A DNA stretch of 64,000 nucleotides from Elusimicrobiota bacterium. GTDB taxonomy: Bacteria; Elusimicrobiota; Elusimicrobia; UBA1565; UBA9628. Below are positions 1-64,000 of this stretch, in pieces (position 1 is the stretch's first letter; each line of letters opens with the position of its first letter). The translations under genes were made by a program, and so were the position numbers. The notes beneath the pieces were generated by a model. The model saw nothing but the letters and a program-made list of their open reading frames with translations, was not told the origin of the DNA and ran no database searches. The stretch covers positions 24 through 64,023 of the forward strand of contig JACPOW010000076.1 in assembly GCA_016191335.1 (NCBI GenBank), in the 5' to 3' direction.

Positions 1-3000
1 GGCGAGCTGGGCGCCGATCGAGACGAAAAGCCTGCTGCCGACGATCTCGACGGATTCGCCCGCGCCGCCGCTGTTGGCGGGGGTGAGCTGAAGGGCGGCC
101 GCGCGGACCGGCTGGGCGGGATCGCGCAGGTCGTAAACGGAGAGCGTTTCACCTTCCGTGTAATAGGCGTAGCCGCCGCGCAGCCGGACGGACTTGCCGT
201 TGCCTGGGCCCGTGAAGGTGGCGTTCTCGGAAGCCAGGACGAGGCCGGGGTTGGCGACGCGATCGGAGAAGGATCTGACGAGCTGGTTCGACGAGTTCCG
301 GATCTCGACGGTGGCGGTCACTGGCTCGTCGGCGCGGTACTCGAACGTCAGCTCGTCCAGGTTCGGCGTGAAGGCGCCGGGGCGGGCGATCAGACCGGCA
401 AGGCCCGGGGGTGTGCCCGTGGGGCCCGTGATGCCGAACAGGGAGGCGAGCAAGGACACCTCGACGGTGATCTCGTTGGCCGCCTCGTCGCGCGACAGGA
501 CGGGCACGGGGGTCCACTGCGAGCCGCTCCACTTGCGCAGGACGAGGCCGCTCTCGGCGAGGCCGAGGGTGTCCTCGATGCCGTCGTTGTTCTCGTCCAG
601 CCAGCGCATCGTGAAGCGCGCGGGCGGGTCGAACGCGGTCCCCTCCGGCAGGACGTCGAACACCCCTCCCACCAGCGCCAGCTTCGCCGTCGTCAGCGCC
701 GTCCGCGCGTCCAGGGGCAGGTCGGCGTAGGCGACCGCCGTTGCGGTCAAGGTCGAGGCCTGGGGCGCCTCGATGCGGATGGTGGTCGTCGTCAAGGCGA
801 GACTGCCGAACGCGATCTCCTCGTAGGTGCGCGCGGTCGTCATGTTCGAGGCGGCGGAGAAGTTCCCCGCCTCGTCGGCGTAGCGCAGGGCGAAGGTGTA
901 GGTCGCGCCGCGCTCGAGGCCCTCGATCGGCAGGGACCGCGCGGCTCCCGGCTCGGCGGCGGTGGCGATCAGGACCTGATGCTCCATGGACGCGTAGTCG
1001 GCCGTGGCCGACGAGTAGCGCAGGTCGAGCTGGCCGGTCGTGATCGCGCCGGTCGCGCCGTCGTCGCCGGGCGCGGTCCAGGTCAGGACGACGGCGGCGG
1101 CTGTCTGGGTCGAGCCCGCGACCGTCGCGACGAGCCCGGTCACCGCGCCCGGGGCGGTCGAATCGCCCTCGGCGGGAGCCGTCATGAACTGGCCGAGCGT
1201 CGCCACGGGGCTCATGACCAAGGTCTCGGTGTTGCGCGCCACGCCGAACACCGTGTAGGTCGTGCTCGGGGCCAGGCCCGCGAAGGTGAATTCGCGCTCG
1301 AAGCTGTCCTGATAAGGGCTCGAGGAGGCGGCGACGCTGCCGGCCGCCGTGGCGGCGAAGACCTGGTACTCGATGGGTAGGGCGTTGTTCCCCGCCTGCC
1401 AGGCGGCGTGGGCGCTGACCGAGCTGACCGCCGTCAGGACGAGGTCGCGCGGCGGGTAGGGCAAGGCGTAGGCCGTGGCGCCGTTGGAGATCTCGGATAT
1501 CCCCCCGCCGGTGTCCTGCGTCCACAGCGACAGGTAGGTCGTCGCGTTGCCGACGAGACCGCCCAGCGCGTAGGACTCGGCGTCGCCGGGGTCGGTCGAG
1601 GTCGCGAAATTGACCTGGGCGAAGGCCGGAGCGAAAGGGGTGCTGAGGTCGATCTTGTTCTCGATCATGTACCGGCCGCCCAGGATGTGGCCGGTGTAGC
1701 CGTCCTCTCCCGGCGCCGACCACGTCAGGTTCACCGTGCCGCCCTCGGCGGCCGTCGCGGCGACCAGGTCGGTCACGGCACCGGGCGCGGCGTCCAGGGC
1801 GGTGGGGTCGAAATTGACGCTATAAGTAGAAGCGCCGGTGGTCAGGTCGAGTATGTTGAGCCGGTAGTGTACCGTCAGGTCGTCCTTGCGGAAGTGCTTC
1901 GAGATCCAGACGTTCTTGGCTCCCAGCGTGCGCCCGTCCGACGCCCGCGCTGACTGCAGGACCAGTCCGGGCGTCTTGTTGAACGGCACGGAGCTGTGCA
2001 CCCAGATGTTCGAGCTGACGCCCTGCGCGAAAGTCATCGTCAAGGACGCGTTCGAGCCGCCCAAGGTCCCGCTGAGGGTCGAGGGAACCTCGATCACCGC
2101 CAACGGGGTGGGCTGGTCGGACTCCAGGATCAGCTCCGCGTTCGGCTGCTCGCCGGCGTCGAGCATGGCCTGCATCGCGCCGCGGTCCAGCGAGGCGTTC
2201 ACGAGGAAGTCGGGCGTCACGTCGCGTCCCGGCAAGTCCACGAGAACGTCCCGCAGCAAGGTGTAGGTGGTCACGCTCTGTATCAGCGAGGTGAGCTGGC
2301 CGCCCAGCTCGGCGGCGTGGGTGAAGGTCGAGGTGAACTCGATGAACCGCCCGGACAGGCTCGTCGTCATGATCCACGACGCCTGGCCCACTCCCCCGGC
2401 GGCGACGTCGCCGAAGGGCACTAACAGAGTATCCGGGATCGTCGTTCCCCTCACCACGGTGCCGAGCAGTTTGAAGTCCACGGGCAGGGCCTGCTTGTTG
2501 TCGATGATCTTGGGCTGGGCGGACTCGATCTTGAAGTTCTTCGCCGTGCCGTAGCCGATATTGGTCACGCGCACCCCGAGCGGGAAGGGCTCGATCGGCT
2601 CGATGCCGGTTGTTAAGGGCTCGTCGCCGAACACCTCGTAAGGCAGAACGTACTCGAGCTTGAGCGAGGGCTGGGGGTAGACGGTGATGAAGTCGTCGAA
2701 CGTGGTGACCGACTGGGCGGCGCCGGCGGAGGTTCCATTGATGGTCGCCTTGACCGAGTAGCGCTTGCCGCCGGGCAGCATGCCGCCCGCGCCGGTCGAG
2801 GGGATGATGAGCCAGCGGATCTCGGCCGTCGTGCTGGACTGGACGACGCCGGAGCCGTCGATGGCGTTCGTGTTGGTCAAGGTCGCGATCTTGATGAAGA
2901 AGACGTCGTCGGCGGGGTTGCCTTGCTCGTCCTTCACGAAGACGTTCACGCGCAGGTCGGTCAGGGGTGAATCGGGCAGGTTGTTGTTCACCTTCAGGCT

Positions 3001-3159
3001 GGCGTCGAAGGCTTCGCGCTCGAGGGTGGCCTCCTGCAATATCTCGAGCTTGACCTCGGCGCAGAAGGTGGTGAGCGCGCTCGCGACGGGCGCGGCGAGC
3101 CCTAGCGCGAGGATCGCGCCGAGCGTCGCGGCAAGCCGTCGGGAGAGGCTCTTCTTCAT
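1..3159 (-). CDS. Large secreted/cell-surface repeat protein, C-terminus beyond the left window edge (signal peptide, FN3-like modules, FlgD-Ig-like segment)
   Basis: Absent from the ORF track because its stop lies outside the window. My reverse-strand translation from ATG 3159..3157 reads MKKSLSRRLAATLGAILALGLAAPVASA... and stays open to position 1 (1053 codons). I spot-checked the frame at 1..60, 1801..1860 and 2401..2460. It contains repeated modules such as APGAVTDLVA..TVNLTWSAPGEDG and APGAVTGLVA..VVLTWTAPGDDG (FN3-like). Its start shares one nt with the rhodanese stop (TGATG). Confidence 0.75.
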   Translation of the reverse strand, partial: MKKSLSRRLAATLGAILALGLAAPVASALTTFCAEVKLEILQEATLEREAFDASLKVNNNLPDSPLTDLRVNVFVKDEQGNPADDVFFIKIATLTNTNAIDGSGVVQSSTTAEIRWLIIPSTGAGGMLPGGKRYSVKATINGTSAGAAQSVTTFDDFITVYPQPSLKLEYVLPYEVFGDEPLTTGIEPIEPFPLGVRVTNIGYGTAKNFKIESAQPKIIDNKQALPVDFKLLGTVVRGTTIPDTLLVPFGDVAAGGVGQASWIMTTSLSGRFIEFTSTFTHAAELGGQLTSLIQSVTTYTLLRDVLVDLPGRDVTPDFLVNASLDRGAMQAMLDAGEQPNAELILESDQPTPLAVIEVPSTLSGTLGGSNASLTMTFAQGVSSNIWVHSSVPFNKTPGLVLQSARASDGRTLGAKNVWISKHFRKDDLTVHYRLNILDLTTGASTYSVNFDPTALDAAPGAVTDLVAATAAEGGTVNLTWSAPGEDGYTGHILGGRYMIENKIDLSTPFAPAFAQVNFATSTDPGDAESYALGGLVGNATTYLSLWTQDTGGGISEISNGATAYALPYPPRDLVLTAVSSVSAHAAWQAGNNALPIEYQVFAATAAGSVAASSSPYQDSFEREFTFAGLAPSTTYTVFGVARNTETLVMSPVATLGQFMTAPAEGDSTAPGAVTGLVATVAGSTQTAAAVVLTWTAPGDDGATGAITTGQLDLRYSSATADYASMEHQVLIATAAEPGAARSLPIEGLERGATYTFALRYADEAGNFSAASNMTTARTYEEIAFGSLALTTTTIRIEAPQASTLTATAVAYADLPLDARTALTTAKLALVGGVFDVLPEGTAFDPPARFTMRWLDENNDGIEDTLGLAESGLVLRKWSGSQWTPVPVLSRDEAANEITVEVSLLASLFGITGPTGTPPGLAGLIARPGAFTPNLDELTFEYRADEPVTATVEIRNSSNQLVRSFSDRVANPGLVLASENATFTGPGNGKSVRLRGGYAYYTEGETLSVYDLRDPAQPVRAAALQLTPANSGGAGESVEIVGSRLFVSIGAQLA

Positions 3160-3857
3160 CAATTCATCTCAAGCGGGTACTTCTTCTTGGTCCAGCCCAT
3201 GAGGCCGCCGGGCATTTCGTAGACCTTGTGGCCGTCCTCTAACAGCAGAACGGCGGCTTGACGGCTGCGGATCGAGGTGCGGTCGTAGACGAGGACGTCC
3301 CGGTCCTTCGGGAGGGCCGCCGCCTGGGTGGACATTCCTTCTAAAGGAAGGTTCTTGGCGCCTTTCAGGTGGCCCGCCGCGAATTCCGCCGCTGGGCGAA
3401 CGTCGAGGACGGTCAGGTCGCCCTTCTCCAGGCGTTCTTTGACGGCCTCTAGGGGCAGGCGGCCGGGGCGGGGCTTGTCGGCCTGCTTCGGGATGACGAC
3501 GGGGTAGCCTTTTTGGGCCCAGACGGCGAAGCCTTCGGCGAGGATGGAGACTTTGGGGTAGCCGAGGCCGGCGAGGCGTTCGGCGGCGCGGTCGCTCATG
3601 GGGCAGGGGTCTTCGGTGCAGTAGACGATGACGTGGTGTTCGCGGGGCCAGACGCCGGTGCCGATTTCGCCTTGGGGGACGTTGCGGGCGTTTTGGATGT
3701 GGCCTTTTGCGAAGTCGGAGGGCATGCGGACGTCGACGAGCTCGAAGGCGGCCTTGTTTAATTGCAAAGCCCGCAACTCGTCATGCCCTATGCGCGGGGT
3801 CGCCGCGTGCGCGGGTGCGCTCGTAATCCCAATCAATATTACCAGAGTTAATTTCAT
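3159..3857 (-). CDS. Periplasmic tandem rhodanese-domain protein (sulfurtransferase-like)
   Basis: 232-aa ORF with a signal-like N-terminus MKLTLVILIGITSAPAHA and two rhodanese-like halves. The first has a Cys loop (VIVYCTEDPCPMSDRAA). The second (VLVYDRTSIRSRQAA) has no Cys and is probably non-catalytic. Confidence 0.85.
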   Translation of the reverse strand: MKLTLVILIGITSAPAHAATPRIGHDELRALQLNKAAFELVDVRMPSDFAKGHIQNARNVPQGEIGTGVWPREHHVIVYCTEDPCPMSDRAAERLAGLGYPKVSILAEGFAVWAQKGYPVVIPKQADKPRPGRLPLEAVKERLEKGDLTVLDVRPAAEFAAGHLKGAKNLPLEGMSTQAAALPKDRDVLVYDRTSIRSRQAAVLLLEDGHKVYEMPGGLMGWTKKKYPLEMN

Positions 3858-4037
3858 TTCTTCACCCGTTCAGCGTTTTTAATCCGCAGTTCGTCATGTT
3901 CTGGTTTTGTATGGAGACGTCAACCCAGGCGATCAAAACGGGCAGGGGCGTCCGGCGCGCGAAGTCCGCGCTTGGAGCCATGGCGATTCGGTCGAGCCAG
4001 TACAGTTTCCTCGTTTTCATAGCTGTCTCTGCCTTTC

Positions 4038-4484
4038 TCAATCCTTTTTTTCATGCACAAAACGGGTATCGCCGCCAATGTATTGGCGCTGGGACCAAAA
4101 ACGACGCCTCGCAGCATAAGTGAGGATGCCTGGGGTGTCAAAGGAGTTGCTAAGCGCCCCATCACCATTTGTAATGCCTAACCCATTTTTCATGATGATA
4201 ACGCCGTATCTTGAATCGTATTCCCATGTCCCGCTGCTTCTAAGAATTCGATTTTGGGAAACAATCTCAGCCTCTTGAGTGAATGTCCGATCTGCAGCCA
4301 CGACAAAAGTATTCATTCCAAATGAATACTTCGCGACATATGTTCCTGGAATAGATTCTTCCGTTAGCGTCACGCGCCTTAATATCTGGTTTCCTGATTC
4401 CTCAAGTCCGCCCATTTTAAACCACACCACCACAATGACCACAATTAAAAGCCCGAATAGCACTAATCCTGATTTCTTCGGCAT
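4038..4484 (-). CDS. Candidate Rhs immunity protein, N-terminally membrane-anchored
   Basis: The ATG at 4484..4482 lies 2 nt after the Rhs TAG (4489..4487; reverse strand reads TAG AG ATG). I prefer this start to the track start 4538, which would overlap the toxin. It encodes 148 aa, MPKKSGLVLFGLLIVVIVVVWFKMGG..., with one N-terminal hydrophobic helix followed by a beta-rich soluble part. A 450-nt ORF in roughly 40% G+C DNA is unlikely by chance. The position immediately 3' of the toxin tip is typical of polymorphic-toxin immunity genes. Confidence 0.6.
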   Translation of the reverse strand: MPKKSGLVLFGLLIVVIVVVWFKMGGLEESGNQILRRVTLTEESIPGTYVAKYSFGMNTFVVAADRTFTQEAEIVSQNRILRSSGTWEYDSRYGVIIMKNGLGITNGDGALSNSFDTPGILTYAARRRFWSQRQYIGGDTRFVHEKKD

Positions 4485-4486
4485 CT

Positions 4487-7400
4487 CTAGTCGCACTGTT
4501 TTTTTCCTGGTTTCTTGTCTGGAATTTTTTCCGTCCATTTGAACTCTTGATATATATTCCGCATTGGCCCAATTGAGAACGGGCTGTTGGGTACTGCATG
4601 GAAGAAGAAGGAATTCATTCCGGCGGTGTTCGGAATCGTATATGTAACTGTTCCATCGCCGTTGTTTATGGCCGAGGCATTCGCAAACCCGCCGACCTGA
4701 GCTGCCGTGCTCCCCCAGTCTGAAGTGCTCGAATTCGTCAAGTTGTCCGCCTGCGCCAGGAAAGAATCATATTCAATACCCTTCTTAGACGTATTTCCTC
4801 CAGCCATAAATTGTTGTCTGAGATAATTTGCCGCCGGGGAACGCATCATTTCCTGCGTTTCGACGCTATTCTGATCGTAGTATCGGTAACGCTTTCCCAA
4901 TCCATATCTCCATTCAATAAAAAACCTGAGATTCGTCCATGGCGTTAATCCTAATGGGTCTGCAAGAAGAATCGGATTATTGTCCACATACACATACTGA
5001 TTGATGCTGCTGATTGGATCTTCCTGTAGGAACCTCCCAATATCCTGATAGTAATGCCTCGCCCTATAGAAGTACAGCCCTGTTTCCGTGTCGTACTCGC
5101 GCGAGGTGTACATGAACGGGTTTCCCACTTGTGACTGTGCGTAGATGCCGCTTCCCGTATCCTTGACCAATGTTCGCCCGAACGCCTGGTACTCGTAGAT
5201 TTCGACGGTATTTGCGCTTGAGTCCGTCAGCCCGTTGACGTTGCCTAAGGCGTCCGCGTGGTAGAAATAGTCAGTCATGTTTCGGCGAACAATCAGAGGG
5301 GAGTCGATGCCCGAACCGTGGGTGAACAGCGCGATTAAGTTGTTGTTGCCGTCTAATGTCGCCAAAACATCTTGGCCATCGTAGACATAGCGGGTTATGT
5401 TGCCGCCCGCGTTCTTCTCGACACGCCGCCCTGCCGGGTCGTACTTGTAACTCGCGATCGTGTAGGTTGAGGCATTGACCTGCACAAGCCGGTTGGCGCT
5501 GTCGTAGACGAAGGTCGTCGTGTGGCCGTTGCTTTGGTCCGTATTCGAGGCCATGTTGCCGTTGGCGTCGCTCGTATAAGTAAAGCTCGAGTCCGAGACG
5601 ATGCGGTTGGCGTTGTTGTAGCTGTAGCCACTGCGCTCCACGTCGGCGGTGCGATTGCCTACGGCATCATAGCTGAAGGTCTCGGCCTTGACCGGTAGGC
5701 TCGACATGGCCGGGTGGTTTGCCCCAGTCAGGCGGTTTAGCTGGTCGTAGGCGTAAGTGTGGCTGCCGCTAGCGTCAGTCATACCAGTTCGGTTGCCCGA
5801 GGCGTCGTAGCTGTAGTTGTTGAAGGCGATGGCTGTTTGATCGGCCGTCTTCTGATGCAGCACCTGAGATATCTGCCCGGCCGCATCGTAGGCGTAGCTC
5901 GTCCTGGTGCCGTTGGGGTAGTTCATTTGGGTGCGGCGACCCAGGGCGTCGTAAGTGAAGGTAACAATCTGCCCGAAGGGATTGGTGATACGCGTGACCC
6001 GGTCGAGGCTGTCGTAGGTATAGTTGAAGATTCCCCACGGCGTGGCCATGCTCGTACGGTTGCCGTTTGCGTCGTAACCGTAGCCGATCACGGCGCTGTG
6101 CCCGTTGGGTAGAGTCTGCACGATCTCGGTCACGCGATCGACGGCGTCGTAGCTCAGCACCAGGATCGTGCCGTTGTAACCGGAGGCCGTGAGCATGCGG
6201 CCCACGGCGTCATAGGTCATGGTGATGTTCCCCTCGGGGACGGACATTTGGATCAGACGGTCGAGCGTATCGTAGGTGAAATTGATGATCTGGTTGTTGC
6301 GGGTAGTGACGCTTTCAGGCCTGCTCTTGTCGTCGTAGCTGATCGAGGCGGCCTGATTGAGCGCGTTGACCGCGCTGGTCACACGAGCATTGGCGTCGTA
6401 GTTGAGCGTCGTAATATGGTTTTTCGCGTCCTTGACCGTCTTAGGCAACCGCCCCTCGCGGCCGTCATCGTACGTCACGACCGTCACGCCATTCTCAGCG
6501 TCGGTCACCTGCGTGACATTGTCCACGGCGTCATAAGCCATCGAAGTCTGCTTGTTGGCGGGGTCCTTGAAAGCCGTGGCGCGGCTCAGGTTGTCCCGAG
6601 TGGTCGTCGCGGTCCTTCCCAGTGGGTCGGTGACGCTCGTCAGTGCCCCGTTGCTGTTGTACGCCATGCTCGTCACATTGCCGAGTGCGTCCTTCATTCC
6701 CACCACATGCCCGAACGAGTCATAGCTCATGCGCGTCGAGTTGTTCTGTGCGTCCGTTATCTGAATCAAATTGCGCTTATCGTCATACCCCATGCTCGTC
6801 AGATTGTTTTTCGCGTCATAGACGCTGGTCAGGAAGTTCCCCCTTTCGTACGTCATCATCCGCCTGTGACCCAGTGCGTCGGTGCGAGCCTGATTGGCAA
6901 GGCTGCCGTCCGCGTTGTAGTTGGTCTGAATCTGCGTCCTGCGCCCGAGAGGATCGGTTATCTCGCGCGGATTCAGCTCTTCGTCGTAGAGAATGGTTGT
7001 CACGTTATCGGCGGGATCGATGATCTTGCTGAAGCGCTTGAGCCCGTTGTTCTCGATGGTCTCGTACTTCGTCGTATGCCCCAGGGCGTCCGTGACCGTG
7101 GCGCTCGAGCCGAATGACGCATACTGAACCCGGTTGACGCCCCCGTCCTCATTGGTCTCGATGACCTTGCCCGAAGCGTCGTAGACGAAATTCGTATGAC
7201 CGCCGTTAGGATAGGTGATCTGCGTCATCCGGTCCTGGGCGTCATAGGCGTAGGCCGTCTCATCGCCAATCGGGTCGCGCATCAAGATGCGGCGGCCCTG
7301 CGGATCGTACTCGAAGGCCGTGACGCGCCCCGCCCAGTCGGTGGCGCTGGTCAACCGGTCACCCGCGTAGGCGAGGTTGATGTAGCGGCCGTGGCTGTCC

Positions 7401-10400
7401 TCGATCCGGTCGACTCGCCCATCGTTGCTGCGCACATAACGGATAACGCTGCCGTTGCGGTCGGCGTACTGCGTCAGACGGTAGGCGCCAGTCGAGTTGT
7501 AGTATTCATAGGACTCCACCTCGCCCTGAGCCGTTGTGACAACGTAAGTCGGCGCCACCATGCCGCTGCCGCCGCATGAAGCAGGCCGAGGGTCCGGGCC
7601 GGGACAGATTGATAGATTTCCCCCGAGCACGACGCCTCCCGAGCCGCAACCCCCGCCGCTGCTCTCGGACCACTGGACGCCGTGATGCTCCCTGAAGCGG
7701 ACCAAGCCGCTGCACGGCACCGGCGGGGAATCTTTGGGCTTGGATATGTTTCGGTCCACGTTCACCGGGCGGGCGAACAGCGGTCCGTCGCCGTTGAGCG
7801 GCTGGAGAAGGTCGCCGATCGGGGCGTAGACCGTGTTGCTGCCGTCCGGGCCCAGCACCCCATACGTGCCGTCGGGGTTGATCCGGATATCGTAGCCGAA
7901 GTCGGCGGCCCAGCCCACGCCGTATTCTCCGCCCGAGCCATTGCCCAGATAGCGGAAGTCGAGCCCGATGCCGGGAGAGCCGCAGTTTTTCTTGAAAGCG
8001 GATTTGACGAAGTTCACAGCTCCTCTGAGGATGTCCACCAAGGCACTGGGATTGAGCGGCGGCATCGAGAGGCCCTTGTGCCCGGTCTTCGGCCCAACGG
8101 AGCACTGCGAACCGCTCTGCACTCCCGGGGTCGCCGCCGCGATGGCGACAGCCGGAGCCGCGAATGAAACACCGCCTCCGCCGCCGCCGCCCCCGCCCCC
8201 TCCGCCGCCGCTGCAGTTCATGCCGTCCAAGTTGCCCAACAGGAAGCTCAACCCGGGATAAGACCGCTCCTCCTCGTTGCCCGCCGCGCACTCGCTCGTG
8301 CCCACGACCGTCGACTGAGCCCCCTCGCAGCTCGCATGGACGAGGTAGAGCTTGACCGGCACCACCACGGACTGCCCCGGCAGGATCTCCGGGATCTCCG
8401 TGAACGGCAAAGTGACCTGCACCGCCGCGGACCCCGCGAAGTTGACCTTGACCTTGGTCGCCTTGATGAGCCCCCGGTTCGTGATCGTGAACTGGCTATA
8501 AGCGGTCTGCCCGCCCACCATCTTGATGTCGATGAGCGGCGGATCCGTCACGAGCACCGGCGCCGGCACGTCGGTCTTGAAGGTCGCCTGAAGCGCGATC
8601 GTGTACTTGTCCTGGATCGTGGTCGGCGTGACTTTCCATTCGTAGGTGACGACCGACGTGACTAATATCGCCTCGACCACGTTGGAAACGCCCGGCTCGA
8701 TGACGACGGTCCCCGACTTGGCCTGGAACCCCGACGACTCCGCCCGCCAAACGTAGTTGCCCGAGGGTATGTCGGAGAAGCTCGCCACGCCGTTGAGGTC
8801 GGCGGAGACCTTGAAGGTGATGCCCGAGACGTCGAGGCTGATGAGGGTGACGTCCGCGCCCGGTATGCCCTCGCCCTGACCTTGAGCGGTGCGCGGCTTG
8901 TCCGCGTTGATGACGCTGACCAAGGCCCCGCCCTTGCGCGTGGAGGTCACGGCCACCGAGCCCAGGATCGGCAGGGCCGGCATGTTGGCCGAGAGGACCT
9001 GGAGCAGCGGGTTGGGGTTGTAGGTCTGGTTCGGTTGGGAAATGGAAGGAGCGATGGCCAAGGTCACCGAGACGTTGCCCCCGGGCGGTATGTCGCCCAG
9101 ATGAGGCGGGCCCTGTATGGTGACGAAGGAGAGCGACGGAGTGGAGAGCTCCAGGTCGCGCCAGGTGTCGAAGCCCTGGTTGCGCAGGACGATGGTCTGC
9201 AGGCGCGTCTCCCCGCCCAGGACGCCGACCAGGAACTGCTGCGGCTCGGCAGCGGGGATGACGACCGCGGGCGAGACGGAGGCGACGACGGGCATGGTGC
9301 GGAAGTAGCCGTGCTGCTCGGTCGCGATCACGTTGACCGTGCCGCTCGAGGCGGTGGGCGAGGCGGAGATGATGACCCCGATCGGCGTCTCGGCGCCCGC
9401 GGCGAGCGAGACCGGGACGTTGTCGAGGACGACGCTCAGGCCCGTGCCCGACTCGGTCGGGGTCGTGATCGCGATCCCGGTCAAAGCCTCGGAGCCTATG
9501 TTCTTGAGGATGGTCTCGAAGCGGAAGGAGCTGTTCTGGGCGAGGGCCACCTTATAGCTCGTGTAGTTGTAGCTGAAGCCCACGATGGTGAAGGTGGACT
9601 GAGCCGAGCCGGCGATGGCCGAGGGATGGAAGGCGGAGACGGAGTACAGGCCCGCCTCGTTGGGGAGCGGGTTGAAGACCGTGGTGAAGGCGCCGGAGCT
9701 GTTCGTGACCGCGGTGAGGCGCCGGTCGTAACCCTCGGAGAGGATGCGCACCGCGACCAAAGAGTTCGCGACGGTGGAGCCGGTCGCGTCGAAGGCCGTG
9801 CCGGACAAGGTCACGCTCGAGCCCTGGTCGTAGAAGGCGAATTGAGGAGCGACCAAAGCGCGGTACGGAAGCTGCTGGGTCACGGCCTGGGACACCGCGC
9901 TCGTGAAGCCGCGGCGCCCGGGGATGCGCACGAAGCCCAAGTCGTAGGTGGGCGTGCTCACCGCCGCCTCGATGGAGAGGCTGCCGGGAGCGGAGCCCGG
10001 CACGGGGACGAGCACCGGGTCGGTGAGCAAGGAGCCGCCCGGAGGCACGGTCACGAAGAATATCTGCCGCCCCGCGACCAAGGTGATCGCAGCACCCTCG
10101 GTCTGCTTGATCCCGGCCGAGGCGAGGACCGCGCCGTCGGTCGTGCGCAGGCGGACGGTCACGTCGTCGACCGCCGCCGTCGTGGAGTTCGCGATCTGCG
10201 CGGTCACGATGTCCATGGACGCCGAGCCGCGGTTGTAGAGGCGCACGCGCACGGGGCTCAAGCCCCCCGCCAGCAGGACGTCCGGCAGGGCCTCGATCAG
10301 CGGCTGGACCGGCTCGGCCGCGGTCACGGAGAACAGGCGGGTCAAGGAGACGGCGGAGCCCGGGTCGGTCGGAAGGGCGAGGGTCAGGCGCACCGCGGCG

Positions 10401-13400
10401 GAGGCCGCGAGGTCCACCGGAGTCGCCACCACGGCCGGCAAGGTCCCGGTCTGACCGGCGGGTACGGAGATGGAGTTCGCTGTCGCAGAGGCCGCGACCA
10501 CTCCGCCCGCGATCACTTCCGCGAGAGCGGGCCCCACCGTCAACGATTGGGCCGAAGCGTTGACGGCCCTGAGCGTCAGAGCGTCGAAGAAGCCGCGCGT
10601 GAGCGTCGGCGCTGAGAGGCCCAAAGTCACGGCCGGGACCGTCGCGCGAGCCTTGGGGCCTTCCAAGCCGCGCGCGTCCACGGCGGAGACTTCGTAGATA
10701 TGCGCCCCGCTGGTGAAGCTCACGTCCTCATAGGAGGCACCCGCGTGGAGGCTGGAGCTGATGCGGCTTCCGTCGCGATAGACGCGATAAGCGACGACGT
10801 CCGCCTCGGGGGCGGTCCAGGTCAGGGACGCCGCGTCCGCGATCTTGACGGCGAGCGAGAGAGGCGCCCCGGGGGCGGCGTCCACGGAGAAGGAGATCGT
10901 CTGCGACGCCACGTTGCCCGCCTCGTCCGTCGCGGAGAGAAGGAGGCGGTAGGCGCCGTCGCGGGAGATCAGGTCCCCGGAGCGGTACGCCACGGTGCTG
11001 CCCATAGTGTCGTTGACGAGGAGGAAGCTCGACGCGGCGAGGTGCAGGTCGGAGGCCGAGACCGTGAAGGAGGAGGCGCCGACGAGCAAGGCGCCCTCGG
11101 CCACGCCCGCCGAGAGGGCCGGGGCCGTCTTGTCCAGGGTGAAGGCCACAGTGACCGTCGCGCTGTGGCTCTCGAAGTCGGTCGCCGTGATCGAGAGCGC
11201 GTGCGCGCCCTCTCCGGAGACGGTCGAGCCGGAGGCGAAGGCCTGGCCGTCGAGCAAGGAGACGATCGAGGCGGGGTTCAGGTTCGCGTCGGTCACGGTG
11301 AAGGCGATCACGAGGTCCTGAGCCGACATCTGGCCGTTCTCCACGCCGACGATCTCGATCGTCGGCGCGGCCTGGTCGAAGTCCAAAGTCGCCGTGTTCG
11401 ACGGGATGCTCTCGTTGCCGGCCGCGTCGCGGGCCGTGACCACGTAGCGGTAGGTCCCGTCGCCGGTCGGCGAGTCGATGAAGGGCGAGACCGCCGTGCG
11501 CGGCACGAGGCCGACCAAGGTCGTGATCGGGAAGGTGGCGCGGTACAGGCGGTAGTTGGCCGTGTCGGCGCCGCCCTGCGTCCAGGTGAGCTGGATCTGG
11601 CTGAAGCCGTTGAGGGAGGCGGCGAGGGACTGCGGCTCGACCGGCGGGATGGAGTCCGCGGTGCCGGAGACCGCGGCGTCCGCGCTCGCGTTGCCGGCCG
11701 CGTCGACGGCGGAGATGAGGTAGGCGTGCGGGCCGTCGGCGGCGAAGTCGGAGAAGGCGCCGGTGCGGTCCACCGCGGGAGCGACGGTCGTGATCTGGAC
11801 GGCGTCGCGCAGGACGCGGTAGTGGACCGGCAGTTCGCCCGAGTTGCCGCTCCAGGAGAGGTTGATGACGCCGCCGGGGGCGGGGTTGGCGTGGGGCAGG
11901 ATCGGCGGGTTGGGCGCCAGCGTGTCCACCACGAACGAGGTGGCGGCTCCGGTCAGGATGGAGGAGGCGTTGCCCAAGGCGTCGGTCGCGGAATAGGCGA
12001 AGAGCGCCGTGCCCTGAGGCGTATTGGCGGCGACCGTCAGTTCCGCGGTCCAGGTCCGGCCGTCGAGCGCTCCCGCTTCGCCGACGCTCAGCGCTTGAGC
12101 GGCGCCGCCGTTCGGCGTCCAGGACAAGGCCGGGGCGGAGGCGGCCGGCTCATCGAGCGTCAAGGTCACGCCCAGGGCCCCGGCGTTTATGGGAGACGCG
12201 CGCGAGAGCGCGACCTCGGCGACAGGGCCGCGCGTGTCGAGCGCCACGGTGGCGCCGGAGGTGAGGACCGTGCCCACGTTCGCGGCGAGGTCGCGTCCCT
12301 CGAAGGCGAAGCTCGCGACGCCCGGGTTCATCTCCCCCGTTACGGTCAAGGTTCCGCGCCACACCGTCCCCGTCACGCCGTCCAAGGTCTGGGCCGCGGG
12401 CGAGCCCTGGTAAGGGGTGAAGGTGAGCACCGGGACCGCGGAGAGCACCTCGCTGAGGGTCAAGGTGAACGGGTAAGCGCCGGGCCCGAGGACCGGCGCC
12501 GTCGTTAACGTCACGCGCGCGCTGGGCGCATTGCGGTCGACGAAGGCGTACGGAGCGTCCGACAAGAGGCTTTCGTTGGCCGCGCCGTCGAGCGCGGTCA
12601 CCGCGTAGAAGTACAGGTCGTCGGCCGGGGGCGTGTCCGTGAACTCGAGCGCCGTGATCCCGTTGCCCACGAGGAAGGCGTAGCCCGGCGCGGCGTCGCC
12701 GGGGATCAGGTCGAGGTCGTCGGTGGAGCGGTAGACGCGGTAGGAGGCCGCGGCCTTGCCGGGTCCCGCCTGCCAGGCGATCTTGGCCCGTCCGCCGGAG
12801 AGCAAGGCCGTCTGGACCAGGATCGGAGGGTTCGGAGCCGTCGTGGTATAGGTCAGATGAACGGGCGCCGACGGGCCGCTGAAGCCGCGCGGCTCGAAGG
12901 CGAGGGCGGTCAAGGTCAGCTCCCCCTCCGCGGGAAGCAGGACGAAGGCGCCCCAATACCCCGAGCCTCCGACCTGGACCGAGGCGAGGTCCACGCCGCC
13001 GATCTGGAGCTGGACGGTCGTCCCGACGGGTGCGGTGCCGGTGACGGTCACGGTCGCGGAGTTGGTGACGAAGCCGTCCGCCGGGGAGGAGATGACGGGC
13101 GCGGCGGGCGGGGCGTAGTTCACGGTGACGGCGCGCGCCACGGTCGCCGAGGACCCGAAGGCGTCGAACGCCGTCGCGCTGACGGTCCGCGCGCCGTCGA
13201 CGACGCCGACGAGGTTCCAGAGGACCTCGAACGGGGCCTGGGTGGACGACGCGAACAGGGAGCCGTCCACGCGGTAGTCGACGCGGACGACGCCGGTGTT
13301 GTCCGTGACCGACGGCGTCAGGTAGCGCGGGCGGGAGACTATCGCGCCCTCGTTCAGGTCGAAGGCGGAGATCACGGGCGGGACGGGGTCGAAGAGGAAG

Positions 13401-16400
13401 GTGTTCGACGCGTAGGAGCGGTTGTCGACGGCGTCCTCCGCGTAGACGCGGTAGTAGGCCGCGCCGGCGCCGACCGGGACGGTGACGGTCACGGTCGAGC
13501 CCGGGGCCTGGGCGGCGACGACCGTCGTCGAGGCGTCCGCGCCGAACAGGCCGCTCGGGGAGCTCACGAGAAGCTGACGCGCGACGCCGGAGAAGTCGTC
13601 GCTCGGGGCGGTCCAGGCCAGGTCCAACTCGCCCGCCTGGGGCCGGTAGTCCGTGAAGCGCAGGTCGGCGATCGCGGACGGCGGCGTCAGGTCGTAGGGC
13701 GCCGTCGTGAAAACGTAGGCGCTGAGCAGGCCGGAGCCGTGAGCGGCGCGCACGCGGTAGTGGTAGTCGCCGGCGACGCCCGGGAAGTCGATGTAGGCGG
13801 TCGTGGGCGTGGAGGCGATGACGACGTACTCGCCGTCGGCGGCGGTGGCGCGCTCGACGCGGTAGTCGAGGGCGGGCGTGGCCCCGGCGGAGGCGCCCCA
13901 CGTCAGCTCGACGAGGCCGGTCTGGCGGTCGACGGCGGCGGAGACGGCGCCGGGCGCCGCGGGCGGCTCGGCGAAGGAGGCGACGCGCAGGGGGGCCGAG
14001 GCGGAGCTCTCTCCCCGGGCCTCGAACGCGACGGCGGTCAGGAGGTAGTCCCCCCGGCCGGGGAAGGCGGCCTCGGGCAGGCTCCACTGGCCGATCACGT
14101 CGACGGCCGAGGCGCCGAGGAAGGCGGCGTCGGCGTAGACGCTGACCCCGGTGAGCAGCGGGGCGTAGCCCTGGACCGTGAAGGTCGTCGCGAGCGTCGA
14201 GAAGCCGTCGGACGGGACGAAGACCGTGGGCGGGACCGGCGTCGAGTAGGCGACGGTGACCGAGCGGGAGATCGACGTCTGGTTGCCGTCGTCGTCCGTG
14301 GCGACGGCGGCGAGCGTATGGGGACCGTCGGTCTCGCTCCGGACGTCCCAGAAGAACTGATGGCTGACGGTCGTCGTCGCGCGCGCGATGCCGTCCACCT
14401 CGAAGCGCACGGATGCGGAGGTGAAGTCGTCGGAGGCGTTGGTGATGACCGTGTACGGGCGCGACAAGGTCTCGCCCTCCGCGGGCTGGACGAAGGACAC
14501 CGAGGGCGGCGTCGCGTCGAAGCGGACGGACTGGACGCCCGAGAGCGGGCTCTCCCCGCCGAGCTCGCCGAGGGAGGAGACGGTGTAGAAGTAGAACGCC
14601 GAGGCGCCGGGGAAGTCCGCGTAGGCCGTGTCCGTCGTGCCGCCGAGAAGGGCCAGGTTTCCAACCTCGGTGCCGCGGTAGACGCGGTAGGAGGCCGGGG
14701 CCGGCTCCGGCGCGGTCCAGGACAAAGTCACCTTCGCCTCGGCGCGGCTGAACAGCGCCGTCACGTTGAAAGGAGGCTGCAGCGCGCCGCTCGAGGTGCG
14801 CGTCGAGCCGGACGGGGAGAAGTCGGAGAGCGTGAGCCCCAGGTTGTAGGCGCGCACGCGCGCGGTGTAGTCGGTGCCGGGGGCCAGGCCCATGGCCGTG
14901 TAGGTCGAGCCGCGGTGATAGAAGCCGACGGGCAGCGGCGTGCTGACGTGGGAGGCGAAGCCGTCGGTCGACAGCGACAGCTCGTAGCTCGCGTCGGGGC
15001 CGTTGCCGCCGTCCGTCCAGGACCAGGTCACGCTGGTCTCGAACACCTCCGCGGCGGCGACCGCGCCGGGGACGGCGGGGTCCGCCGCGGACCAGGCGCA
15101 GCTGTACTCGCCCGCGATCAGCAGGTTGACGCCGGCCACGCACAGGAACCGGCTTCCCGCCGGCGTCAGCCCCGCGTCTATGTAGGAAGTCGTGTTGACG
15201 GAGGCGAAAGGCGGGGTGTCGGTGGAGGTCGCCAGGAAGTAGGCGGTGGCGCCTTGCGCGGCGTTCCAGGACCACGCGATCGAGGACACGCCGAGGGCCT
15301 GGCCCGCGAAGCCGGAGGGCGGCGGCGGGCCGACATTGCCGGTCGGGCCGTCCCAGGTGAACGTCGTCTCGGCCGGGGCGGCTTCGTGGCCGACGAAGTC
15401 GCCGGTGAGCGCCAGGATCCGGTAATGATGGCCCTGCACCAGCCGCTCGTCGAGGCGGCCGAAGTTCCCGTCGTTGACGCTCGAGATGCGCACCGACCAC
15501 ACGAGGTCGCTCGGGATCCCCATGAACTCCGAGTACGCGAACTCGGGGGCGACCGCGGCCGTGGTCCAGCCCGGCAAAGAGGAGTCCCACCACAGGCCAG
15601 CGTCGGTGTCCTGGAAGGCCAGCTTGACGTCCTGATTGACGCCGTTGGCGTCCGACGCGGAGCCCTCGACGGCCGGCAGGGCGGCGATGGTGGAGCCCGC
15701 GACGGGGAAGGACACCCCGACGGCCGGGGCGACGGTGTCGAGGCCGATCGTGAAGTCGATGCCGGAGGCGGACGCGCCCGGGGCCAAGGAGACCGGCGCG
15801 AAGGCGTGATAGAAGCCGATCGGCGTCGAGGGGTCGATGGAGTCCGGGTCCTCTCCGAGGAAGGCGCCGATCGCGTAGTCGCCGGGGGTCTCGATGGCGA
15901 CGGAGAAGGGCACCGACGCGCCGCCGGTCGAAGGGACGGCGACGAGGAAGGTCGCCGCGTTGAAGCCGTCCGCCGAGGCGACGATGGTCACGGTCGAGCC
16001 GAAGGGCGCACCCCCCTCGACGACCACGGAGCCCTCGAGCGTCCCTTCCGAGAGCACGGCGCAGGAGGGAAGGCCGTCGGAGCCGGGGACGGACTGCGCG
16101 CCGACGAAGGCGCCCGGCGTCGAGCCGTACACGACCCAGGGCGCGTCGCCCGCGTCGAGCGCGATGCCGGTCATGTTGAGGGACTCGTCGGTGCGGGGGT
16201 AGCCCGGCTCGAGCCCTCCGAAGCGGTCGTAGGACCAGACCGCCGCCGTGTCAGAGGAGCGGCCCAGGACCCAGGGGCTCCCGTCGGAGGCCAACGCGAT
16301 GCTCCGTCCGTTCGAGGCGGTCTCCGCGGTGTTGTGCCAGTAGCGCTGGAGCTCGACGGTCCCGTTCATGTCGAAGCGGAACAGGGCCTGCTGCCGCTGG

Positions 16401-17242
16401 TCTCCGCAACCGGGGAACAATTGGGAGGCCGTGACCCAGACCTTGTCCCCCGCCGCGATCACGATGCCCGGCTCGATCTCGTCGAGCGTCGCGTACGCCG
16501 ACCCGCGATACACCGGGAAGCCGTTCCGCGGGTTCCCGTCCTGGTCGTAGCGCCACAGCGCCAGGTCGTACGCCGTCGCGCCCGGGGCCAGGCTGACGCC
16601 CGCCGACCAGACGTCGCCGGAGGAGTCCACCGCGACGGAGAGGGCGCCGTCGAGCACGCCCTCCGCGCGGCGCTGGTATTTAGGGAAGCCGGACGACATG
16701 GAGCCGTCCGGCTCGAAGCGCCAGAGGGCGAAGCGGATGCTGCCCGTCGAGTCGATCACCTGGGGCGCCGTGACCCAGGCGCGGCTGGAGCCGTCCACCG
16801 CGACGCCGCCCGAGTAGATGTCGTGGTCGCCGTACACCGCCGCCGAGCTGATCAAGGTGAGCCCGTCGGCGGAGACGTGCCAGACGCCGAACCCGGCGGG
16901 GCCGCCGTCGCTGGCGCCGCCGCTCACCCAGGCGTCGCCGTCCGGGCCGGAGGCGATGGCGAAGCTCGCGTCCTGCGCGGCGCTGGACAAGGAGACCTCT
17001 CCGGCCAGGGAGCCGCCGGAGTCGAAGCGGCGCAGCGTGAACGAGCCGGCCGCGTCCGAGACGACGACCCACTGCCGTCCCGACGCGTCGCGGTGGAAGG
17101 CGTGGGAGCCGTTCTGCGCGCGCGCGGGCGCGGCGAGGAGGAGCAGAGCCGCGGCCGCCGGGAGGATCAGGGACGCGAAAAAAGCCGGGACCCTCCCTCT
17201 CGGGGGGCGCTCGGCGCGGACGGCGGGCACGGCAAACGGCAT
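4487..17242 (-). CDS. Giant secreted Rhs/YD-repeat polymorphic toxin (4251 aa)
   Basis: Single uninterrupted ORF. It begins with a signal peptide (..LLLLAAPARA/QNG) and SBBP-like repeats (DAWVSGG, RAWVTAP, DVWSAGV, KVWVTAS, SPWVLGRS). Many Ig/FN3/CARDB/carboxypeptidase-regulatory-like modules follow, then a 13-Gly run. Dozens of YD repeats come next (YDAQDRMTQITYPNGGHTNFVYDASGKVIE, YDALGRRTQMNYPNGTRTSYAYDAAGQ...). The canonical core end is YRARHYYQDIGRFLQEDP..NNPILLADPLGL, followed by a 152-aa tail. Confidence 0.95.
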   Translation of the reverse strand: MPFAVPAVRAERPPRGRVPAFFASLILPAAAALLLLAAPARAQNGSHAFHRDASGRQWVVVSDAAGSFTLRRFDSGGSLAGEVSLSSAAQDASFAIASGPDGDAWVSGGASDGGPAGFGVWHVSADGLTLISSAAVYGDHDIYSGGVAVDGSSRAWVTAPQVIDSTGSIRFALWRFEPDGSMSSGFPKYQRRAEGVLDGALSVAVDSSGDVWSAGVSLAPGATAYDLALWRYDQDGNPRNGFPVYRGSAYATLDEIEPGIVIAAGDKVWVTASQLFPGCGDQRQQALFRFDMNGTVELQRYWHNTAETASNGRSIALASDGSPWVLGRSSDTAAVWSYDRFGGLEPGYPRTDESLNMTGIALDAGDAPWVVYGSTPGAFVGAQSVPGSDGLPSCAVLSEGTLEGSVVVEGGAPFGSTVTIVASADGFNAATFLVAVPSTGGASVPFSVAIETPGDYAIGAFLGEDPDSIDPSTPIGFYHAFAPVSLAPGASASGIDFTIGLDTVAPAVGVSFPVAGSTIAALPAVEGSASDANGVNQDVKLAFQDTDAGLWWDSSLPGWTTAAVAPEFAYSEFMGIPSDLVWSVRISSVNDGNFGRLDERLVQGHHYRILALTGDFVGHEAAPAETTFTWDGPTGNVGPPPPSGFAGQALGVSSIAWSWNAAQGATAYFLATSTDTPPFASVNTTSYIDAGLTPAGSRFLCVAGVNLLIAGEYSCAWSAADPAVPGAVAAAEVFETSVTWSWTDGGNGPDASYELSLSTDGFASHVSTPLPVGFYHRGSTYTAMGLAPGTDYTARVRAYNLGLTLSDFSPSGSTRTSSGALQPPFNVTALFSRAEAKVTLSWTAPEPAPASYRVYRGTEVGNLALLGGTTDTAYADFPGASAFYFYTVSSLGELGGESPLSGVQSVRFDATPPSVSFVQPAEGETLSRPYTVITNASDDFTSASVRFEVDGIARATTTVSHQFFWDVRSETDGPHTLAAVATDDDGNQTSISRSVTVAYSTPVPPTVFVPSDGFSTLATTFTVQGYAPLLTGVSVYADAAFLGASAVDVIGQWSLPEAAFPGRGDYLLTAVAFEARGESSASAPLRVASFAEPPAAPGAVSAAVDRQTGLVELTWGASAGATPALDYRVERATAADGEYVVIASTPTTAYIDFPGVAGDYHYRVRAAHGSGLLSAYVFTTAPYDLTPPSAIADLRFTDYRPQAGELDLAWTAPSDDFSGVARQLLVSSPSGLFGADASTTVVAAQAPGSTVTVTVPVGAGAAYYRVYAEDAVDNRSYASNTFLFDPVPPVISAFDLNEGAIVSRPRYLTPSVTDNTGVVRVDYRVDGSLFASSTQAPFEVLWNLVGVVDGARTVSATAFDAFGSSATVARAVTVNYAPPAAPVISSPADGFVTNSATVTVTGTAPVGTTVQLQIGGVDLASVQVGGSGYWGAFVLLPAEGELTLTALAFEPRGFSGPSAPVHLTYTTTAPNPPILVQTALLSGGRAKIAWQAGPGKAAASYRVYRSTDDLDLIPGDAAPGYAFLVGNGITALEFTDTPPADDLYFYAVTALDGAANESLLSDAPYAFVDRNAPSARVTLTTAPVLGPGAYPFTLTLSEVLSAVPVLTFTPYQGSPAAQTLDGVTGTVWRGTLTVTGEMNPGVASFAFEGRDLAANVGTVLTSGATVALDTRGPVAEVALSRASPINAGALGVTLTLDEPAASAPALSWTPNGGAAQALSVGEAGALDGRTWTAELTVAANTPQGTALFAYSATDALGNASSILTGAATSFVVDTLAPNPPILPHANPAPGGVINLSWSGNSGELPVHYRVLRDAVQITTVAPAVDRTGAFSDFAADGPHAYLISAVDAAGNASADAAVSGTADSIPPVEPQSLAASLNGFSQIQLTWTQGGADTANYRLYRATFPITTLVGLVPRTAVSPFIDSPTGDGTYRYVVTARDAAGNESIPSNTATLDFDQAAPTIEIVGVENGQMSAQDLVIAFTVTDANLNPASIVSLLDGQAFASGSTVSGEGAHALSITATDFESHSATVTVAFTLDKTAPALSAGVAEGALLVGASSFTVSASDLHLAASSFLLVNDTMGSTVAYRSGDLISRDGAYRLLLSATDEAGNVASQTISFSVDAAPGAPLSLAVKIADAASLTWTAPEADVVAYRVYRDGSRISSSLHAGASYEDVSFTSGAHIYEVSAVDARGLEGPKARATVPAVTLGLSAPTLTRGFFDALTLRAVNASAQSLTVGPALAEVIAGGVVAASATANSISVPAGQTGTLPAVVATPVDLAASAAVRLTLALPTDPGSAVSLTRLFSVTAAEPVQPLIEALPDVLLAGGLSPVRVRLYNRGSASMDIVTAQIANSTTAAVDDVTVRLRTTDGAVLASAGIKQTEGAAITLVAGRQIFFVTVPPGGSLLTDPVLVPVPGSAPGSLSIEAAVSTPTYDLGFVRIPGRRGFTSAVSQAVTQQLPYRALVAPQFAFYDQGSSVTLSGTAFDATGSTVANSLVAVRILSEGYDRRLTAVTNSSGAFTTVFNPLPNEAGLYSVSAFHPSAIAGSAQSTFTIVGFSYNYTSYKVALAQNSSFRFETILKNIGSEALTGIAITTPTESGTGLSVVLDNVPVSLAAGAETPIGVIISASPTASSGTVNVIATEQHGYFRTMPVVASVSPAVVIPAAEPQQFLVGVLGGETRLQTIVLRNQGFDTWRDLELSTPSLSFVTIQGPPHLGDIPPGGNVSVTLAIAPSISQPNQTYNPNPLLQVLSANMPALPILGSVAVTSTRKGGALVSVINADKPRTAQGQGEGIPGADVTLISLDVSGITFKVSADLNGVASFSDIPSGNYVWRAESSGFQAKSGTVVIEPGVSNVVEAILVTSVVTYEWKVTPTTIQDKYTIALQATFKTDVPAPVLVTDPPLIDIKMVGGQTAYSQFTITNRGLIKATKVKVNFAGSAAVQVTLPFTEIPEILPGQSVVVPVKLYLVHASCEGAQSTVVGTSECAAGNEEERSYPGLSFLLGNLDGMNCSGGGGGGGGGGGGGVSFAAPAVAIAAATPGVQSGSQCSVGPKTGHKGLSMPPLNPSALVDILRGAVNFVKSAFKKNCGSPGIGLDFRYLGNGSGGEYGVGWAADFGYDIRINPDGTYGVLGPDGSNTVYAPIGDLLQPLNGDGPLFARPVNVDRNISKPKDSPPVPCSGLVRFREHHGVQWSESSGGGCGSGGVVLGGNLSICPGPDPRPASCGGSGMVAPTYVVTTAQGEVESYEYYNSTGAYRLTQYADRNGSVIRYVRSNDGRVDRIEDSHGRYINLAYAGDRLTSATDWAGRVTAFEYDPQGRRILMRDPIGDETAYAYDAQDRMTQITYPNGGHTNFVYDASGKVIETNEDGGVNRVQYASFGSSATVTDALGHTTKYETIENNGLKRFSKIIDPADNVTTILYDEELNPREITDPLGRRTQIQTNYNADGSLANQARTDALGHRRMMTYERGNFLTSVYDAKNNLTSMGYDDKRNLIQITDAQNNSTRMSYDSFGHVVGMKDALGNVTSMAYNSNGALTSVTDPLGRTATTTRDNLSRATAFKDPANKQTSMAYDAVDNVTQVTDAENGVTVVTYDDGREGRLPKTVKDAKNHITTLNYDANARVTSAVNALNQAASISYDDKSRPESVTTRNNQIINFTYDTLDRLIQMSVPEGNITMTYDAVGRMLTASGYNGTILVLSYDAVDRVTEIVQTLPNGHSAVIGYGYDANGNRTSMATPWGIFNYTYDSLDRVTRITNPFGQIVTFTYDALGRRTQMNYPNGTRTSYAYDAAGQISQVLHQKTADQTAIAFNNYSYDASGNRTGMTDASGSHTYAYDQLNRLTGANHPAMSSLPVKAETFSYDAVGNRTADVERSGYSYNNANRIVSDSSFTYTSDANGNMASNTDQSNGHTTTFVYDSANRLVQVNASTYTIASYKYDPAGRRVEKNAGGNITRYVYDGQDVLATLDGNNNLIALFTHGSGIDSPLIVRRNMTDYFYHADALGNVNGLTDSSANTVEIYEYQAFGRTLVKDTGSGIYAQSQVGNPFMYTSREYDTETGLYFYRARHYYQDIGRFLQEDPISSINQYVYVDNNPILLADPLGLTPWTNLRFFIEWRYGLGKRYRYYDQNSVETQEMMRSPAANYLRQQFMAGGNTSKKGIEYDSFLAQADNLTNSSTSDWGSTAAQVGGFANASAINNGDGTVTYTIPNTAGMNSFFFHAVPNSPFSIGPMRNIYQEFKWTEKIPDKKPGKKQCD
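4490..4945 (-). other. C-terminal toxin domain (152 aa) of unrecognised family
   Basis: Sequence after DPLGL: TPWTNLRFFIEWRYGLGKRYRYYDQNSVETQEMMRSPAANYLRQQFMAGG...WGSTAAQVGGFANASAINNGDGTVTYTIPNTAGMNSFFFHAVPNSPF...KKQCD. I see no HNH, deaminase, ART, RNase or peptidase motif. This is the lowest-G+C coding DNA in the window. Confidence 0.6.
4946..7980 (-). other. Rhs/YD-repeat shell region ending at the DPLGL motif (start approximate)
   Basis: YD-repeat periodicity is visible from roughly ..YRLTQYADRNGSVIRYVR.. to DPLGL, which is encoded at 4960..4946. G+C here is visibly lower than in the upstream two-thirds of the gene. Confidence 0.7.
8171..8209 (-). repeat. 13-codon poly-glycine tract (GGN)13 between the adhesin-like region and the Rhs core
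   Basis: The reverse strand reads TGC AGC GGC GGC GGA GGG GGC GGG GGC GGC GGC GGC GGA GGC GGT GTT, giving C S G13 V. Confidence 0.95.
17117..17242 (-). other. Sec-type signal peptide of the Rhs protein (aa 1-42)
   Basis: MPFAVPAVRAERPPRGRVPAFFASLILPAAAALLLLAAPARA: a basic n-region, a hydrophobic core and an A-x-A cleavage motif. Confidence 0.6.
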
Positions 17243-17398
17243 CCTCGGCGTGATACTGTTTCTCGGCGATTAGAAACTTGCGACAGGTATAGCCTACCGG
17301 ATGAAACTAACGGGAATCTAACGGAGTGACGGAAATGCGACGGTTTTACGACGGAAGGATGACCGAGGGATGTGACCGTTCGGGCCTTGACAGTCTTT

Positions 17399-18094
17399 TT
17401 ACGGGAGGAGCCGGTAGCCGCAGCCGCGGATCGTTTCCAGGCAGGCCGCGCGGGCGCCGAGCTTGCGTCGCAAAGTGGAGAGGCGGGTCTCGAGCGTGTT
17501 GGGCGAGTGCCCATTCTCCCCCCACACCGTTTCATGGAGGTACGCCGCGCTGTGGACGACTCCGGGGCGGCGCAGGAAGATCATGAGGATCTCCGCTTCC
17601 TTCGGCTCCAGGTGCTCGACGCGCCCGTCCACCAGGAGGCGGCCGTCGACGGGATCGAACTGGAAACCGGGGCCGCTGACCAGCGGAGACCTCTCGGGCG
17701 CGCGGTTGAGGCGCAGGACGGCGAAGAGCCGCGCGTGGAACAGCTCCGCGGTGCAGGGCTTGGACAGGTAGTCGTCGGCGCCTCGCTCCAGGCCGGCGAT
17801 GACCTCGCGCTCGGCCTTGCGGCCGCTGAGGACGAGGACGGGCAGGTCCCGGGTCTCCTTATTAGAGCGGATGGCGCGCAGGAGGTCCAGGCCGTCGCCG
17901 TCCCCGAGGGTCCGGTCGAGGAGCACGGCGTCGAAGCGCGCGCGAGCGAGCTCCCGGCGAGCGGCGGCCAGGGAGTGAGCGGCGACGGAGTCGAAGGCCG
18001 GCTCGCGGATGTCGCGCAGCCAGAGGCGGATGAGATCCGCGTTCAGGCGGTCGTCTTCGACGACGAGGACGTTAAGCCGGGGAGGGGGCGGCAC
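17399..18094 (-). CDS. OmpR-family response regulator (receiver + winged-helix), no adjacent kinase
   Basis: Receiver motifs: VLVVEDD, phospho-acceptor context AVLLDRTLGDGDG, and YLSKP. The C-terminal trans_reg_C-like part reads LEPKEAEILMIFLRRPG...TLETRLSTLRRKL...IRGCGYRL. Confidence 0.9.
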   Translation of the reverse strand: MPPPPRLNVLVVEDDRLNADLIRLWLRDIREPAFDSVAAHSLAAARRELARARFDAVLLDRTLGDGDGLDLLRAIRSNKETRDLPVLVLSGRKAEREVIAGLERGADDYLSKPCTAELFHARLFAVLRLNRAPERSPLVSGPGFQFDPVDGRLLVDGRVEHLEPKEAEILMIFLRRPGVVHSAAYLHETVWGENGHSPNTLETRLSTLRRKLGARAACLETIRGCGYRLLP

Positions 18095-18175
18095 GTCCTG
18101 AGTGTATGTCTCTCCCCTCCGGGTGTCAATCCCAGAAACGATGCAAAGAACGCATACGGATGGTAATGATGAAGA

Positions 18176-18553
18176 TTACTCGCCGGCGCCGGTCTTTGAA
18201 GAGGCGAGCGTGTTCCGCCAAGGCCCCGCGTTCACGACCTCCTTGAACCCGTTCCTCGCGAGGACGGAGGCCGCCATCGCGCTGCGCGCGCCGGACGCGC
18301 AGCAGACGATCACCGGCTTGGACGGGTCGAGCTCCTTGACGCGCGACTCCAGGGAGCCCAAGGGGATGTTGAGGCTGCCCGGGCGCGCGCCCGCGGCGTA
18401 CTCCTCCGGGCCGCGCACGTCGACGACCACGGCGCCGCGGCGCAGCAGCTCGGGAAGGCGCGCCTTCGCCGCCCGGAACCTGAGGAAGCGCCAGCCGAAC
18501 CACGCCGCGATCGCGGCCGGCACGACGAACGGCTCCAGGGACGACGCGTCCAT
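18176..18553 (-). CDS. Single-domain rhodanese with N-terminal membrane anchor
   Basis: Start trimmed to the ATG at 18553 (MDASSLEPFVVPAAIAAWFGWRFL...), which overlaps the OsmC stop (TGATG). The rhodanese active-site loop is VIVCCASGARSAMAA. Confidence 0.8.
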   Translation of the reverse strand: MDASSLEPFVVPAAIAAWFGWRFLRFRAAKARLPELLRRGAVVVDVRGPEEYAAGARPGSLNIPLGSLESRVKELDPSKPVIVCCASGARSAMAASVLARNGFKEVVNAGPWRNTLASSKTGAGE

Positions 18554-18948
18554 CAGGACGCCTCGGTCACGATCTCGAAGGCGGGCGGGTTCATGATGTG
18601 CTTCTTGGCCGTGCACAGGTTCGCCGTCGAGATGACGCTGTCCCGGTACTTCTCCGGGAAGCCCTTCGGCAGGCGGATCTTGAGGACGATCTTGGAGACG
18701 CGATGCTCGGCGTCGTCCCACACGGCGGTCTGCGTGAGTTCCAGGCCCTCGGTCGGCAGGTCGCGCTTGCGGCAGAAGCTCAGGACGAAGATGCCCGCGC
18801 AGGTCCCGAGCGAGGCGAGGAACAGCTCGAAGGGCGCGGGCGCGGTCCCGTCGCCGCCGGCCTCCTTGGGCTGGTCGGTGACGACGGTGAAGCCGTCGAA
18901 CTCGGCGGTCACCTTCTTGTTGCCCGGAAAGCGGATCTTCATCTCCAT
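18553..18948 (-). CDS. OsmC/Ohr-family peroxiredoxin-like protein
   Basis: Start trimmed to MEMKIRFPGNKK..., preceded by GGGGAGAAAACC. OsmC-like motifs include ..PFELFLASLGTCAGI.. and ..ISTANLCTAKKH.. (two conserved Cys). Confidence 0.8.
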   Translation of the reverse strand: MEMKIRFPGNKKVTAEFDGFTVVTDQPKEAGGDGTAPAPFELFLASLGTCAGIFVLSFCRKRDLPTEGLELTQTAVWDDAEHRVSKIVLKIRLPKGFPEKYRDSVISTANLCTAKKHIMNPPAFEIVTEAS

Positions 18949-19046
18949 GGTTTTCTCCCCTTCATTGAGATGCTCGGGGACGGGAAAGGATTCGCCGGTC
19001 CGGCCGGTTCTCGACGCAGGGTCAAGCAACGGAACGGCCGCGCCCC

Positions 19047-19075
19047 TTGACCCCCGTCGGGGCCGGGGCTATCCT
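19047..19075 (+). promoter_or_regulatory. Sigma70-type promoter candidate TTGACC-17-TATCCT ending 6 nt before the ATG at 19082 (leaderless-type)
   Basis: TTGACC at 19047..19052, 17 nt of spacer, TATCCT at 19070..19075, then TGACCC ATG. No Shine-Dalgarno sequence. Confidence 0.5.
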
Positions 19076-19081
19076 TGACCC

Positions 19082-19858
19082 ATGAACAAAGCCCTCTTTT
19101 TCCTGGCCGCCTTGCTGGCCGTCGCCGCTCCCGCGCTCCGCGCCGAGGACGACGACGCGGACGAGGCGCCGGCGGCGGAGCAGGAGACCGAGGCCGCGCC
19201 GGCCGCCGCCGCGGCGCCCGCGGCCGAGGGCCAGGCCCTCGGCGGCACGGGGCTGCGCCGTCAGAAGCCGTATAAACCGGGCCAGCGCAAGACGGCCTCG
19301 CCGGCGGAGAGCGTCGGCCAAGGCGCGTCCGGGGCGGAGGACGGGGAAGAGGCGGAGGAGCCCGTGCGACGGCGTCAGGAGACGCGGACGCCCGTCTTCG
19401 GCGGCGCGAGCGGTGCCGGCGGGGAAGCCTCCGGCGGTCCCGCGCCGGCGGGCATCACCGTGTACCAAGCCCTCAATTATCCGACCTTCGATCCCATCCC
19501 GCACAAGGGCGCCCATCCGCACTTCGTCTTCAGGTCGATCGGGGAAGCCGTCTCGATCCGCTTCACCGGGACCGCCGGCGGAGGCTGGAACGTCAGCTCG
19601 GGCACGGACGGCCACGACTGCAACGCGCATCTGTGGATCTCCGCGAGCCCCGGAGGCAAGCCCGTCGGGCCGGCCTGCGACGATGATTCTGCCCCCGGCT
19701 CCCCGGCGCAGAACTACGTCACCGTGGACTTCGTCTCGGCCGCCCCGAGGTCCGCGTGCCCGCTGAAGGCGGGCCGATACTACTTCGTCAACATGATGGT
19801 GAAGTCCAAGTGGGGCCACTGCTCCTTGTATCTCGACCCGATGGGCAGCGTGCGCTAG
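19082..19858 (+). CDS. Secreted hypothetical protein (acidic/Ala-rich linker plus Cys-containing C-terminal domain)
   Basis: Signal peptide MNKALFFLAALLAVAAPALRA, a low-complexity region, then a roughly 130-aa domain with five Cys residues. High GC3 in this frame. No family recognised. Confidence 0.6.
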   Translation: MNKALFFLAALLAVAAPALRAEDDDADEAPAAEQETEAAPAAAAAPAAEGQALGGTGLRRQKPYKPGQRKTASPAESVGQGASGAEDGEEAEEPVRRRQETRTPVFGGASGAGGEASGGPAPAGITVYQALNYPTFDPIPHKGAHPHFVFRSIGEAVSIRFTGTAGGGWNVSSGTDGHDCNAHLWISASPGGKPVGPACDDDSAPGSPAQNYVTVDFVSAAPRSACPLKAGRYYFVNMMVKSKWGHCSLYLDPMGSVR

Positions 19859-21033
19859 GCCAGGCGGCCGATCTCGCCGCGAAGCGACCACAGCACCGCG
19901 GACTGGACGCCGAACACCGCGACCATCAGGGCGGTGAAAGGGCCCAGTCTCTCGGCATGGATGAGCAGCGGAAAGGCCGCGGCGGCGCCGAGGATCCGTC
20001 CGCCCTGCATCAGGCCGATCCCCAGGGAGTAATAGAAGCCCGCCTTCCCCCCGGCCGGGGTCAGGCGCATCAGGGTGAACTGCGCCGTCGAGCCCACCAT
20101 GAGCTCCCCCAAGGTGATGAGGAGCATCCCGCCGAACACCCAGAGCTGGGACGCCATGCCCCAGCCCGCGAGCAGGATGCCGAGCACGGTCAGCAGCATC
20201 CCGCCGGCGATGGTGATCCAGGGCCGGCGGAACAGCCGCGTCGCCTGCACGGCGAAGGCGGCGCACAGGACGGTGTTGAGGATCATCATCGTCGAGAAGC
20301 GGTGCAGGCCCTCCCCGGGGTGGAGGACCTCCAGGCGCCCGGCCCCGCCTTCCATGAACAGCTCGTAGAAGAAGGACCAGCCCATCAGGACGAGCGCGCA
20401 GCGGAAGAAGGCCCAGCGGGAGGAGGAGCCTCCGGCGCTCTCCCCGCTCAGGCTCCCGCCGTCCCGGGGCGCCCCCTCCCTGCGGGGAAGGATGCTCCGG
20501 CCGATGAAGAACGCGGTCAGAGAGGTCGCGGCGTCGAACAGGAACAGCGGCAGCAGGCCGAGGCGCGCGCCGAGGGCCGCCACCGAGAAGCTGAACACCT
20601 GGGCGAAGTTGTTGACCATGCGCATCCAGCCCAGCGCCTCCTTCTGATGGCCGCGCTCGACCTGATCCATCAGCAGCAGGCGCTGGACCACGTTCATCAG
20701 CGCCTCGGAGAACTGCGCGAGCATGCCGAAGAGGAGGATCAGCGCGGTCGAGGAGGCGAACGGGAGGGCTCCGAGGCCGGCGGCGGACAGGAGCAAAGCG
20801 GCGAGCACGAGGGTCCGCGAGCTGAAGCGGTCGGTGAGCGCGCCGCCCGCGAGCGTCCCGGCGAGCATCGTGCCCTTGAGCATGGAGAGCACGAAGGAGC
20901 CCTCCCCCGTCGACACCCCGCGCTCGACGAGGAGGATCGCGATCAGGCTGAGGCCGATGGAGCCGACCTTGTTGGTGAAGGTCGTCAGCAGGACGGGGCG
21001 GCTCTGGCGGAAGGCGGGCGAGTCGGTGATCAG
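19855..21033 (-). CDS. MFS transporter (start codon uncertain)
   Basis: About 12 TM-like segments and MFS motif A (GGALTDRFSSR). No ATG, GTG or TTG exists between the upstream OMP stop (21030..21032) and the first TM helix, so only CTG (21033) or ATC (21030) is available. The 675-aa track ORF is a run-through into the OMP gene. Confidence 0.7.
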   Translation of the reverse strand: MITDSPAFRQSRPVLLTTFTNKVGSIGLSLIAILLVERGVSTGEGSFVLSMLKGTMLAGTLAGGALTDRFSSRTLVLAALLLSAAGLGALPFASSTALILLFGMLAQFSEALMNVVQRLLLMDQVERGHQKEALGWMRMVNNFAQVFSFSVAALGARLGLLPLFLFDAATSLTAFFIGRSILPRREGAPRDGGSLSGESAGGSSSRWAFFRCALVLMGWSFFYELFMEGGAGRLEVLHPGEGLHRFSTMMILNTVLCAAFAVQATRLFRRPWITIAGGMLLTVLGILLAGWGMASQLWVFGGMLLITLGELMVGSTAQFTLMRLTPAGGKAGFYYSLGIGLMQGGRILGAAAAFPLLIHAERLGPFTALMVAVFGVQSAVLWSLRGEIGRLA

Positions 21034-21908
21034 AACTTGAAGCTGGCGCCGAAGTTGAAGTACTTCGTGTCGGGCGAGCCCTTCTGGCGGACCACCTCGT
21101 AGCCGAGGTCCAGCCCGAAGCCGCCGAACTTCATCGCCGCGCCGGCGCTCGCCGCCGCGGAGGCGGGCTGAGGCTGGATCTCGTAGCGGGTCGTGGTCAA
21201 CGAGGCGTAAGGGCTGAACGCGAGCCAGCGCGAGTAGTCGAGCCGGACGGTGCCGCTGCGGGACGGGAAGCCGTTGACGAGCGACGCGGTCTCCGCCAGG
21301 CGCGGGCGGCGGCGGGCGGCCGCGGGCAGGTCGTTGAAGTCCTGGTCGTAGAGCGAGCGCGAGGCGTCCACGGACAGCGTCAGGTCCCAGGCCGTGGCGG
21401 ACGCGGTGACGCCGAGGTCGTTCTGGTTGATGATGACGTCGCGCGCCGTCGGCAGGGCCGGCGTGGCGGGGACGATCTGCGAGTGGCGGGTCTGCGACCA
21501 GAAGGCGCCCAGCTCGAGCTCCTCGAGCCCCGTGGGCTCGTCGGAGTCGTCCAGGAGGAAGGTCCAGCTCGCGTCGGCGCCGAAGCTGCGGTTGGCGTAG
21601 GAATCGTTGCGCGGCGTGACCGAGAACGAGAGCCCGGCGGCGAGGTTCTCCCCCTGATAGGACGCCCGCAGGCCGGCGGTGCGCGTCGTGCCCGTCGAGC
21701 CGTCGTAGCGGTAGTCGGAGTAGCTGCCTTTGATCTTCCAGGCGTCGCCGTACTGGAGCGAGGCGCCCCGGCCCAGGTAGCCCCCCGTGCCGACGGTGCC
21801 GCGCGCGGCGGCCTTCACCCCGACGGGCCGGGCGTCCCCCTCCTCGGCGCGGACGGGGCCGGCGAAGGACATCAGGACGCACGCAAGGACGGGTAGGTAG
21901 CCTCTCAT
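21030..21908 (-). CDS. Outer-membrane beta-barrel protein
   Basis: Signal peptide MRGYLPVLACVLMSFAGPVRA, alternating amphipathic beta-strand pattern rich in aromatic/Gly residues, and a C-terminal ..YFNFGASFKF ending in Phe (OMP sorting signature). Confidence 0.7.
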   Translation of the reverse strand: MRGYLPVLACVLMSFAGPVRAEEGDARPVGVKAAARGTVGTGGYLGRGASLQYGDAWKIKGSYSDYRYDGSTGTTRTAGLRASYQGENLAAGLSFSVTPRNDSYANRSFGADASWTFLLDDSDEPTGLEELELGAFWSQTRHSQIVPATPALPTARDVIINQNDLGVTASATAWDLTLSVDASRSLYDQDFNDLPAAARRRPRLAETASLVNGFPSRSGTVRLDYSRWLAFSPYASLTTTRYEIQPQPASAAASAGAAMKFGGFGLDLGYEVVRQKGSPDTKYFNFGASFKF

Positions 21909-21939
21909 TGTGAGGCTATGTTAGCAAAGTTGCCGTTTC

Positions 21940-22857
21940 TTAGACGAACATCGCCACGAAGGCGTTGAGGCGGCGGGCGACGTCGAGCAGCAGGCCGTGG
22001 AGCTGGAGCGGCTCCGCGTAGACCTCGACGTGGCGGACCATGTCCACCGTCGCGATCGGGATGGTGAAGCAGAAGGTCGAGCCCGAGCCCTTCCAGGACT
22101 CGGCCCAGATGCGGCCGCCGTGGAGCTCGACCATCGCGCGGGCCAGGGTCAGGCCGAGGCCGGTGCCCGCGGCCTTGCGCTGGGCCGAGCCGCTGGCCTG
22201 CTCGAACATGCCGAAGATCTTCTCGAGCTCGTCGTGGGCGATGCCGCAGCCCGTGTCCTTGACCTTGAAGAGCAAGGTCCCGGCGTGCTCGTACTTCCCC
22301 TCGGAGACCGTGATCGTCACCGTGCCGCGCGACGGCGTGAACTTGATCGCGTTGGAGATCAGGTTCATCAGGACCTGGACGACGCGGCGGCTCTCCGCGG
22401 CGCAGCGCGGCAGGAGCGGCGCGAAGTCCTTGTTGATCTTCACGCCCTTGGCGGTGGCCATGGCGCGAAGGCTGTCGGCGGCGTCGTCGACGAGGGTGCG
22501 GGCGTCACAGGGTTCCTTGACGATCGCGAGCTTGCCGGCCGCGATCTTGCTGTAATCCATGATGTCGTTCACGAGACCTTCGAGCCGCATCGTGTTGCGG
22601 ATCGCCAAGGAAAGCATCTGCTTCTCGTCGCCCTGGAGGCGGCTCTCGATCTGCTCCGACAGGATCTCGAGGCCGAGGCGGATGGAGGTGACCGGCGCGC
22701 GGAGCTCGTGGGCCAGATAGGCGGCCTGGACCTTCGAGTCGGGGCGGCGGAGGGCCGTGGGGGCCTGCGCCTTGGCGGCGGGCTTCGCGGGCGCCAGCTC
22801 GAAAGCCGGGGCCTCGCGGATGACCATGTCCTCCCACTGCGGCTGTGTCGCGTCCAT
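21940..22857 (-). CDS. Cytoplasmic histidine kinase core with no sensor or TM domain
   Basis: H-box AHELRAPVTSI, N-box VLMNLISNAIKFT, G1 VKDTGCGI, F-box FGMFEQ, G2 GTGLGLTLA. Only about 50 non-hydrophobic residues precede the H-box. Confidence 0.85.
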   Translation of the reverse strand: MDATQPQWEDMVIREAPAFELAPAKPAAKAQAPTALRRPDSKVQAAYLAHELRAPVTSIRLGLEILSEQIESRLQGDEKQMLSLAIRNTMRLEGLVNDIMDYSKIAAGKLAIVKEPCDARTLVDDAADSLRAMATAKGVKINKDFAPLLPRCAAESRRVVQVLMNLISNAIKFTPSRGTVTITVSEGKYEHAGTLLFKVKDTGCGIAHDELEKIFGMFEQASGSAQRKAAGTGLGLTLARAMVELHGGRIWAESWKGSGSTFCFTIPIATVDMVRHVEVYAEPLQLHGLLLDVARRLNAFVAMFV

Positions 22858-22916
22858 GACGATTATATAACCCTATCGTGTTACGCCGTTATTACGAGTA
22901 AACTTACATCCGGGGT

Positions 22917-23495
22917 ATGCAACTTTTCGACCCCCTCGATCGTATGATAGGTGGGATGACCGACATCGACTGGGACGCTTTGATCGACGCGACCGCCGCC
23001 AAGGCGTACCGTTTCGCCTTGGGGCTGTGCGGCAACGAGGAGGACGCCAAGGAGCTGGTGCAGGAGGCCTACGCCAAGGCCATGGACCGCATCGGCACCC
23101 ACGACGCCTCCCAGCCGTTCGAGGCCTGGTTTTTGACCGTTTTAAAGCACCTTTACCTGGACGGGGCCCGGAGATACGAGAAACGATACGGCCAGTCCCT
23201 GGACCACCCGATCGACGAGACCGGCCTGACGGTGGCCGACGCGGTGGCCGATGTCCGGGAGATGTCCCTGCTCGAACGCCTGGAGCGGCAGGAGAACTCG
23301 AAGCTGGTCCGCCGGGCGATGCGGGCGCTCACGCCGGACGCCCGGGCGGTGCTGATGATGATCGATCTGGAAGGGCTCGGCTACGAACAGGCGGCCGCGG
23401 TGATGGGCTGCCCGTTGAACACTTTGCGCTCGCGCATCGTGCGCGCTCGCACGGCGCTGAAGGAACGACTGCTGGCCCTGGAGGTCACTTTATGA
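22917..23495 (+). CDS. ECF-type RNA polymerase sigma factor
   Basis: Region 2 reads AYRFALGLCGNEEDAKELVQEAYAKA..FEAWFLTVLKHLYLD. Region 4 reads LTPDARAVLMMIDLEGLGYEQAAAVMGCPLNTLRSRIVRAR. The true start may be an internal ATG (22944 or 22956) if the ECF-like promoter at 22918..22944 is real. Confidence 0.9.
   Translation: MQLFDPLDRMIGGMTDIDWDALIDATAAKAYRFALGLCGNEEDAKELVQEAYAKAMDRIGTHDASQPFEAWFLTVLKHLYLDGARRYEKRYGQSLDHPIDETGLTVADAVADVREMSLLERLERQENSKLVRRAMRALTPDARAVLMMIDLEGLGYEQAAAVMGCPLNTLRSRIVRARTALKERLLALEVTL
22918..22944 (+). promoter_or_regulatory. ECF-type promoter candidate TGCAAC-N17-CGTA inside the 5' end of the annotated sigma ORF
   Basis: Resembles the ECF consensus (G)AAC-N16/17-CGT(A). 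ATG codons follow at 22944 and 22956. Confidence 0.3.
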
Positions 23496-23842
23496 ACGAA
23501 GACGACGAAGCCCGCCTCTCGAAGGCGGCGATGAAGTCCCTGCGAGTCCCCGCCCCGGAGAGCCTCACGGCGGACCTCAAGCGTCTGGCCCGGAACCGGA
23601 AGCCGGCGCCCTCGATCTGGGAGGGTTTGCGGGAGGCGATGAGCGGCGGCGCCTGGGCGTACGGGGCGGGCGCGGCGTTCGCCGCGGCCGCGGTCGGCGC
23701 CTTCATCCTCAGGGCGGTCCCGGAGCGCGAGGGCGCCCCGGCGGTCGCGGAACGGCCGGTCCGGGCGATCGAGGGCGCGGCCCCTCAGGCCCTCGCGGAC
23801 CTGTGGTCGGACGACGACGGAGGCGACGATGACGAGATATAA
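23492..23842 (+). CDS. Putative single-pass anti-sigma factor
   Basis: The ATG overlaps the sigma stop (ATGA). 116 aa starting MNEDDEARLSKAAMKSL.., with one TM helix (GAWAYGAGAAFAAAAVGAFIL) and an acidic tail. The call rests on position and architecture only. Confidence 0.55.
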   Translation: MNEDDEARLSKAAMKSLRVPAPESLTADLKRLARNRKPAPSIWEGLREAMSGGAWAYGAGAAFAAAAVGAFILRAVPEREGAPAVAERPVRAIEGAAPQALADLWSDDDGGDDDEI

Positions 23843-24551
23843 GCTGGCGGCCCTGCTCGTCCTGGCGGCTCTCCCCCTTCAGGCGAAGCCGCGCGCGCCG
23901 CGGCCCGGCGCCGACGAGCTGCTGCTGAGGGCCCTGTCCGGGCCCGCGACCGGATATTCCGCCGTGCAACGGGTGCAGGTGTTCATCCCCGGCAAGAAGC
24001 CGAAGGCGCTCAAGGTCAACGTGACCGCGCAGCCTTGGGGGCAGGTCCGTCGCGAGGTCCTGCCGCCCAAGAAGAAGGCGGCGCCCCTCGTCGAGGTCCG
24101 CGACCCGGAGAAGCCCGAGGCGGGGCTGGCCCGCCTCCGCGCGCTCTATGAGATCTCGGTGTCCACCGGCGGGGTCGTGGCCAAGCGCAAGACGTGGAAG
24201 CTCGAGCTGCGGCTGAAGTCCGGGGTCCTGCGCCGCGCGCTGTGGGTGGACCGCGACAGCGGCCTGCTGATGAAGCGCGAGACGTATCGCGACGACGGGT
24301 CTCTTCGCCGAAGGGAGCGGATCGTGAAGCTCGAGCTTCCCGCCCCGGTCCAGGCCTCGTTCAAGACCGCGCCCGTCTCCGGGCCGTGGGCGCCGGACGG
24401 GTTCGTGTTCGTCGGCGAGAGCGGCGGGGCGCGGCGCTGGTCGAACGGCCTGGAGAGCTACGAGGTCCGGACCGTCGGCGGGAAGCCCGTCGTGAGCGGC
24501 GACCTGGCCGAGGACGACGCGGCGCGCGTCCTCGAGACGGCGGGACGGTGA
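23829..24551 (+). CDS. Periplasmic MucB/RseB-like (LolA-fold-like) protein
   Basis: Signal peptide MTRYKLAALLVLAALPLQA and a central block ..KRKTWKLELRLKSGVLRRALWVDRDSGLLMKRETYRDDGSLRRRERIV.. that resembles the RseB N-domain. It is the third gene of the sigma/anti-sigma operon. Confidence 0.45.
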   Translation: MTRYKLAALLVLAALPLQAKPRAPRPGADELLLRALSGPATGYSAVQRVQVFIPGKKPKALKVNVTAQPWGQVRREVLPPKKKAAPLVEVRDPEKPEAGLARLRALYEISVSTGGVVAKRKTWKLELRLKSGVLRRALWVDRDSGLLMKRETYRDDGSLRRRERIVKLELPAPVQASFKTAPVSGPWAPDGFVFVGESGGARRWSNGLESYEVRTVGGKPVVSGDLAEDDAARVLETAGR

Positions 24552-24556
24552 GCCTC

Positions 24557-25123
24557 ATGGACACCGAGCGTCCGCGCGAGAAGCTGGCGCGCCGCGGGCC
24601 CGAGGCCCTGACCGACGCCGAGCTGGTGTCCGTGATCCTGAGCGTGACCGCGCGCCGGGCCGAGTCGATCGTGAAGGAAGGCGGCGGCCGCGGCCGGGAG
24701 GCGGCGCTCGAGGAGTACGCCAAGCGCCGGCGGGCCTTCGACCCTCGCCCCGTCGTGGACGGCGCGCGCGCGGCCGCGGGGCTCGTGCCGTCCGAGGCGC
24801 GCTGCGCCCGCAAGGAGCACTTCCTCGTCCTGTGCCTCAACGCCCGCCGCCAGCTCCTGCGCATCGAGACGGTGTCGGTGGGGACCTTGTCGGCGAGCCT
24901 CGTCCATCCGCGCGAGGTGTTCGCCCCCGCCATCTCCCACGGGGCCGCGGCCGTCGTCGCCGTCCACAACCACCCGTCCGGCGACCCGTCCCCCTCGGCG
25001 GAGGACCGGGAGGCGACGCGCCGGCTCCAGCGCGCGGGCGAATTGCTCGGCATACCGCTGGCCGACCACGTGATCGTGTCGGAGTCTTCGTTCTTCAGCT
25101 TCCGCGAGAGCGGGCTTCTGTGA
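24557..25123 (+). CDS. radC: RadC-family JAB/MPN domain protein
   Basis: Start trimmed to MDTERPREKLARRGPEALTDAELVSVIL (typical RadC N-terminus). JAMM motif VAVHNHPSGDPSPSAED. Confidence 0.85.
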   Translation: MDTERPREKLARRGPEALTDAELVSVILSVTARRAESIVKEGGGRGREAALEEYAKRRRAFDPRPVVDGARAAAGLVPSEARCARKEHFLVLCLNARRQLLRIETVSVGTLSASLVHPREVFAPAISHGAAAVVAVHNHPSGDPSPSAEDREATRRLQRAGELLGIPLADHVIVSESSFFSFRESGLL

Positions 25124-25177
25124 CTGTTTCCGGAAACAGTCAACTATTCATAATCACTCTTCCCGGGAAGAGTGATT
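25122..25177 (+). terminator. Two perfect palindromes downstream of radC (20 nt at 25122..25141; 26 nt at 25152..25177)
   Basis: GACTGTTTCCGGAAACAGTC and AATCACTCTTCCCGGGAAGAGTGATT. The first begins inside the radC stop codon. There is no clear U-tract. Confidence 0.4.
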
Positions 25178-25203
25178 ATCAGTAGTGGATCCCCGGTAAT
25201 AGC

Positions 25204-25209
25204 TAAAAT
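25204..25209 (+). promoter_or_regulatory. -10-like TAAAAT, 5 nt upstream of the ATG at 25215
   Basis: AGC TAAAAT CAATC ATG, with no Shine-Dalgarno sequence. Confidence 0.35.
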
Positions 25210-25214
25210 CAATC

Positions 25215-25748
25215 ATGCTTCCCGTTCTGATGTTGTTCCTCATCCCCGTCGGCGGCGGCATCCCCGCCGGCGTGCTCCTGGCCAGCCGCACGGGCGTCCC
25301 CTGGCCGGCGGCCGCGGGGCTTTACTTCGTCTCCGACCTCATCCTGGCGGTCGTCTTCGAGCCGGTCCTCCGCCTCCTCGTCGCGCTGGGCCGGAAGGTC
25401 CCCGTCCTCGCGCGCGTCAGCGCGGCGATGAAGGCCTCGATGGAGCGCACCGCGGCCCACTACGGCGGCGTGAGCGCCGGGCCGTTCACGCTCGTAATGA
25501 TCGCCTTCGGCGTGGACCCGATGACCGGGCGCGCCGCGGCCATGGCCGCCGGGCACGGGTTCGTCGCGGGCTGGGCGATCGCGATCGCGGGCGACATGAT
25601 GTACTACGCCGTGATCGCCTACTCCACCTTGAAGCTGAGCTCGTACTTCAAGGACCCGAACACCGCGATGTGGATCGTCCTCGGCGGGATGATCGTCGTG
25701 CCCGTTTTGGTCCGCCGCCTGAAAGTGGCATACTCCAAGAAGCGATGA
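25215..25748 (+). CDS. Small multi-pass membrane protein (possibly COG2426 small-export-protein-like)
   Basis: 177 aa with 4-5 hydrophobic segments, beginning IPVGGGIPAGVLLA.. The family assignment is tentative. Confidence 0.65.
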   Translation: MLPVLMLFLIPVGGGIPAGVLLASRTGVPWPAAAGLYFVSDLILAVVFEPVLRLLVALGRKVPVLARVSAAMKASMERTAAHYGGVSAGPFTLVMIAFGVDPMTGRAAAMAAGHGFVAGWAIAIAGDMMYYAVIAYSTLKLSSYFKDPNTAMWIVLGGMIVVPVLVRRLKVAYSKKR

Positions 25749-26563
25749 ACTTTCCCCGGCTCGCCGTCCTCGCCGCCGCCGTCCTCCTCGCGGGCTGCGA
25801 CACCTATCACTACCTGGCCGGGACCCTCCAGGAGGACGCGCGGCGCCCTGTCCAGGCCGTGAAGCAGTACGAGAAGTTCCTGGCCTCCCGCCCCACGGAC
25901 CCGCGCGCCTGCGAGGTGCGCCTGCGCGCCGCCGAGCTGTACCGCACCGTGTTCGGCCGCTGCGCCGAGGCCCGCGCCCATTACGAGGCGGCGGCGCGCG
26001 ATTTCCCGCGGGTCGCGGCCTGCCTCGAGCGCGCCAAGACCGGCCTCCTGCGCTGCCCGGACTACTTCCCCACCGACACCGGCCGGACCTGGGTGTACGT
26101 GGACAGCGCCAGCCGCGGCAAGGCGATGCGCCTCGAATGGGAGGCCCGCGCCTCCTCGGGCACCGTCGGCTCGATCTCCTCGGCGCTGTACGCCGGCGAC
26201 AAGCGCATCCAGGTGAAGACGGAGTATTACCAGAAGGCCGACTGGGCCGTCTGGCGCGTGGACAAGGACGGCCGCGAGGCGCTCATCCGCTACCCCTACA
26301 ACGAGGCGATGGCCTGGAGCGCCAAGCGCGGGAAGTCGAAGGTCGAGTACCTCGTCGTCTCGGCCTCGACCACGGTCACGGCCGCGGCCGGGACCTTCAC
26401 CGGCTGCCTCAAGATACGCGAGAAGGACAGCGCCTTCAAGGGCTCCTGGCGCTACGACTATTACTGCCCCGGCGTCGGCCGCGTGAAGACCACGATCGGC
26501 GGCCCCGGCTTCGAGAACCCGAACACCGAGCTCAGCCGCTACGACGGGGATTTGGTAAAATAG
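25745..26563 (+). CDS. Lipoprotein, hypothetical
   Basis: The ATG overlaps the upstream stop (ATGA). MNFPRLAVLAAAVLLAGC carries a lipobox (LLAGC), with TPR-like helical text near the N-terminus. Confidence 0.7.
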   Translation: MNFPRLAVLAAAVLLAGCDTYHYLAGTLQEDARRPVQAVKQYEKFLASRPTDPRACEVRLRAAELYRTVFGRCAEARAHYEAAARDFPRVAACLERAKTGLLRCPDYFPTDTGRTWVYVDSASRGKAMRLEWEARASSGTVGSISSALYAGDKRIQVKTEYYQKADWAVWRVDKDGREALIRYPYNEAMAWSAKRGKSKVEYLVVSASTTVTAAAGTFTGCLKIREKDSAFKGSWRYDYYCPGVGRVKTTIGGPGFENPNTELSRYDGDLVK

Positions 26564-26568
26564 AGCCG

Positions 26569-27708
26569 GTGAACCTCCCCCGGCCCCTGTCGCACTCTTC
26601 CATCACGCTCTATGGCGAGTGCCCGCAGAAGTTCAAGTTCAAGTACGTCGACAAGATCCCGGAGAAGCCCAAGCACTTCTTCTCGTACGGGCAGAGCGTC
26701 CACCTCGCGCTCGAATTCTTCTACGGGTCCAAGGAGCCGAAGGCGCCCTCCCTGGAAGACCTGCTGAAGCACTTCCGCGAGATCTGGGTGAAGACCGGGT
26801 ATCGCGACGAGAACCACGAGGCCGAGCTGTTCGAGGAAGGCCGTCAGCTCCTGACGCGCTTCTACGACAAGCACGCCAAGTCCTATCACGTGCCGTTCTC
26901 CGTCGAGTACGACTTCAATTTCGAGTACGAGGGGATCCCCCTGACGGGGAAGGTCGACCGCATCGACAAGCTCCCGGACGGCCGCCTGTCCATCCTCGAC
27001 TACAAGACCGGCAAGAAGCTCGCCGCCGGGCGTCTCGACATCGACGCTCAGCTGACCATGTACCAGTTCGCCTGCGAGAGCCAATTGGGCGCCGAGGTCG
27101 GCGAGCTCATCTTCTATCACCTCCCCACCCTCAAGGAGCACCGCACCGTGCGCCGCGGCGCGCCGCTGGTCAAGGAGCTGACGAAGCGCATCGTGGACAC
27201 CGCCGAGGGCATCACGAAGGAGCGCTTCGACCCGAAGCCGACCGAGAACGCCTGCCGCTGGTGCGACTACAAGCCGCTGTGCCCCATCTACAAGGACCAG
27301 TACGCGGGCATGCCCGCCGTCGCCGCGAAGCCCTCCGGCGAGCCGGAGCTGGCCGCGCTCGTCGACAAGTACGGCGACGCGCTGGCCAAGGTCGCGGCCG
27401 CGCAGGCCGAGGCCGCCGCCGCCGCCAAGGAGCTCTCCGCCTCGCTCAAGAAGAAGAACTTCGTCCGCGCCTTCGGCGAGCGCTTCGAGGTCTCCTCGGC
27501 CCCCGCCGTGAAGTGGGAGTTCTCGGACAAGAAGAAGGTCCTCGACATGCTGAAGGCCGCCGGCCTCTACGAGAAGGTCCTCGCCCCGTCGGCCCCGCTC
27601 GTCAACAGGCTCCTCGAGGACAAGGCCGTGGACGCGGACCTGCGCGCGCGCCTGACCGAGCTCGGCGAGCGCGTGGAATCGACGGACCTCAAGCTGAAAG
27701 GCCTCTGA
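26569..27708 (+). CDS. PD-(D/E)XK nuclease, Cas4/AddB-like with four-Cys cluster and C-terminal extension
   Basis: GTG start at 26569, in frame. N-terminal Cys (LYGECPQKF), motif II/III GKVDRIDKL..LSILDYKTGK, QLTMYQFA, then CRWCDYKPLCP. About 115 extra C-terminal residues are Ala-rich and coiled-coil-like. Confidence 0.8.
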   Translation: MNLPRPLSHSSITLYGECPQKFKFKYVDKIPEKPKHFFSYGQSVHLALEFFYGSKEPKAPSLEDLLKHFREIWVKTGYRDENHEAELFEEGRQLLTRFYDKHAKSYHVPFSVEYDFNFEYEGIPLTGKVDRIDKLPDGRLSILDYKTGKKLAAGRLDIDAQLTMYQFACESQLGAEVGELIFYHLPTLKEHRTVRRGAPLVKELTKRIVDTAEGITKERFDPKPTENACRWCDYKPLCPIYKDQYAGMPAVAAKPSGEPELAALVDKYGDALAKVAAAQAEAAAAAKELSASLKKKNFVRAFGERFEVSSAPAVKWEFSDKKKVLDMLKAAGLYEKVLAPSAPLVNRLLEDKAVDADLRARLTELGERVESTDLKLKGL

Positions 27709-27722
27709 CCGGCGTCGCTGAG

Positions 27723-27750
27723 GCCGGACTCGCACCGGTGCGAGTCCGGC
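27723..27750 (+). terminator. 28-nt perfect palindrome downstream of the PD-(D/E)XK nuclease gene
   Basis: GCCGGACTCGCACC|GGTGCGAGTCCGGC. An almost identical unit occurs at 46982..47005. Confidence 0.45.
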
Positions 27751-27795
27751 GGGCTATCCTTGAGGATAGTTATGTCGTAAGCTGGAGTCCGTGAT

Positions 27796-29271
27796 ATGAA
27801 GACTCGCGACCTTCTCCTCGCCCTCGATCAAGGCTCTTCGTCTTCTCGCGCCGTCCTGTTCGATCTGAAGGGCAAGATCGTCGCCCTCGCCCAGCGCCCG
27901 GTGCGCACCAAGCGCCCGAAGGCGGGCTGGGCCGAGCACGACCCTCTCGAGCTCGCGCGGACGCTGGAAGCCGCGCTCGACTCCGTCCTCTCCAAGCTCG
28001 GACCCAAGGACCGCGTGCTCGCCGCCGGCCTCGCCGTCCAGCGCTCGACCATCGTGTTCTGCGAGAAGGGCACCTTCAAGCCCGCCGCCGCCGCCCCGTC
28101 GTGGATGGACGGCCGCGCCGCGGAGTTCGTGGGGCCCCTGCAGGAACGGCAGGGAGAAGTCCATGGCCTTTCAGGCCTGTACGCGACTCCTTATTATTCC
28201 GCGCCCAAGATCCGCTGGTTCCTCGACCGCGACGCCAAGGTGCGCGCGCTGGCCGACGCGGGCCGCCTGCTGTGCGCCCCCGTCTCGACCTTCATCGCCG
28301 CCCGCCTGACCAAGGGCGCCGTCGTCGCGGCCGACCCGACGTGCGCCCAGCGCACCTTGCTGATGAACCTCGACACGGCGTCCTGGGATCCCGGCCTCCT
28401 GGCGCTGTTCGGCCTCTCCGCGGAGCTGCTGCCGTCCATCCGCTCGTCCGCCGGAGACTGGGGCGTCATCGAGCGCAAAGGGCGCCGGATCCCCCTCATG
28501 GCCACCGTCGGCGACCAGCAGTCGGCGGCCATCGGCCTCGGCGCCGCCAACGAGGGCGACGCCGTCGCCAACTACGGCACCGGCGCCTTCCTGCTGCGCC
28601 ACACCGGGCCGCGCCCCGAGCGCGCGCCCGGCCTGCTCGCCTCCGCGGCGGCCACCGTCGGCGACCTGCGCGGCTACTATCTCGAGGGCACCGTCCACGC
28701 GGCCGGCACCTCGTTCGAGTGGCTGAAGGACAACCTGGGCCTCATGAAGGACTCCAAGGCCATCGACGAGGCGTTCAAGAAATCGAAGAAGCGGGTGCTC
28801 ATGCTTCCGGCGATCGGCGGCCTCGGCGCGCCTAGATGGGACTACAGGACGAAGACCGCTTTCTTCGGGCTCGACTCCCAGACCACGAACCACGACCTCG
28901 TCCGCGCCACCGCGGAAGGCTTGTGCATGCTCCTCGCCGACGCGGCGGCCGTCATGACGGCCGCGGGGTCGCCGGTCACGAGGGCGCGCGTCGCCGGCGG
29001 CCTGTCGCGCGCGGACGCGATGATGGGCTTCCAGGCCGACGCGCTCGGCGCCGTGCTCGAGCGGCGCAAGGAGGTCGAGGCGACGGCCCTCGGCGCCGCG
29101 ATCCTCGCCGCGAAGGCGGCGGGCCTGCCCGACCCCGAGCGCATGGCGGACGCGCGCGTGGAGAAGACCTTCGCGCCGAGGTCCGACGAGCCGTCGCGCG
29201 TCCGCCGGCGCGCGGAGTGGACGAGCTTCGTCGAGTCCGTCCAGCGCCTGAGCCGCGAAGTGGTGCTATAG
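27796..29271 (+). CDS. glpK: FGGY-family carbohydrate kinase, glycerol-kinase-like
   Basis: LALDQGSSSSRAVLFD, GWAEHDP, VQRSTIVFCEK, ATVGDQQSAAIGLGA, NYGTGAFLL. 491 aa. Confidence 0.8.
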   Translation: MKTRDLLLALDQGSSSSRAVLFDLKGKIVALAQRPVRTKRPKAGWAEHDPLELARTLEAALDSVLSKLGPKDRVLAAGLAVQRSTIVFCEKGTFKPAAAAPSWMDGRAAEFVGPLQERQGEVHGLSGLYATPYYSAPKIRWFLDRDAKVRALADAGRLLCAPVSTFIAARLTKGAVVAADPTCAQRTLLMNLDTASWDPGLLALFGLSAELLPSIRSSAGDWGVIERKGRRIPLMATVGDQQSAAIGLGAANEGDAVANYGTGAFLLRHTGPRPERAPGLLASAAATVGDLRGYYLEGTVHAAGTSFEWLKDNLGLMKDSKAIDEAFKKSKKRVLMLPAIGGLGAPRWDYRTKTAFFGLDSQTTNHDLVRATAEGLCMLLADAAAVMTAAGSPVTRARVAGGLSRADAMMGFQADALGAVLERRKEVEATALGAAILAAKAAGLPDPERMADARVEKTFAPRSDEPSRVRRRAEWTSFVESVQRLSREVVL

Positions 29272-29299
29272 GGCCCGAAAAAAACCGGGCCTTAAGGCC
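29272..29299 (+). terminator. Overlapping hairpins downstream of the glpK-like gene
   Basis: GGCCCG-aaaaaaac-CGGGCC, and the palindrome GGGCCTTAAGGCCC. Confidence 0.4.
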
Positions 29300-29328
29300 C
29301 AAATTCCTTCGCCGCATTTTCCGGGCTG

Positions 29329-29337
29329 TGCTACAAT
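29329..29337 (+). promoter_or_regulatory. Extended -10 TGCTACAAT, 7 nt upstream of the ATG at 29345 (leaderless-type)
   Basis: TGC TACAAT AATTCGC ATG, with no Shine-Dalgarno sequence. Confidence 0.45.
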
Positions 29338-29344
29338 AATTCGC

Positions 29345-29986
29345 ATGAACCGCCGATCCCTCCCCCTCGTCGCCGTGCTCCTCGTCGTCGCCGGATGCGA
29401 TTTCAAAGAAACGCGTTCCGGACAGATCGCACTGACCGCCGGCACCGCCGGCATCCCGCTGAACGGGAAGGCCGGAGCCGCCACGCTCGTCGCCGGCTCC
29501 GCCGAGATCACGTTCAAGAAGGGCTCCGCCGACAACACGATCGCGATCCGCGTCAAGCAGAGCGGCCGCCCCGACGTGGACCTCGAGGCCGCCGTCTCCG
29601 GCGATTACCGCTCCGGGAACTTCACGCTGAAGGGCTCCGAGATCGGCCAGCCCGTGGACATGGCCAGCGCGCGCTCCTACGCGATCACCGGCCCCAACCA
29701 GCGCTGGTCGAACTGGGAGGACCAGGGAAGCCAGACCTGCATGGTCGAGGTCTCCTACGACCCCTGCGACGAGAACTGGACGGTGGGCTTCCTCTCCGCC
29801 GCCGGCGCCGAGCTCGGCTCCTTCACCTCGCGCTACGCGACGCGCTGCAACGAGCGCCGCTACACGCAGTGGTGCCGCCCCAATTACCGCGAGCCTCGCA
29901 TCCCGGACTACCCTCGCGGACGCGACCGCCGCGTGATCCTGGAGAAGGCTTCCGCGATCGACGCCTCGAACCTCAAGTTCGACTAG
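29345..29986 (+). CDS. Lipoprotein, hypothetical
   Basis: MNRRSLPLVAVLLVVAGC lipobox, 213 aa, several Cys residues. No family recognised. Confidence 0.65.
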   Translation: MNRRSLPLVAVLLVVAGCDFKETRSGQIALTAGTAGIPLNGKAGAATLVAGSAEITFKKGSADNTIAIRVKQSGRPDVDLEAAVSGDYRSGNFTLKGSEIGQPVDMASARSYAITGPNQRWSNWEDQGSQTCMVEVSYDPCDENWTVGFLSAAGAELGSFTSRYATRCNERRYTQWCRPNYREPRIPDYPRGRDRRVILEKASAIDASNLKFD

Positions 29987-30002
29987 GCCGCAAGAACGAA
30001 AA

Positions 30003-30045
30003 GAAGGCCGGCGCCGCTTCAAGCGGCGCCGGCCTTCGTCTTTTC
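30003..30045. terminator. Bidirectional rho-independent terminator between convergent genes
   Basis: GAAGGCCGGCGCCGC-ttcaa-GCGGCGCCGGCCTTC (15-bp GC-rich stem), flanked by GAAAAG on the 5' side and GTCTTTTC on the 3' side. Confidence 0.65.
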
Positions 30046-30056
30046 GGGAGAGCGGA

Positions 30057-30713
30057 TCAGCGACGCAGGTGAGAGATCAGGCGCTCGTAGTTGAGCCCCG
30101 CGAAGCTGCCCAGCTCGAAGTCGGCGCCGGACATGTCCTGGCCCTCGTTGTGCTCGGTGCGGAACGCCGCGACCTTCATCCCGGCGCGCTTGGCGGCGAG
30201 CAGGCCGATGGAGGAGTCCTCGATGGCCAGGCACTCGCCGGGAGGCAGGTTCAGCCGCGTCGCGGCCTCCAGGTAGATGTCGGGAAGGGGCTTGGTCTTG
30301 CCCCCCACGTCGTCGGCCGAGACGATGGTGTCGAGCAGGGGCGTCAGCTCGAAGCGCTCGACGACGATCCGGATCCAGCGCTCGGGCGAGGAGGACGCGA
30401 TCGCCGTGCGCACGCCCTTGTGCTTGAGGTGGCGGGCCAGCTCGAGGAAGCCCTCCGAGCAGTCCACGCGGTCGCGGTAGACCTTCGCCGCGGAGACGTC
30501 GCAATGGGCCAGGAACTCGACCTTGCCCATCGTGAAGTCGTATTCCTTGACCAGGAACCGGTGCAGGTCCTCGACGCCGAGGCCGGTGATGCGGTCGTTG
30601 TCGGCCTCCTTCCAGCCGGACACCGTGTCACGGAAGAACTCGGCCTCGACGGCCTTCCACTGCGCCTCGGAGTCGACGATGACTCCGTCCATGTCGAAGA
30701 TGACCGCCTTCAT
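30057..30713 (-). CDS. HAD-IA family hydrolase (beta-phosphoglucomutase/phosphatase-like)
   Basis: Motif I VIFDMDGVIVDS, motif II IASSS, motif III/IV ..KTKPLPDIY.. and CLAIEDSSIGLLAAKRAGM. Confidence 0.85.
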   Translation of the reverse strand: MKAVIFDMDGVIVDSEAQWKAVEAEFFRDTVSGWKEADNDRITGLGVEDLHRFLVKEYDFTMGKVEFLAHCDVSAAKVYRDRVDCSEGFLELARHLKHKGVRTAIASSSPERWIRIVVERFELTPLLDTIVSADDVGGKTKPLPDIYLEAATRLNLPPGECLAIEDSSIGLLAAKRAGMKVAAFRTEHNEGQDMSGADFELGSFAGLNYERLISHLRR

Positions 30714-32461
30714 GACGCCTCGGGGGCCTCGAGCTGCTGGTAGCGCGTGAGCGTGGCGTAGACCCCGTTCTTGGCCATCAGCTCGCCGTGGCTGCCCATC
30801 TCCTCGATGCGCCCGTGCCGCATGACGACGATGCGGTCGGCCTTCTGCACGGTGGAGAGGCGGTGGGCGATCATGACGACGGTGCGGCCCGGGTACAGGC
30901 GCTCCATCGCGTTCTGCACGGCGCGCTCGCTGCCCGCGTCGAGGTTCGAGGTCGCCTCGTCGAGGATCAGCAGCTTCGGGTCCTTGAGGACGGCGCGGGC
31001 GATGGCCAGGCGCTGGCGCTGGCCGCCGGACAGTCGCGCGCCCCGGTCGCCGAGCGGCGTGTCGAGGCCCTGCTTCATCGCGCCGGTGAACTCCGCGGCG
31101 TCCGCGATCTCGAGGGCCTTCTGCACTTCGGCGCGGCTCGCCCCTTCGCGGCCGATGACGACGTTGCCGAAGACGGTGTCGTTGAACAGGATGGTTTCCT
31201 GGGAGACGAGCCCTAATCTCTTCCGGATCTCATGCGAGGACATGTCCCTCAGATCGATGCCGTCGATAAGAATACGACCCTCGGTCGGGTCAAAAAGCCG
31301 TAAAAGAAGATGCACGAAAGTGGTTTTCCCGGAGCCCGAAGGACCGGCCAATGCGACGACCTCGCCGGGCTTTATCGTCAGAGAAACGTCTTTGAGCGCC
31401 CACAATTCGCGGGACGGATAACGAAAAGAGACGTTCTCGAACGTCACGCCCTTGGTCAACGGAGGGAACGGCAACGGATGGAGCGGCTCGACGACGGACG
31501 GCGATTCATCCAGGATCGAGAAGATGCGTTCGGCGGCGGCCAAGCCCAGCTGCAAGGTCGAGTTCATCTGAGCCAAGTTCTTGATCGGGCCGTACGCCAT
31601 GAAGAAAGAACCGATGAAGACCGCGAACTGCGACGCGGTCATGCGGCCGGCGCCGATGGCGGAGCCGCCGAGCCAGACGATGGCGGCCATGATCAGGGAG
31701 CCGAGGAACTCCATCAGCGGGCCGGACAGCGCGGTCGCGCGGAAGTAGCGCATCATCTGGTGGAAGAACTCGTCGTTCTCCACTCGGAACTTGGCGATCG
31801 AGCCCTTCTCGTAGTTGAAGGACTTCACCACGAGCATGCCCTGCAGGCTCTCCTGGAAGCGGTGGTAGATCTCCCCCATCACCTCCTGGCCGCGCCGTCC
31901 GGAGGAGCGCAGCTTGCGGCCGAGGACGCCGAGGACCCCGCCCGCCACCGGGATGACGATGAGCGCGACCAGGGCGAACTTCGGGTTCGTCGTGATCATG
32001 ATGATCAGGACGAAGACGATGGTCAGGGAATCGCGGATGGCGTACAGCGGCACGAACTGGAGCGCGGACTGCAGCGCGGTCATGTCGTTGGTCAGCTTGG
32101 CCAGGACCTCGCCCGCCTTGGACTTCCAGAAGAAGTCCATCGAGAGGGCGTGCAGGTGGGTGAACAGGTCCTCTCGGATCTCCTGCGTGATCCTCTGCCC
32201 GAGCCAGCTCATCAGGTACGACTGCGTGTATTGGAATATGAGCTTGAGGAAGAAGATCGCCGGGATCATCAGCGCGACCCGCTTGAGCTTCACCGGGTCG
32301 GAGTCGATGAACAGGCTGTTGGTGATGGGCCCGAGCACCCTCACGAGGGTGCCGTTGAGCGCGGCCATGCACACCATGACGACGGTGGCCTGGATCAGGC
32401 GGACGCGGTGCGGCTTGACGTAGCCCAGGAGGCGGTCGAGCGACCTCCTGTCCGCGTTCAC
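30710..32461 (-). CDS. ABC transporter, fused permease/ATPase exporter (MsbA-like)
   Basis: Start trimmed to the GTG at 32461, which overlaps the aminotransferase stop (GTGA). Six-TM domain, Walker A GPSGSGKTT, signature LSGGQRQR, Walker B LLILDEATS. Confidence 0.9.
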   Translation of the reverse strand: MNADRRSLDRLLGYVKPHRVRLIQATVVMVCMAALNGTLVRVLGPITNSLFIDSDPVKLKRVALMIPAIFFLKLIFQYTQSYLMSWLGQRITQEIREDLFTHLHALSMDFFWKSKAGEVLAKLTNDMTALQSALQFVPLYAIRDSLTIVFVLIIMITTNPKFALVALIVIPVAGGVLGVLGRKLRSSGRRGQEVMGEIYHRFQESLQGMLVVKSFNYEKGSIAKFRVENDEFFHQMMRYFRATALSGPLMEFLGSLIMAAIVWLGGSAIGAGRMTASQFAVFIGSFFMAYGPIKNLAQMNSTLQLGLAAAERIFSILDESPSVVEPLHPLPFPPLTKGVTFENVSFRYPSRELWALKDVSLTIKPGEVVALAGPSGSGKTTFVHLLLRLFDPTEGRILIDGIDLRDMSSHEIRKRLGLVSQETILFNDTVFGNVVIGREGASRAEVQKALEIADAAEFTGAMKQGLDTPLGDRGARLSGGQRQRLAIARAVLKDPKLLILDEATSNLDAGSERAVQNAMERLYPGRTVVMIAHRLSTVQKADRIVVMRHGRIEEMGSHGELMAKNGVYATLTRYQQLEAPEAS

Positions 32462-33642
32462 TTCGCGGCGACCGCCGACAGTTTGGGCAGTGCCGCCTTC
32501 ATCGACGCCAGCGCGGTCTCGATGTTGGCGACCGAGTTGGCGTAGGAGAAGCGCAGGTAGCCCTCGCCCATGGCGCCGAACGAGGTGCCGGGAAGGCAGG
32601 CCACTCCCGCCTCGGCCAGCAGGGCGTCGGACAGGGCCTTGGACTTGAGCCCCGTGCCCTTGATGCTCGGGAACACGTAGAACGCGGCCTTGGGCGTCTT
32701 GCAGGTGACGCCCGGCAGGGCGTTCAGGCCCTTCACGATCACGTCGCGGCGGCGCTTGAACTCGGCGACCATCGCGGTCACGGAGTCCTGCGGGCCGGTC
32801 AGCGCCTCGATGGCGGCGTACTGCGAGAACGCGGGGACGCAGGAGTGGTCGTTGGTGGAGAGCTTGGCGATCGCGTCGATCAGCCACTTCGGGCCCACGC
32901 CGTAGCCCAGGCGCCAGCCGGTCATCGCCCAGGTCTTCGAGAACCCGTCGAGGAGGATGGTGCGCTCCTTCATGCCCGGGTAGGCGAGCAAAGAGAGATG
33001 CTTACCCTCATAAACGATGCGGGAGTAGATCTCGTCGGCGAGGAGCATCGCGTCGGGGAACCTGGCCAGGGCCTTGGCGACGCGGTCCATCGTCTCCTTG
33101 GTCATCACGCCGCCGGTCGGGTTGGCGGGCGAGTTGAGGATGACGAGCTTGGTCTTCGGCGTCAGCAGCTTCTCGAACTCCGCGGCGTCGAAATCCCAGT
33201 CGAGCTCCTCGCGGATGGGCAGGGGCACGGGCTTGCCGCCGACGTAGTTGATCATCGACTCGTAGATCGGGAAGCCGGGGTTCGGGTAGATGACCTCGTC
33301 GCCGGGCTCGACCAAGGCGAGGATGGTGAAGAAGATGATCGGCTTGCCGCCGGGGACGATGACGGTCTCTTCGGCGGCATACGAAACGCCGCGAGACTTG
33401 CTCACGTACTCGGCGATGGCCTTGCGCGTGTCGGGCAGGCCGGCCGAGGGGCCGTAGTGCGTGTGGCCCGCGTCGATGGCCTTCTTGGCCGCCTCGCGGA
33501 TGTTGGCGGGCGTGTCGAAATCGGGCTCGCCGATCTCGAGGTGCACGATCTTGCGTCCCTGGGCCTCGAGCGCGCGAGCGCGGGCGAGGACTTCGAAGGC
33601 GGTCTCGGTTCCGAGGCGGGAAAAGCTTTTAGCGAGTCTCAT
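32458..33642 (-). CDS. Class I/II PLP-dependent aminotransferase (aspartate/aromatic type)
   Basis: ..EIGEPDFDTP.., ..YGPSAGLP.., NSPANPTG, FSKTWAMTGWRLGY (PLP lysine). 394 aa. Confidence 0.9.
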   Translation of the reverse strand: MRLAKSFSRLGTETAFEVLARARALEAQGRKIVHLEIGEPDFDTPANIREAAKKAIDAGHTHYGPSAGLPDTRKAIAEYVSKSRGVSYAAEETVIVPGGKPIIFFTILALVEPGDEVIYPNPGFPIYESMINYVGGKPVPLPIREELDWDFDAAEFEKLLTPKTKLVILNSPANPTGGVMTKETMDRVAKALARFPDAMLLADEIYSRIVYEGKHLSLLAYPGMKERTILLDGFSKTWAMTGWRLGYGVGPKWLIDAIAKLSTNDHSCVPAFSQYAAIEALTGPQDSVTAMVAEFKRRRDVIVKGLNALPGVTCKTPKAAFYVFPSIKGTGLKSKALSDALLAEAGVACLPGTSFGAMGEGYLRFSYANSVANIETALASMKAALPKLSAVAAK

Positions 33643-33676
33643 AGCGGGATATTAACCTTTTTGATGCGGTTTTGCC

Positions 33677-34165
33677 TCAGGCCGCCCTGCCTAAAATACG
33701 GCGCTGGTCGGAATCGGCCAGGACCATGAAGCGGCCGTCGGCGTAGGCGTAGACGACGTGGTCGGCGTCGCTGAGCGTGCCCTCGAGGAGGACGAGGCGG
33801 TGGCGCTCGCGGATCAGGCGCGTCTCGACGAGCATGGTCGCGCCCACGGGCACGCCCTTGCGGAACTCGGTCGTCAGGCGCGCGGTCATGACCGGGCGGC
33901 CGGCGAGCCAGGCCGCGGCTCCCAGCGCCTCGTCGAGCGCCGTCAGAAGCGCCCCGCCGTGCACCAATCCCGGCGCGCCCTCGGAGAGGGACCCGAACCG
34001 GGCGGTCGCCACCAAGGACCCGTCCTCCCGGCGGTAGTACTTGAGGACGATGCGGCCCTCGGTGCCGGTCATGCCCGCGAAGGCCCCCCTCGCCGCGGCG
34101 AACGGGAACGGCTGGACTTCCTCCCAGCCGTGGAGGGGCCAGGGCGAGGGGTGGGTCTGTTTCAT
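33677..34165 (-). CDS. Hotdog-fold thioesterase (PaaI/4HBT-like)
   Basis: LVHGGALLTALDEALGAAAW core motif, 162 aa. ATGA overlap with the peroxidase stop. Confidence 0.7.
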   Translation of the reverse strand: MKQTHPSPWPLHGWEEVQPFPFAAARGAFAGMTGTEGRIVLKYYRREDGSLVATARFGSLSEGAPGLVHGGALLTALDEALGAAAWLAGRPVMTARLTTEFRKGVPVGATMLVETRLIRERHRLVLLEGTLSDADHVVYAYADGRFMVLADSDQRRILGRAA

Positions 34166-35187
34166 TCCGGCATTTTAGGAAATTTGACGGCCACCGGGTC
34201 GCCGTTCAACGCGTTCATGAAGGCCACGAGGTCCTTCTTCTCCTGGTCGGTCAGCCCGAGGGGCTTCATTCGGCCGTCGAGATGCGGGTTGGGCGTCCCG
34301 CCCTTGTTGTAGTACTCCACGACGGTGTCCAGGTTCGGCTCGGAGCCGTCGTGCATGTAGGGGGCGGTGTACTTGAGGTTGCGCAAGGTCGGAGTCTTGA
34401 AGGCTCCCTTGTGCTTCTCGTCCTTGGTCTGGGCGAAGCGGCCGAGGTTCGGCTCCTTGGCCTGCATGCCGACCCCGATGTTGTGGAAGTCGGAGTTGGA
34501 GAAGTTGAAGCCGTCGTGGCAGATCGCGCAGTTGGCCTTGCCGTGGAACAGGTTGAAGCCGCGGGCGGCGGAGGCGCTCATCGCCTTCTTGTTCCCGGCC
34601 TGCCACCGGTCGTACGGCGCGTTGCCGGTCAGCACGGTGCGCTCGAAGGTCGCGATGGCCTTGGCCACGCGGTCGATGTCGATGGCTTCGTCGCCGAAGG
34701 CCTTCTTGAACAGCGGGGCGTAGCCCTTGATCGTCTTGAGGCGCGCGACGGCCTCCTCGTGGGTGAAGCCCATCTCGATGGGGTTCTGGATGGGGCCCTT
34801 GGCCTGCTCCTCGAGGCTCGGCGCGCGGCCGTCCCAGAACTGCAGGTCCATGTAGGCGGAGTTGAGCACGGTCGGCGCGGAGACCCCGCCCTTCTGCCCC
34901 TTGATCCCGGTGGACACCGGGGCCTGATCGGTCCAGCCCTTCTCCGGGGCGTGGCAGGTCGCGCAGGAGATCGTGCCGTCGCGGGAGAGGCGCTTGTCGA
35001 AGTAGAGGGTCTTGCCGAGCGCCACCTTGGCGTCCGTGACCGGGTTGTCCGAGGGGACGTCGGGCGCCTTCAGGCCCAGCGGCACCTTGTACGGGTATTC
35101 GGGGCCGTCGAAGTCTCCGGCGCGGGCGGCGGTCGAGGCGAGCGAAGCGAAAGCGGCGAGCAGGACGGCGGCGAGCAGGCGGGTCAT
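34162..35187 (-). CDS. ccpA: Di-haem cytochrome c peroxidase (CcpA/MauG family)
   Basis: Signal peptide plus two CxxCH motifs (CATCH, CAICH). ..[17 protein letters not shown].. and ..[15 protein letters not shown].. are typical of bacterial CCP. Confidence 0.9.
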
Positions 35188-35200
35188 GGGCTCTCCTAGC

Positions 35201-35215
35201 GGATAATAATTATCA
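35201..35215 (-). promoter_or_regulatory. Fur/PerR-type 7-1-7 box upstream of ccpA
   Basis: GGATAAT-A-ATTATCA matches 13 of 14 positions of TGATAAT-N-ATTATCA. It lies 14-28 nt upstream of the ccpA ATG (35187), just 5' of the AGGAG Shine-Dalgarno sequence. Confidence 0.5.
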
Positions 35216-35287
35216 ACGGATTAATCATATCCTAAAGTCACGGGGGCGTCAAGCCCCCTCCGCGGAGGCGCAACAGTCCGGCCCCGG

Positions 35288-36487
35288 TCAGGCCGCGGCG
35301 TCGACGCCGCGCCCGCTCGCGGCCGGGAGGCTGACGAGCAGCTCGCTGTTGCGCCCGGTGCCGAAGGCGCGCACGTCGCCTCCGTAGGCGGCCAGGGCGC
35401 GCCGTTGGGCGGCCAAGGGCGGAGGCGTGCTTTCCTCCGGCGCGGCGAACTTCAGGCGGGCCCGGACCTCCTTCTCCTCGGCCTGGATGAGGACCGTCAG
35501 GCGCGAGCCGGGCTTGGCCCGGGTGCAGACGATGGTGACGAGCTCGAGCAGGGCCTGCTGGATGTGCGGCGCGCTCCCGCGCGCGGCCGGAAGGCCGGGC
35601 GCGATGTTCGTCTCCAGGGACAGGCCCCGGTCGTTGATGGTGTGCGCGACGAGGGTCAGGACCTGCTCCGTCATGCGGTCCAGGCGGCACTCGGCGACCT
35701 CTTCCCCCTGGCGCCGGCGCAGGACGTCGGCGGTCAGCCGGCCGAGAGCGCGCGCGGCCGATTCGATGCGCTCGGCGTCGCCCGCCAGGGGCGACGCCTC
35801 CTTGAGCTCCCGGCGGAGGACCTCCGCGCTGCCGAGGATCACGGCGAGGCGCGCGTGCACGTCGTAGATGATCCCCTCCATGAACCCGGCCCGCCCGGAG
35901 CCGTCGAAGCGGGAGCGCTCGCCGCGGTCGATGTCGGCGCTGAGGCGGTCGAGGTCGGCGCGGGCCAGGTCGAGAGCCTCGCGCGCGCTGCGCTCGCGCC
36001 GCGCGAAGCGCGAGGTCACCCCCGCGGAGATGACGAGCACGATCGATTTGATGGCCAGCTCCGCGGCCGTCAGGGAGACGGGCTCCCCGTCCTCCGGACC
36101 GAGGTGCAGCGCGGCGAGGAAGGCGCAGGAGAAGACCGCGGCCATGACCACGTGGCGCGCCTGCAGGTAGAGGCAGGCCGTGAAGATGGGAAGGAGGTAC
36201 ATCGGCCAGAAGCCCGAGTTCTCCCCGCCCGAGAAAGCCAGGACCGCGGTGACGAGGACGGTGTTGACCGCCATCGAGATCATCGGGACGAACCAGACCT
36301 CGCCGCGGCGGCGGAGGGCGAGCTGATACGCGAGGTTGAACGCCAGCAGCCCGGCGAACGCCCATAGGATGCCCGGGGAGGAGAAGTGAGGGTTGTCCCG
36401 GCCCAGGACGGCCACCGCGCCCATGCAGATGGAGAAGGCGATCTCCTGGAACTTGAACGGGGAGTGCGCCGGCGCCTCGGTCCTCAC
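35288..36487 (-). CDS. Membrane histidine-kinase-like protein with a degenerate ATP-binding domain
   Basis: Five or six N-terminal TM segments, a coiled linker and an H-box-like IYDVHARLAVILGSAEVL. The C-terminal domain lacks the N-box Asn and the DxGxG (G1) motif. Confidence 0.55.
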   Translation of the reverse strand: MRTEAPAHSPFKFQEIAFSICMGAVAVLGRDNPHFSSPGILWAFAGLLAFNLAYQLALRRRGEVWFVPMISMAVNTVLVTAVLAFSGGENSGFWPMYLLPIFTACLYLQARHVVMAAVFSCAFLAALHLGPEDGEPVSLTAAELAIKSIVLVISAGVTSRFARRERSAREALDLARADLDRLSADIDRGERSRFDGSGRAGFMEGIIYDVHARLAVILGSAEVLRRELKEASPLAGDAERIESAARALGRLTADVLRRRQGEEVAECRLDRMTEQVLTLVAHTINDRGLSLETNIAPGLPAARGSAPHIQQALLELVTIVCTRAKPGSRLTVLIQAEEKEVRARLKFAAPEESTPPPLAAQRRALAAYGGDVRAFGTGRNSELLVSLPAASGRGVDAAA

Positions 36488-36592
36488 GGGGCCAGTTTAG
36501 CCCCGTTCCTCCGCCCCGTCAATGGGCGTATCGGCCGAGATTTGCTATCCTCAAACAGCGCCAAATCCCCCTATCTCGACGGAGATCAGCCC

Positions 36593-38098
36593 ATGACCAC
36601 CGCCGCCCTCCCCGACGTCCACCCCCTTCTGAAGGAATTCCTCGGGCGTAAGGTCCACAAGCTCCTCATCGACGGCCAGCCCGCCGACGCGGCGTCCGGC
36701 AAGACCTTCGCGACCCTGAATCCCGCGACCGGCGAGGCCCTCGGGACCGTCGCCGAGGCCGATTCCGCCGACGTCGACCGCGCCGTCGCCGCCGCGCGCA
36801 AGGCCCTGGAAGGCCCGTGGTCGAAGATGTCCCCCGCCGAACGCGAGAAGGTCCTTCACAAGGCCGCCGACCTGCTCGAGGCCCGCGCCGAGGCCTTCGC
36901 CCAGCTCGAGTCGCTCGACAACGGCAAGCCGATCCGCGAGGCCAAGAACGGCGACCTGCCCCTGGCCATCGGGCTGCTGCGCTACTTCGGCGGCTGGCCG
37001 ACGAAGATCCACGGCGAGACGACCCCCGTCTCCGTCCCTTATTTCCCCGGAGCCAAGTTCCTCCATTACACGGTGCGCGAGCCCGTCGGCGTCGTCGGCG
37101 CGATCATCCCGTGGAACTTCCCCCTGCTGATGGCCGTCGAGCGCCTCGCGCCGGCCCTGGCCTGCGGCAACGCGATCGTCCTCAAGCCGGCCGAGCAGAC
37201 GCCGCTCTCCGCGCTGCTGCTCGGCGAGCTCCTGCTCGAGGCCGGCGTCCCCGCCGGCGTCGTGAACGTGGTCCCCGGCTTCGGCCCCACGGCCGGAGCG
37301 GCCATCTCCCGGCACATGGGCATCGACAAGGTCACCTTCACCGGCTCGACCGAGGTCGGCCGCGAGGTCGTGAAGGCCTCGGCCGGGAACATGAAGCGCA
37401 TCTCGATGGAGCTGGGCGGCAAGTCCCCCAACATCGTGTTCGCCGACGCGGACCTCGAAGCCGCGGCCAAGGGCATCTTCATGGGCATCTTCTACAACCA
37501 GGGCCAGTGCTGCTCCGCCGGCTCCCGGGTCTTCATCGAGCGCCCCGCCTACGACAAGATGGTGGCCGCGCTCGCCGACCGCGCCAAAACCGTCAAGCAG
37601 GGCAATCCTCTGGACCCCAAGACGCACATGGGACCGCTCGTCTCGGCCGAACAGCGCGACCGCGTCCTCTCCTACATCGAGTCCGGGAAGAAGGAAGGCG
37701 CGCAGCTGCTCGCCGGCGGCGCGGCCGCCGCGGGCCCCGGCTACTTCGTCCAGCCCACCGTGTTCGGCGGCGTGAAGGACGAGATGAAGATCTCCCGCGA
37801 GGAGATCTTCGGACCGGTCGTCTCCGTCATGCCGTTCGACACCCTCGACGAGGTCATGGCCCGCGCCAACTCCACCGATTACGGCCTGGTCGCCGCCGTC
37901 TGGACCAAGGACGTCAAGAAGGCCCATCAGGCCGCCGCCAAGCTCAAGGCCGGCACGGTCTGGATCAACTGCTACCACTTCGTCGACGCCGCCGCCCCGT
38001 GGGGCGGCGTGAAGCAATCCGGCTACGGCCGCGAGAAGGGTCAGTACGCGCTCGAGAACTACACCGCGCTCAAGTCGGTGTGGGTGGACCTGAACTGA
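36593..38098 (+). CDS. NAD(P)-dependent aldehyde dehydrogenase
   Basis: Start trimmed to MTTAALPD (GGAG lies 8 nt upstream). IPWNFPLLM, FTGSTEVG, catalytic ELGGKSP and FYNQGQCCSAGSR. Confidence 0.9.
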   Translation: MTTAALPDVHPLLKEFLGRKVHKLLIDGQPADAASGKTFATLNPATGEALGTVAEADSADVDRAVAAARKALEGPWSKMSPAEREKVLHKAADLLEARAEAFAQLESLDNGKPIREAKNGDLPLAIGLLRYFGGWPTKIHGETTPVSVPYFPGAKFLHYTVREPVGVVGAIIPWNFPLLMAVERLAPALACGNAIVLKPAEQTPLSALLLGELLLEAGVPAGVVNVVPGFGPTAGAAISRHMGIDKVTFTGSTEVGREVVKASAGNMKRISMELGGKSPNIVFADADLEAAAKGIFMGIFYNQGQCCSAGSRVFIERPAYDKMVAALADRAKTVKQGNPLDPKTHMGPLVSAEQRDRVLSYIESGKKEGAQLLAGGAAAAGPGYFVQPTVFGGVKDEMKISREEIFGPVVSVMPFDTLDEVMARANSTDYGLVAAVWTKDVKKAHQAAAKLKAGTVWINCYHFVDAAAPWGGVKQSGYGREKGQYALENYTALKSVWVDLN

Positions 38099-38886
38099 TG
38101 CCCGTCGCCGCCGCCGAGGTCCTCGTCGAGGTCGACGGAAAGATAGGGATCGTCACGCTCAATCGCCCGCAAGCGCTCAACGCGTTGTCGATCTCCGTGA
38201 TGGACGCGGTGGTCGAAGCGTTGGGCGGTTTCGATCGTGACCCGAGCATCCACGCCATGGTGCTGGCCGGCCTCCCCCGCGCCTTCGCCGCCGGCGCCGA
38301 CATCGGCGAGATGAAGAACATCACCGGCGGCGCAGCCGCCGAAAAGCAGCTCGCGCGCCACCTGTCGAACTGGGACAAGATCGGTCTCTTGAAAAAGCCG
38401 GTCATCGCCGCCGTGTCGGGCTTCGCGTTGGGCGGCGGATGTGAATTGGCGATGGCCTGCGACATGATCATCGCGTCGGAAACCGCCGTCTTCGGTCAGC
38501 CGGAGGTATTGATAGGCGTGATACCCGGCGCGGGAGGCACCCAGAGATTGACCAAGGCCGTCGGCAAGCAATTGTCGATGGAGATGAGCCTCACGGGCCG
38601 AAAGCTCAGCGCGCGTGAAGCTTTTTCTTTCGGTCTGGTGAACAAGGTGGTCCCCGTCGAATCGTTTTTAAGCGAAGCCAAAAAATTGGCTCATACGATC
38701 GCGGCTCAACCGCCACTCGCCGTGCAGGCCGCGAAAGCTTCGGTCCGCGAAGCCGTCGATTCGAAGTTGTCGGAAGGTCTGTCATTCGAGCGCCAGTCGT
38801 TTTTCCGTTTGTTCGACACCCAGGACCAGAAAGAAGGCATGAAGGCTTTCTCCGAAAAACGAAAGCCCGTCTGGACCGGAAAATAG
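38098..38886 (+). CDS. Enoyl-CoA hydratase/isomerase (crotonase), PaaF-like
   Basis: The ATG shares one nt with the ALDH stop (TGATG). IVTLNRPQALNAL, FAAGADIGEM, AAVSGFALGGGCELAMACD, FGQPEVLIGVIPGAGGTQRL. Confidence 0.9.
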   Translation: MPVAAAEVLVEVDGKIGIVTLNRPQALNALSISVMDAVVEALGGFDRDPSIHAMVLAGLPRAFAAGADIGEMKNITGGAAAEKQLARHLSNWDKIGLLKKPVIAAVSGFALGGGCELAMACDMIIASETAVFGQPEVLIGVIPGAGGTQRLTKAVGKQLSMEMSLTGRKLSAREAFSFGLVNKVVPVESFLSEAKKLAHTIAAQPPLAVQAAKASVREAVDSKLSEGLSFERQSFFRLFDTQDQKEGMKAFSEKRKPVWTGK

Positions 38887-38887
38887 C

Positions 38888-39673
38888 ATGGATCTCCTGA
38901 ACGAGCAGAAAGACGGCGTCCTCACCCTCACCTTGAACCGCCCCGAAGTCCTCAACGCGTTGACCCTCGACATGATGAAGGGCATCCGCGAAGCGCTCAA
39001 AAAAGCGTCCACGGACAAAGCCGTTAAGGCCGTGATTCTGACCGCGAGCGGCCGCGCCTTCTGCGCCGGCGCCGACCTCGGCGACCTCAAGAAGCGCCAG
39101 TCCGTCTCCTCCTTCTCCCTCGGCGACGAGCTGCGCGACCACTTCAACCCCCTCGTCGCTCAGATCCGCAAGCTGGAAAAGCCGGTCATCGGGGCCATCA
39201 ACGGCTTGGCGGCCGGCGCCGGCGCCAGCATCATTTTGAGCGCAGACCTGAAGGTCTGCGCTCAAAACGCCACTTTTTTGAATGCGTTCGTGCGCGTCGG
39301 CCTCGTCCCCGACTCCGGCATGACCTACTCCCTGCCGCGCTTCCTCGGCTACTCCAAGGCCCTCGAGCACATGTGGCTGGCCAAGCCCGTCACCGCCGAG
39401 CAGGCGCTCGCGTGCGGCCTCGTCAACAAGGTCGTCCCCGCCGAGTCCGTCCTCGTCGAGGCCCAGCTGCTCGCCGCCGAGCTCGTGAAGATGCCGCCGC
39501 TGGCCCTCGCGCTGACCAAGCGCGCCGTCAACCGCTCGCTCGAGGCCGCCTCGCTCGACGAGCAGATGGAGTACGAGGCCCAGCTTCAGGAAATCCTCGG
39601 CCGCACCTCCGATCACGCCGAAGGCGTGAGCGCCTTCCTCGAGAAACGCCCCGCCCAGTTCAAAGGAGAATGA
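38888..39673 (+). CDS. Enoyl-CoA hydratase/isomerase (crotonase), PaaG-like
   Basis: LTLNRPEVLNAL, FCAGADLGDL, GAINGLAAGAGASIILSAD, VRVGLVPDSGMTYSLPR. Confidence 0.85.
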   Translation: MDLLNEQKDGVLTLTLNRPEVLNALTLDMMKGIREALKKASTDKAVKAVILTASGRAFCAGADLGDLKKRQSVSSFSLGDELRDHFNPLVAQIRKLEKPVIGAINGLAAGAGASIILSADLKVCAQNATFLNAFVRVGLVPDSGMTYSLPRFLGYSKALEHMWLAKPVTAEQALACGLVNKVVPAESVLVEAQLLAAELVKMPPLALALTKRAVNRSLEAASLDEQMEYEAQLQEILGRTSDHAEGVSAFLEKRPAQFKGE

Positions 39674-39674
39674 G

Positions 39675-40502
39675 ATGACCCTCGAACCGAACCGCGTCCG
39701 CGAAGAGAAGCTCCTCGCCAAGATCGCCAAAGGCCAGAAGATCACCGAGCTGTCCGAGATGAGCGACGAGTACCGCGAGCACCTCACCAACCTGATGTCC
39801 ATGCAGGCCGACTCCGAGCTGGCCGGCGCGTTCGGCTACGTGCCGTGGATCCAGAAGTCCCCCGACATCAAGGAGACCCTCCAGGTCGCGCAGATCGTCA
39901 AGGACGAGGTGCGCCACGCGCGGGTGATGTACCGCCTGCTCGAGGGCATGGGCGTGGATGTCGACGAGTACTACAAGAGCCACAACTTCAACCTGCGCGT
40001 GGACTCCGACGACCTCGGGACCCTGCGCGCGGCCGACGACAAGCGCGTCAACATCTTCTACTACCCCATCGAGACCTGGTACGACTTCATCATGTTCAAC
40101 TTCTGCATGGACCGCGGCGCGGGCCACCAGCTCGAGGACTCCCTCGACTGCTCCTACAAGCCCTGGTGCGACGGCATGGAGGGCATCTTCAAGGAAGAGG
40201 AGATGCACATGGCCCACGGCGACCAGTGGGCCAAGAGGCTGTCCGAGGACCCGAAGACGCACGGCGACCTCCAGAAGGCCTTCGACAAGTGGTACCCGCG
40301 CACGATGAACATCTTCGGCCGCGCGAACTCGCCGAAGAACGCGATCTACCGCAAGTACGGCCTCAAGAAACGCGACAACGACGAGGTCCGGCAGGCCTTC
40401 GCCGCCGACATCAAGGACAAGGCCGCGAAGTTCGGCTTGAAGGTCCCCGCGTGGACGCCGGTCGCGGCCAAGATGTCCGAAGAGCCTTTCATCCCCGGCT
40501 GA
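39675..40502 (+). CDS. PaaA-family ferritin-like di-iron oxygenase subunit (stand-alone)
   Basis: Aligns by eye with E. coli PaaA (recalled from memory): YREHLTNLMSMQADSELAG vs YRKTLIRQIGQHAHSEIVG; VKDEVRHARV vs VQDEAGHGLY (ExxH); FKEEEMHMAHG vs CKEESFHQRQG (ExxH); WYPRTMNIFG vs WWPALMMFG. Confidence 0.75.
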   Translation: MTLEPNRVREEKLLAKIAKGQKITELSEMSDEYREHLTNLMSMQADSELAGAFGYVPWIQKSPDIKETLQVAQIVKDEVRHARVMYRLLEGMGVDVDEYYKSHNFNLRVDSDDLGTLRAADDKRVNIFYYPIETWYDFIMFNFCMDRGAGHQLEDSLDCSYKPWCDGMEGIFKEEEMHMAHGDQWAKRLSEDPKTHGDLQKAFDKWYPRTMNIFGRANSPKNAIYRKYGLKKRDNDEVRQAFAADIKDKAAKFGLKVPAWTPVAAKMSEEPFIPG

Positions 40503-40504
40503 CG

Positions 40505-41173
40505 GTGGGCAGGCTCCTCGACGAGGTACGCGACCGCGCGCTGACGCGCCCCTGGCTGATCGTGCCGCCCCTGCTGGGGCTGCTCGGCCAGAACCTCCTG
40601 TCCTTGCTCTCCCCCGGCCTGCCCGGCTCCCTCATGCTGGGCGTCCTGCTCGGCGCTCTGATGACCGTCGTGGTGACGACGGCCTTCGCCGAGCTGTGGC
40701 TCGGCGACGGACGGAGCGTGGACCCGGGGCGGCTCGTCGAGACCGGGACCTTGTTCCTCATCCCCTACCCGCTGCTGCTCGTGTTCGGCCTGACGACGAC
40801 GCCGCTGGCCTACTGGCTCCTCCACGCGGACCTGGCCCAGGGCGTCTCCATGGCGGGCCTGTACGCCCTCCTCGCCGCGGGCAAGCTGATGGCCTTCGCG
40901 CTGGGCGCCGTCTCCTCGATCGCGGCCGCCCGGCGGCGGGATTCGTCCGGGGCGCTCGGCGCCCTGCTCCTCGGCTTCCGCGCCCTGCGGGCGAACGCCG
41001 GCTTCTTCTTCGTCCTGCTCGCGGGGTTCTGGGCGTTCCAGGAGGGCTGCGTCATCCTCACGCGCGCCCTGGCCCCGGGCCTGCTCGACCGCTTCTTCAC
41101 CACGGTGATCCCCCTCTTCGCCTGCGTCGCCTTCCCCATCGAGGCCTGGCGCTCGGGCCGCCTGAAGGCATGA
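40505..41173 (+). CDS. Multi-pass membrane protein, hypothetical
   Basis: GTG start 2 nt after the PaaA-like stop, in frame. 222 aa with 5-6 hydrophobic segments. Confidence 0.5.
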   Translation: MGRLLDEVRDRALTRPWLIVPPLLGLLGQNLLSLLSPGLPGSLMLGVLLGALMTVVVTTAFAELWLGDGRSVDPGRLVETGTLFLIPYPLLLVFGLTTTPLAYWLLHADLAQGVSMAGLYALLAAGKLMAFALGAVSSIAAARRRDSSGALGALLLGFRALRANAGFFFVLLAGFWAFQEGCVILTRALAPGLLDRFFTTVIPLFACVAFPIEAWRSGRLKA

Positions 41174-42183
41174 GGCCGGCCGCCGGCGTCTTCGCCGCGG
41201 CGCTCGTCGCCCGTCTGGCGTTCTGGCGCCTCCAGGGCACGCTCCCGCTCGCCGGCGACGCGCTCGAGTACGACGCGTTCGCGCGCAGCCTCGTCGAGGC
41301 CGGCCGCTATCTCGGGCCTTCCGGCGAGGCCGCCTCCCGCATGCCGGGCTACCCCCTGTTCCTCGCCGGCCTGCGCGTCCTCTTCGGCGCGTCCCCCGAG
41401 GCGGTGATCGTCGCCCAGTGCCTCCTCGGCGGCCTGACCTGCGTGATCCTGCTCGACCTCGCGCGGCGCTTCGTCCCCGAGAAGTGGGCGCTCGCCTGCG
41501 GCCTGATCGCGGCGCTCTATTACGACCTGATCGTCCCCGCCGCGGCCCCCCTCAGCGAGTGCCTGTACAGCTTCCTCCTCGTGCTTTCCGTCTGGTGCCT
41601 GTACCATCCGTCGTGGAAGCCCCTGCGCCGCGCCGTCGCCTTCGCCGCGCTGTCCGCCTGCCTCTATCTCGTGAGGCCCGAGCCTCTGCCCTACATCGTC
41701 TGCTCGATATTCCTTATGCCCTATATCTGGGCAAAATTCTCCCGCAAGGAGGTGCTCTCCGCGCTGGCCGTCTTCGCCTTGATCGTCGGCGTATGGGTCG
41801 GGAGGAATTTCGCGGTCCTCGGACGCTTCATGCCCGCCAGCTCGGTCGGCTGGACCTACGTCTTCATCGTCCCGTTCTGGCTCCTCGGCTGCGCGGTCGC
41901 GGCGCGGCGCAAGGAGCTGTGGCCGGTCGCCGGCGCGGTGCTGTGCTCCCTGTCCGTGTTCACCTTCTTCGGCGGCTACGCCTCGCGCTACCGCCAGGGC
42001 GTCTCCCCGTTCATCGTGCTCCTCGCCGTCGCCGGCATGAAGGCCGCCTACGACGCCGCCGGAGAGAAGCGCTTCAAGGTCTTCACCTCGGCGTGGCTGG
42101 GCGCGAACGTCCTGATCTGGGTCTTCCAAGGCCAGGCCCGGTCGGCCGCGCTGTGGCTCAGGGCCGTCTCGTGGGGGCACTGA
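41170..42183 (+). CDS. Integral membrane protein, GT-C (ArnT/PMT, GT39/83)-like glycosyltransferase candidate
   Basis: ATGA overlap with the upstream gene. 337 aa with about 9 TM segments. The first loop, GDALEYDAFARSLVEAGRY..MPGYPLFLA, resembles the acidic first-loop motif of GT-C enzymes. It is shorter than typical family members. Confidence 0.45.
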   Translation: MRPAAGVFAAALVARLAFWRLQGTLPLAGDALEYDAFARSLVEAGRYLGPSGEAASRMPGYPLFLAGLRVLFGASPEAVIVAQCLLGGLTCVILLDLARRFVPEKWALACGLIAALYYDLIVPAAAPLSECLYSFLLVLSVWCLYHPSWKPLRRAVAFAALSACLYLVRPEPLPYIVCSIFLMPYIWAKFSRKEVLSALAVFALIVGVWVGRNFAVLGRFMPASSVGWTYVFIVPFWLLGCAVAARRKELWPVAGAVLCSLSVFTFFGGYASRYRQGVSPFIVLLAVAGMKAAYDAAGEKRFKVFTSAWLGANVLIWVFQGQARSAALWLRAVSWGH

Positions 42184-42184
42184 C

Positions 42185-42958
42185 ATGACCGGGCAAGCCA
42201 ATCAGCAGGAGTGGAACTACCTCTGGAGCAACCTCCAGGACAACGACGAATGGCTGTTCCGCGCGTGGATCCACCCCAACACGCTGGAGAGCTTCGCCGG
42301 CAAGACCGTGATGGACGGCGGCTGCGGCCCCGGGCATCACGCGCGCCTGTCCGCGAAGTTCGCCAGGCGCGTCGTCGGCGTGGACCTCAACACCTCCCCG
42401 ATCGCCCGGGAGAAGCTCAAGGACCTTCCCAACGTGGAGATCGTCTCCGGGGACATCGCCAAGTGGGACAGCGGCGAGCGCTTCGACGTGGTGTATTCCG
42501 TCGGCGTCGTGCATCACACCCAGGACCCCGACGCGACGGCGGCGCATCTGAAAACGCTCGTGAAGTCCGGCGGGCGGATCATCTTCTGGCTGTATTCGCG
42601 GGAAGGGAACGGATTCGTGTACTGGGTCCTGGAGCCGCTCAAGAAATACTTCCTGGATTTCCTTCCGCGCGGCGTGGTCATGTTCCTGAGCCACATACTG
42701 ACCGTCGTCGGCTCGATCCTGATGCAGACCTTCTACAGGCTTCCTCTGCCGGAGAGCTTCCCCTACTACACCTATTGTAAAAATCTCCGGGACTCGACCT
42801 ATCAACGGCGATTATTGAACGTCTTCGACAAGCTCAACGCCCCCACGACCCACCTGATCACCGAGGCGCAGGCCCGGTCCTGGGTCGCCGGCTGGAAGGA
42901 CGCTCACGTGGATTTCTACGTCGGGACCTCGTGGCGGGTCTCCGCCACGAAGCCATGA
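42185..42958 (+). CDS. Class I SAM-dependent methyltransferase
   Basis: Motif I VMDGGCGPGHH, post-I VVGVDLN, motif II/III ..FDVVYSVGVVHH..GGRIIFWLY. Confidence 0.8.
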   Translation: MTGQANQQEWNYLWSNLQDNDEWLFRAWIHPNTLESFAGKTVMDGGCGPGHHARLSAKFARRVVGVDLNTSPIAREKLKDLPNVEIVSGDIAKWDSGERFDVVYSVGVVHHTQDPDATAAHLKTLVKSGGRIIFWLYSREGNGFVYWVLEPLKKYFLDFLPRGVVMFLSHILTVVGSILMQTFYRLPLPESFPYYTYCKNLRDSTYQRRLLNVFDKLNAPTTHLITEAQARSWVAGWKDAHVDFYVGTSWRVSATKP

Positions 42959-42969
42959 CGAGAGCGGCA

Positions 42970-42998
42970 TTGACTCGCCTCCTCGACGGGGCTATCCT
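42970..42998 (+). promoter_or_regulatory. Sigma70-type promoter candidate TTGACT-17-TATCCT upstream of the radical SAM gene
   Basis: TTGACT at 42970..42975, exactly 17 nt of spacer, then TATCCT at 42993..42998. AAGGGGAAG Shine-Dalgarno and the ATG at 43011 follow. Confidence 0.5.
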
Positions 42999-43010
42999 TA
43001 AGGGGAAGAC

Positions 43011-44525
43011 ATGAAGATCTGCCTCGTCCGCCCCCCGTCGATCGTCAACCCCGTCTCCTACATCGCGTCCCTGACGCCCCCCATCGGCCTCGCCTACATC
43101 GCCTCGGCCCTGCGCGAGGCCGGCCACGAGGTCGTCCTCATCGACGGGATCGGCGAGAAGCCCCTTCAGAGCGTGCCGATCGCCTACAACCTCGTCCTGC
43201 GCGGGCTGACCTTCGACGAGATCTGCGAGCGCATCCCGAAGGACGCGGGCCTCATCGGCGTCTCCGGCATGTTCTCCTCGGAGTGGGTCCACATCCGCGA
43301 GTTGATCAACAAGATCAGCGCCGCGCGCCCGGGCATCCCGCTCGTCGCCGGCGGCGAGCATTTCACCGCCGAGCCCGCCGTCAGCATGAAGCAGTGCCCC
43401 GGGCTCTCCGTCTGCGTCCTGGGCGAGGGCGAGGAGACCATCGTCGAGGTCGCGGCCGCGCTCGAGAAGGGCGGCGACCTCAAGCTCGTGAAGGGCCTGG
43501 CCCTGCGCGACGGCGACGGCGTGCTCCTCACCGGGGAGCGCGCGCGCATCCGCTCCGTGGACGCGATCGCCAAGCCCGCCTGGGACCTCATCCCGCTCAA
43601 GGCCTACTGGGACAACTTCCTCTCCTACGGCGTCAACCGCGGCAAGAGCATGCCCATGCTCGCCTCGCGCGGCTGCCCGTACCAGTGCACGTTCTGCTCG
43701 AACCCGGTGATGTGGACGACGCGCTGGATCGCCCGCTCGCCGAAGCTCGTCCTCGACGAGATCGAGGACTACGTCAAGCGCTTCGGCGTCAGCAACGTGG
43801 ACTTCTACGACCTCACCGCGATCGTCAAGCGCGACTGGATCCTGGAGTTCGCCAAGGGCCTCGTCGACCGCAAGCTCGGCATCACCTGGCAGCTGCCCAG
43901 CGGCACGCGCTCGGAGGCCATCGACGCCGAGGTCTCCAAGTGGCTGTACGCCTCGGGCTGCCGGAACATGAACTACGCGCCCGAGAGCGGCTCCGAGGGC
44001 AGCCTCAAGCGGATGAAGAAGAACGTCAGCATCCCGAGGCTCACGCAGTCGCTGCGCGACGCGGTGAAGGCGGGGCTCAACGTCAAGCTCAACATCATCA
44101 TCGGCATGCCCGACGACACGCACCTCGACACCTGGAAGACTCTGTGGTTCCTGGTGAAGATGTCCTGGCACGGCGCGCACGACGTCTCCGTGGGCGCCTT
44201 CTCCCCCTACCCGGGCTCCGAGCTGTACGCGCGCCTGGTCAAGGAAGGCAAGATCAAGCACGACGACGAGTATTTCGACAAGCTCGCCTACGTGGACATC
44301 ACGGAGACGGTCTCCTACACGGACCACATCTCCTCGCGCTGGCTGCGCATCTACAACTGGCTGGGCTTCGCGGTGTTCTACGGGAGCAACTACCTGTTCC
44401 GGCCTTCCCGCTTCCTCACGACCATCCGCAACCTCCGGACGGGCCATCACGAATCCCGCGGCGAGATGGCCTTGAGCGGCATCCTCAGCCGCATGAAGCT
44501 GGCGCCGCCGGTCAAGAAGGTCTGA
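43011..44525 (+). CDS. B12-binding-domain radical SAM protein
   Basis: N-terminal cobalamin-binding-like part MKICLVRPPS..PPIGLAYIASALREAGHEVVLIDG. Radical SAM motif ASRGCPYQCTFCSNP (CxxxCxxC). 504 aa. Confidence 0.85.
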   Translation: MKICLVRPPSIVNPVSYIASLTPPIGLAYIASALREAGHEVVLIDGIGEKPLQSVPIAYNLVLRGLTFDEICERIPKDAGLIGVSGMFSSEWVHIRELINKISAARPGIPLVAGGEHFTAEPAVSMKQCPGLSVCVLGEGEETIVEVAAALEKGGDLKLVKGLALRDGDGVLLTGERARIRSVDAIAKPAWDLIPLKAYWDNFLSYGVNRGKSMPMLASRGCPYQCTFCSNPVMWTTRWIARSPKLVLDEIEDYVKRFGVSNVDFYDLTAIVKRDWILEFAKGLVDRKLGITWQLPSGTRSEAIDAEVSKWLYASGCRNMNYAPESGSEGSLKRMKKNVSIPRLTQSLRDAVKAGLNVKLNIIIGMPDDTHLDTWKTLWFLVKMSWHGAHDVSVGAFSPYPGSELYARLVKEGKIKHDDEYFDKLAYVDITETVSYTDHISSRWLRIYNWLGFAVFYGSNYLFRPSRFLTTIRNLRTGHHESRGEMALSGILSRMKLAPPVKKV

Positions 44526-44529
44526 CGCG

Positions 44530-45606
44530 GTGATACAACGGGTCGCGGTGGTCGGCGCCGGGACGATGGGAGCGGGAATCGCTCAGCTGTGCGCCCAATC
44601 GGGGTTCTCCGTGAAGGTGCACGACGCGCTGCCCGCGGCCCTCGCGGCGCTGCCGGGACGGCTGAAGACGGCCTTCGACACGGCGGTGCTCAAGGGGAAG
44701 CTGACGACGCAGCAAGCCGAACGGGCGTTCCACTCCATCTCCGCGGTGAACGACATCAACGACCTCGCGGGGGCCGATCTGGTCATCGAGGCGGCGCCGG
44801 AGGACCTGGGTCTCAAGCAGGATCTGTTTGAAAAGCTCTCGGAGGTCTGCCCGGACGGGCTGCTGGCGACGAACACGTCGTCGCTCTCGGTCGCGGACAT
44901 CATGAAGAGGGCCAAGTCGCCGGAGAGGACTCTCGGCGTGCACTTTTTCAACCCCCCCGTCGCGATGAAATTGGTCGAGATGATAAGAACGGACAGGACC
45001 TCGCCGGAGGCGTTCCAAGCGGCTTGGGAGTTCCTTTTGATGGGCCTTCGCCGTACGCCTGTCGATGTGAAGGACGTGCCGGGGTTCATCGTCAACCGCG
45101 TGATGAGGCCCTATTACGTAACGGCACAACGGATGGTCAATACCCAGACGAGCTGCGCCGCCGTTGATGAAGGAGCGCGAGGCATTGGCGGCGTGCCCAT
45201 GGGCCCATTCGAATTGATGGATCTGATCGGGCTGGACACGAACCTGGCCATTACGACGGCCATCTATGAGGCTCTGGGGAGACCGGAACGGTTTGAGCCG
45301 CCCGCCCTCCAGAAGAAGCTCGTGGCGGCGGGCGAGCTTGGGCGGAAGACCGGGAAAGGATTCTACGTCTACGACAACGGCAAGAAGATCGGGGAGAACC
45401 CGCGGGTCATTGCAGGTCTCCCTTCGGGAGACCTTTTAACGGCGAAAGACATTTGGGGTGACCTTGCGGGGGCCATCATATTAGAAGCTGAACGGCTTGT
45501 CTCTGAGGGAACCGCCGGTAAATCCGACATCGATACAGCGGTCAAGCTCGCCATGAATTTTTCTAAAGGACCTTTTGAATGGCAAAAAGAAAACACGGCG
45601 GCGTAG
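44530..45606 (+). CDS. 3-hydroxyacyl-CoA dehydrogenase (Hbd/PaaH-like) with C-terminal extension
   Basis: GTG start. Rossmann motif VAVVGAGTMGAGIAQ, ..ATNTSSLS.., HFFNPPVAMKLVE, GFIVNRV. Confidence 0.9.
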   Translation: MIQRVAVVGAGTMGAGIAQLCAQSGFSVKVHDALPAALAALPGRLKTAFDTAVLKGKLTTQQAERAFHSISAVNDINDLAGADLVIEAAPEDLGLKQDLFEKLSEVCPDGLLATNTSSLSVADIMKRAKSPERTLGVHFFNPPVAMKLVEMIRTDRTSPEAFQAAWEFLLMGLRRTPVDVKDVPGFIVNRVMRPYYVTAQRMVNTQTSCAAVDEGARGIGGVPMGPFELMDLIGLDTNLAITTAIYEALGRPERFEPPALQKKLVAAGELGRKTGKGFYVYDNGKKIGENPRVIAGLPSGDLLTAKDIWGDLAGAIILEAERLVSEGTAGKSDIDTAVKLAMNFSKGPFEWQKENTAA

Positions 45607-45803
45607 CGGCGAAGAAGAAGCTCCCCACCCTTTTAGAGCTCCTGAAGAAGGACCAGGCGCGGGTGATGAGCGTGCTGCACAAGCACGGGGTCTATTTCGA
45701 CGCGGGCACCTACATCACCTTGATCGCGAGGCTCGACAAGGTCGCGGCGTATCACGCGGTGCCCAACAAGAAGAAGTTCTTCGCGGACCTGCTCGGCAAG
45801 TGA
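45579..45803 (+). CDS. Small basic hypothetical protein (74 aa)
   Basis: MAKRKHGGVAAKKKLPTLLELLKK... High GC3 in this frame. It overlaps the hbd 3' end by 28 nt, and its TGA overlaps the dipeptidase GTG (GTGA). No family recognised. Confidence 0.4.
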   Translation: MAKRKHGGVAAKKKLPTLLELLKKDQARVMSVLHKHGVYFDAGTYITLIARLDKVAAYHAVPNKKKFFADLLGK

Positions 45804-46960
45804 GGGCCGCCGCGGCGCTGTGCCTGGGGCTGCTCGCGCTGCCCGCCGCCGGCGAGAACCTGATCACGGCGCAGGCCGAGAAGAGGGTCAATAAGGTCCG
45901 GGCCCGTCCCCCCTACGCGGTCTCTCCCGCGGCGCGCGCGCTGCACGCCCGGCTGCTGGTGGCGGACATGCACGCGGACCCGCTGCTCTGGGACCGCGAC
46001 CTGCTCAAGCGCAACGCCCTCGGCCACGTCGACGTCCCCCGCCTCGTGGACGGCGGCGCGGCGCTGCAGGTGTTCTCCATCGTCACGCACGCCCCCAAGG
46101 GCATCAACATCAGGAGCAACGACGCGAGCCAGGGCGACCTGATCACCGCGCTGGCCGTGGCCTCGGGCTGGCCGCGGGCGACGTGGAAGAGCAAGCTGGA
46201 GCGGGCGCGGCACGAGGCGGCGACCTTCGACGGCGCGGTCAAGCGCTCCGGCGGGCGGCTCGTCGCCATCCGCTCGCGCGAGGACCTGTCGGAGTACCTG
46301 GCGGCGCGCGGCACGGGGACGGTGGCGGGCCTCCTGTCGGTCGAGGGCGCCCAGGCCCTGGACGGGAAGGTCGAGAACGTCGCCGCGCTGTACGGCATGG
46401 GCGTGCGCATGGTCGGCCTGACCCACTTCATCGACAACGAGGTCGGCGGCTCCGCGCACGGCACGAGCCGCGCCGGGCTGTCGGAGGTCGGCCGGAAGGT
46501 CCTGGCGGCCCTCGAGGAGCGGAGGATGATCGTGGACCTGGCCCACGCCTCGCCCGCGCTGATCGACGACGTGCTCGCCCGCGGCAAGACTCCCCCCGTC
46601 GTCTCCCACACCGGCGTGCGCGGGACCTGCCCCAACGAGCGCAATCTGAGCGACGATCAGCTGCGCCGCGTCGCGGCCAAGGGCGGCCTGATCTCCATCG
46701 GCTTCTGGAGGATCGCGACCTGCGGCGACGACGCGGACGCCGCGGCGCGGGCGATCGTCCACGCCGCGAAGGTCGCCGGGGCGCGCCATGTGGCCCTCGG
46801 GTCGGACTTCGACGGGGCCGTGGCCCAGCCTTTCGACGCGTCGGGGCTGCCGCTGCTCACCCAGGCGCTGCTGAAGCAGGGGATGCCGGAGAAGGACATC
46901 GCCCTCGTCATGGGCGGCAACGCGCTGCGGTTTCTCGCCGAGAATCTCCCCGCTCGCTGA
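45800..46960 (+). CDS. Membrane dipeptidase (peptidase family M19), secreted
   Basis: Start trimmed to the GTG at 45800 (VRAAAALCLGLLALPAAG signal). VADMHADPL, GLTHFIDNEVGGS, IVDLAHAS, PVVSHTG..ERNLSDDQL, ALGSDFDG. Confidence 0.85.
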   Translation: MRAAAALCLGLLALPAAGENLITAQAEKRVNKVRARPPYAVSPAARALHARLLVADMHADPLLWDRDLLKRNALGHVDVPRLVDGGAALQVFSIVTHAPKGINIRSNDASQGDLITALAVASGWPRATWKSKLERARHEAATFDGAVKRSGGRLVAIRSREDLSEYLAARGTGTVAGLLSVEGAQALDGKVENVAALYGMGVRMVGLTHFIDNEVGGSAHGTSRAGLSEVGRKVLAALEERRMIVDLAHASPALIDDVLARGKTPPVVSHTGVRGTCPNERNLSDDQLRRVAAKGGLISIGFWRIATCGDDADAAARAIVHAAKVAGARHVALGSDFDGAVAQPFDASGLPLLTQALLKQGMPEKDIALVMGGNALRFLAENLPAR

Positions 46961-47005
46961 ACTGTTTCCGGAAACAGTCGGCGGACCCGCACCGGTGCGA
47001 GTCCG
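46961..47005. terminator. Tandem palindromes between the convergent dipeptidase and HAD genes
   Basis: ACTGTTTCCGGAAACAGT (46961..46978; same core as 25123..25140), then CGGACCCGCACCGGTGCGAGTCCG (46982..47005; one mismatch). Confidence 0.5.
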
Positions 47006-47008
47006 CTC

Positions 47009-47725
47009 CTAGCGGCGGAAGTCCTTGATGCGGTGGACGCCGGCGTGGAGCTCGACGGGCTTGCCGGAGTGCTTCGTCTCGAGCAGGAAGTGCCGGCCCT
47101 TCGGGAAGCGCTCGACGAACATGTTCACGTGCGCCGGCTCGTTCTCGAAGGAGCCGACGACCGTGCCCAGCTCCGCGAGCTTGTGCAGGGCCTCGTTCTT
47201 GAAGGCGAAGTCGGGCGTGTCGAAGCGGGGCTTGAGCACGAGGGTCGCGCCCTTGCCGTCGGGATCCGGGAAGCGGTGGCGCAGGAGCGAGGCCTCGGTG
47301 CCCTCGCGCATGCCCTCGTCGCGGCCGGTCATGTAGAAGGCCCGTCCGCCGCGCGCGATCACCTCGGCCGCGTACTCCGGGCCGCCGGCGATGATCGAGT
47401 CCTCGAGCAGGTACGGGTTCTTGAAGAAGCGGGCGAACCAGAAGTCGCGCAGGTCCTTGGCGAGCTTCTCCTCCAATCCGTGGTCCTTGGCGGTGTCGGC
47501 GATCGAGTAGCGCAGCTTCTCCCGCGCGATGCCGCGCAGGACGCCGGCCGAGCGGGCGTCGCTCTCCTCGATCATCGCCGCGAACTCCGCGAGGATGCGC
47601 AGATGCCGGTCGGCCGTCGAGAACAGGGTGTCGTCGAGGTCGAAGACGACGATGGCGGTCCCCCGCTTCGCGGCGGCCGCCGTCTCCTCGAGGAGGGCGT
47701 CGAGCAGCTCGGTCTGGGTCTTCAC
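47009..47725 (-). CDS. HAD-superfamily phosphatase-like protein
   Basis: Start trimmed to the GTG at 47725, which overlaps the MFS stop (GTGA). DxDxT motif VVFDLDDTLF, ..FYMTGRDE.. 238 aa. Confidence 0.65.
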   Translation of the reverse strand: MKTQTELLDALLEETAAAAKRGTAIVVFDLDDTLFSTADRHLRILAEFAAMIEESDARSAGVLRGIAREKLRYSIADTAKDHGLEEKLAKDLRDFWFARFFKNPYLLEDSIIAGGPEYAAEVIARGGRAFYMTGRDEGMREGTEASLLRHRFPDPDGKGATLVLKPRFDTPDFAFKNEALHKLAELGTVVGSFENEPAHVNMFVERFPKGRHFLLETKHSGKPVELHAGVHRIKDFRR

Positions 47726-49092
47726 GCGCGGCGGGTGTTCTGCGGGGTCGCGTGCCAGATGCGCCGCAGCAGCAGGAAGCCCATCAGCGCGAACGGCGCC
47801 ATGAACACGGGCCAGAAGGTCCAGTTCCGCGTCGTGATCCAGCCGAGCGCCAGCGACTGCACGCCGGTGCCGAGGTAGACGAACCCGTCGATGATGCCGA
47901 CGGCCGTCGCGGCGGACTTGCGGCCGCCGAAGTCCATCGTCGCGGTGCCGGAGAGCAGGCCGTGCGTGCCGATCACGCAGATCGACATCAGGAAGACGAG
48001 GAAGCCGAGCGCCCAGCCGTCGCCGTTGAGCGCCGGGATCATGCACAGGGTCGCGACCGTGGCGACGCCGTACAGGAAGCCCGCGGCGGGGGCGCGGCGC
48101 GACTGGAAGAGCTTGTCGCTGACCGTGCCCGCGAACACGCCGCCGATGATGCCGGCGACCATGAGCATCAGCCCCCAGTTGTCGGAGGTGTACTTCCAGC
48201 CGCCGGAGAAGCCCGCGGCCATCTTCTCCTTGGCCAGGATGCGGTACCAGTGCATGACGCCGTTGCGGATGATCCCGGTGCAGAACTCGGTCAAGGCGAT
48301 GGTCATGATGACGGGGTGCGTCAGCATCTGCTTGACGATGCGGGAGACGGGCGGGACCTCGTGGGTCACGTCGCCCGACGACGCGTCGCCGGTGTCGAAG
48401 TCCTCGAAGCCGGCCTCGGACGGGCGGTCCTTGAGCAGGACGAGCTCGATGAGGAAGAAGGCGCCGAGGAGCGCGGCCGGGGCGAAGAAGGCCCAGCGCG
48501 TGTGCTCGGGCAGGATGGGGCCTCCCCCCGCGACGAACTTGAGGATGCGGTCGCAGACGTCGAAGGCGAGCCACAGGCCCGTGGAGATCATGATGCCGAA
48601 GATGCCCGAGAAGGTGCCGCGCTCCCGCACGTGGAACCAATGCGCGTTGACCTTCACGATCGCGACGGCGCCGTAGCTCTGGAAGTACATGTTGACGCCG
48701 TACAGCGCCGAGAACACGAGGGTCAGGTGCGCGGCCTTCGGGTCGGGGAGGCCGAGGATGTGAGTGAGGTACAGGCCCATCGCGAGGTTCGCGGCCGCCG
48801 CGCCGAACGAGCCGATGAGCATCGCGCGCTTGCCTCCGATCTTGTCGGTGATCGGGCCGTTGACGAGGAAGGCGAGCGCGTACACCCAGGCGCCGACGCC
48901 GAAGATCGTGCCGAAGTCGGCCTTGCTCATGAGGTCGCCGAGGGCGGTCTTCGAGACCGTGAGGTTGTACCGGCCCATGTAGAGGAGGGCGTAGGTCAGG
49001 CCGAGAGGGAACCAGTTGAACAGGCGGCGGCGCTGATAGGCCGCGGAGTGGACGGGGGCGGGGATGTGATGCTCGGTCGAGGGGATGCTCAT
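47722..49092 (-). CDS. MFS transporter, organophosphate:Pi antiporter (GlpT/UhpC-like)
   Basis: ..YMGRYNLTVSK.., ..FLVNGPITDKIGGKR.. (motif A), 12 TM segments. The overall pattern resembles the OPA family. Confidence 0.8.
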   Translation of the reverse strand: MSIPSTEHHIPAPVHSAAYQRRRLFNWFPLGLTYALLYMGRYNLTVSKTALGDLMSKADFGTIFGVGAWVYALAFLVNGPITDKIGGKRAMLIGSFGAAAANLAMGLYLTHILGLPDPKAAHLTLVFSALYGVNMYFQSYGAVAIVKVNAHWFHVRERGTFSGIFGIMISTGLWLAFDVCDRILKFVAGGGPILPEHTRWAFFAPAALLGAFFLIELVLLKDRPSEAGFEDFDTGDASSGDVTHEVPPVSRIVKQMLTHPVIMTIALTEFCTGIIRNGVMHWYRILAKEKMAAGFSGGWKYTSDNWGLMLMVAGIIGGVFAGTVSDKLFQSRRAPAAGFLYGVATVATLCMIPALNGDGWALGFLVFLMSICVIGTHGLLSGTATMDFGGRKSAATAVGIIDGFVYLGTGVQSLALGWITTRNWTFWPVFMAPFALMGFLLLRRIWHATPQNTRRA

Positions 49093-49107
49093 GGGGAGAT
49101 TTTACCT

Positions 49108-50301
49108 CTATTCCGCGCCGGGCCGACGCGGACGCAGGAGCAGGCTCAGCGCCGCGCCCGCGACGGCGAAGGGGATCAAGGTCCTGGTCCAGGACGCCCA
49201 GCCGCCGCGGTCGATCATCGCTCCGACGAGGAGGATGGACAGGCCGCCCGCGGCGTGATGGACGCCGTCGAACAGCCCGGCGACGGCCCCGGCCGAACGG
49301 CGGCCGCCGGCGTCCATCGCGGCGGCGCCGCTGAGCAGGGCGTGGAGGCCGAAGGAGGCGGCGCAGGCCGCGCCGAGGAAGGCGAGGGCCGTCCCGGGCT
49401 CGAGGGCCCGGCCCAGGCCGAGCAGCGCTCCGGTCAGCGCGGCGAAAAGGACGGCCGCCGGGGGGCCGCGCCGTCCGCCGAAGGCCTTGTCCGACAGGAA
49501 CCCGGCGAGGAGAGGGCCCGCCGCGGCCCCCCCCGCGGCCGTGGCGAGCGCGGCGCCGGACAGCGGCGTCCCGAGGCGGATGTGGTGCACCTCGTTCAGG
49601 AACTGGGCGGACCAGCCGAGCAGGCCCCAGCGCGCGGCGCCGGCGCAGGCCTCGAGCGCGGCGGGCACGAGCACGTCCAGGCGGCCGCGGAACGACAGGA
49701 CCTCGGCGAGGGCCGGGCGGGGCTCGTCGACGGCCTCGCCGCCGGGAGCGAGCAGGGCGGCGCCGAAGGCCAGGAGCGCGGCGCCGGCGGGCAGCAGCGC
49801 GAAGGCCGCGGCCGGCAGGCGGGAGCCGAGCCACAGCCCCGCGGGCAGGGCCACGAACTCGGCCGGGAAGGCGAGCGCGCCGTAGAGCCCGGCGTGCCGC
49901 CCCCGCGTCCCGGGCTCGAGGCGCGCGGCGTTGATCCGGGCCGCGGCCGGCCCGGCGAAGGCCAGGAAATAGCACAAGGCGGCCTGGAGGATCGCGACCC
50001 CGACGAACATCGTTCCCTCTCGTCCGCCCAGGAAGATCGACCCGAGGGCGAGGGCGGCGGCGACGGCGCCCGCCGCCGCGTCACGCAGGGCGCGCCGCGC
50101 GCCGAACCGGTCGACGAGCGCCCCCGCGAAGCCCGCGGTCAAGGCGCGCGTCCACAGGCCCAGGCCGACGGCCAGGGCGAGCTGGTGCTTGGTCAGCTCG
50201 AGACGCGCGTCGGACGCCGCCGCCGCGGGCAGGGCGCCCGCGGCCAGCCCGAGGAGAAGGGCGGCGACGGCGAGGGCGGCGGTCCCGAGCGCCTGGCTCA
50301 T
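49108..50301 (-). CDS. MFS transporter (Ala/Gly-rich, substrate unknown)
   Basis: Start trimmed to the ATG at 50301 (ATGA overlap with the PLD stop). GALVDRFGARR motif A, about 12 hydrophobic segments. Confidence 0.65.
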   Translation of the reverse strand: MSQALGTAALAVAALLLGLAAGALPAAAASDARLELTKHQLALAVGLGLWTRALTAGFAGALVDRFGARRALRDAAAGAVAAALALGSIFLGGREGTMFVGVAILQAALCYFLAFAGPAAARINAARLEPGTRGRHAGLYGALAFPAEFVALPAGLWLGSRLPAAAFALLPAGAALLAFGAALLAPGGEAVDEPRPALAEVLSFRGRLDVLVPAALEACAGAARWGLLGWSAQFLNEVHHIRLGTPLSGAALATAAGGAAAGPLLAGFLSDKAFGGRRGPPAAVLFAALTGALLGLGRALEPGTALAFLGAACAASFGLHALLSGAAAMDAGGRRSAGAVAGLFDGVHHAAGGLSILLVGAMIDRGGWASWTRTLIPFAVAGAALSLLLRPRRPGAE

Positions 50302-51500
50302 CGCCGGGGCTTCGGGTAGTCCTTCAGGATCTGCAGCGGCTCGGCGTACGGCGAGCCCCACAGGTGGGCGTGCATCCTGGCGGCCCGGGCGGCGAGCGCC
50401 TCGTCCTTCACCACGACCTCGAGGTTGCGCGAGGCGTCGAGGTAGCCCCCCGCCCAGTTGCTCGTGCCGATCCAGGCGGTCTTGCCGTCGGCCACCATGT
50501 ACTTGGAGTGCGCGGTGCGCGAGAACGGGATCGGGCCCTGCTTGGCCTCGGGCACGGTGATGACGCGCACCTCGATGCCGGGGACCAAAGACAGGCTCTT
50601 GAGGTGGACGACGGACTGCTCGTCCGTGTTCCAATGGGAGACGAGCAGCTTCACCTTCACCCCGCGCACGGCCGCGTCGCGCAGGGCGTTGTCGATCGGC
50701 GGATAGAAGCGCTTGGGCCGGGCGTAGGTCGTCGGGTTGTAGTCGAGGAGCTGGATGTCGAGCTCGGCCTTCGCCTCGCCGATGAGGCGGACGAGCTCCG
50801 ACTCCGAGTCCCCGATGCCCGCGGGGTTCTGCCGCCAGGGGCTGGCGACGAGGTAGGCGCGAGCGGAGCGGTCCGCGTCCTTGGACGCCGGAGCGAGCGG
50901 CGGCTCCGGCTTGAAGCCGAGCTCGTACACCCTCGGGTCGGCCTCCTTCCAGTCGTGCTCGAACACCTTCTGGACGTTCGCGACGATGGAGCCGTCGCCG
51001 ATCCTCAGCCCGACCTCGTGGACGTGCTTGAGCGCGCGCCAGTCGAAGTTCTGGCTGCCGACGTAAGCCTGGGTCGAGTCCACGACGAAGAACTTGGCGT
51101 GGATGATCCCGTCGCCGTTGACCTTGGACCAGTCGAGGATGCGCAGCTCGAGGCCGGGGATGGACTTCAGGCGCGCGATGCCGTCGAGGGAGTTCTTCTC
51201 GAACTTCTTCTCGAGCAGGACGCGGATCCTGACGCCGCGCTTGGCCGCGCGTTCGAGGGCCTGGAGGGACTGCTCGAGGGGCTCGCCGGTGGACGGCGTC
51301 ACGTAGAACTGCTCGATGTCGATCGTCTTCTTCGCCGCGTCGAACATCGCGGGCCAGACGTCCTGGGCCAGGCGCAGGTCGGGCTCCGACAGGGTCGTCT
51401 CGACGGGGTACGAGTACACGAGCTCGAAGCCGGGCACGGAGAATTCCGCGCGGGCGGTCGTCGCGAGCAGGGCCAGCAGCAGCGGGGCGAGTCGGATCAT
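50298..51500 (-). CDS. Secreted two-HKD phospholipase-D-superfamily protein of the PLD3/PLD4/poxvirus-K4 type
   Basis: Start trimmed to MIRLAPLLLALLATTARA (signal; ATGA overlap with the upstream stop). HKD1 is IIHAKFFVVDSTQAYVGSQNFDWRAL and HKD2 is AHSKYMVADGKTAWIGTSNWAGGYL. The inter-motif text (FYPPIDNALRDAAVRGVKVKLLVSHW) parallels human PLD3 as I recall it. Confidence 0.8.
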   Translation of the reverse strand: MIRLAPLLLALLATTARAEFSVPGFELVYSYPVETTLSEPDLRLAQDVWPAMFDAAKKTIDIEQFYVTPSTGEPLEQSLQALERAAKRGVRIRVLLEKKFEKNSLDGIARLKSIPGLELRILDWSKVNGDGIIHAKFFVVDSTQAYVGSQNFDWRALKHVHEVGLRIGDGSIVANVQKVFEHDWKEADPRVYELGFKPEPPLAPASKDADRSARAYLVASPWRQNPAGIGDSESELVRLIGEAKAELDIQLLDYNPTTYARPKRFYPPIDNALRDAAVRGVKVKLLVSHWNTDEQSVVHLKSLSLVPGIEVRVITVPEAKQGPIPFSRTAHSKYMVADGKTAWIGTSNWAGGYLDASRNLEVVVKDEALAARAARMHAHLWGSPYAEPLQILKDYPKPRR

Positions 51501-51958
51501 GAGTCCTCCAGGATGATGTCGAGGCCGTGGAGCAAGGTGACGGCCTCGGGCAGGGAAAAGCGGGCCTTCTTGATCTTGGTGCGGAACGCGTCGATCTCGT
51601 AGGAGAAGGAGCCGCGCAGGTCGGCGCCGCGCAGGCGGCAGTCGTCGAGCCTGAGGCGCGGGAGCTTCGCCCCCGCGAAGGTGCCCTGGTCGAGCAGGCA
51701 ATGGTCGAAGGCCAGGTAGTCGAGGGAGGACGCGCCCGCCCAGTTCGCTCCCCCCGCCCGGCAGGCCTTGAACGAGACGCCGCGCAGGCGCGAGCCGGTG
51801 AGCTTGGCCGCGGTGAGGTCGCAGCCCTCGAAGGAGCAGTCCTTGAACCGGCAGGCGTCGAACTCGAGATCCACGAGCTCGAGGCCCTTCGCGTCGAGCT
51901 CATCGAGCCCGGCGTCGCGGTGGACCGACCCGGCGTTCAGGCGCTCAAGCGCGAGCAT
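51497..51958 (-). CDS. Pentapeptide-repeat protein
   Basis: Runs of A(D/N)LxX-type pentads: LEFDACRFKDCSFEGCDLTAAKLTGSRLRGVSFKACRAGGANWAGASS.. 153 aa. Confidence 0.8.
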   Translation of the reverse strand: MLALERLNAGSVHRDAGLDELDAKGLELVDLEFDACRFKDCSFEGCDLTAAKLTGSRLRGVSFKACRAGGANWAGASSLDYLAFDHCLLDQGTFAGAKLPRLRLDDCRLRGADLRGSFSYEIDAFRTKIKKARFSLPEAVTLLHGLDIILEDS

Positions 51959-52574
51959 CGTTCCTGGCCATCCGTCCGAAATAGTCGAGCATCGCCTGGC
52001 CGACGGCCTTGCTCACGGCGTGCTCGTCGACGCTGCCTCCGGTCAGGCGGGCCATCGTGGTCATGACCTCGCTCTCGAGCCTGCAGGGGTGGATGAGCTG
52101 GAAAGGGGCCAAGGTGTTGTTCATGTTCAGCGCGAAGCCGTGATAGGCGACGCCGGCGCGCACCGCGACGCCGATCGAGGCCAGCTTCTTGCGGCCGACC
52201 CACAGCCCGGTGAAGCCCTTCACCGTCGTCGCCTTCACGCCGAAGGGCGCGATCGCCTCGATGAGCACCGCCTCCAGCGCGGCGAGGTACGAGCGCGGCT
52301 TGAGGCCCAGGCCGCGCAGATGGAAGATGGGGTACCCGACGAGCTGGCCCGGGCCGTGCCAGGTGAGGTCGCCGCCGCGCTCGATCTTGTGGACCGGATA
52401 GGGCAGGGCCTTCGGGACGGCCTGCTTCGACGAGCGCCCGATCGTGTACACGGGGTGGTGCTGGCACAGGAGCACGGTGTCGGGGATCTTCTCCTCGCCG
52501 CGCTCGAAGACGAGCTTGCGCTGGAGGGTCCAGACCTCCTCGTACTCCTTGAGCCCCAGGTCCCGGACGAGCAT
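51945..52574 (-). CDS. lipB: Lipoyl(octanoyl) transferase
   Basis: LCQHHPVYTIG, ERGGDLTWHGPGQLVGYP, KLASIGV, YHGFALN, HPC. Confidence 0.9.
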   Translation of the reverse strand: MLVRDLGLKEYEEVWTLQRKLVFERGEEKIPDTVLLCQHHPVYTIGRSSKQAVPKALPYPVHKIERGGDLTWHGPGQLVGYPIFHLRGLGLKPRSYLAALEAVLIEAIAPFGVKATTVKGFTGLWVGRKKLASIGVAVRAGVAYHGFALNMNNTLAPFQLIHPCRLESEVMTTMARLTGGSVDEHAVSKAVGQAMLDYFGRMARNDARA

Positions 52575-52577
52575 CCT

Positions 52578-53999
52578 CTAGAAGACCGGGGCTTCGCGCT
52601 TGACCTGCAGCATGTGCACGGGATGGCCGAGCGCGACCTCGCAGGCCTCCGCGAAGGTCTCGGTCAAAGTCGGGTGCGGGTGGATGGTCTGGGCGACCTG
52701 CTCGAGCGTGACGCCGACGGACACGGCGAGGCAGGCCTCGCCGATGAGGTCGGACGCGTTGGTCCCCACGAACCCGGCGCCGAGGATGCGGTGCGTCTTC
52801 CGGTCCGCGACGACCTTGCAGAAGCCGTCGGTCTCGCGCGAGGCCATCGCGCGGCCGGACGCGGCGAACGGGAACTTGCCGGTCACCGTCGTGTAGCCCG
52901 CGGCCTTGGCCTCCGGGTCCGTCATGCCGACCCAGGAGATCTCCGGGTCGGTGAACACGGCCCACGGCACCTGGCCGCGCGCCTCGAGCGGCTCGCCGGC
53001 GATGGACTGCGCGGCGAGTATGCCCTCGCGGCTGGCCTTGTGGGCGAGGTACGGCTGGCCGACCACGTCGCCGATCGCGTAGATGTTGCCCGCGGAGGAG
53101 AGCATCTCGGTGTCCACGACGACGTGGCCGCGCTTGTCCGTCTCGACGCCGATCTTCTCGAGGCCGAGGCCCTTCGAGCGCGGCGCGCGGCCGACCGCCA
53201 TCAGCACCTTGTCGCAGAGGATCTTCTTCTCCCCTTCCGGGGTCTCCGCGACGACCTCGAGGCGCTTGCCCTTCCGCGTCCACGACTTCGCCTTGGAGGA
53301 GAGCATGACCTCGACGCCGAGCTTGGTCAGGTTGCGGGAGACGGGAGAGACCAGGTCCTTCTCGATCACCGGCAGGAGGGAGTCCGTGAACTCCACGACC
53401 GTGACCTTCGTGCCGAGCTTGGCGAAGAAGGTGCCGATCTCGAGGCCGATGACGCCGCCGCCGACCACGACGAGCCCCTCGGGCGGGGTCTTGAGGTCGA
53501 GGGCCTCCTTGGAGCCGAGGATGTCCTTGCCGTCGATGACGAAGCCGGGGACCGACACGATCTCGGAGCCGGTCGCGATGATCGCGTGCTTGAACTCGAC
53601 CTCCTCGGCCGTGCCGTCGGCCTTGGTGACCACGGCGGTGTTGGCGGTCGTGAACACGGCCGAGCCCTGGATGTGCTCTCCTTTGTTCCCCTTCACCAGG
53701 ACGCCGATGTTCTTCACGAACCCGCCGATCATCTGGTCCTTCCACGCCACGACCTTGGTCCAGTCGAGCTGGTGCTTGGGGTCGTCGAAGCCGGCGTCCT
53801 TGGACTTCTTGGACTTGTGCGCGTGCCCCGCGGCGGCGATCAGCGCCTTCGACGGGATGCAGCCGTAGTTGAGGCACTCGCCGCCGAGCTTGTCGCGGTC
53901 CACGAGCAGGACCTTCCGGCCGAGCTGGCCCGCCTTGATGGCCGCCACGTAGCCGCCGGGGCCGCCGCCGATGATGAGCACGTCCGTCGAAATAGCCAT
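52578..53999 (-). CDS. lpdA: Dihydrolipoyl dehydrogenase (E3)
   Basis: VLIIGGGPGGYVAA, redox-active GGECLNYGCIPSK, second Rossmann VVVGGGVIGLE, C-terminal HPHPTLTE. Confidence 0.95.
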   Translation of the reverse strand: MAISTDVLIIGGGPGGYVAAIKAGQLGRKVLLVDRDKLGGECLNYGCIPSKALIAAAGHAHKSKKSKDAGFDDPKHQLDWTKVVAWKDQMIGGFVKNIGVLVKGNKGEHIQGSAVFTTANTAVVTKADGTAEEVEFKHAIIATGSEIVSVPGFVIDGKDILGSKEALDLKTPPEGLVVVGGGVIGLEIGTFFAKLGTKVTVVEFTDSLLPVIEKDLVSPVSRNLTKLGVEVMLSSKAKSWTRKGKRLEVVAETPEGEKKILCDKVLMAVGRAPRSKGLGLEKIGVETDKRGHVVVDTEMLSSAGNIYAIGDVVGQPYLAHKASREGILAAQSIAGEPLEARGQVPWAVFTDPEISWVGMTDPEAKAAGYTTVTGKFPFAASGRAMASRETDGFCKVVADRKTHRILGAGFVGTNASDLIGEACLAVSVGVTLEQVAQTIHPHPTLTETFAEACEVALGHPVHMLQVKREAPVF

Positions 54000-54009
54000 G
54001 GTCTACCTC

Positions 54010-55800
54010 TTAGAGAAGGGTCTGCGGGTTCTCGAGATGCTTGATGATCGTGTTCATGATGCTCGCGGCGTCGGCTCCGTCCACGATGCGGTGGTCGAAG
54101 GACAGCACCCGGTTCATGAGGTCGCGCGCGACGACCTTGCCGTCGCGCACGACCGGGCGCTTGCCGAGCTTCATCAGGCCGAGGATCGCGACCTCGGGGT
54201 GGTTCACGATCGGGGTGGCGAAGAGCCCGCCGATCGGTCCGATGTTGGTGATGGTGACGGTGCCGTCCTGCAGGTTGGCGACCTCGATCGTCTTGGCGCG
54301 CACCTTCTCGGCGAGGGTCGAGATCTCCGTCGCCAGGGCCCAGATGTCCTTGTCCTGGGCGGCTTTGATGTTGGGCACGACGAGGCCCTGCGGCGCGGCG
54401 ACGGCGATGCCGACGTTGTGACGGCGCTTGATGACGATCTCTCCGGCGGCTTCATCCAACGACGAGTTGAACATCGGGAACTCGGACAACGCCTTGGAGA
54501 GGGCGCGGACGATGAAGGGCAGGAAGGTGAGTTTTATCCCCTTCTTCGCGGCTTCCGGCTTGAGCTTCTCGCGCAAGGCGAGGACGGCGGTCATGTCGCA
54601 TTCGTCCACATGAGTCACATGCGCCACGGTGCGGCGCGACTGCTGCATCTTCTCCGCGATCTTTCGGCGGATGCCGGAGAAGGGGACAGTCGTGTCGCCG
54701 TTCTGGCGCGCGATCGACACCGGCGCGTAGCCGGACCCGGTCGAGGTCGTGGATGCGATCGCGGGTTCTTGTCGTGTCGTTGCCGTCGCCGTAGGCGCCG
54801 CAGGCGCCAAAGGGGCTTTTGCTCGAACATCGGTCTCCGAGATGCGTCCTCCCGGGCCCGTTCCCGTGACCCTCGACAGATCCACGCCGAGGTCCGTCGC
54901 GAGCTTCTTGACGGCGGGCGTCGCGTTCGCCTTGGAGTTGTCGTATGAACCGCCGCGCGACGGCGTCGCGGCGGCGGGGGCGCCGGCCTTGAACCCGGAG
55001 AGGTCGCTCGCGAGCACCCGTCCCTCGGGACCGGATCCCTGCACCTGGCCGATGTCGATGCCCTGATCCTTCGCCATCTTGCGCACCATCGGAGTGGCGA
55101 GGACCTCGGAGGCGGGCTTGGACGGCCGCGGCGCCGCTGGCGCGGCGGCGGCCTTAGGGGAATCGGCCGTAACGGATTGAGTGCTCGTTACGACGGACCC
55201 TTTGACGCCCCCATACGTGACCAAGGGAGAATGCACCTTTACCTTTTCGCCCGGCTTGGCGTGGAGCTTCGTGATCGTGCCCGTTTTCGGCGAAGGGATC
55301 TCGACCTCCGCTTTATCCGTCAATACCGCGGCGATCGGCTGGTTCTCTTCGACGTTCGCCCCCTCTTTCACGAACCACTTCACCAGTTCGCCTTCGACGA
55401 GCCCCTCCCCGATGTCGGGCAGGTTGAACACGAAGACCCCCGCGCCGGACGCGGGAGCGGGGCGCTCGACGACCGCGGTCGCCGAAGCTTGCGGCGCCTT
55501 CGGCGCCGCGACGGAATTCTTGACGGCGACTTTCTCCTTCGCCGGCTCGGCGGCTCCGCCGCCGGAAATCTCGATTGTCGCCAAGGGCGTGTGCACCTTG
55601 ATCTTCTCGCCGGGCTTCCCGTGCAGCGCCACGATCTTCCCCGCCTTGGGGCTCGGGATCTCGACTTCCGCCTTATCCGTCAACACCGCGGCGATGGGTT
55701 GGTGCTCCGAGACCGTCTCGCCCACCTTGACGAACCATTTGACGATTTCACCTTCAACGAGTCCCTCACCGATGTCCGGCAGATTGAATTCGAAGTTCAT
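54010..55800 (-). CDS. Dihydrolipoamide acyltransferase (E2) with two lipoyl and two E3-binding domains
   Basis: Two near-identical lipoyl domains (..AAVLTDKAEVEIPSP.. occurs twice). Two PSBD-like segments (ATPMVRKMAKDQGIDIGQVQGSGPEGRV and ATPAVKKLATDLGVDLSRVTGTGPGGRI). Catalytic domain with SFDHRIVDG. Confidence 0.95.
   Translation of the reverse strand: MNFEFNLPDIGEGLVEGEIVKWFVKVGETVSEHQPIAAVLTDKAEVEIPSPKAGKIVALHGKPGEKIKVHTPLATIEISGGGAAEPAKEKVAVKNSVAAPKAPQASATAVVERPAPASGAGVFVFNLPDIGEGLVEGELVKWFVKEGANVEENQPIAAVLTDKAEVEIPSPKTGTITKLHAKPGEKVKVHSPLVTYGGVKGSVVTSTQSVTADSPKAAAAPAAPRPSKPASEVLATPMVRKMAKDQGIDIGQVQGSGPEGRVLASDLSGFKAGAPAAATPSRGGSYDNSKANATPAVKKLATDLGVDLSRVTGTGPGGRISETDVRAKAPLAPAAPTATATTRQEPAIASTTSTGSGYAPVSIARQNGDTTVPFSGIRRKIAEKMQQSRRTVAHVTHVDECDMTAVLALREKLKPEAAKKGIKLTFLPFIVRALSKALSEFPMFNSSLDEAAGEIVIKRRHNVGIAVAAPQGLVVPNIKAAQDKDIWALATEISTLAEKVRAKTIEVANLQDGTVTITNIGPIGGLFATPIVNHPEVAILGLMKLGKRPVVRDGKVVARDLMNRVLSFDHRIVDGADAASIMNTIIKHLENPQTLL
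55210..55800 (-). repeat. Intragenic tandem duplication encoding the two lipoyl domains (units about 55567..55800 and 55210..55437)
   Basis: aa 5-70 and 125-190 are largely identical (FNLPDIGEGLVEGE[IL]VKWFVK.G..V.E.QPIAAVLTDKAEVEIPSPK.G.I..LH.KPGEK.KVH). Confidence 0.85.
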
Positions 55801-55819
55801 GTTCTCTCTCGTTTACAAA

Positions 55820-55906
55820 GGTGCCAGGCCTACCGATGTTTGCGTTAGTGCCAGGCTTACCGCTATTCCCCGCCGGTATAATGCAAACATCGGTAGGCCT
55901 GGCACC
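55820..55906. repeat. Perfect 24-bp-arm inverted repeat with 39-nt spacer in the E1beta-E2 intergenic region
   Basis: GGTGCCAGGCCTACCGATGTTTGC (55820..55843) is the exact reverse complement of GCAAACATCGGTAGGCCTGGCACC (55883..55906). The spacer holds a third partial direct copy, GTGCCAGGCTTACCG (55848..55862). Confidence 0.9.
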
Positions 55907-55909
55907 ATA

Positions 55910-56917
55910 TTAGAAGCTTAACGTCTTTCTCGCGGCCATGACGACCCGGTCCGCGTCGGGGATGTAGTACTGCTCGAGACGGAAAAGGGGCATGCGGATG
56001 TCCCAGCCGCCGACGCGGGCGACGGGGGCCAGGAGGCGCAGCAGGCCGCGCTCGGCGATGAGGGCGGACAGCTCGGCGGCCCAGGAGCCGGTGTTCGGGG
56101 CCTCGTGGGCGATGACGCAGCGGCCGGTCTTGCCGACGGAGGCGAGCACCGCGTCGAGGTCGAGCGGGGCGAGGGTGCGCAGGTCGAGGATCTCGACGGA
56201 GGCCCCGTCATCCTGCTCCAGGCGCTCGGCCGCCTTCTCGCAGGTGACGGTCATGGCACCCCAGGTCAGCAAGGTGATGTCCTTCCCCTCTTTGACGAGG
56301 CGCGCCTTGCCGATCTCCACGGTGTAATGCCCCGACGGGACCTCGCCCTTGGCCGAGCGGTAGAGGAGCTTGGGCTCGAAGAACACGACGGGGTCGGGGT
56401 CCTCGATGGCGGCGATGAGGAGGCCTTTCGCGTCGTAGGGAGTCGACGGGATGACGACCTTGATGCCCGGCGTGTGGCAGAAATAGGCCTCGGGGCTCTC
56501 CGAGTGATGCTCGGGGGCGTGGATCAGGCCGCCGTGCGGGGCGCGCAGGACGAGGGGCACGGACATCTTGCCGCGCGAGCGGGAGCGGATGCGGCCGAGG
56601 TGGCAGACCACCTGGTCGAAGATGGAGGGCATGAAGCCGTCGAACTGGATCTCCGCGACGGGCCGCATGCCCGTGATGGCGAGGCCGATGGCCGAGCCCA
56701 TGATGCCGATCTCGGCGAGCGGGGTGTCCACGACGCGGTCGTCGCCGTACTTCTTCCACAGGCCCTCGGTGGCGCGGAACACGCCGCCGTTGCGGCCGAC
56801 ATCCTCGCCGAGGATCATGACGCGTTCGTCCTGGCCCATGGCGACGTCGAGCGCCTCGTTGACGGCCTGCACGAGGTTCAAGGTGCGGACGGCGGCGGGC
56901 TTCGGGGCGGTCTTCAC
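55910..56917 (-). CDS. 2-oxoacid dehydrogenase E1 component, beta subunit
   Basis: ..ILGEDVGRNGGVFRATEGL.., ..DTPLAEIGIMGSAIG.., transketolase-like C-terminal domain. 335 aa. Confidence 0.95.
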   Translation of the reverse strand: MKTAPKPAAVRTLNLVQAVNEALDVAMGQDERVMILGEDVGRNGGVFRATEGLWKKYGDDRVVDTPLAEIGIMGSAIGLAITGMRPVAEIQFDGFMPSIFDQVVCHLGRIRSRSRGKMSVPLVLRAPHGGLIHAPEHHSESPEAYFCHTPGIKVVIPSTPYDAKGLLIAAIEDPDPVVFFEPKLLYRSAKGEVPSGHYTVEIGKARLVKEGKDITLLTWGAMTVTCEKAAERLEQDDGASVEILDLRTLAPLDLDAVLASVGKTGRCVIAHEAPNTGSWAAELSALIAERGLLRLLAPVARVGGWDIRMPLFRLEQYYIPDADRVVMAARKTLSF

Positions 56918-58041
56918 GGGAACCTCCCTTCCGTCGGAGGAAGCGACATGAGGATCTTCGCCCCGCCCTTGAACTTGAGCAGCTCCTCGAGCTCGGCGCG
57001 CTGCTCGATCAGGGCCCGCGGCGCCTTGTCGTAGTTGTCCGCGAACATGTTCAGCGGGTTCGGCGCCGGGAATTCTTCATACGCTTTGACTTCCCCGTCG
57101 ATCCAACTCTGAGTCTTCGCGGCCAATTCTTTTTCTTTCTTCTCGTCCCACAGCTTCTTCGCCGTCAGGAACTTCTTGAAGCGCGAGATCGGGTCCTTCC
57201 TGCGCCAGGCCTCGACGTCCTTGCTGTCACGGTAGCGCGTCGCGTCGTCGGCCGTCGTGTGGTGGCCCATGCGATAGGTCTCGCACTCGATGAGCGTGGC
57301 GCCCTCGCCCTTGCGGGCCCGCGCCACGGCCTCGGCCGTCGCCGCGTACACCGCCAGCGCGTCGTTGCCGTCCACCTGGACGCCGTGGACGCCGTAGCCC
57401 CACGCCTTCTGCGCCAAGGTCTGCGAGGCGGCCTGGCGCTTGCGCGGGACCGAGATCGCCCAGCCGTTGTTCTCGATGATGTAGATCGCGGGCAGCTTGA
57501 ACTGGCCGGCGAAGGTCAGAGCCTCGTGCAGGTCGCCCTTGGACGAGGTGCCGTCGCCGCAGTAGGTCATCGCCACGCCGCCCTGGCCCTTGAGCTTCTG
57601 GCCCCAGGCGAGGCCCGCGACCTGGGTCAGGTGCGTGCCGACGGGGATGGAGAAGATCATGTCGTTGTTGCCTTCGGGGAAATGCGTGCCGCGGTCGTCG
57701 CCGGCCCAGTACAGCAGGCCGTAGCGCATCTGCATGCCGCGCGCGAAGTACACCCCGCCGCCGCGGTAGGTCGGGACGACCCAGTCGGAGGGCTTCAGCG
57801 CGAGCGGAGGCACGCACTGGGTCGCCTCCTGGCCGGTGATCATCGGATAGGTGCCCAGGCGCCCCGAGCGCTGGAGGAGGATGGCGCGCTCGTCGAAGGC
57901 GCGTATCTGGAACATCAATCGGTACATCTCGAGCAGCAGTTTGTCGGAGACCTTCGGCATCAAGGATTTGTCGAAGGTCCCGTCGATCGCGAGGATCTCG
58001 AGGCGCTTGATGTCGAGCGAAGCGATCGTCTTAAGGGGCAT
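56914..58041 (-). CDS. 2-oxoacid dehydrogenase E1 component, alpha subunit (ThDP-dependent)
   Basis: ..YCGDGTSSKGDLHEALTFA.. and IYIIENNGWAIS (ThDP-binding GDG..NN motif). 375 aa. Overlaps the E1beta start by 4 nt. Confidence 0.95.
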   Translation of the reverse strand: MPLKTIASLDIKRLEILAIDGTFDKSLMPKVSDKLLLEMYRLMFQIRAFDERAILLQRSGRLGTYPMITGQEATQCVPPLALKPSDWVVPTYRGGGVYFARGMQMRYGLLYWAGDDRGTHFPEGNNDMIFSIPVGTHLTQVAGLAWGQKLKGQGGVAMTYCGDGTSSKGDLHEALTFAGQFKLPAIYIIENNGWAISVPRKRQAASQTLAQKAWGYGVHGVQVDGNDALAVYAATAEAVARARKGEGATLIECETYRMGHHTTADDATRYRDSKDVEAWRRKDPISRFKKFLTAKKLWDEKKEKELAAKTQSWIDGEVKAYEEFPAPNPLNMFADNYDKAPRALIEQRAELEELLKFKGGAKILMSLPPTEGRFP

Positions 58042-58927
58042 GGTTCTCCAGGTGTCCCTTCATGAACAGCTCGGCGGCGCGGTACGAGGACCGGACGAAC
58101 GGGCCAGAGGCTACGTAGAGGAAGCCGTGCCTCTTCGCGATCTCGCCAAATCTTTTGAAATCGTCGGGATGAATGAATTTGTCGACCATCAGATGATGAC
58201 GCGACCCCGAGGGCCTTAGATACTGACCGAGCGTCAATATGTCGACCCCCACGGCGCGGATGTCGTTGAACGCCTGGATGAGTTCCCCTTCCGTTTCTCC
58301 CAATCCGAGCATCAAAGATGTCTTGGTCGGGGCCTTCGGCCGGTATTTCTTGGCATGGGCCAGGACGTCCAAGGATTGCCGGTAGCCCGCCTTCGCGTCG
58401 CGAACGGACGACGTCAATCTTTCCACGCATTCGACGTTGTGGGCCACCACATCCGGGCCGGCGTCGAGGACCGTCTCGAGAAGCGCCTTATCGGCGCGGA
58501 AATCCTGGAGAAGCATCTCGAGCTTCATCCCAGGATTGATCTTCTTTATCTCGCGTATGCAAGCCGCCAGATGCCCCGCGCCCTGATCGGGCAGGTCGTC
58601 GCGGCAGACGGTGGTCAGCACGACGTAATCGACCGCCATCTCCTTGAGCGTCTGGGCGAGCTTCGCGGGCTCCTCGGCGTCGGGCGCCGGCGGCTTCAAG
58701 GCCGTTCCCACGGAGCAGAACCGGCACCCGCGCGTGCACGTGTCCCCCATCACCATGAAGGTGGCCGTCCCCCCGCCCCAGCACTCGCCCAGGTTGGGAC
58801 AGCGGGCTTCCTCGCAGACGGTGGAGAGGCCGCGCGAGCGGGAGGCGTCCTTCAGGCGCGCGACGACCGGCCCGGTGGGCAGCTTGACCTTCAGCCAGGG
58901 AGGGAGGCGCTCCGCGGCCCGGGGCAT
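58031..58927 (-). CDS. lipA: Lipoyl synthase
   Basis: Start trimmed to MPRAAERLPPWLKVKLP. CEEARCPNLGECW plus the radical SAM motif CTRGCRFCSV, and ..SGPFVRSSY. Confidence 0.95.
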   Translation of the reverse strand: MPRAAERLPPWLKVKLPTGPVVARLKDASRSRGLSTVCEEARCPNLGECWGGGTATFMVMGDTCTRGCRFCSVGTALKPPAPDAEEPAKLAQTLKEMAVDYVVLTTVCRDDLPDQGAGHLAACIREIKKINPGMKLEMLLQDFRADKALLETVLDAGPDVVAHNVECVERLTSSVRDAKAGYRQSLDVLAHAKKYRPKAPTKTSLMLGLGETEGELIQAFNDIRAVGVDILTLGQYLRPSGSRHHLMVDKFIHPDDFKRFGEIAKRHGFLYVASGPFVRSSYRAAELFMKGHLENHAP

Positions 58928-58929
58928 GC

Positions 58930-59865
58930 TCAGTGCGTGCCCTTGTCCGCCAGCCAACGCTCGGCCTCGAGGGCGGCCTTGCAGCCGTTGCCGGCGGCGG
59001 TGATCGCCTGGCGGTAGCGGTGGTCCATGACGTCGCCGGCGGCGAACACGCCCGACACCGAGGTGCGGGTGCGGTCGTCGGTCACGATGTAGCCGTTCTC
59101 GTCCTGCTTGAGCTGGCCGCCGAGGAAGCCGGTGGTCGGCTCGTGGCCGATGGCCATGAACACGCCGCCGGTCTTGAGCTCGGTGACCGCGCTCGTCTTC
59201 AGGTTCTTGAGCTTGACGCCCTCGACGTGCCCGTTGCCGAGGATCTCGTCGATCGTGGAGTCCACGACGAAGGTGATCTTGGGGTTCTTCCTCGCGCGGT
59301 CGAGCATGATCTTCGAGGCGCGGAAGGTGTCGCGGCGATGGACCAAGGTGACCTTCGAGGCGAACTTGGTGAGGAAGCTGGCCTCCTCCATGGCGGTGTC
59401 GCCGCCGCCGACGACCACGACCTCCTTGTTCTTGAAGAAGAAGCCGTCGCAGGTCGCGCAGGCGGAGACGCCGTGGCCCATCAGGCGCTTCTCGCTCTCG
59501 ATGCCGAGCCACTTCGCGTTGGCGCCGGTGGCGATGATCAGGGCCTGGGCCGAGGCGGCGGTGCCCTCCGAGGTCTCCACGTAGAAGGGGCTTTCGTTCT
59601 TCAGGTCGACCTTGGTCACGTACTCGTTGACGATCTTCACGCCCAGGCGCTGCACCTGCTTCTGCATGCGCTCCATGAGCTCCGGGCCGGCGATGGGTTC
59701 GGGGAAGCCGGGGAAGTTCTCGACGTCCGAGGTGATCATGAGCTGGCCGCCCATGGAGACGCCTCCGAAGACGAGGGGGTCCATGTTCGCGCGCGCCGAG
59801 TAGATGGCGGCGGTGTACGCGGCCGAGCCGGAGCCGATGATGACGATCTTCTTGGATTCTGCCAT
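58930..59865 (-). CDS. trxB: Thioredoxin-disulfide reductase
   Basis: Start trimmed to MAESKKIVIIGSGSAAYTAA. Redox CATCDG, VVVGGGDTAMEEA, GVFAAGDV. Confidence 0.95.
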   Translation of the reverse strand: MAESKKIVIIGSGSAAYTAAIYSARANMDPLVFGGVSMGGQLMITSDVENFPGFPEPIAGPELMERMQKQVQRLGVKIVNEYVTKVDLKNESPFYVETSEGTAASAQALIIATGANAKWLGIESEKRLMGHGVSACATCDGFFFKNKEVVVVGGGDTAMEEASFLTKFASKVTLVHRRDTFRASKIMLDRARKNPKITFVVDSTIDEILGNGHVEGVKLKNLKTSAVTELKTGGVFMAIGHEPTTGFLGGQLKQDENGYIVTDDRTRTSVSGVFAAGDVMDHRYRQAITAAGNGCKAALEAERWLADKGTH

Positions 59866-59871
59866 GGGGCG

Positions 59872-59880
59872 ATTATAACA
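59872..59880 (-). promoter_or_regulatory. Extended -10 box TGTTATAAT, 6 nt upstream of the trxB ATG (leaderless-type)
   Basis: The reverse strand reads TGT TATAAT CGCCCC ATG, with no Shine-Dalgarno sequence. Confidence 0.5.
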
Positions 59881-59904
59881 TTTCACCCCCCCCGCACCCG
59901 TCCG

Positions 59905-59963
59905 GGGGTCAGACCTCCCGTTGTTGCGTTGTTTAATAACGCAACAACGGGAGGTCTGACCCC
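59905..59963. repeat. 59-nt near-perfect palindrome (26-bp arms) in the divergent trxB/folB intergenic region
   Basis: GGGGTCAGACCTCCCGTTGTTGCGTT-gtttaat-AACGCAACAACGGGAGGTCTGACCCC. The arms are exact reverse complements. Confidence 0.9.
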
Positions 59964-59972
59964 TTCGGGCAT

Positions 59973-59981
59973 TGCTAGACT
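59973..59981 (+). promoter_or_regulatory. Extended -10-like box TGCTAGACT, 7 nt upstream of the folB ATG (leaderless-type)
   Basis: TGC TAGACT ATCCCCG ATG, with no Shine-Dalgarno sequence. Confidence 0.4.
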
Positions 59982-59988
59982 ATCCCCG

Positions 59989-60348
59989 ATGCCTGACATG
60001 ATATGGCTCAACGGGGTCGAGTGCCGCTCGAGGATCGGGGTTCCGGCCGCCGAGCGGGCGCGCCGTCAGAGGCTGCTGGTGGACGCGGGGCTCGAGGTGG
60101 ACGCCCGGCCGGCGGCGGCGCGGGACGACTTCCGGCGGACGGTGGATTACTGGGCCGTGGAGAAGCTCCTGCGCGCCGAGGCCGAGTCCAAGGACTGCGC
60201 GCTCATCGAGACCCTGGCCGAGCGCCTGGCCGCCGCCGTGCTCCGGACCCAGCCGCTCGTCGTGGCGGCGACGATCCGCGTGCATAAGACCCCCGCCGTC
60301 ATGCCCAAGACCCGTGAAGTCGTCATCGAGATCCGGAGGACGAGATGA
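59989..60348 (+). CDS. folB: Dihydroneopterin aldolase family protein
   Basis: Start trimmed to MPDMIWLNGVECRSRIGVPAAERARRQRLLVDAGLEVD...DDFRRTVDYWAV (FolB-like pattern). 119 aa. Confidence 0.75.
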   Translation: MPDMIWLNGVECRSRIGVPAAERARRQRLLVDAGLEVDARPAAARDDFRRTVDYWAVEKLLRAEAESKDCALIETLAERLAAAVLRTQPLVVAATIRVHKTPAVMPKTREVVIEIRRTR

Positions 60349-60974
60349 TCATCCGAAAGCTGTACCGGTTCGAGGCCTCGCACATCGTGCGCAACTGCTC
60401 CTCCGACCGCTGCAAGTACTCCGTGCACGGGCACAGCTTCCGCTGCGAGCTCCTGCTCACCGCCGACCGGCTCGACCGCGGGCAGATGGTCTACGACTTC
60501 GGCCTGCTCAAGGGCGGCGTGAAGGACTTCCTCGACGGCTTCGACCACGCCTCGCTGTTCTGGGACAAGGAGGCGCCGGCCTACGTCAAGGCGATGAAGG
60601 ACCACTCCAAGCGCTGGGTCTCCCTGCCCGTCTCCCCGACGGCCGAGCAGCTCACGCGCGTGGTCTTCGTCGCCGTTCAGGCGATGCTCGACAACACGGT
60701 GAAGACGAACGGCGACGACACGGCGCGCGTCCACTCCGTCATCCTGCACGAGACGGAGACCGGCTACGCGCAGTGCTTCCGCTCGGACGCCTACGACGCG
60801 CAGATGGGCGAGATCCACCTCAAGGACATCGTGTTCTCCCCGCAGGTCAAGGCCGAGTGGGCCGACCCGAGGATGTGGGACAAGCTCCTCAAGGGCGTGA
60901 AGACCGTCAACCCGACGATCGAGACCCAGATAGACGCGCCGGTCCCCCCCAAGCCCCGCGGCCGCGCGCGCTGA
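60345..60974 (+). CDS. queD: 6-carboxytetrahydropterin / 6-pyruvoyl-tetrahydropterin synthase family protein (long form)
   Basis: ATGA overlap with folB. YRFEASH, CKYSVHGHSF (CxxxHGH), HETETGYA. 209 aa, so longer than the roughly 120-aa QueD. Confidence 0.75.
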   Translation: MIIRKLYRFEASHIVRNCSSDRCKYSVHGHSFRCELLLTADRLDRGQMVYDFGLLKGGVKDFLDGFDHASLFWDKEAPAYVKAMKDHSKRWVSLPVSPTAEQLTRVVFVAVQAMLDNTVKTNGDDTARVHSVILHETETGYAQCFRSDAYDAQMGEIHLKDIVFSPQVKAEWADPRMWDKLLKGVKTVNPTIETQIDAPVPPKPRGRAR

Positions 60975-60977
60975 GGG

Positions 60978-61715
60978 TCAGGCGATGAGGCGGCCGCCGT
61001 CCACGGTGAGCTCGGCCCCCGTCGAGTAGTCGGCGGACTCGGCGAGGTACAGGCAGGCGCGCGCGACGGCCTCCGGCGTGCCCAGGCGCTTGAGCGGGAC
61101 GGCCTCGGCGATCTTCCGCTTCTCCGCCTCTCCCATGGCGTCCGGCGCCAGGACGGGGCCGGGCAGGACCGCGTTCACGCGGATCTCGGGGGCCAGGGAC
61201 TTGGCGAGGAGCTTGTTGGCGCACAGCAAGGCGGCCTTCGACGCGCAGTAGGGCCCGAAATCGGCGTACGGGCGGTGCCCGGCCCAGTCCGCGATGTTGA
61301 TCACCGCTCCTTCCCCCGTGCGCTTGAGCCAGGGGGCGCAGGCCTGCGCGAGGTAGTAGGGCGCGCGCGCGTTCACGGCCATGTGGCGGTCCCAATCCTC
61401 GGGCGTGGCGGCCGCGAACGGCGTGCGCTCGTACAGCGAGGCGGAGTTGACCAGGATGTCGATGCCGCCGAAGCGGCGGGCGACCGCGTCGGCGAGCTTG
61501 CGCGGCGCGTCCGCGTCGAGCAGGTTGGCGCGGAAGACGTCGGCGTCGGCGCCGGACAGGGACTTCACGCCCGCGACGAGCTTGCGCGCCTCGGCGGCGG
61601 AGGTGTTGTAGTGCGCGGCGATGCGCGCGCCCTTGGCGGCGAAGGCGAGGGCGATCACCCGTCCCACGCGCCGCGCCGAGCCCGTGACGAGGACGACCTT
61701 GCCCTTCAGGTTCAT
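60978..61715 (-). CDS. Short-chain dehydrogenase/reductase, pteridine-reductase (FolM/PTR1)-like
   Basis: VTGSARRVGRVIA cofactor motif (TGxxxRxG as in PTR1/FolM), NSAS, catalytic YCASKAAL. Confidence 0.75.
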   Translation of the reverse strand: MNLKGKVVLVTGSARRVGRVIALAFAAKGARIAAHYNTSAAEARKLVAGVKSLSGADADVFRANLLDADAPRKLADAVARRFGGIDILVNSASLYERTPFAAATPEDWDRHMAVNARAPYYLAQACAPWLKRTGEGAVINIADWAGHRPYADFGPYCASKAALLCANKLLAKSLAPEIRVNAVLPGPVLAPDAMGEAEKRKIAEAVPLKRLGTPEAVARACLYLAESADYSTGAELTVDGGRLIA

Positions 61716-62830
61716 TTCTTCGTCCCCTGGGGGGGCGGGGCCAGGCCCGGCTTCGGCATCACGAGGCCGGTGCTCAGCATGCGCATCACGAGCTGCTGGA
61801 TCTTCAGCATCTTGGCCTGCTGCTCCTGGGGGGTGGTGATCGTGTTCGTGGCGATGCCGGTCTTGAGCTCCTGGAGCATTTTATTGAGCTCGTCGAAGTC
61901 GGCCTTCGCCTGAGGCGTCATGTTCTTCGTGATCGCGGGGTTGCTCAGCATCGGCGAGATCGACTCGAGCATGCCGACCATGCTCTTGTTCATCGCTTCG
62001 CCCTGGGCCGTCATCTGCTGGACCTTCTGCATCTCGGTGGGCTCGGCGGCGGCGGTCTCCTCGCCGGCGGGCCCGCGCAGGAGGTCGAGCCCGGAGGCGC
62101 CCGCGGGGGCCCCAGCCGCCGGGGCCTGCGCCGCGGCCGCCTGCACCTGCTGCATCTGGCGCTGGAGCTCCGCCATCTGGTCCTCGGTCGGGGCGGCCTG
62201 AGCCGCGACGGCGGCCATCTGGGCGGCGGCGGAGTACTTGTCCACCATCAGCCCCGTCCCGTACTGGAGGCCGAGGGCGGCGGCGGCGAGGACGGCGCAG
62301 GCGCCGCGCGCGGCCCAGGCGTCGGCCTTGAACAGGGCGGCCAGGCCGCAGGCCGCGATCCACGCGGCGAGGAGCGCCGGGACGAACCACGCCGCCGGGA
62401 GCATCCGCGAGAGGGCCTGCACGGGCGCCGCCGAGAGCGCGACGGCGGCGACGAGCAGGGCCCGGTCGAAATCCCCGGCGGACCCGAGGCCTCGGCCGAG
62501 GCCGTAGAGCAGGCTCGAGGCGAGGAGGTACAGCGACGCCCACGCGCCGAGGCCGAGGAGGCCGACGGCCCCGACCTGCCACGCGGGGTAGGACCGGAGG
62601 AGGGCGGGGTTCGACAGCTCGATCTGGACGAGGTTCAGCGCGAAGAACAGCGCCCCCCAGAACAGCGCCGCCGCGAAGATCGCGCCGGGGCCGGGCGCGG
62701 GGCGCGCCTCGAGCCGGGCGAAGACGCCCGGCGCGTTGACGAGCGCCGTCAGCGAGAGCTCGAGGAGCTCCGGCAAGGTCGGCGCCTTGGGCGGCGGGGC
62801 TTCCTTCTTCTCGGCGACGGGTTCGCTCAT
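61712..62830 (-). CDS. Multi-pass membrane protein (Yip1-like N-domain) with Gln/Met/Ala-rich C-terminal region
   Basis: Start trimmed to MSEPVAEKKEAPPPK (ATGA overlap with the kinase stop). Five TM segments, then a low-complexity tail (QMAELQRQMQQVQAAAAQ..). The family call is tentative. Confidence 0.55.
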   Translation of the reverse strand: MSEPVAEKKEAPPPKAPTLPELLELSLTALVNAPGVFARLEARPAPGPGAIFAAALFWGALFFALNLVQIELSNPALLRSYPAWQVGAVGLLGLGAWASLYLLASSLLYGLGRGLGSAGDFDRALLVAAVALSAAPVQALSRMLPAAWFVPALLAAWIAACGLAALFKADAWAARGACAVLAAAALGLQYGTGLMVDKYSAAAQMAAVAAQAAPTEDQMAELQRQMQQVQAAAAQAPAAGAPAGASGLDLLRGPAGEETAAAEPTEMQKVQQMTAQGEAMNKSMVGMLESISPMLSNPAITKNMTPQAKADFDELNKMLQELKTGIATNTITTPQEQQAKMLKIQQLVMRMLSTGLVMPKPGLAPPPQGTKK

Positions 62831-64000
62831 GATCGTTGCTCCGCGCGGCGTCCGGCCCAGGTCGAGTCCTCGAGGCGGATCTTCGGCAGCTCGCGCTCGA
62901 GCGGCACGACGAGCAGGGCGGCGGTGTAGCCGCCCTTGCTCTTGATCCTCAGGCCCCCGCCGATGCGCTCGAGGAAACGGCGCGACATGGACAGGCCCAG
63001 CCCCAGGCCGTGCGAGCCGCGGCGCGCCGACACGAAGGGCTCGAACATCGTCGCCTTGTCGGTCTCGGAGACGCCGCCGCCGTCGTCGGAGACCTCGATC
63101 TCCGCGTTGGCGCCCTCGCGGCGGAGCAGGACCGTCACGGCCCCCCCGCCGCGGGCGGCGCAGGCCTCGAAGGAGTTCTGGAGGACGGCGAGCAGCGCCA
63201 GCTCGATCGAGCGGCGCTCGGAATGGACCGGCGGCGGCGCGCTCTGGACGAGGACGGAGACCTGGACGCCGTCGGGGGCGAAGGCCTCCCGGCACTCGTC
63301 GATGCAGGAGGAGACGAGCGCGGCAAGGTCCAGCGCCGCCGGGGTCGGGGGGCGCGCCGTCGTCAGCGCGCTCTGGTCTCCCAGCACGCGGGAGAGCTTG
63401 ACGCCGAGCTCCCCGGCGGCCTTGCGCAGGCGCTCCACGCGCTCGGCCTGGCGCGGGTCGTCTTTCGGCGCCAGCGCGATCGCCTCGGCCACCGAGCTGA
63501 TGGTGATCGCGTAGTCGCGCAGCTGGAAAAGGGCGTAGGAGAGGTATTCCCCGATCTGGGCCGCGCGCAGCCGCGCGAGCGTGCCCCGGGCGACGGCCGC
63601 GGAGCGGGCGCGCGCCGGGGCGAGCGCCAGCCCGGCCGCCGCCGGCGGAAGCGCGAACAGGAGCCCGCGCACGCCGAGGGTCCACAGGAGCTCGGGGTTC
63701 TCCCCGGGCCCGGGGCCGAGCGTGGCGAGGAGGAAGGCGGTGAAGGCGGCCGGCACGACGGAGGCCAGGGCCCCGGCGGCGGGCCCGAACTCCAGGGCGA
63801 GGACGACCGCCGGGGCCAGGACGCCGAGGTCGACGACGCCGGCCCACTGCTGGGTCCACTGCGCGACCCACATCACGAGCAGGATGTCGGCGCCGCAGAA
63901 GGCGCCCAGGGCGAGCCGCCGGGCTTTCGCGTCCCGGAACTTGCCGGAGAAGACGGCCGCGGCCGACGCGGCGACGGCGGCCGCCGCGGCGAGCGCCGGC
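62827..64000 (-). CDS. Membrane histidine-kinase-like protein lacking the H-box histidine; N-terminus probably beyond the right window edge
   Basis: The frame stays open upstream of the track start (63876) to position 64000 (..AVFSGKFRDAKARRLALGAFCGADILLVMW..). The CA domain is intact: N-box LLAVLQNSFEA, G1 VSDDGGGV, G2 GSHGLGLGLS. The DHp position reads YALFQLRDYAITI with no His. Confidence 0.65.
   Translation of the reverse strand, partial: PALAAAAAVAASAAAVFSGKFRDAKARRLALGAFCGADILLVMWVAQWTQQWAGVVDLGVLAPAVVLALEFGPAAGALASVVPAAFTAFLLATLGPGPGENPELLWTLGVRGLLFALPPAAAGLALAPARARSAAVARGTLARLRAAQIGEYLSYALFQLRDYAITISSVAEAIALAPKDDPRQAERVERLRKAAGELGVKLSRVLGDQSALTTARPPTPAALDLAALVSSCIDECREAFAPDGVQVSVLVQSAPPPVHSERRSIELALLAVLQNSFEACAARGGGAVTVLLRREGANAEIEVSDDGGGVSETDKATMFEPFVSARRGSHGLGLGLSMSRRFLERIGGGLRIKSKGGYTAALLVVPLERELPKIRLEDSTWAGRRAEQRS

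Follow-up and report, generated by a model that had tools for sequence, protein, structure and literature searches.

An unclassified Rhs C-terminal toxin domain and its membrane-anchored partner: a probable extracytoplasmic toxin/immunity pair from Elusimicrobiota

What does the tip of a giant Rhs protein attack if it resembles no described toxin, and is the small membrane protein encoded right behind it the factor that protects the producer? A locus of an Elusimicrobiota bacterium, which we analyzed within a stretch of 64,000 nucleotides (the window), raises both questions. A preliminary description of this DNA had read the end of the Rhs shell as a DPLGL motif, followed by a 152-aa tail and, 2 nt further on, a 148-aa ORF; all three lie exactly where it placed them. 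The features of the locus are as follows:

4487..17242, (-) strand: Rhs/YD polymorphic toxin ORF of the Elusimicrobiota bacterium, 4251 aa plus stop
17117..17242, (-) strand: Sec-type signal-like N-terminus, residues 1-42, read from the sequence, with a predicted cleavage site between LLLLAAPARA and QNG
4946..7510, (-) strand: YD-repeat shell, approximately residues 3245-4099 (boundaries approximate), ending in PxxxxDPxGL
4946..4981, (-) strand: the PxxxxDPxGL autoproteolysis motif, NNPILLADPLGL, residues 4088-4099, with DPLGL at 4960..4946
4490..4945, (-) strand: C-terminal toxin-domain tail, TPWTNLRF...KKQCD, 152 aa, of an uncharacterized family
4489..4487, (-) strand: Rhs stop codon, TAG
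4038..4484 (TGA included), (-) strand: immunity candidate ORF, 148 aa, with its ATG at 4484, 2 nt past the TAG
4038..5113, (-) strand: exchangeable low-GC cassette, comprising the Rhs core from MYTSREYD onward (~55 aa), then DPLGL, the toxin and the immunity gene

The carrier is a giant Rhs/YD protein that we predict to be Sec-exported from its N-terminus, where hydropathy peaks at 2.36 at residue 20 (Kyte-Doolittle, 19-residue window). The Pfam RHS_repeat model (PF05593) matches the ORF in nine stretches with E 3e-67, and further Pfam domains on it are fn3, Big_7, Big_13, Big_3_3 and CarboxypepD_reg; PAAR, VgrG and DUF4150 domains were not detected in the ORF by Pfam. The ten neighboring ORFs that were scanned, covering part of the window, are housekeeping or transport genes, with no T6SS, TcA or other delivery genes among them. 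The end of the locus stands out in its composition: GC is 0.42-0.54 in the cassette, compared with 0.56-0.60 across the YD shell and 0.65-0.76 elsewhere; for the tip and the partner gene it is about 0.43-0.50, against 0.70. An orphan module (P0013) in one of the metagenomic loci (L004) opens at the very MYTSREYD at which the low-GC island opens here, with 56% identity over 207 aa. Judged by these sequence features, the tip and its partner gene are a mobile polymorphic-toxin cassette.

Searches with the tail recovered 17 close homologs (E down to 2e-39), and a tail profile yielded 654 matches, representatives of clusters at 50% identity, with E<=1e-3 as the cut-off for family membership. The 148-aa ORF likewise has homologs, and, since both do, the two are real genes rather than chance ORFs. 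The toxin family spreads over at least eight phyla of uncultured bacteria, and in 134 full-length matches the domain sits at the C-terminus with ~5 exceptions. The metagenome search for the tip on other carriers, which the preliminary description had proposed, found several carrier types: these are mostly Rhs/YD proteins, along with DUF6531-Rhs proteins, a Tc-like SpvB/TcdB-Rhs protein and stubs with a Sec signal; one carrier protein has no Rhs repeats by Pfam. Two of the metagenomic loci (L001 and L007) have a phage-like context, which is not general for the family, because PLSDB plasmids and INPHARED phages (tblastn) and IMG/VR (scan) gave no match.

Against Pfam-A, NCBIfam, PHROGs and PDB sequences, neither single sequences nor profiles of the tail found a match, and hmmscan of Pfam and NCBIfam returned no nuclease, deaminase, ADP-ribosyltransferase (ART), NADase or peptidase family for it. 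Matches to CFSR and Cadherin_5 on the 'NGDGTVTYTI' hairpin, to SMC1 and to a PHROG 'endolysin' (E 0.04) are at noise level. The family motifs AQVGGF, GPMRNI and FQWTE turned up no paper in the searchable literature. With respect to the curated libraries and the searchable literature, the tail represents a new toxin/immunity family inside a known kind of system. On all three counts—a tip that belongs to no known class, the lack of those five enzyme types and a possibly new family—the preliminary description agrees with these searches.

The toxin domain measures ~145 aa (~17 kDa), and its family alignment contains ~15 invariant polar residues. The invariant or near-invariant positions of the tail are N5, Y23, S36, R43, T68, T80, Q83-V-G-G86, N106, S112, H116, Q133, F135, W137 and E139. 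Several catalytic readings of these positions were considered and rejected. An ART reading (R-S-E or H-Y-E, with 'STA' as STS and Q133...E139 as QxE) misfits in spacing and order and finds no ART profile match, a Ser-His hydrolase (S112-x3-H116) fits no known catalytic geometry, and the same is true of a C-terminal Cys-His peptidase, whose C-terminal Cys co-varies with Cys51. GxSxG, HxKxxxxD and Cys-His peptidase motifs are absent from the toxin family.

The partner begins with a basic N-terminus (MPKKSG) and a predicted TM helix at residues 6-24 (Kyte-Doolittle maximum 2.7, 19-residue window), the single N-terminal helix that had been noticed before, and continues into a predicted extracytoplasmic domain of ~124 aa with the motifs PGTY...F..AADxTF.QE...GTW.YD. 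A second in-frame ATG, at 4538, would extend the protein by 18 basic residues and leave the topology unchanged; the 'MDG' start at this position, shared with P0019, probably arises only from the overlap with conserved K-W-T-E codons of the toxin, and we set it aside. One homolog of the partner is 72% identical. Among 19 partners, 11 have a lipobox-like Cys after the hydrophobic N-terminus (LAGC, LTGC, LVAC, VIAC, LLGC, LVGC and similar), and most of the others have an uncleaved TM helix. Sub-threshold matches were obtained to NlpE_N (5 of 15 members, best E 1e-3), GH43_C, which is lipocalin-like (3), DUF5004 (2) and DUF4923, together with a weak match to the lipoprotein 3LHN (E 0.019).

Do the two genes belong together? 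A partner homolog follows the toxin directly, often overlapping it, in all seven metagenome loci (L001, L002, L004-L008), and the arrangement recurs in 9 of 13 genome loci (Nitrospira, Acidobacteriota, Chloroflexi, Planctomycetota, Ignavibacteria); the other four genome loci have no detectable partner ORF. It accompanies the toxin domain and not the carrier, orphan and stand-alone forms included, and no other small ORF is conserved beside the toxin. The closest toxin homolog (73% identity) has a 55%-identical partner in the equivalent position, so that identity tracks in this one close pair. The earlier claim that the next gene is the cognate one is supported by this synteny, and the tail and the 148-aa protein probably constitute a genuine toxin/immunity pair.

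The site of action is where this pair would depart from expectation. Because the partner is predicted to be membrane-anchored and to face the periplasm, the cell envelope is the most likely target. Stand-alone and short forms of the toxin bear Sec signal peptides, and a Cys at ~51 co-occurs with a C-terminal Cys or CxC (66/14/11/44, odds ratio 19, Fisher p = 2.5e-13, a figure that ignores kinship), which suggests a disulfide, as expected in an oxidizing compartment; the window tail lacks Cys51 and has only Cys151. The cytoplasm is the usual place of action of described Rhs tips and the usual location of immunity proteins (PMC3482391), which would favor a cytoplasmic toxin of unrecognized type (a nuclease, NADase, ART or translation inhibitor), with the membrane protein serving as an export or assembly accessory and not as immunity. 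The tail is moreover basic (pI 9.0), and RNase activity is conceivable for an alpha+beta domain that contains His, Glu and Arg. However, the tail matches no family or motif of nucleases, ARTs, NADases or deaminases, the toxin has no other conserved small ORF beside it, and the partner tracks the toxin domain across carriers; the signal peptides and the correlated Cys pair both point outside the cytoplasm. We regard a cytoplasmic toxin as improbable. The extracytoplasmic target proposed in the preliminary description is supported by the anchored partners, the signal peptides on short forms, the Cys pair and structural neighbors drawn from the colicin M family alone (see below), and it is probable that the toxin acts extracytoplasmically, most likely on the cell envelope.

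The tail has no hydrophobic segment (Kyte-Doolittle maximum 0.55), and this, with the invariant polar residues, speaks for an enzyme rather than a pore; we consider an enzymatic toxin likely on this basis. Membrane-anchored immunity proteins are typical for pore-forming toxins. The anchored partner is to that extent compatible with a pore, an ionophore or a stoichiometric lipid II binder, and binding would be possible through a predicted N-terminal helix-strand-helix-helix that loosely resembles the 'WGNGxxR' region of colicin M (ColM), a region that matches the muropeptide-binding CW_7 repeat. Against such a non-enzymatic toxin, the tail has neither a hydrophobic or amphipathic helical hairpin nor a glycine zipper, the model shows a compact alpha/beta fold in which many polar residues are invariant, and the partner has one anchor and a globular domain, whereas immunity proteins against pore formers are usually polytopic; we judge it very improbable.

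For the favored envelope enzyme, structure prediction provides the only hint of kinship. AF2 model 2 of the tail (pLDDT 88, pTM 0.81; model 1, pLDDT 77) is a compact alpha/beta domain, and in a Foldseek comparison with 350,542 PDB chains the first 8 ranks for model 1 and the first 10 for model 2 went to colicin M-family chains alone. The best match is pectocin M2 (4n58; E 7.7e-3, probability 0.84). All these matches are borderline (E 7.7e-3 to 0.5, TM 0.23-0.35, rmsd ~9 A), and no Foldseek match to the tail models reached E<=1e-3. A Foldseek comparison with the BFVD viral structures found nothing. The match must fall in the catalytic domain, because this is all that the matched colicin M proteins have in common; the minimal ColM catalytic domain, residues 122-271, is similar in size to the ~145-aa toxin domain (PMC8469651). 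The most conserved loop of the toxin lies between the last two long strands, a position that, by our reading of the sequences, is equivalent to that of the ColM signature motif.

The sequence tests of this kinship were negative. With hhalign, a profile of 135 family members aligned to the ColM catalytic domain at a probability of 0.14%, with no signal in local, global or low-mact mode, and 18 toxin members did not match Pfam Colicin_M (PF14859) at E<=10. The DxYDx5HR motif is absent from the family alignment, and the window protein has SFFFHAVPNSPFSIGPMR. The nearest counterpart, Y115-H116...D120-R121, is half conserved, with N120-S121 in the window protein, and the invariant Ser112, His116, Glu139, Asn106 and Gln133 are unlike the Asp-rich ColM metal site. 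The profile and Foldseek checks, which the preliminary description had suggested, thus ended in no confident match to a known family and a borderline one to colicin M. From these models, very distant kinship between this fold and the ColM catalytic domain is possible, and a colicin M-like attack on lipid II is a tentative lead only. If distant kinship does hold, the mechanism would be less new than the sequence.

Equally tentative is a periplasmic enzyme with a new fold, for which the ColM likeness would be fortuitous and the substrate would be peptidoglycan glycan or peptide bonds, phospholipid, lipoprotein, or LPS or outer-membrane precursors. All the evidence for an extracytoplasmic pair applies equally to it, and the negative ColM sequence tests, the TM of ~0.3 and the invariant residues unlike the ColM metal site are in its favor. 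It sits less well with the ColM family alone topping Foldseek in two independent models. Peptidoglycan hydrolase, lipase and lysozyme-like folds were not found by Foldseek, and GxSxG, HxKxxxxD and Cys-His peptidase motifs are missing.

The following scheme would accommodate these observations. First, the Rhs protein would be exported through its signal-like N-terminus. Second, the tail would be enclosed in the YD shell and freed by cleavage between DPLGL and T, of which the motif is what we see here; aspartyl autoproteolysis at this motif is established for Rhs/TcC. Third, the tail would enter the periplasm of a neighboring cell. Fourth, it would attack an envelope substrate enzymatically at the outer face of the inner membrane; our best guess is that it cleaves a lipid-linked cell-wall precursor, e.g., lipid II, in the manner of colicin M, with a catalytic set of His116, Glu139, Tyr, Arg, Gln and Asn in place of DxYDx5HR. 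Fifth, the 148-aa partner, oriented N-in/C-out in the inner membrane (many homologs being lipid-anchored), would protect the producer, its lipocalin-like domain presumably binding and blocking the toxin where the substrate sits. We give even odds to this explanation as a whole—an exported Rhs payload, a periplasmic envelope enzyme and a membrane-anchored immunity protein. More speculative, and on balance doubtful, is that the toxin belongs to a widespread, unnamed class of periplasmic enzymes, built either on a deeply diverged colicin M fold that cuts lipid-linked wall precursors with another catalytic set, seemingly free of the Asp motif (His116, Glu139, Tyr23, Arg43, Gln133, Asn106, Ser112), or on an envelope activity unseen in interbacterial toxins, and neutralized by a new family of lipocalin-like lipoprotein immunity proteins.

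None of the curated libraries searched contains the toxin family, which occurs only in uncultured environmental phyla and is big enough to name. Many unclassified polymorphic-toxin tips are already known to specialists, and the surprise is therefore moderate until activity is shown. It is unusual for an Rhs toxin to combine an extracytoplasmic target with lipoprotein immunity, and an enzyme able to destroy lipid II or another envelope precursor has practical interest as a starting point for antibacterials. Should the colicin M link prove true, the lipid II-degrading fold would reach far past proteobacterial bacteriocins, onto Rhs carriers, and could work with another catalytic set; should it prove false, the family offers a small envelope toxin of ~145 aa that comes with its own inhibitor protein.

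Among known systems, the closest in architecture are the Rhs/YD systems (WapA/WapI, RhsA/RhsB and the TcC-type cocoons), which share the YD shell, PxxxxDPxGL, the variable tip, the GC-distinct cassette and the adjacent small gene, and in which, as here, orphan tip/immunity modules elsewhere keep the last ~55 core residues. Unlike them, the present protein starts with a Sec-type signal-like segment, and the ~3200 aa ahead of its shell include Ig-like, Fn3 and CarboxypepD_reg domains by Pfam; neither PAAR nor VgrG nor, among the ORFs scanned, a T6SS context was found, and the tip family is unclassified. A membrane- or lipid-anchored extracytoplasmic immunity protein is exceptional for such systems according to Zhang et al. 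2012 (PMC3482391).

The colicin M family (ColM, pectocins M1 and M2, syringacin M and PaeM), which comprises periplasmic lipid II phosphatases (PMC8469651), is the sole source of Foldseek signal for the tail in the PDB; as modeled, the tail shares with it a ~150-aa alpha/beta domain, a half-open sheet and a most conserved loop placed before the last strand, along with a predicted site of action in the periplasm. In contrast, there is no sequence or profile likeness, no DxYDx5HR or Asp metal ligand and a TM of only ~0.3, and an Rhs carrier stands here in place of a TonB-dependent bacteriocin. The ColM immunity protein Cmi is anchored by an N-terminal TM and exposes a small domain to the periplasm, a layout like that of the window partner (PMC5821083), although the partner fold looks lipocalin/NlpE-like by sequence, whereas Cmi is YebF-like.

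The T6SS pair DUF3289/DUF943 (Kanarek et al. 2024) offers a precedent for a toxin that is ColM-like by structure only and is toxic in the periplasm (PMC11148199). Its immunity protein, DUF943, has a TM at 7-26 and a periplasmic domain at 27-157 (PMC11148199), almost identical in layout to the window partner (TM 6-24, 148 aa). The ColM-type immunity proteins Cmi and DUF943 thus share with the partner an N-terminal TM followed by a periplasmic domain of ~110-130 aa. By hmmscan, no member of the toxin or partner families matches DUF3289 (PF11692) or DUF943. The taxa differ, Enterobacterales and Aeromonas versus Elusimicrobiota, Nitrospira, Acidobacteriota and others for the window family, and so do the carriers.

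Lastly, the LXG T7SS toxin TelC of Streptococcus intermedius has another fold, carrier and secretion system and is not among the Foldseek matches. TelC is reported to be an extracytoplasmic lipid II phosphatase countered by TipC, an immunity protein that is anchored in the membrane and has its domain on the extracellular side (PMC5555719, PMC6193138). By analogy, the window pair would resemble TelC/TipC in joining a polymorphic toxin active outside the cytoplasm to a membrane-anchored partner.

The preliminary description of the 4251-aa Rhs protein in the window placed a 152-aa tail (the toxin domain) behind its DPLGL motif and a 148-aa ORF (the partner, or immunity candidate) two nt after the stop codon of the tail, and these coordinates were borne out in every detail:

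4487..17242, minus strand: Rhs ORF, encoding 4251 aa
4960..4946, minus strand: DPLGL, in the autoproteolysis motif region (residues 4088-4099, NNPILLADPLGL)
4945..4490, minus strand: tail, 152 aa, with the stop TAG at 4489..4487
4484..4038, minus strand: partner ORF, 148 aa, from the ATG at 4484 to the TGA at 4040..4038

The Rhs protein displays nine RHS repeats (Pfam, E 3e-67) together with fn3, Big_7, Big_13, Big_3_3 and CarboxypepD_reg domains; its N-terminus looks like a Sec signal, and the Pfam scan detected no PAAR or VgrG domain. The ~330 aa after the signal peptide (residues ~50-380; window 16100..17100, minus strand) feature repeated 'D/S-G-x-x-W-V' units, whose pattern suggests a beta-propeller-like module unrecognised by Pfam. 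Between the Ig-like/CarboxypepD_reg stalk and the YD shell lie Gly/Cys-rich linkers around residues 3000-3240, including 13 consecutive glycines (residues 3012-3024; window 8171..8209, minus strand). The 10 other large window ORFs scanned code for housekeeping and transport proteins (MFS and ABC transporters, an FGGY kinase, an enoyl-CoA hydratase, a radical SAM protein and a 2-oxoacid dehydrogenase E2 protein with 87-88% identity to Elusimicrobiota MAG proteins), with no T6SS gene among them. The E2 identity places the window in a high-GC member of the Elusimicrobiota, a host that we take to be diderm.

Most of the region has a GC content of 0.65-0.76; the YD shell has 0.56-0.60 and the stretch between about 3800 and 5150 has 0.42-0.54, a low-GC island whose upstream edge falls at the sequence MYTSREYD (nt 5113). 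An orphan module (P0013) downstream of a complete Rhs-TNT gene in a different metagenome (locus L004) begins at the same MYTSREYD and shows 56% identity to the window over 207 residues, through DPLGL into the toxin. The tip/immunity cassette of the window is of foreign composition and has a defined boundary. Exchangeable Rhs tip/immunity cassettes retain part of the core to allow recombination, and the low-GC island and the orphan module starting at MYTSREYD display the classic layout of such cassettes. A 52-codon ORF (MKTRKLYWLDRIA...; 3862..4020, minus strand) lies between the immunity gene and a downstream rhodanese-like gene (3159..3857), where GC rises back to the genome value; no homologue supports it, and it is probably not a gene.

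The tail had been described as unclassified, and indeed neither the single sequence nor profiles drew more than noise from Pfam-A, NCBIfam, PHROGs or the full set of PDB sequences. A search of 5.8 billion proteins recovered 17 homologues (44-73% identity), all metagenomic and named in their sources just 'RHS repeat-associated' or 'hypothetical', while the toxin profile retrieved 654 proteins at E<=1e-3, 142 of them at E<=1e-30, from 1.84 billion cluster representatives. Among 134 matches of full length, all but about five have the end of the domain near the C-terminus, at a distance of a few to about 36 residues. The tip proved modular: it occurs, behind several different pre-toxin linkers, on plain Rhs and DUF6531-Rhs proteins, a Tc-toxin-like SpvB/FG-GAP/TcdB_mid_N/Rhs protein, short Sec-signal stubs and P0104, a member with a signal peptide and a Pro/Asn-rich (also Asp-rich) linker in which Pfam detects no Rhs repeats. 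P0104 is also atypical in its bizarre Trp/Tyr/Asp-rich C-terminal tail, as is P0136 in carrying a 324-aa unknown domain behind a divergent toxin domain. Among species-representative genomes, the toxin is found in Nitrospira, Terriglobia/Acidobacteriota, Chloroflexi, Pirellulales/Planctomycetia, Rokubacteria, Ignavibacteriaceae, Obscuribacterales and a cyanobacterium.

Sequenced plasmids, phages (INPHARED) and IMG/VR contigs yielded no member of the family, and its motifs matched no paper in the searchable literature. Some stand-alone pairs have phage-like surroundings: metagenome locus L001 encodes a tape-measure protein and an S24 repressor, and locus L007 a TerL nuclease (L007:6160-7134). 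Since neither INPHARED phages nor IMG/VR yielded a relative, a phage link is not general. In L007, the toxin/immunity pair comes after a weak Phospholipase A2-like ORF (L007:2321-2965) and other small ORFs, which may represent an array of several toxin cassettes. In the unrelated loci L001 and L008, a Transglut_core2 (PF13369) gene (L001:4845-5756, L008:619-1614) stands directly upstream of short signal-peptide forms of the toxin, the two products sharing 54% identity over 187 aa; where the toxin stands alone without a full Rhs shell, this gene may supply a conserved third component, for instance a helper or a processing protease.

The downstream ORF is a conserved partner of the toxin domain. 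All seven metagenome loci around close homologues have a 130-171-aa ORF directly after the toxin, often overlapping its stop, and these ORFs are homologous to that of the window or to one another (window versus L005 55%, L004 36% and L006 33%; E 1e-47 to 1e-6 in small-database BLAST), those of L001 and L007 forming a more distant subgroup. An HMM built from them detected this family directly behind the toxin in 9/13 genome loci, and the partner accompanies the toxin on any carrier, orphan and stand-alone forms included. The conserved toxin codons K-W-T-E (AAA TGG ACG GAA; within window 4482..4541, minus strand) yield an out-of-frame ATG-GAC-GG ('MDG'), a candidate start opening the immunity frame 18 codons early, from whose equivalent the homologue P0019 was called; the overlap is suggestive of translational coupling. 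Use of this in-frame ATG at 4538 would do no more than lengthen the cytoplasmic side by 18 residues, most of them basic.

As previously proposed, the partner has an N-terminal TM helix (residues 6-24, behind a basic N-terminus; 19-residue Kyte-Doolittle maximum 2.7). Of 19 partners, 11 have a lipobox-like Cys behind their hydrophobic N-terminus (LAGC, LTGC, LVAC, VIAC, LLGC, LVGC and others), and most of the remainder, the window protein among them, have an uncleaved TM helix. The soluble domains have in common the motifs GTY...L.L..DGTF.QE...G.W.YD, and repeated sub-threshold matches to NlpE_N, GH43_C lipocalin-like, DUF5004, DUF4923 and lipoprotein 3LHN suggest a small lipocalin-like barrel. 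In polymorphic toxin systems, immunity proteins of the secreted, TM or lipoprotein type are exceptional and mark toxins acting at the cell surface (Zhang et al. 2012, PMC3482391).

Across 135 sequences, N5, G15, Y23, S36, R43, Y59, A64, T68, T80, Q83-V-G-G86, N95, G98, T101, N106, G109, S112, F113, H116, G126, Q133, F135, W137 and E139 are invariant or near-invariant, and acidic residues are conserved at positions 32 and 67. The tail lacks a hydrophobic segment (19-residue Kyte-Doolittle maximum 0.55). So many invariant polar residues in a soluble domain favour an enzyme over a pore former. In about half of the family, a Cys at ~51 is accompanied by a C-terminal Cys or CxC (co-occurrence 66/14/11/44, odds ratio 19, Fisher p = 2.5e-13, relatedness uncorrected), the pattern expected of a structural disulfide in an oxidising compartment; the window toxin has only the C-terminal Cys of the pair.

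What the analysis shows is the motif, the modularity of the family, the conservation of a partner whose anchor puts it outside the cytoplasm, and the presence of signal peptides where the toxin stands alone. In Rhs/TcC proteins the shell encapsulates the tail, and autoproteolysis at DPxGL releases it. The tail would then be enzymatically active in the target periplasm, and the partner, sitting on the outer face of the inner membrane, would block it there. The most likely substrate, tentatively, is a lipid-linked wall precursor; another envelope component is likewise a possible substrate. A cytoplasmic target is improbable, and non-enzymatic action very unlikely.

The former substrate recalls colicin M (ColM). 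AF2 models from an 18-sequence alignment (pLDDT 76.8) and from 71 diverse sequences (pLDDT 88.0, pTM 0.81) have identical secondary structure: helix, short strand, two helices, strand, two helices, long beta-hairpin, conserved loop and final strand. They gave no confident match to a described family (no Foldseek match at E<=1e-3 among 350,542 PDB chains), and the matches obtained are borderline: for both models the top ranks are solely of the ColM family (pectocin M2, pectocin M1, ColM, syringacin M; PaeM lower), and the best match improves with the better model (E 7.7e-3, probability 0.84), at TM-scores of 0.23-0.35 and about 9 A rmsd. Since the N-terminal domains of that family are unrelated, the signal comes from the one domain in common, the ~150-aa lipid II phosphatase domain. 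At the sequence level, hhalign gave a probability of 0.14% against ColM, PF14859 and DUF3289 were unmatched, and the ColM signature DxYDx5HR is absent from the toxin family. With a weak structural match and negative sequence tests, the relationship is a lead rather than a classification; kinship with colicin M is quite possible, if short of probable. ColM residues 119-162 (HYLWGNGAERSV...), the N-terminal helical part of the catalytic domain, match a muropeptide-binding repeat, CW_7, in the lysozyme Cpl-7 (5i8l, E 3e-4; 4cvd). At the corresponding position the toxin family shows a motif of loose similarity, F-L-x-D-W-x-x-G-x-G-x-x-x-R-x-Y, but no CW_7 profile match.

Rhs tips paired with an immunity cassette are a well-known type of system, and this family is also one among many unclassified polymorphic-toxin tips. 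Both the toxin domain and its lipoprotein/TM-anchored partner are absent from Pfam 2025, NCBIfam 2026, the PDB and the searchable literature; together they constitute a large, well-supported candidate family whose putative envelope-directed mechanism can be tested. Three circumstantial parallels favour the ColM lead: the size of the minimal catalytic domain (residues 122-271 in ColM; PMC8469651), the location of the most conserved loop, and the architecture of the immunity protein, which in Cmi, the ColM immunity protein, is an N-terminal TM helix with a periplasmic domain (PMC5821083), and in DUF943, the partner of the ColM-like T6SS effector DUF3289, a TM helix (7-26) with a periplasmic domain (27-157; PMC11148199).

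Follow-up and report, generated by a model that had tools for sequence, protein, structure and literature searches.

The single large open reading frame (ORF) described here joins in one chain a giant adhesin-like stalk and a Sec-type Rhs toxin, which, as read from the sequence, are two components of a conserved locus that also includes a putative immunity gene and a second secreted giant with a lone conserved cysteine; recognition of this fusion is what the present analysis adds. We propose that the product is a polymorphic Rhs toxin, exported by Sec and independent of any T6SS, and that it arose as a natural fusion of these two components, an interpretation to which we give a probability of roughly 0.6. 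Rhs toxins are among the commonest bacterial weapons, and T6SS and Tc systems are the only routes by which their delivery is understood. Throughout, the window means the whole 64,000-nucleotide stretch of DNA that was analysed, which comes from an uncultured groundwater Elusimicrobiota metagenome-assembled genome (MAG; 93.9% complete, 135 contigs).

A 4,251-residue exported toxin protein that joins an adhesin-like stalk to a Rhs toxin cage is, to judge from the nucleotide data, real. The 4,251-codon frame (4487..17242, minus strand) is single and uninterrupted, and the GC content at its three codon positions (0.61/0.53/0.89) has the pattern of a real gene. The stalk/Gly13/Rhs junction is spanned with zero differences by a contig of a separate Logan assembly of the probable source sample, and orthologues at 87% (P0002) and 52% (P0003) identity carry the same stalk-Rhs fusion. 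The sequence occurs only in DNA metagenomes. Its parts, from the N-terminus on, and the small gene that follows are these:

17117..17242, minus strand: signal peptide, residues 1-42, from the translation; the N-terminus is identical in the orthologue P0002
16043..17116, minus strand: beta-propeller head, residues about 43-400, from an AF2 model, Foldseek and a weak DUF5122 match
8879..16042, minus strand: stalk of about 25 Ig-like/FN3/Big modules, residues 401-2788 (Pfam fn3, Big_7, Big_13, Big_3_3, RGI_lyase)
8669..8878, minus strand: TTR/CarboxypepD_reg domain, residues 2789-2858 (PF13620, 36.8 bits when the segment was scanned alone)
8210..8668, minus strand: last stalk domain, CARDB-like (weak CARDB/DUF7507/HYDIN-Ig matches), with conserved Cys 2972, 2985 and 3010
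8171..8209, minus strand: Gly13 tract, residues 3012-3024, from the translation
7487..8170, minus strand: Cys connector and Rhs N-terminal plug region, residues 3025-3252, where homology across the family breaks
4946..7486, minus strand: Rhs/YD shell and Rhs-associated core, residues 3253-4099, from profile and PDB sequence matches
4487..4945, minus strand: C-terminal toxin domain, residues 4100-4251 (152 aa); identity between orthologues stops at about 4101
4038..4538, minus strand: candidate immunity gene for a 166-aa product anchored in the membrane once, at its N-terminus; the reading frame overlaps the toxin gene's end

The initial annotation had described one ORF combining a signal peptide, adhesin-type modules, a Gly13 hinge and a full Rhs shell plus toxin, and the translation, the Pfam/NCBIfam matches and the PDB matches agree with that description. 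The signal peptide (called, like all others in this study, by inspection of the translation) has four Arg in its n-region and a hydrophobic core of 19 residues; an SPase I-type site falls between ARA and Q, and there is no lipobox Cys. The head had been called an SBBP-like beta-propeller. The fold holds, with the AF2 model of residues 43-520 (pLDDT 76) placing a propeller before a beta-sandwich and with propellers (CylK, PHL/PLL lectins, NHL domains) as the best Foldseek matches; the SBBP assignment does not, the matches obtained being weak ones to DUF5122 and delta-60, and the N-terminal 434 aa found no match in a PDB sequence search. Other family members carry a beta-helix head in place of the propeller, and paralogues of the head module lie inside giants of the same genome (contig C7) that end in the C-terminal sorting domain (CTD) discussed below.

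The Ig/FN3/Big stalk is conserved in family members P0002-P0014, and the Ig/FN3/CARDB/carboxypeptidase-regulatory-like modules noticed at the outset were recovered by the domain scans as fn3, several Big families and CarboxypepD_reg, with CARDB matched weakly at residues 2895-2970. At the stalk end, the motif IPEI.PGQSVVVP...HASC...C.AG...C is kept in all family members, stalk-only proteins included, and Gly-rich tracts occupy the same place as the Gly13 tract in P0002, P0004, P0006, P0008, P0010 and P0028. The break in homology across the family at the connector marks a module boundary. Cys 3047 and 3087 come first in the connector and GSPGIG then starts the Rhs module; the second, short Rhs of this genome, on contig C7, has the related string GSPGIAG soon after a signal peptide of its own. 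Residues 3025-3252 gave no Pfam or NCBIfam family match and, against PDB sequences, only scFv Gly-linker noise, and an AF2 model of the TTR/Gly13/plug region (2780-3420, from a 3-sequence alignment) was unusable at pLDDT 31. The shell that follows is clear: RHS_repeat scores 222 bits and YD_repeat_2x 178 bits, Rhs_assc_core (TIGR03696) scores 65 bits at 4018-4099, and PDB Rhs shells (8h8a, 7q97, 8qja, Tse5) are matched by sequence at E 3e-45. The shell ends in DPISS-x-DPLGL, an intact aspartyl autoprotease motif with DPLGL at residue 4095, so that both hallmarks of a Rhs/YD toxin, the YD/RHS shell and a core with PxxxxDPxGL followed by a variable C-terminal domain, are present.

The variability of that domain can be seen directly, in that the identity with P0002 and P0003 ends at residue about 4100 and the tip of P0003 belongs to an established toxin family, TseH, and is accompanied by an Imm58 immunity gene. 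The tip of the present protein has no Pfam or NCBIfam family match above noise, and the 166-aa immunity candidate likewise has no match in these libraries. The toxin-domain family comprises 304 cluster representatives; in the 150 of these that were listed the domain stands at or near the C-terminus, mostly preceded by a Rhs core, and none of the 72 members scanned contains a PAAR, LXG or VgrG domain. In one other locus (L030) a toxin homologue is followed by an unrelated multi-pass membrane protein, so that both immunity candidates found for this toxin family are membrane proteins. Tip and immunity candidate are both low in GC. Could the protein instead serve mainly in adhesion or cell-cell recognition, in the manner of teneurins, with the caged C-terminal domain not being a weapon at all? 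The order of Ig modules, TTR, plug and YD shell does resemble that of the teneurin-like proteins (TLPs; PMC13018210). Nevertheless, the polymorphism of the tip between orthologues, the TseH/Imm58 pair of P0003, the intact autoprotease motif and the low-GC tip with its candidate immunity gene, a cassette typical of exchanged toxin modules, make this a very improbable main role.

The surroundings of the ORF in the window are as distinctive as the protein:

17399..18094, minus strand: OmpR-type response regulator (Response_reg and Trans_reg_C), directly upstream of the ORF on the same strand
3159..3857, minus strand: secreted double rhodanese-like protein (Pfam Rhodanese 125 bits; signal peptide from the translation)
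1..3162, minus strand: partner giant, incomplete because the contig ends within it; it comprises a signal peptide, the lone Cys34, an N-domain of about 430 aa and FN3 modules

The order regulator, stalk (or stalk-Rhs), small variable genes, rhodanese, partner giant is found in the window and in six related locus types, namely those with downstream DNA available, at 37-87% identity. In L016-L020, L026 and L029 the gene immediately upstream of the stalk encodes a Trans_reg_C regulator, that of L026 being devoid of the receiver domain. The rhodanese has a CX4C loop in its first domain and an Asp in place of the Cys in its second, and a rhodanese with the CX4C loop sits at the same position in 7/7 Elusimicrobiota-type loci examined, the present one included. 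The N-domain of the partner is conserved and widespread. These conserved partner genes, like the T9SS-like sorting system of the genome, do not figure in the initial annotation.

Gene fusions tie the three components together in more than one way. In X. arboricola and S. khirikhana the stalk, a Rhs with a Sec signal, an immunity gene and the partner are separate adjacent genes, and the Shewanella stalk protein has the same Cys/poly-Gly tail as its natural C-terminus. In P0033 and P0034 the stalk end and the partner N-domain are in one chain, the alignment starting exactly at the lone Cys. In the window the stalk, the Sec-type Rhs and the lone-Cys partner are all present, with the first two fused; the Rhs follows on the poly-Gly tail of the stalk, in the place that its own signal peptide would otherwise take.

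The lone Cys at the mature N-terminus of the partner was considered in several roles. A lipobox was rejected, because the residue before the Cys (-1) is F, V or I and because the sequence upstream has an SPase I-type site, and so was a thioester motif, whose fourth position is variable. A dedicated disulfide, catalysed by the CX4C rhodanese, that would link this residue to the odd-numbered cluster of Cys terminating the stalk is a speculation, and a weakened one. The lone Cys is kept throughout the N-domain family, even where the locus has no rhodanese, and it is therefore not specific evidence of a disulfide to this stalk.

On our reading the partner giant probably continues on contig C19, where a T9SS-like CTD would close it and the gene that follows encodes a PorV-like barrel; the link between the fragment in the window (C84) and C19 is drawn from 60% identity to an orthologue. 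The complete partner orthologue in L020 ends in a T9SS-like CTD, scoring 158.6 bits with a CTD profile built from the genome's own CTDs, and a PorV-like barrel adjoins the partner in L020 and L027 as well as on C19. With this profile, 14 ORFs of the genome end in a strong CTD and 2 in a weaker one; these CTDs, a SprA homologue and PorV-like barrels are the demonstrated parts of the T9SS-like system here. GldM gave no match in the genome, the positive controls being equally silent in the same search. That the Rhs protein itself might have a T9SS CTD, within the chain or at its end, was considered and rejected, for neither the protein nor its relatives gave any signal with the genome-specific profile, and the protein has no Por_Secre_tail match. 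The C-terminal sorting domain suggested as a thing to look for thus exists in this genome, on proteins other than the Rhs.

The cell that would have to export this protein is diderm: BamA and three secretins were found by whole-genome search of the MAG, which bears out the envelope type supposed initially and disposes of the monoderm alternative. The ORF at 21030..21908, adduced at first as an outer-membrane barrel, does look like one by its signal peptide and terminal Phe; it has no Pfam match above noise. With the signal peptide and the adhesin-like modules, this supports the view that a diderm here encodes a Sec-type Rhs toxin whose N-terminal part resembles an adhesin. Regarding the export machinery, searches of the whole MAG, at 94% completeness, found no TssC, PAAR, VgrG/Phage_GPD or SpvB, which extends to the genome the earlier remark that the window has no T6SS, PAAR, VgrG or Tc context. 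In the phylum, TssC, the T6SS sheath marker, was found in 0/301 Elusimicrobiota genomes from 98 genera, and Rhs cores were found in 46/301 of these genomes and 33/98 genera. According to Pfam/NCBIfam the 4,251-aa protein contains no PAAR, SpvB or other adaptor domain, and no TPS or haemagglutinin-activity domain; no wall-binding domain was detected in it at E <= 0.01. By these markers, neither a T6SS or Tc locus nor an N-terminal adaptor, the pair of findings that would have spoken for a conventional effector, turned up. The missing ~6% of this MAG might in principle hide the machinery of an ordinary T6SS or Tc cargo, a reading to which, facing a Sec signal peptide, the genome-wide absence of the marker genes and the TssC count over the phylum, we give hardly any credence. 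Membership in the T6SS class (no PAAR/VgrG N-terminus, no T6SS in the genome), in the Tc (ABC) class (no SpvB in protein or genome) and among two-partner secretion proteins of the CdiA/FhaB type (no TPS domain) was rejected in each case.

With no T9SS-like CTD, TPS domain or lipobox, the Rhs protein has no recognised outer-membrane sorting signal, and how a protein of ~450 kDa passes the outer membrane is, as was asked at the outset, a genuine question. One answer might be that it has no dedicated route, builds up in the periplasm and is released in vesicles or by lysis of a subpopulation. Besides the missing sorting signal, the membrane-anchored immunity candidate would fit a periplasm exposed to the toxin if its soluble domain faces the periplasm, as assumed from its charged N-terminus. 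We regard this answer as improbable, however, because a lectin-like head on a stalk of ~26 modules is what one typically meets in extracellular adhesins, because CTD-bearing surface giants of the same genome have the head module too, and because the conserved locus partners favour organised assembly.

We propose instead that the likeliest way out of the cell for the Rhs protein is in company with the partner giant, or bound to it, considering that the T9SS-like CTD and PorV-like barrel are on the partner and not on the Rhs, and that T2SS-like genes follow the Xanthomonas locus. The first component would be the giant adhesin-like stalk, with its variable head, Ig/FN3, TTR and CARDB-like modules and Cys/poly-Gly tail, the second the Sec-type Rhs cage with its variable C-terminal toxin and subsequent immunity gene, and the third, encoded downstream, the secreted partner with the lone Cys and the N-domain at its mature N-terminus. 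After Sec export and cleavage by signal peptidase I, the Rhs core would cut itself at DPLGL and cage the toxin. Stalk, cage and partner would then form one extracellular or surface assembly, their physical association being suggested by synteny and gene fusions, and this assembly perhaps binds neighbouring bacteria through the head and delivers to them a putative envelope-acting toxin.

A broader version of this scenario, possible though doubtful in our estimate, takes the stalk, the Rhs cage and the lone-Cys partner as one extracellular fibre for toxin delivery, tied to no secretion system in particular. The Cys/poly-Gly tail of the stalk would be a docking hub for either the Rhs cage or the partner, some lineages having fused the genes and others joining the products once translated, perhaps via disulfides that the dedicated secreted CX4C rhodanese helps to form. 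The partner would then act as a lineage-specific ticket through the outer membrane, in the form of a T9SS-like CTD and PorV-like barrel in Elusimicrobiota and of a T2SS-like system in Xanthomonas. If true, this would amount to a previously unrecognised, widespread, T6SS-independent deployment of Rhs toxins by diderms. The findings give such questions a concrete handle, since the phylum has Rhs toxins and no detectable TssC, the partner gene set is common to culturable Xanthomonas and Shewanella, natural gene fusions point to proteins that work together, and the same core is attached to two different candidate outer-membrane routes.

A diffusible, bacteriocin-like Rhs toxin, released by a secretin-based T2SS-like system without need of contact or partner and with the stalk only binding the target, is to our mind an unlikely reading. 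Size counts against it, typical T2SS cargo being much smaller than a ~450 kDa protein that includes a rigid Rhs cage. The genome does have three secretins and several T2SSE/F paralogues; by gene order, as judged by inspection, two of the three secretins resemble those of type IV pilus and Tad systems, and no T2SS-like genes adjoin the Elusimicrobiota loci examined. The strictly conserved partner giant and the stalk-partner fusions would also be left unexplained. In favour of such release, signal-peptide Rhs toxins of diderm phyla were catalogued and filed as 'T2SS/Sec-dependent' (Zhang 2012, PMC3482391, Table 1), Xanthomonas perforans has a Rhs bacteriocin, Bcn-A, whose activity is found in the >100 kDa fraction of culture supernatant (PMC7259588), and a link to gspG is described for two groups of Rhs families, XRhs F VIII in Xanthomonas and RRhs F II in Ralstonia (bioRxiv 10.1101/2025.05.08.652813). 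With the Sec-dependent bacterial TLPs with adhesin N-termini, published in 2026 (PMC13018210), these are precedents in diderms, so that the initial view of Sec-dependent Rhs proteins as a monoderm matter does not hold.

Returning to the proposed stalk-Rhs fusion, we compare it with known systems. The T6SS Rhs effectors (RhsA, Tse5, RhsP) share with it the homologous shell, the autoprotease core and the logic of toxin plus immunity (here with a candidate gene); the present protein differs in having a Sec signal peptide and no PAAR/VgrG-binding N-terminus, in a genome and a phylum sample without T6SS. The protein had been likened to WapA, as a surface-displayed contact-dependent toxin. WapA of Bacillus subtilis is indeed a Rhs toxin that has a Sec signal peptide and does without an injection machine, but it holds on to a thick monoderm wall by wall-binding repeats, whereas none are detected here and an outer membrane is present; WapA-type membership was rejected on the lack of a wall-binding domain and the presence of BamA and secretins.

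The TLPs (PMC13018210; PDB 9pt5, 9ifo) are closer. Both are exported by Sec, have adhesin modules at the N-terminus and carry TTR ahead of the plug. In both the DPxG autoprotease motif of the YD shell is intact, the tip is polymorphic and accompanied by an immunity gene (here a candidate), and no delivery machine is known; the shell sequence here matches 9pt5 at E 3e-27. For Sec-exported diderm Rhs proteins the authors name exit and delivery to the target as a gap, and they leave a signalling role open (PMC13018210). The differences are nonetheless considerable. TLPs place an NHL propeller between plug and shell, where here the Gly tract and the first YD repeat lie only ~225 residues apart; FN-plug, NHL and TEN_NHL have no match in the 4,251-aa protein, whose sole propeller lies 2,600 residues upstream of the shell, and true TLP membership was rejected for want of a contiguous FN-plug/NHL/YD superfold. 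The CARDB-like domain fills the position of the TLP TIP domain, between TTR and plug. Gram-negative TLPs are reported to carry a lipoprotein signal and not the SPase I-type signal found here, the present protein is about twice their size, and Elusimicrobiota is not among the six phyla listed for them (PMC13018210).

TANFOR toxins of Bacteroidota, for which T9SS export has been hypothesised by the authors (PMC7073777), are likewise large proteins with a signal peptide, a C-terminal toxin and no CTD that are encoded beside giant CTD-bearing T9SS cargo; here, in another phylum, there is no TANFOR domain and the payload is in a Rhs cage.

The gspG/T2SS-linked Rhs proteins of Xanthomonas and Ralstonia are, as here, T6SS-independent diderm Rhs proteins with a Sec-type signal, and the X. 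arboricola locus L033 provides the closest parallel, a likeness that we draw to L033 itself and not to XRhs F VIII or the Bcn-A locus. It holds the same set: a stalk giant (Big_7, Big_13, CarboxypepD_reg), a Rhs, a small gene and a lone-Cys protein that matches 98% of the N-domain query at 38% identity. Pseudopilin, T2SSF, T2SSE and secretin genes follow L033, which is in favour of the diffusible-toxin alternative above, and none of these is adjacent to the locus here. In L033 the stalk and the Rhs are separate genes, whereas here they are fused via the Gly13 tract; compared with Xanthomonas, the gains here are Kelch/NHL modules, a T9SS-like CTD and a PorV-like barrel for the partner, and for the locus an inserted secreted rhodanese.

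The giant gene at 4487..17242 (-) is a single open frame of 4,251 codons whose GC by codon position matches that of a true high-GC gene. Its product joins an adhesin-like stalk to an Rhs toxin cage and a variable C-terminal toxin domain, the tip.

Features of the giant Rhs protein
Residues 1-42: signal peptide, SPase I-like and without lipobox (translation, judged by eye)
Residues 43-520: beta-propeller plus beta-sandwich (AF2 model, pLDDT 76)
Residues 2789-2858: TTR-like CarboxypepD_reg domain (profile search)
Residues 3012-3024: Gly13 tract (read from translation)
Residue 4095: Rhs core end, DPISS...DPLGL (read from translation)
After the Rhs core: C-terminal tip of 152 residues (translation)

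Profile searches returned RHS repeats (222 bits), the Rhs-associated core, fn3, Big_7, Big_13 and Big_3_3; the best match to solved Rhs shells had an E value of 3e-45, and the top structural matches of the residue 43-520 model are propellers, CylK first and then glycoside hydrolases, PHL/PLL lectins and NHL domains. Because a separate Logan assembly, from what is probably the source sample, has a contig that reads through the stalk/Gly13/Rhs junction with 0 differences, and because orthologues from other samples share the architecture, the stalk-Rhs fusion is not an assembly artefact. Translation, profiles, AF2 and the Logan contig bear out the initial annotation, which had described signal peptide, propeller, Ig/FN3 modules, Gly13, Rhs shell and toxin in one ORF; its interpretation is supported only in part, as considered below.

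The genome is a groundwater MAG of 3.66 Mb, 94% complete, and all named close homologues of one of its core outer-membrane proteins come from Elusimicrobia/Elusimicrobiota MAGs. Since BamA (188 bits) and three secretins are present, the cell is diderm, as had been supposed. The absence of a T6SS, PAAR or VgrG context, noticed earlier for the window, extends to the whole genome: searches of the 94%-complete MAG found no TssC, PAAR, VgrG/Phage_GPD or SpvB. Across the phylum, TssC occurs in 0 of 301 genomes from 98 genera, against 46 genomes and 33 genera with an Rhs-associated core (longest frame 5,067 aa), and the Rhs toxins of Elusimicrobiota are therefore T6SS-independent as a rule.

We compared this window with all six related locus types that have downstream DNA (37-87% identity), and the gene order is common to the window and 6/6 of them.

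Gene order of the conserved locus
Gene 1: OmpR-type regulator, wherever upstream DNA is present
Gene 2: stalk protein, with Rhs attached in six locus types and none in the related protein P0014
Gene 3: small variable genes
Gene 4: window 3159..3857 (-), secreted double rhodanese with conserved CX4C loop
Gene 5: window 1..3162 (-), second secreted giant (the partner)

The rhodanese always lies between both giants (window, L016, L018, L020, L027, L028 and L029); its domain 1 loop reads YC(T/S/A/G)xxxC, a CX4C without Arg, and in domain 2 Asp replaces the catalytic Cys. In L028 a 570-aa AhpC/Redoxin protein adjoins it. The stalk-only members, P0014 (L029) and P0028, carry a short Cys-rich tail after the Cys/poly-Gly region, that of P0014 also with a hydrophobic segment, and an unannotated 548-aa gene occupies the usual Rhs place after P0014. 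Elsewhere in the window, the 675-aa ORF at 19855..21908 (-) is really two genes, called separately in orthologous loci (292 aa and 345 aa); the Pfam MFS match is limited to residues 307-633 of the frame, and 21030..21908 (-) encodes an outer-membrane-protein-like product of 292 aa with signal peptide, terminal Phe and no family match.

All family members share one stalk end, IPEI.PGQSVVVP...HASC...C...C, followed by a Gly-rich tract and further Cys, and between subfamilies homology stops just past this motif and Gly tract. In X. arboricola (L033) the order is stalk giant, Sec-signal Rhs, small gene, N-domain protein, pseudopilin, T2SSF, T2SSE and secretin; in S. khirikhana the stalk has 6,822 aa and the same Cys/poly-Gly tail at its C-terminal end, and the genes after it encode a Sec-signal Rhs, a DUF4304 product and an N-domain protein. 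Because stalk and Rhs are separate genes there, and the Shewanella stalk ends in the same tail, the window ORF is a stalk and an Rhs protein fused at the stalk's natural tail. The mature partner begins with a lone Cys, then 'A.VK(I/L)E..Q..T.ER.AFDA' and an N-domain of ~430 aa (fuller motif at window partner residue 34 and in P0315-P0434: CA.VK(I/L)EI.QE.T.ERQAFDA). This Cys lies 3-6 residues past the signal-peptidase site and is often the sole Cys of the whole protein; the complete L020 partner has one in 2,199-2,203 residues, and the exported giants of these loci are Cys-poor overall. P0033 and P0034 combine stalk end and partner N-domain in one chain, the alignment beginning exactly at the Cys. 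The N-domain, covered by no Pfam/NCBIfam model among the members scanned, occurs in at least 347 proteins of several phyla, including Xanthomonas, Shewanella and Hydrogenophaga, and the lone Cys is kept in 17/17 examined; neither the N-domain nor the stalk-end module has a paralogue elsewhere in the own genome. One might speculate that rhodanese and Cys cluster tie the parts together, an idea weakened because the lone Cys is also conserved in lineages without the rhodanese, which neither the Xanthomonas and Shewanella loci nor the neighbourhoods of P0033/P0034 contain.

On sequence grounds the giant ORF is a polymorphic toxin. Identity to P0002 (87%) and P0003 (52%) runs from the N-terminus to residue ~4100 and then ends, and the P0003 tip is a TseH domain with Imm58 and ankyrin genes next. 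The tip family of our protein has no Pfam/NCBIfam name in the libraries used and comprises 304 cluster representatives at E <= 0.001; the 150 listed carry the match at their C-terminal end or close to it, and the domain usually lies downstream of an Rhs core. A scan of 72 members turned up no PAAR, LXG or VgrG domain; the set included one true teneurin-like protein (TLP) and one protein of SpvB/TcdB type. The downstream 166-aa ORF, an immunity candidate, has a single membrane anchor, and a homologous toxin elsewhere precedes an unrelated multi-pass membrane protein; since both genes following this toxin family encode membrane proteins, they weakly favour an envelope target. GC over tip and immunity gene is 0.51 versus 0.69 for the genome, and the stepwise fall within 4001..8000 (stalk ~0.71, Rhs shell 0.61, tip/immunity gene 0.51) suggests that the 3' modules were gained or swapped apart from the stalk. 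A second, short Rhs with its own signal peptide (C7:1871-5578 (-), 1,236 aa) has a different tip containing a hydrophobic segment; after it, close to the contig end, lie a candidate immunity gene of 212 aa and ORFs resembling transposases.

With domain architecture, polymorphic tip, lack of T6SS/Tc genes, conserved locus and fusions read from the sequence, we propose that the giant Rhs protein would be exported by Sec, that its core may self-cleave at DPLGL, that stalk, cage and partner would assemble outside the cell, and that the tip would act on an envelope target. For outer-membrane passage we favour co-export with, or attachment to, the partner as a candidate. The L020 partner ends in a C-terminal domain (CTD) of ~110 aa that resembles a T9SS sorting domain, with a weak Por_Secre_tail match, and that terminates 14 strong and 2 weaker ORFs in the own genome; it looks like a phylum-specific sorting signal of giant surface proteins. 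Its motif, YAFPNP...VRVYDLSGRK...GVYxF...KTGKVGVIK, forms the exact C-terminal end of the ORFs, the strong ones (at least 14, up to 5,060 aa) on contigs C7, C12, C19, C23, C25, C34, C35, C47, C63, C71, C114, C118, C124 and C129 and the weaker two on C16 and C104. The gene for the partner precedes one for a PorV/UPF0164-like barrel in L020, L027 and own contig C19. The T9SS and C-terminal sorting check called for earlier came out divided: the genome has these ORFs and a 1,849-aa SprA/Sov homologue (C81:49788-55337 (-); also locus L025), and a search with the own-genome CTD profile found none on the Rhs protein. The homologue matches TIGR04189 at 170 bits (E 4.6e-50), under the 200-bit cut-off; it is a compact outer-membrane protein with signal peptide and terminal Phe, bearing likeness to the T9SS translocon, its relatives (52-87% identity, Elusimicrobia/ota MAGs) are each labelled 'hypothetical protein', and a CpaB/RcpC-like gene with a lipoprotein-like N-terminal sequence follows. 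GldM gave no match in the own genome, nor did positive controls in the same search. At C99:16658-23559 an apparent Flp/Tad pilus operon (by inspection: flp-like small genes, CpaB-like, secretin, TadZ/CpaF-like ATPase) is immediately preceded by genes for a 1,158-aa product and a 291-aa product with a PorV-like N-terminal motif.

Passage through a secretin-based T2SS-like system is another candidate, as is release of the Rhs protein by vesicles or lysis. In L030 a 1,201-aa Rhs (P0042), of the same toxin family as the giant's tip (52% identity), lies directly 3' of a T2SSE/MshEN-type ATPase gene and a Peptidase_C39 gene, possibly another link of Sec-type Rhs toxins to type IV filament-class machinery.

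The earlier premise about known Rhs export, T6SS or Tc in Gram-negatives and Sec in monoderms, proves too narrow. Signal-peptide Rhs toxins of all bacteria were filed as 'T2SS/Sec-dependent' (Zhang et al. 2012, PMC3482391); the Rhs toxin Bcn-A from Xanthomonas perforans shows its activity in supernatant, in the fraction above 100 kDa (PMC7259588); a 2025 preprint links gspG to two Rhs families, the largest one of Xanthomonas, with 180 toxins, and one of Ralstonia, with 56 (bioRxiv 10.1101/2025.05.08.652813); and in Bacteroidota the TANFOR toxins, which carry a signal peptide and no CTD, adjoin T9SS cargo (PMC7073777). TLPs are Sec-exported with no known delivery machine, in the order adhesin modules, TTR, TIP, FN-plug, NHL, YD shell (2026, PMC13018210). 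Unlike TLPs, which have NHL and FN-plug before the YD shell, the giant ORF has no signal for an NHL propeller or FN-plug between Gly tract and shell, and is not a TLP by that definition. In the literature searched, no description seems to exist of the fused giant, of its occurrence in this phylum or of the conserved three-part locus whose outer-membrane partners differ by lineage; diderm Rhs toxins that depend on Sec are, as a kind of protein, already known.
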